Shown piece by piece: positions 1 to 19,440 of a stretch of DNA of 19,440 bases. The stretch lies in contig JBHHXT010000084.1 of assembly GCA_046757165.1 (NCBI GenBank), positions 1 through 19,440 of the forward strand. Direction: 5' to 3'. The notes beneath the pieces were generated by a model, which had not been told where the DNA came from, searched no databases, and worked only from the letters and a program-made list of their open reading frames with translations. Each line of letters begins with the position of its first letter. The first letter of the stretch is position 1. A program made the translations under genes and the position numbers. Source of the DNA: a bacterium (GTDB lineage: Bacteria > Zhuqueibacterota > Zhuqueibacteria > Oceanimicrobiales > Oceanimicrobiaceae).

Positions 1-1176
1 CCAGACTTGCTGCTGTAGGTGAGCCGGAATAATCTCGGTTGACACTCTCAGCGCCTTTTCAAAAACAGCATGAATGATGGTCCGCAAGTCAGACTCCCGT
101 ATGTCCTTCTCTAATAGTCTCTTGATGATAGGGTTGCTCAGATTCAAGAACAGTTCACCTTCCTCCCACAGAGAGACGCCCAGGCGGTAGTCATACTCGA
201 GGTAAATGGAATCTGGGTCAGACCCCCTAGCTCTTATGGATCTCAAGACATTGTTCTTCCGAGAATCCGACTTCTCTGCCGGAACCACCAGGGCAGGCAA
301 TTCGGAGCGCATGGCGACCACCGTGAGTCTTCGTCGATACCGTTCTCTTTCTTCATGGTCGGCGTTGAGCTGCGCTGACAGCTGATAGAAAAGTTCTTTG
401 TTGAATGGAGGCTGCTCTATGGTGCCCAGGATAGGGAGTACCTGGCGGCCGAATTCCTCGTACACTATTTGATGCTCCGTCATCAGGGTTCTGAAGAACA
501 TTCTTTGCGCGACGGACGGCAGATAGGCCACTGTTTTCTTTTCAGGAATTTGAAAATGCTCATCGAGCAGCCACGCGTTCACGGAAGAAACAATAACCGA
601 CGATGCAACCTTTTCCTCGAAATCTGAGAAGCCTACAAGATCAGTAGAGGTTTGGATGAGAAGGAGGTCAGCCAAAGTCTTCTGCAGCGACTTATCTTTG
701 AATAGCAGCCAGCCGGCATCATAGAGAGTCAGAATTTCCTTCAGGATATTGGACGGCAATTTGACAAAAGCCGTAGAAGTTGTGTCAAGAATGACTTGGT
801 GGATCTTGCTCTGCGCATCATCTAAAGCCTTGCGAAGGTTCGAAACCTTCGCAAGGTTGCTCTCGGGCAAACCCAGAATCGCGCAGAGAAAGCCACAAAT
901 ATTGGGCAGAATGTACAGCTCTTTGTCTGCTCGACGGAGCTCCGGGTTCTCCCGGGTACAAATGTAGACCTCCCCGGACTCGACATTCTGCTCCCGAAGA
1001 GAAATGGGTGCCAGGGCAAAAAGCACCCCTCGCACACAGCCCAGATCGCGGATAGTGGTCTCGAAGCGGCACAAGAACAAAGGGGGATTCATGTTGAATC
1101 TTGACAGAATCCAACTCAGGAGATCTGCGTCAGACAGATCGACAAAATTGGATCTCAGCAAGGGATTGCTGTTCAT
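1..1176 (-). CDS. Hsp90/HtpG-like middle + C-terminal domain protein lacking the N-terminal GHKL ATPase domain (3' end outside window, >=392 aa)
   Basis: Not in the ORF track because no stop is in the window. My translation from ATG 1176 (SD GAGGTG just upstream) is open to base 1: MNSNPLLRSNFVDLSDADLLSWILSRFNMNPPLFLCRFETT...VRGVLFALAP...GEVYICTRE...YILPNICGFLCAIL...RRLTVVAMRSELPALVV...GELFLNLSNPIIKRLLEK...IIHAVFEKAL. These segments are collinear with the neighbouring Hsp90 (DPPITIL / TCGLLFIP / GRVRLWCRR / LLPAWSRDFLSGII / LEIRTVKMSHRRDIPCML / VLYLNMDNELMLYL / AIHELW). Confidence 0.72.
   Translation of the reverse strand, partial: MNSNPLLRSNFVDLSDADLLSWILSRFNMNPPLFLCRFETTIRDLGCVRGVLFALAPISLREQNVESGEVYICTRENPELRRADKELYILPNICGFLCAILGLPESNLAKVSNLRKALDDAQSKIHQVILDTTSTAFVKLPSNILKEILTLYDAGWLLFKDKSLQKTLADLLLIQTSTDLVGFSDFEEKVASSVIVSSVNAWLLDEHFQIPEKKTVAYLPSVAQRMFFRTLMTEHQIVYEEFGRQVLPILGTIEQPPFNKELFYQLSAQLNADHEERERYRRRLTVVAMRSELPALVVPAEKSDSRKNNVLRSIRARGSDPDSIYLEYDYRLGVSLWEEGELFLNLSNPIIKRLLEKDIRESDLRTIIHAVFEKALRVSTEIIPAHLQQQVW
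828..859. repeat. REP-like palindrome embedded in frame in the CDS at 1..1176
   Basis: Perfect 13-bp inverted repeat ccttgcgaaggtt (828-840) / aaccttcgcaagg (844-856) with a 3-nt loop. The minus strand 859->828 matches the intergenic copy at 15323-15354 at 29/32 positions. Confidence 0.85.
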
Positions 1177-1221
1177 ATCACCTCGACCTCATGAATCGTG
1201 AGATGTTCTCAGGCGCAGAGT

Positions 1222-3399
1222 CTAAGCTTCTTCCTTCTGATCGAGCTTCATCTGTTTGTATTCATTGAGCTCTTTCCTGGCCTTTTTCCAAGGCTCGTAG
1301 ACATCGAGCAGCACACGGGTGAGGAAGTCGGTGGCGGTCTGGAAATGGTGCTCACTGTTGGGATGGGTGATGGGCTCGCCTCGGGCGATTTTGACGCCGT
1401 GCCAGAGCTCGTGAATCGCCGCACTGCGGAGTTTCTTTTCCTTGTCCGCCTCGAAGTTGTCGTTCCTGGCCAGATAGAGCATCAGCTCGTTGTCCATGTT
1501 GAGATACAAGACTTCCTTCAGGCCCTTTTTCCTGAAGGCATCGCGCGTTTTCTCTTCCTCTGCCAGGACGCGTGCCTGCGCCAACATTTCTGTGATGCGG
1601 CTGCGTGACAACGACTCTATCTTGAACGGTCCGTCTTTGAGCTGGCGTTTGATCTCATCGAACTCTTCGTCACTCATTTTGTTGAGCTGGCGCACATATT
1701 TCTCCTGTCGCATCTGGCTCGGGTTCTCACTGGTCAACATACAGGGGATGTCGCGGCGATGACTCATCTTGACGGTGCGGATTTCCAGGTTTCTCTTCTC
1801 GGCGTCGGTGCCGATCGCGTCCCGCACAATATCGATGAAACTGTCAAAATGCTGTGGGGCATCTTCAAAGGGCAGCTCGCGGCCAACATCCATGTATGAA
1901 AAGTTATTGAGATCGCACCACCGGTGCAGGAAGTTGACATCCTGGTCACTCGGGGCGTGCAGCACGGTTTCCTTCTCGATGATGCCAGCCAGGCTTCCCT
2001 CTCCCGTATAATAGTAAAGCGTGGTCAGATGCTGTTTCATTTGCTGTTGGTCATCCTGCGAAACCTTCGCGCCCAGCGGGACCTCCGACGCATCCCCGCG
2101 ACGGCGATTCATGCTGCGCTTATAATCTTCCAGCGTGACGAAGGATTCCGGGGCCTGGCCTTTCAGGCTGATCGCCTTGCGGAAGGGGATGGTATCGCCA
2201 ATCCGTTTCAGCAGTTCTTCATTAAGATTAGCGGCGTAGACGATTGCCGAGCGGTAGAGCACCAGAATGTTCTGCCACTGCTCGCTAAACCCGCTCAGGA
2301 TTCCCATCAAACGCACGATTTCGTTCTCTATCTCGGCCTTGAGCTCCAGGTATTCTTTCTCGTCCGAGCGCAACAGGTCGGTGCGCGAAAGATTCGGATC
2401 GGCCTTGCAGTCGATGATGCCACTCAAGAAGTCCCGACTCCACGCCGGCAGCAGATCTTCTTCATTGCTCTTGACGAAAATTCGCCGGCACCACAGCCGC
2501 ACGCGACCCATGTATGGGAACGAGGGCGAGGACGGAATAAAAAGCAGTCCGCAGGTTCTTGGGGTGCTCAACGGCAGAATGGTAATGGGCGGATCGACGC
2601 TCAGATCGGAATAGATCGTATCCCACAGATCCTGATAGCGCGCCTTGGGGTCGGTCGCGGCCTGCTGCCTGCGCTCGCTTGGGTGGCGGTAGAGAACGGG
2701 ATCCGGGCGACTTTGTCCAGCCTCGTAGATGACAGGCTCGAGAATGTTGACCGGATCACTAAGTTCCGTATTGATATAGATCTGGTACGGCAGGAAAATC
2801 CCATATTCCTTGATGATCGCCTCGAGGTTTTTTTCTTCCAGAATCTGGTCGCGATACGCTTCCTTGATGAAAAGCGTCACCCGCGTCCCGGGTTCCTGCC
2901 TCTTGCTGGTGGAGATCTGAGTCTCGGTCGAGCCCTCTTCCATACTCCACTGAATCGCCTCACGCTTCCCCTGCCGCCGGCTTCTCGATTCGATAACCAC
3001 TTTTTCGGCGATACACAGGCACGCCAGCCGGCCAATCGCATAGCGCCCGATCAGTCTTGACAGTTGTTCCTTGATGTCCTGCGTGCTCAGGTTTTTCTCC
3101 TTGAGCAGGTCTTCGAACCGCTGTCTTTTGTCGAGGTCCGCGCCGACCTTGTTCAGGACATCTGCTTCCTGGAGATCCATGCCGATGCCGTTGTCTTCGA
3201 TGACCAGGGTCGAGTTCGTTCGGTCCGGCCGGATCAGAATCTGCTTCGTCTGCCCGGGGGCGAAGAACTTATCGGCCATGGAAAGCGCATCTGCGGCATT
3301 GGCCAAAATCTCGCGGATGGCCATTTTCGGCTCGGGGTAGAGCAGCCCGGTCAGGAGTTTGATCACATCCGGGGCGAATTCGAGTTTTCCTTTTGGCAT
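1222..3399 (-). CDS. Divergent Hsp90/HtpG-family protein (GHKL ATPase + middle + C-terminal domains), 725 aa
   Basis: GHKL motifs AIREILANAADA (N-box), IEDNGIGM (G1), IGRYAIG (variant of IGQFGVG) and PGTRVTL (G3); middle-domain catalytic Arg loop NLSR; C-terminal LYLNMDNELM. SD GAGGTG before ATG 3399. Too divergent to call the housekeeping htpG. Confidence 0.92.
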   Translation of the reverse strand: MPKGKLEFAPDVIKLLTGLLYPEPKMAIREILANAADALSMADKFFAPGQTKQILIRPDRTNSTLVIEDNGIGMDLQEADVLNKVGADLDKRQRFEDLLKEKNLSTQDIKEQLSRLIGRYAIGRLACLCIAEKVVIESRSRRQGKREAIQWSMEEGSTETQISTSKRQEPGTRVTLFIKEAYRDQILEEKNLEAIIKEYGIFLPYQIYINTELSDPVNILEPVIYEAGQSRPDPVLYRHPSERRQQAATDPKARYQDLWDTIYSDLSVDPPITILPLSTPRTCGLLFIPSSPSFPYMGRVRLWCRRIFVKSNEEDLLPAWSRDFLSGIIDCKADPNLSRTDLLRSDEKEYLELKAEIENEIVRLMGILSGFSEQWQNILVLYRSAIVYAANLNEELLKRIGDTIPFRKAISLKGQAPESFVTLEDYKRSMNRRRGDASEVPLGAKVSQDDQQQMKQHLTTLYYYTGEGSLAGIIEKETVLHAPSDQDVNFLHRWCDLNNFSYMDVGRELPFEDAPQHFDSFIDIVRDAIGTDAEKRNLEIRTVKMSHRRDIPCMLTSENPSQMRQEKYVRQLNKMSDEEFDEIKRQLKDGPFKIESLSRSRITEMLAQARVLAEEEKTRDAFRKKGLKEVLYLNMDNELMLYLARNDNFEADKEKKLRSAAIHELWHGVKIARGEPITHPNSEHHFQTATDFLTRVLLDVYEPWKKARKELNEYKQMKLDQKEEA

Positions 3400-3445
3400 G
3401 ACACCACCTCATTTGTTCTATCAACGAATAAAATGCTTTGCGAAA

Positions 3446-3471
3446 GGCGACCCACAAGGGGTCGGGGCTAC
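3446..3471 (-). repeat. GTAG-type REP element
   Basis: Minus strand reads GTAG-ccc-CGACCC-cttgt-GGGTCG-cc: a GTAG tetranucleotide followed by a 6-bp stem hairpin, in the gap between the CHAT and Hsp90 genes. Confidence 0.6.
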
Positions 3472-3486
3472 CATGCAATGTTCGCG

Positions 3487-4569
3487 CTACTCAATCGCCG
3501 GGGGCGGAAAGCGCAGCTGCTCAGGCCTGGCCCAGGGATGGATGTAGAGTCTTGGCGCAAACGCGTTGAGCCATTCTCCGCCCTCGTTCAAATTGATGGC
3601 ATTCAATATCGCCGAACGGCCGTAACTGACCGCACGGGCAATGTGGCTGCCTTTTGCCATCGCCGTGTAAAAAGCGCGATAGAAAGGCGGCAACGTATAG
3701 TCCCACGGTCTGGGGTTCCAGGCCACCACCGCAGCAACCCCCTTGTCATTGAGCTGCACCGGGGGCTGCACAGCGCCGGGCCGGAAGTGGTCACTCACAC
3801 AACAAGTCAGAAGCACCATCTGAAGCGTTGCCACATCGCCGATCTGGTCGAGCAGCGGTTTCCACGGCTCCTCGCGGTTGCCAACGGAGATGCGTTCAGG
3901 ATGATGGTCATCTGCTGCGTCAGCAATGATATCCACCAGATTCACGCGCTTGGAACACAAGTCCTCATAAACCTCCCGACCGTTATCCCCGGTGTACTCC
4001 ACTCGAGAGACAATTTCAAAATTGCGGGTCCGGCTGCTCAGGCTCGCCAACAAGCTGGACAAATTCTGCGCTTGTGTCGTCACGAGGAACTTCGAGTGTG
4101 AAGGAACGGAGACGATGGCCACACGCCACTTTTTCTCTTCAGCAACCGCAACGTTGCACTCTGCCAGCGAACCGAGGTTTGGCGAACGGGCAAGCACGAT
4201 GGAGGAGGGCAGGCGACCAAAGGGAAAGAAGAACGGCGGGCTCGTCCCCAGTGTGCAGCCGACCAGAGTCTCCCAGAAAACCTCAAAGGGCCTGACGTCA
4301 CCCGGCTGGCCATTCCTGACTTGCAGCAGAAGGGGGGCAAAGTCGAGGTTCTCGGTCACCGCACGTTCGAGCAAGTTTCGCAGCTCGTTCCGGTCCGTGC
4401 CGAAGATTCTATGAAACAGATGGCAGCCCGCCTGAAACCAATCGTCCCCGGCGGAGCCACCGACCGGCAGGGCCTCGAGGCGGCGCGCCTGCCGCCACCT
4501 TTCGAATCTTCCCTGGACGGTGTCCTCGCTGACTTCTAATTCAAAAATCTTCATCGCGGCCCTTTTCAT
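3487..4569 (-). CDS. CHAT (caspase-like, clan CD) domain protein, probably catalytically impaired
   Basis: CHAT-like motifs in the expected order: GCHLFHRIF, FWETL (for PWELL), WRVAIV, VNLVDIIADA (for IVHFAGHG), MVLLTCCVS (for LVVLNACxS), GVAAVVAW, FYRAFYTAMAKG...ARAVSYGR, EW...APRLY. Start overlaps the upstream stop (ATGA, 4566-4569); alternative start at ATG 4554. Confidence 0.75.
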   Translation of the reverse strand: MKRAAMKIFELEVSEDTVQGRFERWRQARRLEALPVGGSAGDDWFQAGCHLFHRIFGTDRNELRNLLERAVTENLDFAPLLLQVRNGQPGDVRPFEVFWETLVGCTLGTSPPFFFPFGRLPSSIVLARSPNLGSLAECNVAVAEEKKWRVAIVSVPSHSKFLVTTQAQNLSSLLASLSSRTRNFEIVSRVEYTGDNGREVYEDLCSKRVNLVDIIADAADDHHPERISVGNREEPWKPLLDQIGDVATLQMVLLTCCVSDHFRPGAVQPPVQLNDKGVAAVVAWNPRPWDYTLPPFYRAFYTAMAKGSHIARAVSYGRSAILNAINLNEGGEWLNAFAPRLYIHPWARPEQLRFPPPAIE

Positions 4570-5390
4570 TTGCCGGCGCGCGCCAGCTCGAGCGCTTGTT
4601 TGATCTGCGTTTCTGCTCTCTGATGGTGGCCTTGTTTTTTGTAGCAGTATGCCAGCATGAGCCTGAGCTCGAGAGACTCCTGCTTCCGCAGCAGCTCGTT
4701 GAGCAGTTTGCTCGCTGAATCCAGCTTTTCGGAATCGAGCTCTCCCAGCGCGTTTGCCAGGGCGCGCGCGCCCTCTGTAATATTTGGCGGCAATTGTTTT
4801 TCTTGCACCAGGCGGTGGATTGCTTTGGCGATCTCGTCTTCAGGCGTCTCACCCGACGCTCGCACGGGCCTTTCGGCGCCCAAATGCTGCGGCACAAATC
4901 CGATGGCCTCGTTAAAGCTCCGTTCTAGCGCGGCAGCGGTTTGGTCCAGGTTTGTTTCGAGCAGACGCCAGAAGGACCCGACCTGTTTTTTGGCTAAATC
5001 GTCGATTTCTTTGATGTGGCGGGCTAAGGTTGTCAGGATGGGAAAAGGGGGGGCGGTTGACTCCGAAGGCTCCGGCGCAGATGGTGTTCCAACCCTCGCA
5101 ACTGCTTCGGAGTAACTCATCCCGGGGTCAGGTTCACCGGCGGGTGCGCCATCACGCTGCCGCACAAGAATAGCGGGCGGCTCTGGAATAACATCCGGCC
5201 AGGGAATTCGTTCTTCGTCAAAGGCCCTGGAAAGAAACCTCCGATAGGCCGTCATGCACGGTTCACAAAGAAGGAGGTGATCTTGAATCAGGTTCTGCTG
5301 CTCTTCAGTCAGCTCCTCCAGCATCAGCTTTTCAAAGTGCTCCGACGCTTGCCCGCACGTTAGACTCCCACCTGTTTTTTTGTAAAACAT
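4566..5390 (-). CDS. Zinc-finger (zf-HC2/ZAS) anti-sigma-factor-like protein with C-terminal TPR-like helices, no transmembrane segment
   Basis: N-terminal LTCGQASEHFEKLMLEELTEEQQNLIQDHLLLCEPC has the C...H-x3-C-x2-C pattern of zf-HC2. A Pro-rich linker follows, then TPR-like ELRLMLAYCYKKQGHHQRAETQIKQALEL. No hydrophobic ~20-aa stretch. Confidence 0.8.
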   Translation of the reverse strand: MFYKKTGGSLTCGQASEHFEKLMLEELTEEQQNLIQDHLLLCEPCMTAYRRFLSRAFDEERIPWPDVIPEPPAILVRQRDGAPAGEPDPGMSYSEAVARVGTPSAPEPSESTAPPFPILTTLARHIKEIDDLAKKQVGSFWRLLETNLDQTAAALERSFNEAIGFVPQHLGAERPVRASGETPEDEIAKAIHRLVQEKQLPPNITEGARALANALGELDSEKLDSASKLLNELLRKQESLELRLMLAYCYKKQGHHQRAETQIKQALELARAGK

Positions 5391-5483
5391 GATTATTTGG
5401 GCCTATTTCTATCCATAACATGGCGCGGCGAAGCCGCATGATCTGAGCAGTTAATTGGTGCAAACATCGAGCACAAAAAAGTC

Positions 5484-5560
5484 TCATACAAAGACGCTAA
5501 GAGCACGAAGCTTTCACCTAAACCCTGTTTTTTCTTTGCGTACTTTGCGGCTTTGCGTGA
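5484..5560. repeat. Imperfect palindromic mini-element with tandem ctttgcg units
   Basis: Right arm ctttgcgtactttgcggctttgcgtga (5534-5560); degenerate complementary left arm tcatacaaagacgctaagagcacgaag (5484-5510). Confidence 0.65.
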
Positions 5561-5589
5561 TCAGAAACTCTTGGGCAGTGTAAATACAT

Positions 5590-7380
5590 TCAAAAAAGAA
5601 GCAAATCATGATATTTTCCGAAACACTGGTCTCGATAGCTGGTAACCACTTCGTTAAATCTATTCAACATCTCGACATGCCTGGTGAGCGTCTGGTACGC
5701 TTCTTCCACTTCAGGGGATTTGTTCTCTATTGAAGCATAAGCATCGTGGATCTTTTTTTCCGTTTTTGGACCGACTTTCTCGATCGCGTTCTTAGCTAAG
5801 GTTGTGGCCACTGCGGAATTAAGTTTGAGCGCAACACAAGAGTTTCTTAATTCTTTCATCTCAACCTGGTGGCGGAACATATCCTCGAGACAGAATTTCT
5901 TATACCTGGTAATAATCCCATCATAAATATCCCAGACAAACTCAAAATGGTCGGCACTAAGAAACTGGTCCAGGTGAGCTTTTACCTTCTTGACGATCTG
6001 TTGCTGCTGCATAGCGGTCGTTTGCGCCAAATTCTGCCCGAGCGTCTTGTCGGTCAATTCATTGATGAAGTAGCGACTATTGGCACGCAAAAAGGATCCG
6101 AGCTTCTTTTTCCTGTTGGCAGCAAGGTCAGCGAGCCATTTGTCAATGAGCAGCAGGATGACATAGACAGACACCTTGACGTCCCGGAGGTACTTTTTTC
6201 TGCGGCTTCGCAATTGGTCATAGTTATTCTCAATATCTCTTGCTTTTTTTAGTGGGTAGATGATGCTCTGGCAGAATCTGCGATATCTACTGCCTGTATG
6301 TTCGAACAGCTCACCAACAAAATCCGATTCAATTTCGCGAGCAAGCTGCGAAATATCCTTTTGCCATATCTCATTCACAGGCAAAACATCCCACGGCAAC
6401 GAAATATATTGCAGCGTAAGGTGAGCAAATTCACATTTGCAATACAAAATATGGGCTTTGACGAACAACCGAAATTTTTCACCGGCGCTTTTGCGCTCGA
6501 GTTTCTGGAATAGCCGGTGCCATTGCGTCACCAGTTCCACTACACCATCAATATTGAACATCTCTGAGTCTGGTCTTGTTGCAATGAATTGATCCAGACT
6601 TTGTTCAGCATCGAGTGTTTCCTCATTCAGTGAGAGCCAATATATTTCTTTGTACCGCTTATTTTCTGCGTTGCAGCCTTTCTGTAGCAGAGAGTCGAAT
6701 CTTTCGTTGATCGGAGCATCCTCCGTGTTCTCGTCCCATACCAGAGCCGGTGTCATGATCTCCGGCAAAAGCGCTGCGAGCAACGACCGATTTAGTATGA
6801 TGATTTCCACTTCTGTTCTGTTGCGTTTGTCCTTCTGAAGGATGGTTTTGGCACGACCCGTGAGCCGCAGCCGTGACATGAGCGCCTTCAGGTTATCCGG
6901 AAGATCCATGTCATGCAAAGTCCTATTGATGGCAACGACCAGTTGGCTCTTCAAGACTCTCACGGCCTTTTTGTCTGGTTGTCCACCCGTCACCTGAGCT
7001 TCTAATTTCTCTATTGCTGGTGTTCTTTTGCGCAATTTCGCGACTAACCCCCGCATTGCAGGTGTGGACGGCTTTCGCAAGCTGTCAAAAAACACCTGCC
7101 AATCGACGATATCCTCACTGTCAAGCCGCCAGATTCTCGATTTCTGCTCCGCTGCTTCCGCAAATTTGCCGCCACTAACTCGAGTATCCACCTTGAAGAT
7201 TGCGGCCTGTGCAGCGTTCCCAATGATTTGTTCCTTTCGCTCTCGATCACTCGTCCAAATAAACCGCGACCCAATGACCCAGGCTCGGGTCCATAAGATG
7301 TTGAAAACCTGCTCAAAAGCGGTGTCCTGCCCTGCTTGCCATCCTGAAAAAATTTCTTTGGTGATCCTGGGCGTCGACAA
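5590..7380 (-). CDS. Large (596 aa) protein with ECF sigma-factor region-2-like N-terminus; putative highly modified ECF sigma factor
   Basis: TTG start 8 nt after SD GGAGGGG. The N-terminus WQAGQDTAFEQVFNILWTRAWVIGSRF...NAAQAAIFKV resembles the ECF 'GDxxAFExLy...a..a.r......AeD..QeaF.k' pattern. It lies directly upstream of a ZAS gene, the usual sigma/anti-sigma order. The CDS is solid; the product call is tentative. Confidence 0.55.
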   Translation of the reverse strand: MSTPRITKEIFSGWQAGQDTAFEQVFNILWTRAWVIGSRFIWTSDRERKEQIIGNAAQAAIFKVDTRVSGGKFAEAAEQKSRIWRLDSEDIVDWQVFFDSLRKPSTPAMRGLVAKLRKRTPAIEKLEAQVTGGQPDKKAVRVLKSQLVVAINRTLHDMDLPDNLKALMSRLRLTGRAKTILQKDKRNRTEVEIIILNRSLLAALLPEIMTPALVWDENTEDAPINERFDSLLQKGCNAENKRYKEIYWLSLNEETLDAEQSLDQFIATRPDSEMFNIDGVVELVTQWHRLFQKLERKSAGEKFRLFVKAHILYCKCEFAHLTLQYISLPWDVLPVNEIWQKDISQLAREIESDFVGELFEHTGSRYRRFCQSIIYPLKKARDIENNYDQLRSRRKKYLRDVKVSVYVILLLIDKWLADLAANRKKKLGSFLRANSRYFINELTDKTLGQNLAQTTAMQQQQIVKKVKAHLDQFLSADHFEFVWDIYDGIITRYKKFCLEDMFRHQVEMKELRNSCVALKLNSAVATTLAKNAIEKVGPKTEKKIHDAYASIENKSPEVEEAYQTLTRHVEMLNRFNEVVTSYRDQCFGKYHDLLLF

Positions 7381-7442
7381 TTCTGGGACCCCTCCCTAGT
7401 CGTGCTCGTCGTGAAATGATTTGAGAAATGTGAGAATTGTAA

Positions 7443-7471
7443 AAGATAAAACAATTCCGACCTATTTGCAA
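7443..7471 (-). promoter_or_regulatory. Putative sigma70-type promoter for block A
   Basis: Minus strand TTGCAA (7471-7466), 17-nt spacer, TATCTT (7448-7443), in an AT-rich stretch about 60 nt upstream of the TTG start. Confidence 0.5.
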
Positions 7472-7718
7472 CAAAAAATAGTTGGGATTTTACCCAAACC
7501 CTGTTCCTCCCTGAGTCAGAAAACGCCCGCGGCATTATTGTAAGAACTATCTCAATCTTCACCTCCTTAAATCCGGATCAACCGGGACCCGAAAAACCAA
7601 AGAATGACAAGAGATTAGCAGTCAAGTGACTACTCACTTCATCCGTGTTCAATCCGTACTACAAGCCCACAACATTGTGCTCTCTCTTCAAAGTTTTGTA
7701 CGCTTCAGAATATAGTTG

Positions 7719-7817
7719 AGCCACGGATTTACACTGATAACGGTTCTTGTCAAGAATGGACAATACCTCATATTCAAATTCAATACTCATCGTGCCAATT
7801 CGTGCAAATTCGTGGCT
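7719..7817. repeat. Palindromic mini-element built from ~10-nt attcgtg-type units
   Basis: agccacggatttacactgat (from 7719) is an imperfect inverted partner of atcgtgccaattcgtgcaaattcgtggct (7789-7817). The same unit recurs at 14779-14900, with a related atccgtgttcaatccgt at 7641. Confidence 0.65.
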
Positions 7818-7925
7818 GAATCAATTATTGCGTTGCGGCCCGGGGCCGCGCCGTGTCCATCAGCGGCTTATTCTCTCAATCAATGTTCACCCAAAAAGCA
7901 CCCTCTCATCCAATCCCCTACAGGA

Positions 7926-9032
7926 CTACGAAGCCACCGCCCGCGCCGGGACACGGAGGAGATCACAAATGATGCTCTCCGCAACCCGCTCCAGGCGAGC
8001 GGCCGCCTCACGGACCACCGGGTCCGAGCTAAGCGCTCGACCGATCTGCTCGATGCGACTCAGGTTGCCGAGGATGAGCTTGTAGATGGGGACACACTGG
8101 TTGCCGTGGCCCCATACGACTTCGAGCCGCAGGAGCTCACCAAAGGCCCGGGTGAGTTTCGCAAACAGCTCGAGCGCGCGCTGCGGCAGCGCGTTGATGT
8201 GGATGCCCTCCAGACCGCCGAGCCCGGACAAGAAATCCCAGATCGCCGGTTGCGGATAGACCGTCGCAAAAAATTCCAGCAGCAGGTCGCTGATGCTGGC
8301 GCGCAGCTCACACAATTCACCGCTGAGACACAGATACAACAATTCAACGGCGTGCTGGAAATGGGTCAGCGCCAGGGCTTGCGCCGTCAACATGCCGACG
8401 CGCTGGTCCTCATGCCAGGCTGCCTGGAAGACATGGCGCCCGAGCCGGTACATCAGGTCGTCGAGGCGCGAGACAACATCGACGCCGCTTTGCCCCAACA
8501 ACCCGGCCGTTCCGTCGCGAAAGGGCGAGAGCCGGATGGTGTACGCCTCATGGCCCCAGCTCATCAGCTTGGCAAACCGCTCATCCAGAAGCGGGTAGCC
8601 CGGGCTCATGTAGTAGTCCTGCACGATGAGACTGTAATCAGCCCAGCAGTCGCTCTGCACCCGGCACAAGTAGTAGACCGGCATGCCATAGTCGAGCATG
8701 CGCACCTCGAACTTGAGGTCGGACCGTCCCAGGTCGCCAAGCGTGCTGCGCAATTGCATTTGGTCGGCCAGGGAGACCTTCTGTTTGCCGAAGCGGCTCT
8801 CCAGGGTGAACTCTTCCTTCAGCAGGGCGGTCATCCGGGCAACCTGCGAGATGGGCCCGCCCTGCCGGGCGAGCCGCAGCCGCAATTCATCGTAGAGACG
8901 AAGCTGTTGCAGCAAGGGCTGCAGCAAAGTTTCGGTCACTTGTGGCTCGCTGGCATAGCTATAGCCATAGCTGTACCAATCGTCCCTGGCACCAGGCTGC
9001 CCACCCTCTTTGTTTTCATGTTCTGACTTCAT
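7926..9032 (-). CDS. Hypothetical protein (~368 aa), last gene of the AAA/MoxR/vWA block
   Basis: Long ORF starting 17 nt after the vWA stop. SD GAGGTG (9044-9039) favours ATG 9032 over the track's GTG 9041. No family motif recognised. Confidence 0.8.
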   Translation of the reverse strand: MKSEHENKEGGQPGARDDWYSYGYSYASEPQVTETLLQPLLQQLRLYDELRLRLARQGGPISQVARMTALLKEEFTLESRFGKQKVSLADQMQLRSTLGDLGRSDLKFEVRMLDYGMPVYYLCRVQSDCWADYSLIVQDYYMSPGYPLLDERFAKLMSWGHEAYTIRLSPFRDGTAGLLGQSGVDVVSRLDDLMYRLGRHVFQAAWHEDQRVGMLTAQALALTHFQHAVELLYLCLSGELCELRASISDLLLEFFATVYPQPAIWDFLSGLGGLEGIHINALPQRALELFAKLTRAFGELLRLEVVWGHGNQCVPIYKLILGNLSRIEQIGRALSSDPVVREAAARLERVAESIICDLLRVPARAVAS

Positions 9033-9049
9033 TGCATTCACCTCATGCT

Positions 9050-11209
9050 TTATCGTTGTCGAGCTACCAACTTGTTTCTTTCGTTCAGGCAGGAGGCGAC
9101 GTAGACGGCGATCTTGCGCGCCACGGCCTGATAATCCGTCAGCTCCGTCCGGGTGACCCGGATGACTTTATCGAGCAGCTCTTCAAAGCCCGTTTTGCTT
9201 TCCACACCGAGCGCCACCAGCGTGGTGTGGAGCTTGTTTTGGCAGGAATCGTACAAGGACTCGAACAGCGACAGCACCTCCTGCTGGCCGGTTTTCTTGC
9301 CATTGAACGAGCGGTTCCAGGCGCAGTCGGTCAGGAGGATCAAATAGACCATTCGGCCCCGCGCCACGGCCTGCGCCTCTTGCATCATGAAGGCAAGGGA
9401 AAGCGCGTCCGATTGCACGCCGGTTCCGGTGTCTGGCAGGGTCACGACGGCCCGCGCCGCCTGCGGGCGGCCCGTTGTGGGCGTCTTCTTCGGGTGATAA
9501 ATCCACTGCACCAGCGGCCCGGCCGTCCCGGGCCGAATCGTGCCGCTGTGGTAAAGTCCGGCCAGAACCTGAATCTCGGTTTTGGCTGTGGACGTGAGCC
9601 AGGCGGCAGCAAGAAGCTTGAGCAATTGCATTTGGTTGTGATTCAACGATCCCGAGCCATCGCAGGCGATGACCAGAACCGGTCTCCCGCGACGGTCCGC
9701 CTGCTCGTGAATCCGCCAACGTTCGAAGATGGCGAGGGAAAAGTAGGCCAGGGGCAAGCGTGAATTGTCAAACCTGCTGCCGCTGGTGCAGAACCGTTGG
9801 ACGATTGGCAGTTGTTCGACGTTCGGATACAGAACGCGGCGGAGCTCTTCGGTCAGGTGTTTCGAGTCGTTCACAAGCTGTTCGTAGGCGGGCAGATCAT
9901 CCGAGAGTTCCACCGGCCGGTCAAAAAGCTCACCGTGCGCGGTTTCATTTTCGCCAAGCTGCACCGTCACCTCATGGCCGTCGGCGGGATTGCCTTCAAC
10001 CGGGCCGGGTTCAAAACCACTCGCCCGCAGGGCGACCTCGACCAGGTCGGAACGCATGTCCTCCCACTCCTTCTGCTGTCCGCCCGCTTGCATGACGGTT
10101 TCGCTGAAGTCGGTCAGGAGCTCCTGGACTGCCTCCGGCACCGCCTCATCCATCTCACCGGAAGGGGGCGAAAGGGTGTCCTCGTATTCGTTCCGGCCGG
10201 CATTCAGCATGGACTCTTGAACCTGCTCAGGCAGATCGCCTCGCTCAAAAAGCGAAGGCGGCTGCTGTCCATCCAATGGCGGGACGTTTTCGTCGAAAGT
10301 GGGGCTGGCTGGTTTGTTGTCAAACTCGAAGTCCATGGCCTCGCCCGCCTTTTGCAACCGTTCCAGGATATCAGCAGGCAGAGACTCCCTGTGGTCGCGT
10401 GGCGCTGATTTTGGCAGAAAGTGGGCAAGCTGGCGGCATATATCGGCAACCCACATGGCACCGAGGTCGACCAGCTCATCTGATCTGGTCTCAGAAATGA
10501 CCGCAAAATAGGTCGCACTGGCGGTCCACACGACGTGAAAGATTCGCTGTGTCATGGGATGGAGCCCGAGCGCTTGCCAATTCGGGTAGATGTCCCCGTA
10601 CAAAACAACCCCCTCGACAATTTCAGGCAGCGACCGGAATTTGAGATTTTGCATGGAGGCCGAAAAGAGACGATAGACCTCGACCGCTGCCATGCCGGGC
10701 GTGCGCGAGAGGTCTTCCATGAGCAAGCGCGTCTCGACGATCTTCGTGACCCGCACCGCCACCTCCTTGTAGACCCCTGGCTCGGCCTCCACCTGGTCGT
10801 GGCCGGCCGGATCCTCGAGGTAGTTTTGCACATATTCCTGCAGCGTGCTCCCCTGTGCCCGTGCCCGGAACTCCAGGAAGCCGGTCAGACCGATTGCGGC
10901 AAAGGCGGCATGCGTTGCCGGATAAGTCGAGTAGCATGGGCTGATCTGCGGCTTGACCAGTGGCTTGAAGCCGTTGCCATTGGATTGCCCGGAGAGCCGG
11001 GCCGCAGCCCGCTGGTACCGCTTCACCAACCGATAGAACATCTTTTGTGCCGGCAGGCGCACGTAGTAGTCGAGGTTCGCTTTGAAAGCGTCGCCAACGC
11101 TGATTCCAGCCCAGTCCGTCTTGCTGCGACGCGGCCGGTAGGAATAGGAGGCGCCGGAGTCTGACTCGTGGAGCGTCATTTGTACGGCGTGGTCGGGTCT
11201 TGTGGTCAT
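9050..11209 (-). CDS. von Willebrand factor A (vWA) domain protein, MoxR/CobT-type partner, 719 aa
   Basis: C-terminal MIDAS motifs VLVIACDGSGS (DxSxS), TGTGVQSDALSL and LILLTD, preceded by a SGSRFD..RL segment and an acidic/Pro-rich linker. SD GAGGAG before ATG; adjacent to a MoxR-like ATPase. Confidence 0.88.
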   Translation of the reverse strand: MTTRPDHAVQMTLHESDSGASYSYRPRRSKTDWAGISVGDAFKANLDYYVRLPAQKMFYRLVKRYQRAAARLSGQSNGNGFKPLVKPQISPCYSTYPATHAAFAAIGLTGFLEFRARAQGSTLQEYVQNYLEDPAGHDQVEAEPGVYKEVAVRVTKIVETRLLMEDLSRTPGMAAVEVYRLFSASMQNLKFRSLPEIVEGVVLYGDIYPNWQALGLHPMTQRIFHVVWTASATYFAVISETRSDELVDLGAMWVADICRQLAHFLPKSAPRDHRESLPADILERLQKAGEAMDFEFDNKPASPTFDENVPPLDGQQPPSLFERGDLPEQVQESMLNAGRNEYEDTLSPPSGEMDEAVPEAVQELLTDFSETVMQAGGQQKEWEDMRSDLVEVALRASGFEPGPVEGNPADGHEVTVQLGENETAHGELFDRPVELSDDLPAYEQLVNDSKHLTEELRRVLYPNVEQLPIVQRFCTSGSRFDNSRLPLAYFSLAIFERWRIHEQADRRGRPVLVIACDGSGSLNHNQMQLLKLLAAAWLTSTAKTEIQVLAGLYHSGTIRPGTAGPLVQWIYHPKKTPTTGRPQAARAVVTLPDTGTGVQSDALSLAFMMQEAQAVARGRMVYLILLTDCAWNRSFNGKKTGQQEVLSLFESLYDSCQNKLHTTLVALGVESKTGFEELLDKVIRVTRTELTDYQAVARKIAVYVASCLNERNKLVARQR

Positions 11210-11250
11210 CGTGATCTCCTCTGAGCTTGATTATTCCTGGTAAAGGTTCC

Positions 11251-11322
11251 AACACAGTCTCTGACTGTGTTTTCGTGTCCTGGCCAGCACCCTGGGCCTC
11301 AAGTACACGGTCAGAGACCGTG
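11251..11322. repeat. Inverted pair of short REP-like hairpins (REPIN-like doublet)
   Basis: aacacagtc-tct-gactgtgtt (11251-11271, 9-bp stem) and cacggtc-aga-gaccgtg (11306-11322, 7-bp stem); the two are reverse-complement copies of each other. Confidence 0.7.
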
Positions 11323-11339
11323 CAGGGATCAGTGCCGGT

Positions 11340-12350
11340 TCAAAACAAGTTCTCAGCAAGGTCCAGCTCTTCCTCGTGCACGGAGTGCAGGCCGAACACT
11401 TTGTTGAGCACGCCAGGAATCAATTTCTTGTCTTCATCGCTGGCATTGCCCAGGAGGGTGGCCAGGGCCACTTGCTGCAGCGTCAGGTGCCGCATCTTTT
11501 CGGCCATGGTCAGGAAGGCCAGATAGCCGTAGATGGTTGGCGGTGGCACCGATTGCAGCGCGCCTTCCGAGCGCGCCTTGCGAATGGTCTGGCCCATGTT
11601 CACGACCTTCTCGACCAGCTCATGATCGGCCTCTTGCTTTGCGGCGCGCAGGAGGTGCTTCAGCACGATGACTTCGTGTTCTGCAGGCAGATAATCCAGA
11701 GTCAAGTTGATCGAAAACCGCCTTTTGAGCGCATCATCGAGCGTCACCAGCGTGTGCGTCGAGTCGCTTTCCGCCTGATAATTGCTGTCGGCGACCCAGG
11801 CGATGCCCTGCCCGGCGATGCGCGTGGCATCCGGCAAGATGATGTCGCCTTTGGTCATGAGGTTCAACAGCCCGCCCTGCACGCTGGAGGAATGGACGCG
11901 CCCCATTTCACGCAGCCAGATCAGCGGGTAGGCGGCGTTCTTGTTGGCGGCGATTTCTTCCAGTGCCTGCACCAGCGTGCTCTTTTCATCATAGGTGGTG
12001 CCATTGGCCAGGGCACGGCGTTGGTACAGCTCACCCGGGGCCTCGAAAGTCGCCATCTCGATGGGATAGACCTCGAGCGGCTTTTCGGTGAATTTCAGCG
12101 CTGCGGCCACCGGCATGAAGTTGTCCGGCACCAGATACAGGGCCTCCAACAGCGAGCTCTTCGCACTGCCCGTGGGCCCGCTCAAGTGGATAAACTCGTG
12201 ATTGACAATGCCGTAAACCAGCGTCTCGAGTACCCATTTGCTGATGAAAAGCGGGGTGCCGCCGGGCACGGGTTCCAGCATAATCAGATCGGTTGGTCCG
12301 GCAGTGAGGTACTCCTTTTGTCTGCTGACGCGAAAGATTTGTTTAGCCAT
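11340..12350 (-). CDS. MoxR/CbbQ/NirQ-like AAA+ ATPase, 336 aa
   Basis: Walker A GPTGSAKS, Walker B region LIWLREMGR (canonical LDEINR), VQGGLLNLM, sensor-1 VADSN, Arg finger LDDALKRRF, LDYLPAEHE. SD GGAGGAG. Confidence 0.88.
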   Translation of the reverse strand: MAKQIFRVSRQKEYLTAGPTDLIMLEPVPGGTPLFISKWVLETLVYGIVNHEFIHLSGPTGSAKSSLLEALYLVPDNFMPVAAALKFTEKPLEVYPIEMATFEAPGELYQRRALANGTTYDEKSTLVQALEEIAANKNAAYPLIWLREMGRVHSSSVQGGLLNLMTKGDIILPDATRIAGQGIAWVADSNYQAESDSTHTLVTLDDALKRRFSINLTLDYLPAEHEVIVLKHLLRAAKQEADHELVEKVVNMGQTIRKARSEGALQSVPPPTIYGYLAFLTMAEKMRHLTLQQVALATLLGNASDEDKKLIPGVLNKVFGLHSVHEEELDLAENLF

Positions 12351-12443
12351 AGCTCCTCCAGCGATGTTGTTGAGTAAGATGATCCAATTTATTTCGCAGA
12401 CTTCGCTGCGGAAAAAGTCATTTAGCGCTTCGCGCCGTCATTT

Positions 12444-12494
12444 GCCCTGCGGGCGTCATTTGGTCCTTGGGTGCGCAATGACGCCCCGCAGGGC
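12444..12494. repeat. Intergenic inverted repeat with tandem gtcatt units
   Basis: gccctgcgggcgtcatt (12444-12460) pairs with aatgacgccccgcagggc (12477-12494) with one bulge; gtcattt occurs three times between 12417 and 12461. Confidence 0.65.
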
Positions 12495-12520
12495 TATTGA
12501 CAACACCTGAAGAGCCAAGC

Positions 12521-14752
12521 TCAAATGAAGGAAAGCTGTAATTGCGCTGCGCCCGGCACCGCTTGCACCACCAGTGTCTTGCCCGCAGGTGGTGGCTTGC
12601 GCTCCTGCACCTGCATCAGGGCGGCGGCGCTCATGGCCCGGGCTTTCTCCAACAGGGCGCGCGCGCCGGAAGAGAGAATGTTCTCGTCAAAAGCCTTCAT
12701 CAGGTCCGAGCCCAGACCGCCCGCGAGCTGCACTTGCCCAACCTCCAGTCGCAGCCGTTCACACCCCGAAACCAGGGCCTGGCGCACAGCGGTTTCGACG
12801 ATGGCCGCCAGAGCCCCCTCGTCCAGGGGCTCGAACATGATCGGCGACCCCACACGGCTCAAAAACGCATTGGAGAGCATCTCCTTTATTTCGAATTCGA
12901 CCCGCTTGCGGACCTCGCGCTGGGACAGGGTGTTTTGGAACCCCAGGACTTTGCGCACCGACTCGTCGAGATTGTTGGGCAGATTGATGGTGAAAGCAAA
13001 AATGAGATTGGCGCACGAAAACATGGCCCCCGCAGCGCTCTGAGCCTCTCCCGTCTCCAGCACCTGCAGAAACAAGTCCGCCAGCGCCGCGCGGACGGCG
13101 GGCACCGCGTGGTCGAGGTCACTGACTTCGATCACGGCGCCGGTGTGGTGTTTGGCGGCTTCTTCCAGACGACCGCTTTTATGGGAGTCCACAATGCCAC
13201 GGGCGGAGCCGAGCAATTGCGACCGCGCCGTATAGTGGTCTGGCATGCTGGCTGCGTCGATATTGATAAACGGCACGCCAAGCCTCTGAGCGATCAAGTA
13301 AGCACTTTTCGACTTTCCTGTTCCCGGCGTCCCCTGCGCCAGATATCGGATCGGCTGGTGTGCCGGGCGCGTCAGGCACTCCATCTGCAGACGCGAGACC
13401 AGCTCGGTGAGCGCATCATCCTGCCCGAGCAGCTCGCTCTGCAAAAACGGCAGCAGGTCCGGGTCTGTCAAAGCGCTGGTCAGCCGTTCTTGCACGCGTG
13501 GCGACCGGGACGGCGTCCGCTTCTGGTCGAGCCCGGAGAATGTTTCCACCAGGGTTTGCACGTTGGCCAGGAATTCGCTGCCGCCCGCGAAGCTGTCGCC
13601 GCGATGCCAGGCGCCGATCTCCCGGTTGACCAGGAATGGCAGAAGACGCAGCCGGTCCGAAACAGGGACGGTTTCCAGCACCTGCATGATATTCTTCTGA
13701 ATTTTTTCCGCCTCGGCCTGTGGGATTCCGCCTCCTGCCGCGCCGAAATGGCGCACGGCAAACCGGGTGAGCACCTCCAGGGGAATTTCTGGGCAGTGGC
13801 GCACCACCGGAGAAAGCGGATCATGCTCGCCCCCCTGGCCGCCGCGAAAAACAGCCTGCAACTGTTGATAGGTGCCGGTAAAAAGCACGGCCTTCTGGCT
13901 GGCAGCCAGCGCCTGCAGCAAGGCCCGTACTTCGCGGCCCAATTCATACGGATTCGAGCCAAGATTGAGGGTGACGGCCGGCAGAACCAGGACCCCGGGC
14001 GCCTTGCCAGCCAGCTCGATCACGGCCGGCGCCGGAATGGCCGGCAGTTTGAACCGACCGAAAGAGCGTCCGCTCTGCTGTCCCGCCCAGGCCAGGGCAG
14101 AAAGCGCGAACTGCTCGACAATGGCGCACGGCACGGCGAGGGCAACAGTCAACCCGGCGGTCAAGTAGTCGACGGTCTCAGCAGCCCAAGCATGCACGTC
14201 GATAAGCGCACCGCTATCCTCGTCCCACGCCACAACCGGGTCCAGAAACTTTGCCACAGGTTTATATTGTTTCAGCAAGCTGATATCCTGCCGCACCGCC
14301 GGCAGCTCAGCTTGCAGTGATTTTGCCAGCGCGTCAATTTTTTGCACTTCAGACAAAAAAGCGTTCGAGCGCGTCAGGGACATGGGTGCCGCCCGGACCT
14401 GCATTTCGACCCAGAGCGAGACTTCATCGGACTCAGGCTCCTGTGTTGTCCGCCAGCGCACCTTGTCACTTAGACCGGATAAACGTTGCATCATGTTAAC
14501 CAGCGAGACACGCATGTCAGCGCCGGCCCGCACTAGCTCGAACAGCACGGTCATGGTTTCCGCGCCGAGCTCGCCCCTGGCCGCCAGGATGCCCGGCTCA
14601 TTTGCCCCTTCACGCCTGGCAGCATGAAAAATGTCAGACGGCGTGCGCCAGACAACATCCAGGTTGAGGGCGCGCTGGAGCAAGTCTGCGACTTGCCCGA
14701 AAGCTTGTTCCGCAGAAGTCGAACAGTAAAGGCTTCTTTCTAGTGGCTCCAT
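12521..14752 (-). CDS. Clp/Hsp100 D2-type AAA+ protein with degenerate motifs and an unrecognised N-terminal region, 743 aa
   Basis: The C-terminal ~310 aa follow ClpA/B D2: LLGQDDAL, Walker A GTPGTGKS, SQLLGSARGIVD (for SRLIGAPPGYVG), VIEVSDLDHA (for LLDEIEKA), LFLQVLETGE, IFAFTIN, FLSRV..PIMFEPL, GARAL. The central part looks like a relic AAA fold without a Walker A motif. Confidence 0.85.
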   Translation of the reverse strand: MEPLERSLYCSTSAEQAFGQVADLLQRALNLDVVWRTPSDIFHAARREGANEPGILAARGELGAETMTVLFELVRAGADMRVSLVNMMQRLSGLSDKVRWRTTQEPESDEVSLWVEMQVRAAPMSLTRSNAFLSEVQKIDALAKSLQAELPAVRQDISLLKQYKPVAKFLDPVVAWDEDSGALIDVHAWAAETVDYLTAGLTVALAVPCAIVEQFALSALAWAGQQSGRSFGRFKLPAIPAPAVIELAGKAPGVLVLPAVTLNLGSNPYELGREVRALLQALAASQKAVLFTGTYQQLQAVFRGGQGGEHDPLSPVVRHCPEIPLEVLTRFAVRHFGAAGGGIPQAEAEKIQKNIMQVLETVPVSDRLRLLPFLVNREIGAWHRGDSFAGGSEFLANVQTLVETFSGLDQKRTPSRSPRVQERLTSALTDPDLLPFLQSELLGQDDALTELVSRLQMECLTRPAHQPIRYLAQGTPGTGKSKSAYLIAQRLGVPFINIDAASMPDHYTARSQLLGSARGIVDSHKSGRLEEAAKHHTGAVIEVSDLDHAVPAVRAALADLFLQVLETGEAQSAAGAMFSCANLIFAFTINLPNNLDESVRKVLGFQNTLSQREVRKRVEFEIKEMLSNAFLSRVGSPIMFEPLDEGALAAIVETAVRQALVSGCERLRLEVGQVQLAGGLGSDLMKAFDENILSSGARALLEKARAMSAAALMQVQERKPPPAGKTLVVQAVPGAAQLQLSFI

Positions 14753-14778
14753 GTCGCGTTCTTGTTCCTCCCAGGTTA

Positions 14779-14900
14779 GGGTCCACCCAGATTCGCGCTC
14801 ATTCGTGCCAATTCATGGCCAATGGTTTTATTCCCCTCAGATGGGGTCCATCCAAATTCGTGCTCATTCGTGCCAATTCGTGGCCAATGGTTTTACTCCT
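14779..14900. repeat. Tandem direct repeat, 2 x ~57 bp with 65-bp period, containing attcgtg units
   Basis: gggtccacccagattcgcgctcattcgtgccaattcatggccaatggttttattccc (from 14779) versus gggtccatccaaattcgtgctcattcgtgccaattcgtggccaatggttttactcct (from 14844). Confidence 0.85.
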
Positions 14901-15071
14901 TCTGGAGCGAAGACCGGGGCATGTCGTGCGCCTTTACCCTTCATGACCTTGCGCTGCCGAGCTATCTGACATTGCAATCCGAGGTTTTTCATTTTTCTTT
15001 CTGAGCCAGAACCTTGCGGGTGTCCAAAAAGACGGATCAAATTGTGGACTCTTTGAGGCGTAATTATCGGG

Positions 15072-15233
15072 GCTGTCCAAAAAGGTTCCTCGTGCCTGTC
15101 ATTTCGAGCGAAGCGAGAAATCTGTTCGTGAAGGGACTGCGATGTAAGTAGTTGTTTTCGTGAGTCCTACGATTGTTGTCTTGTCAGATTCCTCCCTTCG
15201 GTCGGAATGACATTTCTGGTCTTTTTGGACAGC
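15072..15233. mobile_element. MITE-like nested inverted-repeat element (tgtcatt(t/c)cg...agatt family), copy 1
   Basis: Outer 13-bp IR gctgtccaaaaag (15072-15084) / ctttttggacagc (15221-15233); inner arms tgtcatttcgagcgaagcgagaaatct (15097-15123) / agattcctcccttcggtcggaatgaca (15186-15212). No transposase in the window. Confidence 0.6.
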
Positions 15234-15322
15234 TCCGTTACGTATTCGGATAGATTTTTGCAGCAGCAACTGGGTGTTCCCCGATTTGCGAGGCTATTTT
15301 TGTGGAACTTACAGCCTGAAGA

Positions 15323-15356
15323 CAACCTTGCGAAGGGATTGAACCTTCGCAAGGTT
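15323..15356. repeat. REP-like palindrome (intergenic copy of the element at 828-859)
   Basis: aaccttgcgaagg (15324-15336) / ccttcgcaaggtt (15344-15356), a perfect 13-bp stem with a 7-nt loop. Confidence 0.85.
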
Positions 15357-15451
15357 TGTTCGCTTGAATGTACGGTGAGAAAATTTTTCTGCATCTTGGT
15401 TGGTTGGTTGTATTTTTTTGTTGGAAACCAACCAGAAAGGACGGACAGCCC

Positions 15452-15919
15452 ATGACGATTCAGCAGGCAGCTTTCAGGATTCTCCACGAAAGGTCAAGAC
15501 CAATGTCAGCGAAAGAGATTGCTCAGACCGTATTAGATAGGAAGTGGAAGAAAAGCGATTCCCGGGATCCGGTGACTTCCCTGGCACAGGCGCTCGAGAA
15601 AAACATCCGTGGCGGGGTGTATAATGATCCGGAGCTCGTTTTCATTCGCGGTGAACGAGGCCGGCGGATAGGGCTGCCGGCGTGGAAGGATGTCCGAACC
15701 GTTCCTGCACCCGACACCTCGAGCACGCGAGAAATCAGATTGTATATTCCGGAGACCCTGCACGACAAGCTGCATCTTGCAGCTCAGGCCAAGATCGCCA
15801 GCTCTTTTGAAGAAACCGTGATCGTGGTTCTGCAGAAAGGACTGAACGCCCTTTCTGCGCAAATCAAACAAGGTGTCGCAAAACAGCTCGACCAACTCGA
15901 TGAATTGTGCAGCTTATGA
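15452..15919 (+). CDS. HARE-HTH (HB1/ASXL/restriction endonuclease winged HTH) protein with a C-terminal ribbon-helix-helix-like segment, 155 aa
   Basis: ATG 15452 after AAAGGA. MTIQQAAFRILHERSRPMSAKEIAQTVLDR...DPVTSLAQAL...FIRGERGRRIGLPAW matches the HARE-HTH pattern (AA..IL.....PM...EI......P..S....L....F.R...G..GL..W). EIRLYIPETLHDKLHLAA is RHH-like. Confidence 0.78.
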   Translation: MTIQQAAFRILHERSRPMSAKEIAQTVLDRKWKKSDSRDPVTSLAQALEKNIRGGVYNDPELVFIRGERGRRIGLPAWKDVRTVPAPDTSSTREIRLYIPETLHDKLHLAAQAKIASSFEETVIVVLQKGLNALSAQIKQGVAKQLDQLDELCSL

Positions 15920-15928
15920 ATGTTTTTG

Positions 15929-15957
15929 TTGACACAATCATTTATTTTTTGTATAAA
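15929..15957 (+). promoter_or_regulatory. Near-consensus sigma70 promoter
   Basis: TTGACA (15929-15934), 17-nt spacer, TATAAA (15952-15957), pointing toward the Clp gene. Confidence 0.65.
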
Positions 15958-15998
15958 AATAGTCCGGGCAAAGAGATGGCGGTCCAGTAATCAATTAG

Positions 15999-16182
15999 TG
16001 ATTGATCGAAAACGATGAAACGTTTCCAAGAGGGGTGTCATTCCGAACCCGTTGTTCAGGGTGAGGAATCTGTCATCGCAGATTGGGACATTAAAAAACA
16101 AAGCCTTAAAGGCAATTAGTCTGTGCATTGACAGATTTCTCCCGTTGGTCGAAATGACAGCGACGGCGTTTTCGGTCAATCA
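15999..16182. mobile_element. MITE-like nested inverted-repeat element (tgtcatt(t/c)cg...agatt family), copy 2
   Basis: Outer IR tgattgatcgaaaacg (15999-16014) / cgttttcggtcaatca (16167-16182), 15/16 match; inner arms tgtcattccgaaccc...gaggaatctgtca (from 16036) / tgacagatttctcccgttggtcgaaatgaca (to 16159). Confidence 0.6.
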
Positions 16183-16385
16183 GCAAATAGGACAAATCAT
16201 GGACCCGGCGTTCTCCACTTTTAGATTCCTGCAGCACGTTATTTAGTCGATTTGCGACCTTCGTCGAACGCTCTGTGCTCCCGGTGTTTTCGACGCGCCC
16301 GTGCCCTGAAATCCAGAACTTGTTAGAACTGGCTCAACCATTCTGACAAGGTCACGCTATAATGTAAAACTGATAGCATCCAACC

Positions 16386-19187
16386 ATGCGTGTGAACGTT
16401 TTCCAGCCCGACGGCTCAGTGCAGGCCGGCTGCTTGACGACCCGGACACGGGACCTTCTCGCCAAAGCTGTTGAGAAAGCGGTAGCATTTCGTGCGACCA
16501 ACCTGCAGCCTGAGCACATTTTTCTCGTCTGTTGTAGCGCCGCCTTCCCGCAGGCAAGAAACCTGGTCAAAAGCGCGCTCACATCAGGGTCCACCGAGAA
16601 TCTTGAAACAGCGCTGCAGACCCTGCTCTGCGACGACCAATCTCTGCCGATCCCCGCGATCAACCTCGACCGGGCGTCCATGTCCCAGACCTGCCGCAGC
16701 GTTTTTGCTGACCTGGAAAGTTGGCTCAAAACCACCGGCAGCGCCCGGATCGAACCTGAGCGGCTCCTGAGCAGCGCGCTCAGACACCTGGAAGAAGACA
16801 CGCTTGCGCTCATGAGCAAGGTGCTGGACATCCAGGCCCTGCGACAGTCCCTGGACCACCTCTTGCAAGCGGAAACGACCGAGGTGCTGATATTCGACAG
16901 CAGCTCCAGGGCGCTTCGGCTCGATTTGTTCAACCGGCCGGCACAAGAAGCGCTTCGGCTGGCGGGCAAAAGTGCCCGGGCCACCGGTCATGACAAAATC
17001 ACGCCAGCTCACATTCTGATCGGACTCTTCAAGCTGGAGGGCGGATTTGCCGAAGAGGCGTACCGGATGTTTGTTCCCCCCTCCGTCCATGCTCAGCAGC
17101 CGGCGGTGGTTCTGGAGAATGCCATCCGCGGTCCGAATCCGGCACAGCAAACAGTCAGCCTGGATGAAGCGGGCTTTGTGGCCGCAGCAGTGGAGGTGGT
17201 CACCCAGGCCGTCCGGCTGGCTCACCTCGACAATCTGGAGAACACCAACGAGGCCTGCCTGCTCAGGAGTCTGCTCCTGCATGGGGACTTTCGAGTCAAG
17301 AATTTGCTCTCCTCGCCGCCCTTTTCCTTCAATCTGCAAGAGCTCATTCACTATATCGAGCAGTCGGCCAGGGCTGCGCAACGCGCACCTTTTGACTCGA
17401 GTCTGTCCATCCCCTTTGCCACTGACCTGACCCAAAAGGCACGCGATGGCAGACTGACCGAAGTTGTCGGACGGGAGGCGGAGCTGGAGAACATCAAACG
17501 CACCTTGTTCAAGAAAGAGAACAACAACATCATCTTGCAAGGTGAGCGCGGCGTCGGCAAATCGAGTATTCTGGACGGTCTCGCCCTGGATTTTCTGGAC
17601 AACGAACGCGAAGTCTTCCGCCACATGCACGTGCTGCGCGTCGATTGCAAGAAGCTGGCCGCCGGCGGTGAACGCGACATCGGCAAAATCCTGGAGCCGG
17701 CACGCGGCCGGCGCAACCTTATCCTGGCCTTTGACGACCTCGACACGCTCATTGCCATGGCCCCGCCCGCCGGGGAGTCGATGAATCCGACGCGCCGGCT
17801 TCTGTGGGAGGCGTTGAACGAAAAGAAGATTCAGGTGGTTCTGACCCTGAGGGCGGATACCTACGCCATTCATGTGGAAACTGACCCGGATTTCCTGAAA
17901 TTCTTCGATGTCATCCGGATCGAGGAAATGTCGAAACCGCAAGCCGTGGCCGTGGTCACGCGGCGCAAAGCCGAGATTGAGCAGGAGTACGGGGTGCCGG
18001 TCGCCGACAGCGCAGTCCGGAAAGCGGTGCTGTTGACCCACGATTATCTGATCAGCGAGCGGTTGCCGGAAAAGGCGTTCGCCGTGGTGCGCGCCTGTTG
18101 CGACCGGCTGCGCTACGACGCCGAAAGCGGCAACAAAAAAGTCGAGGTGACCGACGAGGCCGTCATTGCTGAAATCGCCCGGCTGACCAAGCTTCCGGCC
18201 GCGATGATTTCGGGCATCGGCGAGGTCTCCAGTTATGTCGAGCTTTTGTCGCAGAGCATCGTCGGACAGCAAGAGGCGGTGCAAGTGGTGTCCGACAAGC
18301 TGGAGTTGATTCATGCCGGCATGAATGATAAAAACCGGCCCGCAGCGGTGCTGCTGTTCGCCGGGCTGACCGGAACCGGCAAGACAGAGCTGGCGCGCAC
18401 CGTGGCCAGTATTTACGCAAAATCCAGAAAGCTCATCGCCTTCCACATGGAAGAATTCACCCAGGAGTTTGCCGAAAGCAATCTGATCGGCGTGCCAGCC
18501 GGCTACAAAGGGCACGAAAGTGGCGGCCCGCTCATCAACGCCCTGAATGCCGACCCCTACTCCGTGCTCCTGTTTGATGAAATCGAGAAGGCGCACCCGG
18601 TGGTGCTCAAACCACTGCTGCGGCTGTTCGATACCGCTGAAATCGAAGACCGCAAGAACGTCAAAGCTCGCGGGCACCGCGCCTTTATCATTCTGACCTC
18701 CAACGTTTGCTGGGAGGTGATCGACGCAGGCCTGAAGGTCAACAAGCCTTTCGACCAGATCAAGGACGACTTCTTGCGGGCCCTCTCCACCGCCCGGCAC
18801 CCGAACACCGGTCAGCGCTATTTTCCGCCGGAGTTTCTCGGCCGGCTCGACGACCTCGTGCTCTTCAAACCGCTGGACGAGCAAGCCATGGTGCAGGTGG
18901 CGCAGCTCATGCTGGACGCGCTGGCAGTCGAGTGGCAGGAGAGCCGGGAAAAGACGCTGCACTTTGCGCCGGAAGTCGCAGAGTTCATCGGCCAGCTGAG
19001 TTATCGCGAAGATGTCTCCGGCCCGGACCGGCTGTGTGGGCGGGTCGTCAGAAAGAATATCGAGAGGATGGTGAAGATGGAGCTGAAAAACAAAGTGCGG
19101 GAGATCAAAAATAAGAAAGATGTTTTTATCTCACTCGCCGGCAACCGGGTGAGTGTCAGCGCAGAACTTCAGGTGGATAGGCTGTAG
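16386..19187 (+). CDS. Atypical class I Clp/Hsp100 AAA+ ATPase (two Clp-N modules, two AAA domains), 933 aa
   Basis: Clp-N motifs LQPEHIFL, IEPERLL, ITPAHILIGL, TNEACLLRSLL. D1: DLTQKARDGRLTEVVGREAE, NNIILQGERGVGKS, Walker B LAFDD, ERLPEKA. D2: IVGQQEAV, GLTGTGKTELA, LIGVPAGYKG, LLFDEIEKAHP, ILTSN, FPPEFLGRLD. No ClpB M-domain coiled coil, so no gene symbol. Confidence 0.93.
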   Translation: MRVNVFQPDGSVQAGCLTTRTRDLLAKAVEKAVAFRATNLQPEHIFLVCCSAAFPQARNLVKSALTSGSTENLETALQTLLCDDQSLPIPAINLDRASMSQTCRSVFADLESWLKTTGSARIEPERLLSSALRHLEEDTLALMSKVLDIQALRQSLDHLLQAETTEVLIFDSSSRALRLDLFNRPAQEALRLAGKSARATGHDKITPAHILIGLFKLEGGFAEEAYRMFVPPSVHAQQPAVVLENAIRGPNPAQQTVSLDEAGFVAAAVEVVTQAVRLAHLDNLENTNEACLLRSLLLHGDFRVKNLLSSPPFSFNLQELIHYIEQSARAAQRAPFDSSLSIPFATDLTQKARDGRLTEVVGREAELENIKRTLFKKENNNIILQGERGVGKSSILDGLALDFLDNEREVFRHMHVLRVDCKKLAAGGERDIGKILEPARGRRNLILAFDDLDTLIAMAPPAGESMNPTRRLLWEALNEKKIQVVLTLRADTYAIHVETDPDFLKFFDVIRIEEMSKPQAVAVVTRRKAEIEQEYGVPVADSAVRKAVLLTHDYLISERLPEKAFAVVRACCDRLRYDAESGNKKVEVTDEAVIAEIARLTKLPAAMISGIGEVSSYVELLSQSIVGQQEAVQVVSDKLELIHAGMNDKNRPAAVLLFAGLTGTGKTELARTVASIYAKSRKLIAFHMEEFTQEFAESNLIGVPAGYKGHESGGPLINALNADPYSVLLFDEIEKAHPVVLKPLLRLFDTAEIEDRKNVKARGHRAFIILTSNVCWEVIDAGLKVNKPFDQIKDDFLRALSTARHPNTGQRYFPPEFLGRLDDLVLFKPLDEQAMVQVAQLMLDALAVEWQESREKTLHFAPEVAEFIGQLSYREDVSGPDRLCGRVVRKNIERMVKMELKNKVREIKNKKDVFISLAGNRVSVSAELQVDRL

Positions 19188-19270
19188 GCTTTTAGACTGT
19201 TAGGTTTTGCACAATGTTCTAATCAACGCGCTTCTTCCTACAGCCTAAAAGCCTACAGCCTGAACACCTG
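19170..19270. repeat. Long hairpin of short aggctgt/acagcct units overlapping the Clp stop codon
   Basis: aggctgtaggcttttag (19179-19195) / ctaaaagcctacagcct (19245-19261), a perfect 17-bp IR with outer caggtg/cacctg. tacagcctgaacacct (19254-19269) recurs as tacagcctaaacacct (19355-19370). Confidence 0.8.
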
Positions 19271-19283
19271 GTAGGAAGAATCG

Positions 19284-19364
19284 ATGAGAGATCATACGAA
19301 ACTTCGGGCTTTTGAGTTAGCCGACGAATTGGCATTGAGAATCTATCAAAAACGTACAGCCTAA
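19284..19364 (+). pseudogene. Truncated four-helix-bundle protein gene (23S rRNA IVP / S23-like family), 26-aa remnant
   Basis: Translates MRDHTKLRAFELADELALRIYQKRTA*, matching the N-terminus of the four-helix-bundle family (L.a...a.el...iY) but stopping inside the flanking repeat before the conserved FP..E.YGL..Q.RR core. Confidence 0.75.
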
Positions 19365-19373
19365 ACACCTACG

Positions 19374-19440
19374 ATGCAAAACAAACTCATCGGCCAAACC
19401 ATTGCCGGCAAATACCGCCTGCTCAGCCATCTCGGCTCCG
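19374..19440 (+). CDS. Probable Hanks-type Ser/Thr protein kinase, 5' fragment
   Basis: MQNKLIGQTIAGKYRLLSHLGS(G...) matches the typical bacterial kinase start 'iG..l.grYrl...LGxGgmG' (subdomain I). Only 22 codons are visible. Confidence 0.65.
   Translation, partial: MQNKLIGQTIAGKYRLLSHLGS

Follow-up and report, generated by a model that had tools for sequence, protein, structure and literature searches.

An ATPase-less Hsp90 paralogue behind a divergent full-length Hsp90 in an accessory chaperone cluster of Zhuqueibacterota

Introduction

What could a bacterium do with an Hsp90 that has no ATPase head and is encoded directly behind a full-length Hsp90? This question is raised by the window analysed here, a stretch of 19,440 nt that constitutes an entire contig (C84) of the genome of an uncultured deep-sea bacterium of the family Oceanimicrobiaceae (G000). 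In the available text of Chen 2006 (PMC1525184), HTPG proteins are 588-681 aa long, and that of Press 2013 (PMC3708813) distinguishes paralogues A, B and C only. The asymmetry of Hsp90 has been studied with engineered heterodimers (PMC5018835). A description of a headless bacterial Hsp90 was not found in the literature searched, a body of text that excludes most subscription papers, figures and preprint supplements.

Results

Reading frame of the headless gene

The headless gene occupies positions 1176→1 on the minus strand, with 392 open codons that run off the start of the contig, giving a protein of at least 392 aa. It is separated from the full-length Hsp90 gene (3399→1222) by a 45-nt spacer (1177..1221, minus strand), which carries two GAGGT Shine-Dalgarno-like motifs immediately ahead of the ATG. 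The 45-bp gap claimed in a preliminary description of this DNA is thus present, and so is, as a Shine-Dalgarno-like motif, the ribosome-binding site claimed there. The frame is gene-like: none of 20,000 base shuffles was stop-free, and the GC content by codon position is 0.55/0.36/0.60. Its synonymous codon usage lies at the 10th percentile, versus the 89th for the full-length neighbour.

Among the differences listed between run contigs and the headless ORF, six codons were changed, three were silent and none was a stop; these are 9 of the 15 differences of one depth-3 contig and are uninformative. Contigs of runs X1 and X2, which may be source data of the assembly, span 833-3500 with zero differences. 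Some run contigs reach 42-340 nt past the contig end that cuts the ORF, and a search of this genome for a contig continuing the ORF gave neither an end overlap nor a convincing profile match at contig ends. Loss of the N domain by frameshift was rejected, since the 45 nt up to the Hsp90 stop leave no room for such a domain and the X1 and X2 contigs, with the reservation just given, agree with the assembly there.

Fold of the headless protein

The ORF encodes an Hsp90 middle and C-terminal protein without the ATPase domain. Profile searches and a structure model agree on this, which confirms the assignment that had been proposed before. Searches of Pfam, NCBIfam and PDB sequences gave no Hsp90 match, and BLAST against the full-length neighbour reached only E 0.016, the two proteins being ~18% identical with the frame intact. 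A profile of the middle and C-terminal domains, built from 10 full-length Hsp90s with the headless ORF excluded, scored it at 26.1 bits (E 1.7e-10), the best of 1000 shuffles scoring 4.9. Comparison with Hsp90 by hhalign gave 96% over 355 columns, and a whole-genome search with a full-length Hsp90 profile retrieved the ORF at E 2.3e-4. Its ESM Atlas model, which is independent of the alignments made here, showed a TM of 0.51-0.55 to HtpG-type models over ~290-315 residues.

An alignment-guided model (pLDDT 65 overall) placed residues 7-392 on E. coli HtpG 230-615 (VIA Z 9.6, rmsd 8.7, 268 aligned) and matched the HtpG middle domain 2gq0 (VIA Z 10.0, rmsd 5.3, 215 aligned). As Hsp90 rows were part of its input, these structure matches are partly circular; the independent evidence consists of the ESM Atlas match, the whole-genome profile search, and the middle and C-terminal profile with hhalign. 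The fold of the middle domain was recovered by the profile, the ESM Atlas model and the guided model alike, and this domain is the best-modelled part, with a pLDDT mostly of 70-90 across residues 11-200. Single-sequence AlphaFold gave a pLDDT of 32.

The model begins at HtpG residue 230, the start of the middle domain. GHKL motifs are absent and Pfam gave no HATPase match, in line with the preliminary description, which had also correctly noted the lack of the NxSR loop: the loop reads NLAKVSNLRK. In the alignment, the column of the conserved loop arginine holds K110; in another alignment it was filled by R115, a residue derived from the palindrome described below, five residues beyond K110. 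The C-terminal part shows the strand and helix signature of the dimerisation domain up to HtpG 615, with the last helix cut by the contig end and the model of low confidence there. HtpG being 624 aa long, the window holds nearly the entire Hsp90 fold.

Beyond the ORF itself, no homologue was found among 5.8 billion proteins (near lengths only) or among 1.84 billion representatives. Its branch measures ~4 substitutions per site in quick trees with long branches (35 and 23 rows, the partial L013 row omitted). By features and structure, its nearest look-alikes are ESM Atlas clusters of 319-467 aa carrying PF00183 only; their length fits a headless Hsp90, and they could represent either genuine families of this kind or pieces of genes.

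A repeated palindrome at the catalytic-loop position

A REP-like palindrome of ~42-44 bp (819..862; hairpin z -3.4) is read in frame where an Hsp90 would have its catalytic loop, and encodes the peptide NLAKVSNLRKALD. Its core occurs at 44 sites of the genome at ≤4 mismatches, 39 of them outside long ORFs and five inside ORFs of at least 150 aa. It thus has the properties of a REP element, being palindromic, short and present in many copies of which most lie outside genes. Rickettsia palindromic elements are in-frame palindromic insertions in genes, and the element of the window resembles these and REPs in being multi-copy, mostly intergenic and occasionally in frame. Unlike the copy at 819-862, which takes the catalytic-loop position, the remaining four that are in frame seem to sit in linkers. 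Three further long and intact ORFs in this genome carry in-frame REPs in their linkers. A tblastn match of the headless ORF on contig C74 is explained by the REP alone. Mis-joining of the assembly at the REP is unlikely, because both flanks are collinear with Hsp90 in a single frame.

The full-length neighbour

The upstream gene (1222..3399, minus strand) encodes a divergent full-length Hsp90 of 725 aa with Pfam HATPase_c_3 and HSP90 matches. It retains E30, N34, D69, G71, G73, G118, G123, T172 and the loop arginine R339, with one lid glycine replaced by alanine. It scores below the NCBIfam cut-offs of both PRK05218 (151 vs 371 bits) and PRK14083 (131 vs 455 bits), and falls in a clade of its own in the 23-row tree. 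A canonical htpG is present separately on contig C103, and the gene of the window is an additional copy. Its orthologues are 46-54% identical. One of them, at locus L011 (53%), has a CHAT-like gene upstream and, in the remaining 525 nt behind it, no headless gene; the orthologue at locus L013 is broken and inverted. PADLOC gave no system match for either Hsp90 of the window.

Gene content of the cluster

The surrounding genes, partly spread across contigs, form a dedicated accessory chaperone cluster by their content: ClpB, a kinase, TPR proteins, a J-like/GrpE-like/long-Hsp70 set, a CHAT-like protease, an anti-sigma factor and a sigma-like gene. It also includes an NTPase switch, which in the window is MoxR/vWA-like and in genome G144 GAP1-N2/GTPase. 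Neither this cluster nor the REP insertion in the loop had been noticed in the preliminary description. The headless gene is probably co-transcribed with the specialised full-length Hsp90 within it.

Upstream of the full-length Hsp90, a spacer carries a second, different repeated element (3447..3482; 26 genome sites), which is common to unrelated contigs. It is followed by a gene for a CHAT/caspase-like protein of 360 aa (3487..4569, minus strand). This protein has no Pfam match; the assignment comes from a family profile, whose three non-self matches at E <1e-3 each coincide with a Pfam CHAT domain, from hhalign (E 0.03) and from synteny, as a CHAT-like gene also precedes the L011 and L013 orthologues of the Hsp90. 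Read by eye, its Cys motif is kept and the His position is Asp, so the protein is possibly inactive; the L013 protein has the His-Cys dyad motif, also as read by eye. The next gene (4566..5390, minus strand) encodes a zinc-finger anti-sigma-like (zf-HC2) and TPR protein of 274 aa with weak Pfam zf-HC2 and TPR matches, whose zinc finger aligns with the zf-HC2 protein of G144 (E 0.001). The 596-aa protein at 5590..7380 (minus strand) is tentatively sigma-like. It is the counterpart of a 482-aa G144 protein encoded beside the anti-sigma gene, which its N-terminus matches at E 0.002; TIGR02937 gave no match and hhalign to ECF sigmas just a weak N-terminal one (E 0.01); the label derives mainly from gene position.

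Further along the minus strand lie genes for a 371-aa protein with no known family in Pfam, NCBIfam or PADLOC (7926..9041), a 719-aa protein without a Pfam match (9050..11209), in which a DGSGS sequence seen by eye is presumably a vWA-like motif, a MoxR/CobS-like AAA+ ATPase with weak, below-cut-off AAA_5 and CobS matches (11340..12350), and a Clp-like protein identified by Pfam/NCBIfam with only one intact Walker A, in the second AAA module (12521..14752). The plus strand encodes a HARE-HTH protein (15368..15919; Pfam E 4e-10), a ClpA/B-like AAA+ protein identified by Pfam/NCBIfam (16386..19187), which of all proteins in this genome best matches the ClpB encoded at the G144 locus (31% over 758 aa, E 7e-101), and the start of a Ser/Thr kinase (19374..19440). 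The kinase continues on contig C376, which overlaps by 55 nt and carries a TPR protein gene behind it. The J-like/GrpE-like/long-Hsp70 trio of this genome is on contig C170, with no physical link to the window.

Occurrence in other genomes

The same arrangement was found in G144, from a different family of the phylum, where two full-length Hsp90s are followed directly, after 28 nt counted to the end of the open frame, by a headless one, with matching neighbours. The G144 headless protein scored 40.9 bits with the same middle and C-terminal profile (best shuffle 7.4) and 97.5% in hhalign, and also lacks the loop arginine. At its C-terminus is a coiled-coil-like tail of ~110 residues with weak SMC/Rad50 coil matches and no recognisable effector, such as the preliminary description had thought possible beyond the window edge for the gene analysed here. 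Sequence database searches gave no homologue beyond itself. The preliminary description had held that a strain-specific truncation would speak against its proposal; the G144 case weakens that objection, while a single origin of both headless proteins is neither shown nor rejected (p-AU 0.36, 23-row tree). The two can hardly be aligned with one another (best BLAST E 0.05), and the G144 copy groups with its own neighbours (SH-aLRT 90%, long branches). To judge from these sequences, they may be independent derivatives.

The CHAT protease, zf-HC2 anti-sigma, sigma-like, ClpB and kinase genes are common to both loci. The G144 locus additionally contains the J-like/GrpE-like/long-Hsp70 trio, which is on another contig in G000, as well as GAP1-N2 (above cut-off), a DO-GTPase2-like gene, an FGE-sulfatase domain and ZorA/ZorB-like genes. 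G144 and G154 have the gene order TPR, J-like, GrpE-like, Hsp70 in common.

A profile search found headless copies in 2 of 167 phylum genomes; in a second phylum-wide count, these two were found by construction. The long Hsp70 occurs in four of the 167, including all three with extra divergent Hsp90s (G000, G144 and G154, from three families). No headless Hsp90 was found in Actinomycetota samples of 251 and 301 genomes or within ~5-6 kb of 20 PRK14083-type loci (L023-L042), and a 466-aa frame of G503 proved a false positive. A broken Hsp90 piece is carried by contig C275 of G162.

Discussion

The headless gene encodes a retained, ATPase-less Hsp90 paralogue, as its fold and domain content show. 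It shares the middle and C-terminal fold of bacterial Hsp90/HtpG, and its neighbour shares all three domains and the catalytic residues; unlike these proteins, it lacks the entire GHKL domain and the NxSR loop. The reading we prefer, which we rate close to an even chance though short of it, is that it serves as a partner subunit without catalysis of its own, in a chaperone cluster that is dedicated and of the conflict type. The role of heterodimer subunit, adaptor or inhibitor that had been suggested for it is plausible. The headless protein would pair with the full-length Hsp90 via the C-terminal domain that it seems to have kept. A one-headed Hsp90 dimer cannot form the N-N closed clamp. Such a dimer might stay open, hydrolyse slowly and hold a system-specific client, which could be the kinase, the protease or the anti-sigma factor; a signal tipping the balance to active homodimers would then end the hold.

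Several observations agree with a partner subunit. The protein starts at the boundary of the middle domain and seems to have retained the C-terminal one, on which dimerisation depends. The order of full-length followed by headless gene is found in G144 too, with shared neighbours, and the long Hsp70 is present in all three genomes with extra Hsp90s. The frame is intact at ~18% identity, a canonical htpG exists separately and the neighbour has kept its catalytic residues. Against this stand the lack of homologues of the ORF, the L011 orthologue without a headless gene, the broken L013 orthologue, the perhaps independent origin of the two headless proteins, the REP within the gene, the low codon adaptation, the restriction to 2 of 167 genomes, the lack of a PADLOC match and the missing link between C170 and the window.

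Some of the same facts could be accounted for by an independent functional protein, a C-terminal homodimer that does not mix with the full-length Hsp90 and serves the cluster proteins as a scaffold or a holdase independent of ATP. At ~18% identity, the dimer faces may have diverged apart; moreover, the model is best in the middle domain, which binds clients, and G144 keeps three Hsp90 paralogues adjacent. However, the tight linkage behind a full-length Hsp90 at both loci (45 nt and 28 nt) favours a shared complex, and loss of the head would fit a regulatory partner better; we consider this explanation unlikely. Still less probable is a relic that the cell could do without, a duplicate truncated long ago that drifts under relaxed selection, has stayed open by luck and has tolerated the REP. 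The absence of homologues in both large protein searches, the branch of ~4 substitutions per site, the in-frame REP and the low codon adaptation are all compatible with it, as are the missing headless gene behind the L011 orthologue and the L013 orthologue, which exemplifies the decay of such loci. Nevertheless, drift sits poorly with 392 stop-free codons in spite of extreme divergence, with fold signatures conserved over the full length, with a clean start at a domain boundary behind a Shine-Dalgarno-like motif and with the second case in G144, and the linkers of three other long intact ORFs carry in-frame REPs as well.

By analogy with inactive modules of conflict systems, which have been proposed to work in this way, the headless protein might also be a decoy or sensor: on binding proteins of an invader, or chaperone inhibitors that the invader makes, it would pass the signal on to the module of protease and sigma factor. 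Its very fast divergence and the conflict-type neighbours in G144 (GAP1-N2, DO-GTPase2, ZorA/ZorB-like) would suit such a function. Yet PADLOC gave no match, and with two examples alone hypervariability is not separable from drift; we regard this as the most improbable of the explanations weighed here.

If the protein is a partner subunit, the cluster could act like the chaperone-thresholded conflict systems of Kaur 2020 with an added Hsp90 layer. In the available text of that work (PMC7159879), the GAP1-N2 systems include HSP70, GrpE and DnaJ along with another HSP70 that is truncated, and a truncated chaperone paralogue is thus a theme already described, there concerning HSP70; Hsp90 is not mentioned in its main text and two supplements as text, figures aside. 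This GAP1-N2 HSP70 theme is largely present in G144, with its GAP1-N2, DO-GTPase2-like, Hsp70 and kinase genes, and G000 has Hsp70 and GrpE on C170. Searches of G000 with G144 queries found no homologue of GAP1 or of the GTPase. A MoxR-like and a vWA-like gene form a pair in the window that resembles the MoxR-vWA ternary systems, with MoxR-like assigned by weak matches and vWA by the motif alone; Pfam gave no family match to a VMAP, iSTAND, FtsH or beta-propeller partner at the window.

ECF sigma, zinc anti-sigma and CHAT-protease genes also form modules elsewhere, for example the Csx29-Csx30-Csx31-sigma unit of type III-E CRISPR. As in such modules, the CHAT-like, zf-HC2 and tentatively sigma-like genes are adjacent in the window and in G144; no Cas7-11 was seen at either locus, and the CHAT-like protein of the window seems to have no catalytic His. 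In a wider and doubtful generalisation, some bacteria may possess a complete second chaperone cascade of ClpB, J-like protein, GrpE, long Hsp70 and several Hsp90s, in which a naturally asymmetric heterodimer with a headless Hsp90 would gate a protease and sigma-factor response within a conflict system.

Headless Hsp90s are invisible to Pfam and BLAST, and such a class may therefore have been overlooked. Should the gene be a drifting relic, the interest would shrink to the accessory chaperone cluster. If instead the partner reading is true, a natural one-headed dimer would offer a direct test of the purpose of the second ATPase head. Extra Hsp90 paralogues of bacteria would thereby acquire a function and chaperone-gated conflict systems a further layer, made of Hsp90, and it would mean that bacteria can assemble lopsided Hsp90 machines in the service of a system dedicated to defence or stress.

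Results

We found that the minus-strand ORF at 1176→1, which comprises at least 392 codons and runs past the contig end, encodes a headless Hsp90 paralogue behind a full-length one (3399→1222, minus strand, 725 aa), as the preliminary description had claimed. Its Hsp90 identity was revealed by profiles and structure. No Hsp90 match to the ORF was obtained in Pfam, NCBIfam, PADLOC or PDB sequence searches, and no relative in two very large protein searches. A middle and C-terminal profile made from 10 full-length Hsp90s, with the ORF left out, scored it at 26.1 bits, against 4.9 for the best of 1000 shuffles; hhalign gave 96% across 355 columns of this region, and the corresponding full-length profile recovered the ORF in a genome-wide search (E 2.3e-4). 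Its ESM Atlas model showed a TM of 0.51-0.55 with HtpG-type models, and the nearest Atlas feature clusters carry PF00183. In an alignment-guided, and hence partly circular, AlphaFold model (pLDDT 65), residues 7-392 align to residues 230-615 of E. coli HtpG; the ORF therefore begins at the middle-domain boundary and extends almost to the end of the C-terminal domain before the contig edge cuts it. Both the ATPase domain and the catalytic arginine of Hsp90 are missing from it, but it appears to retain the client-binding and dimerisation fold.

The window spans one entire contig (C84) from a genome assembly of 531 contigs and 6.1 Mb, and the runs containing this contig are hydrothermal-vent metagenomes. 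The 45 nt separating the two Hsp90 genes hold two GAGGT motifs, in agreement with the Shine-Dalgarno sequence previously attributed to the ORF. An open frame of the ORF's length was retained in 0 of 20,000 base shuffles, and the ORF's GC by codon position is gene-like. The full-length partner is a divergent Hsp90, scoring under the HtpG and PRK14083 cut-offs, with a few orthologues (46-54% identity). It retains E30, N34, D69, the glycine motifs and R339. As the canonical htpG is located on contig C103, the partner is an accessory copy.

The reported absence of the NxSR catalytic loop was borne out: the ORF reads NLAKVSNLRK at this position, encoded by a REP-like palindrome (819-862). The loop has the length of that in full-length Hsp90s only when the palindrome is counted, so the palindrome took the place of the loop or was inserted where a deletion had already occurred. 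Five of the 44 palindrome sites in the genome lie in frame within long ORFs. The other four in-frame copies, in three ORFs (contigs C11, C365 and C424; twice in one, two frames being used), are apparently in linkers of one large hybrid protein and two kinases. A degenerate second copy in the window (15323-15354) lies just upstream of a HARE-HTH gene.

The same pair was sought in other genomes, as had been suggested. Of 167 genomes examined from the phylum, three showed additional divergent Hsp90 loci: the source genome, G144 and G154. Contig C14 of G144 encodes, in one direction, DO-GTPase2-like, 588-aa, GAP1-N2, ClpB, kinase, large TPR-like, J-like, GrpE-like, 865-aa Hsp70 and ZorA/ZorB-like proteins, two full Hsp90s and a headless Hsp90, followed by CHAT-FGE, a sigma-like protein and a zf-HC2 anti-sigma; this unidirectional run covers about 33 kb (about 22,900-56,000). 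The G144 headless protein (40.9 bits against 7.4 for the best shuffle; hhalign 97.5%) lacks the loop arginine and exhibits a coiled-coil-like tail. The window holds counterparts of the G144 genes for CHAT (3487..4569), the anti-sigma (4566..5390), ClpB (16386..19187) and the sigma-like protein (5590..7380, itself tentatively sigma-like), and a 55-nt overlap of its right end with contig C376 adds a kinase and a TPR protein. Contig C170 of the source genome, without physical link to the window, has a J-like gene, judged by eye from its motif, together with GrpE and 850-aa Hsp70 genes. This Hsp70 is the best match to that of G144, and the same gene order follows a TPR gene in G154. The long Hsp70 was found in four of the 167 genomes: the source genome, G144, G154 and G141 (67% complete).

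In G154, two tandem Hsp90s of full-length type (L017:7061-10246) lie just 3' of type VI secretion tssM-/tagF-like genes and a 970-aa ORF; contig C1094 ends within the second. Long Hsp70 paralogues form a tandem pair on its contig C1158 (L050:4798-8787), 3' of TPR, J-like and GrpE-like genes. In G141 (C361, L051:1-5847), J-like, GrpE-like and long Hsp70 genes precede a 610-aa protein whose start is TIR-domain-like by eye.

Within the window, a Clp-like protein without an N-terminal Walker A (12521-14752) heads an operon of MoxR-like, vWA-like and unknown genes. A short frame at 19284-19361, starting MRDHTKLRAFELAD, is apparently a remnant, presumably similar to the beginning of a four-helix-bundle (23S IVP/Avd-like) protein. 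Elsewhere, an Hsp90 of broadly this type on a Pseudanabaena plasmid (L022:11938-14571) has a C-terminal TIR-like extension and lies near TIR, TPR, vWA and AAA genes, and a Streptomyces protein (L014:8603-11539) combines an HD-like N-terminal part with a central Hsp90-type ATPase domain.

Several observations speak against conservation of the pair. In locus L011, the partner orthologue has the CHAT-like gene upstream, and the 525 nt that remain hold no headless gene. The orthologue is broken and inverted in L013; across L012/L013, one part is inverted upstream of a CHAT-like gene and the rest is fused to an integrase fragment. A repeat array, CRISPR-like in appearance, lies near 5336-5689 of L012. 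No headless gene was found in Actinomycetota samples of 251 and 301 genomes or near 20 PRK14083-type genes. The two headless proteins are barely alignable to each other, their branches reach 3.5-4.6 substitutions per site, and the trees neither show nor reject a single origin. Codon adaptation of the ORF is low (10th percentile among 2055 long ORFs).

Discussion

The data establish the domain make-up of the headless Hsp90, the integrity of its partner and the recurrence of a gene set. Hsp90 dimers form via the C-terminal domain, and both heads are needed for closure. Dimerisation is described as obligatory, with a middle-domain loop communicating with the N domain (PMC5018835). We tentatively favor a pairing of the headless protein with its full-length partner. 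Such a putative heterodimer would be one-headed, open and slow, would hold a dedicated client, and would set a threshold for protease and sigma output.

The headless protein might instead act as an independent homodimeric holdase, which we consider unlikely. That it is a drifting relic appears rather improbable, and a role as a decoy or sensor is more doubtful still.

With the favored heterodimer, the window cluster would resemble in its working the systems, thresholded by chaperones, that Kaur et al. (2020; PMC7159879) described. Those systems include a truncated second HSP70, whereas Hsp90, present in the window cluster, does not appear in the text and two supplements of that study that were searched. 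The bacterial Hsp90 paralogues described by Chen 2006 (PMC1525184) and Press 2013 (PMC3708813) are full-length, and a 2026 preprint mentions immune systems in which HSP90-like domains serve as switches (10.64898/2026.10.19.760177). The literature searched did not describe any bacterial Hsp90 of the headless kind. The class may extend further, as suggested by Atlas clusters of 319-467 aa proteins with PF00183 alone, although these could be fragments. The headless Hsp90, which accompanies full-length paralogues in an accessory chaperone cluster of rare occurrence, is a real and apparently undescribed variant.
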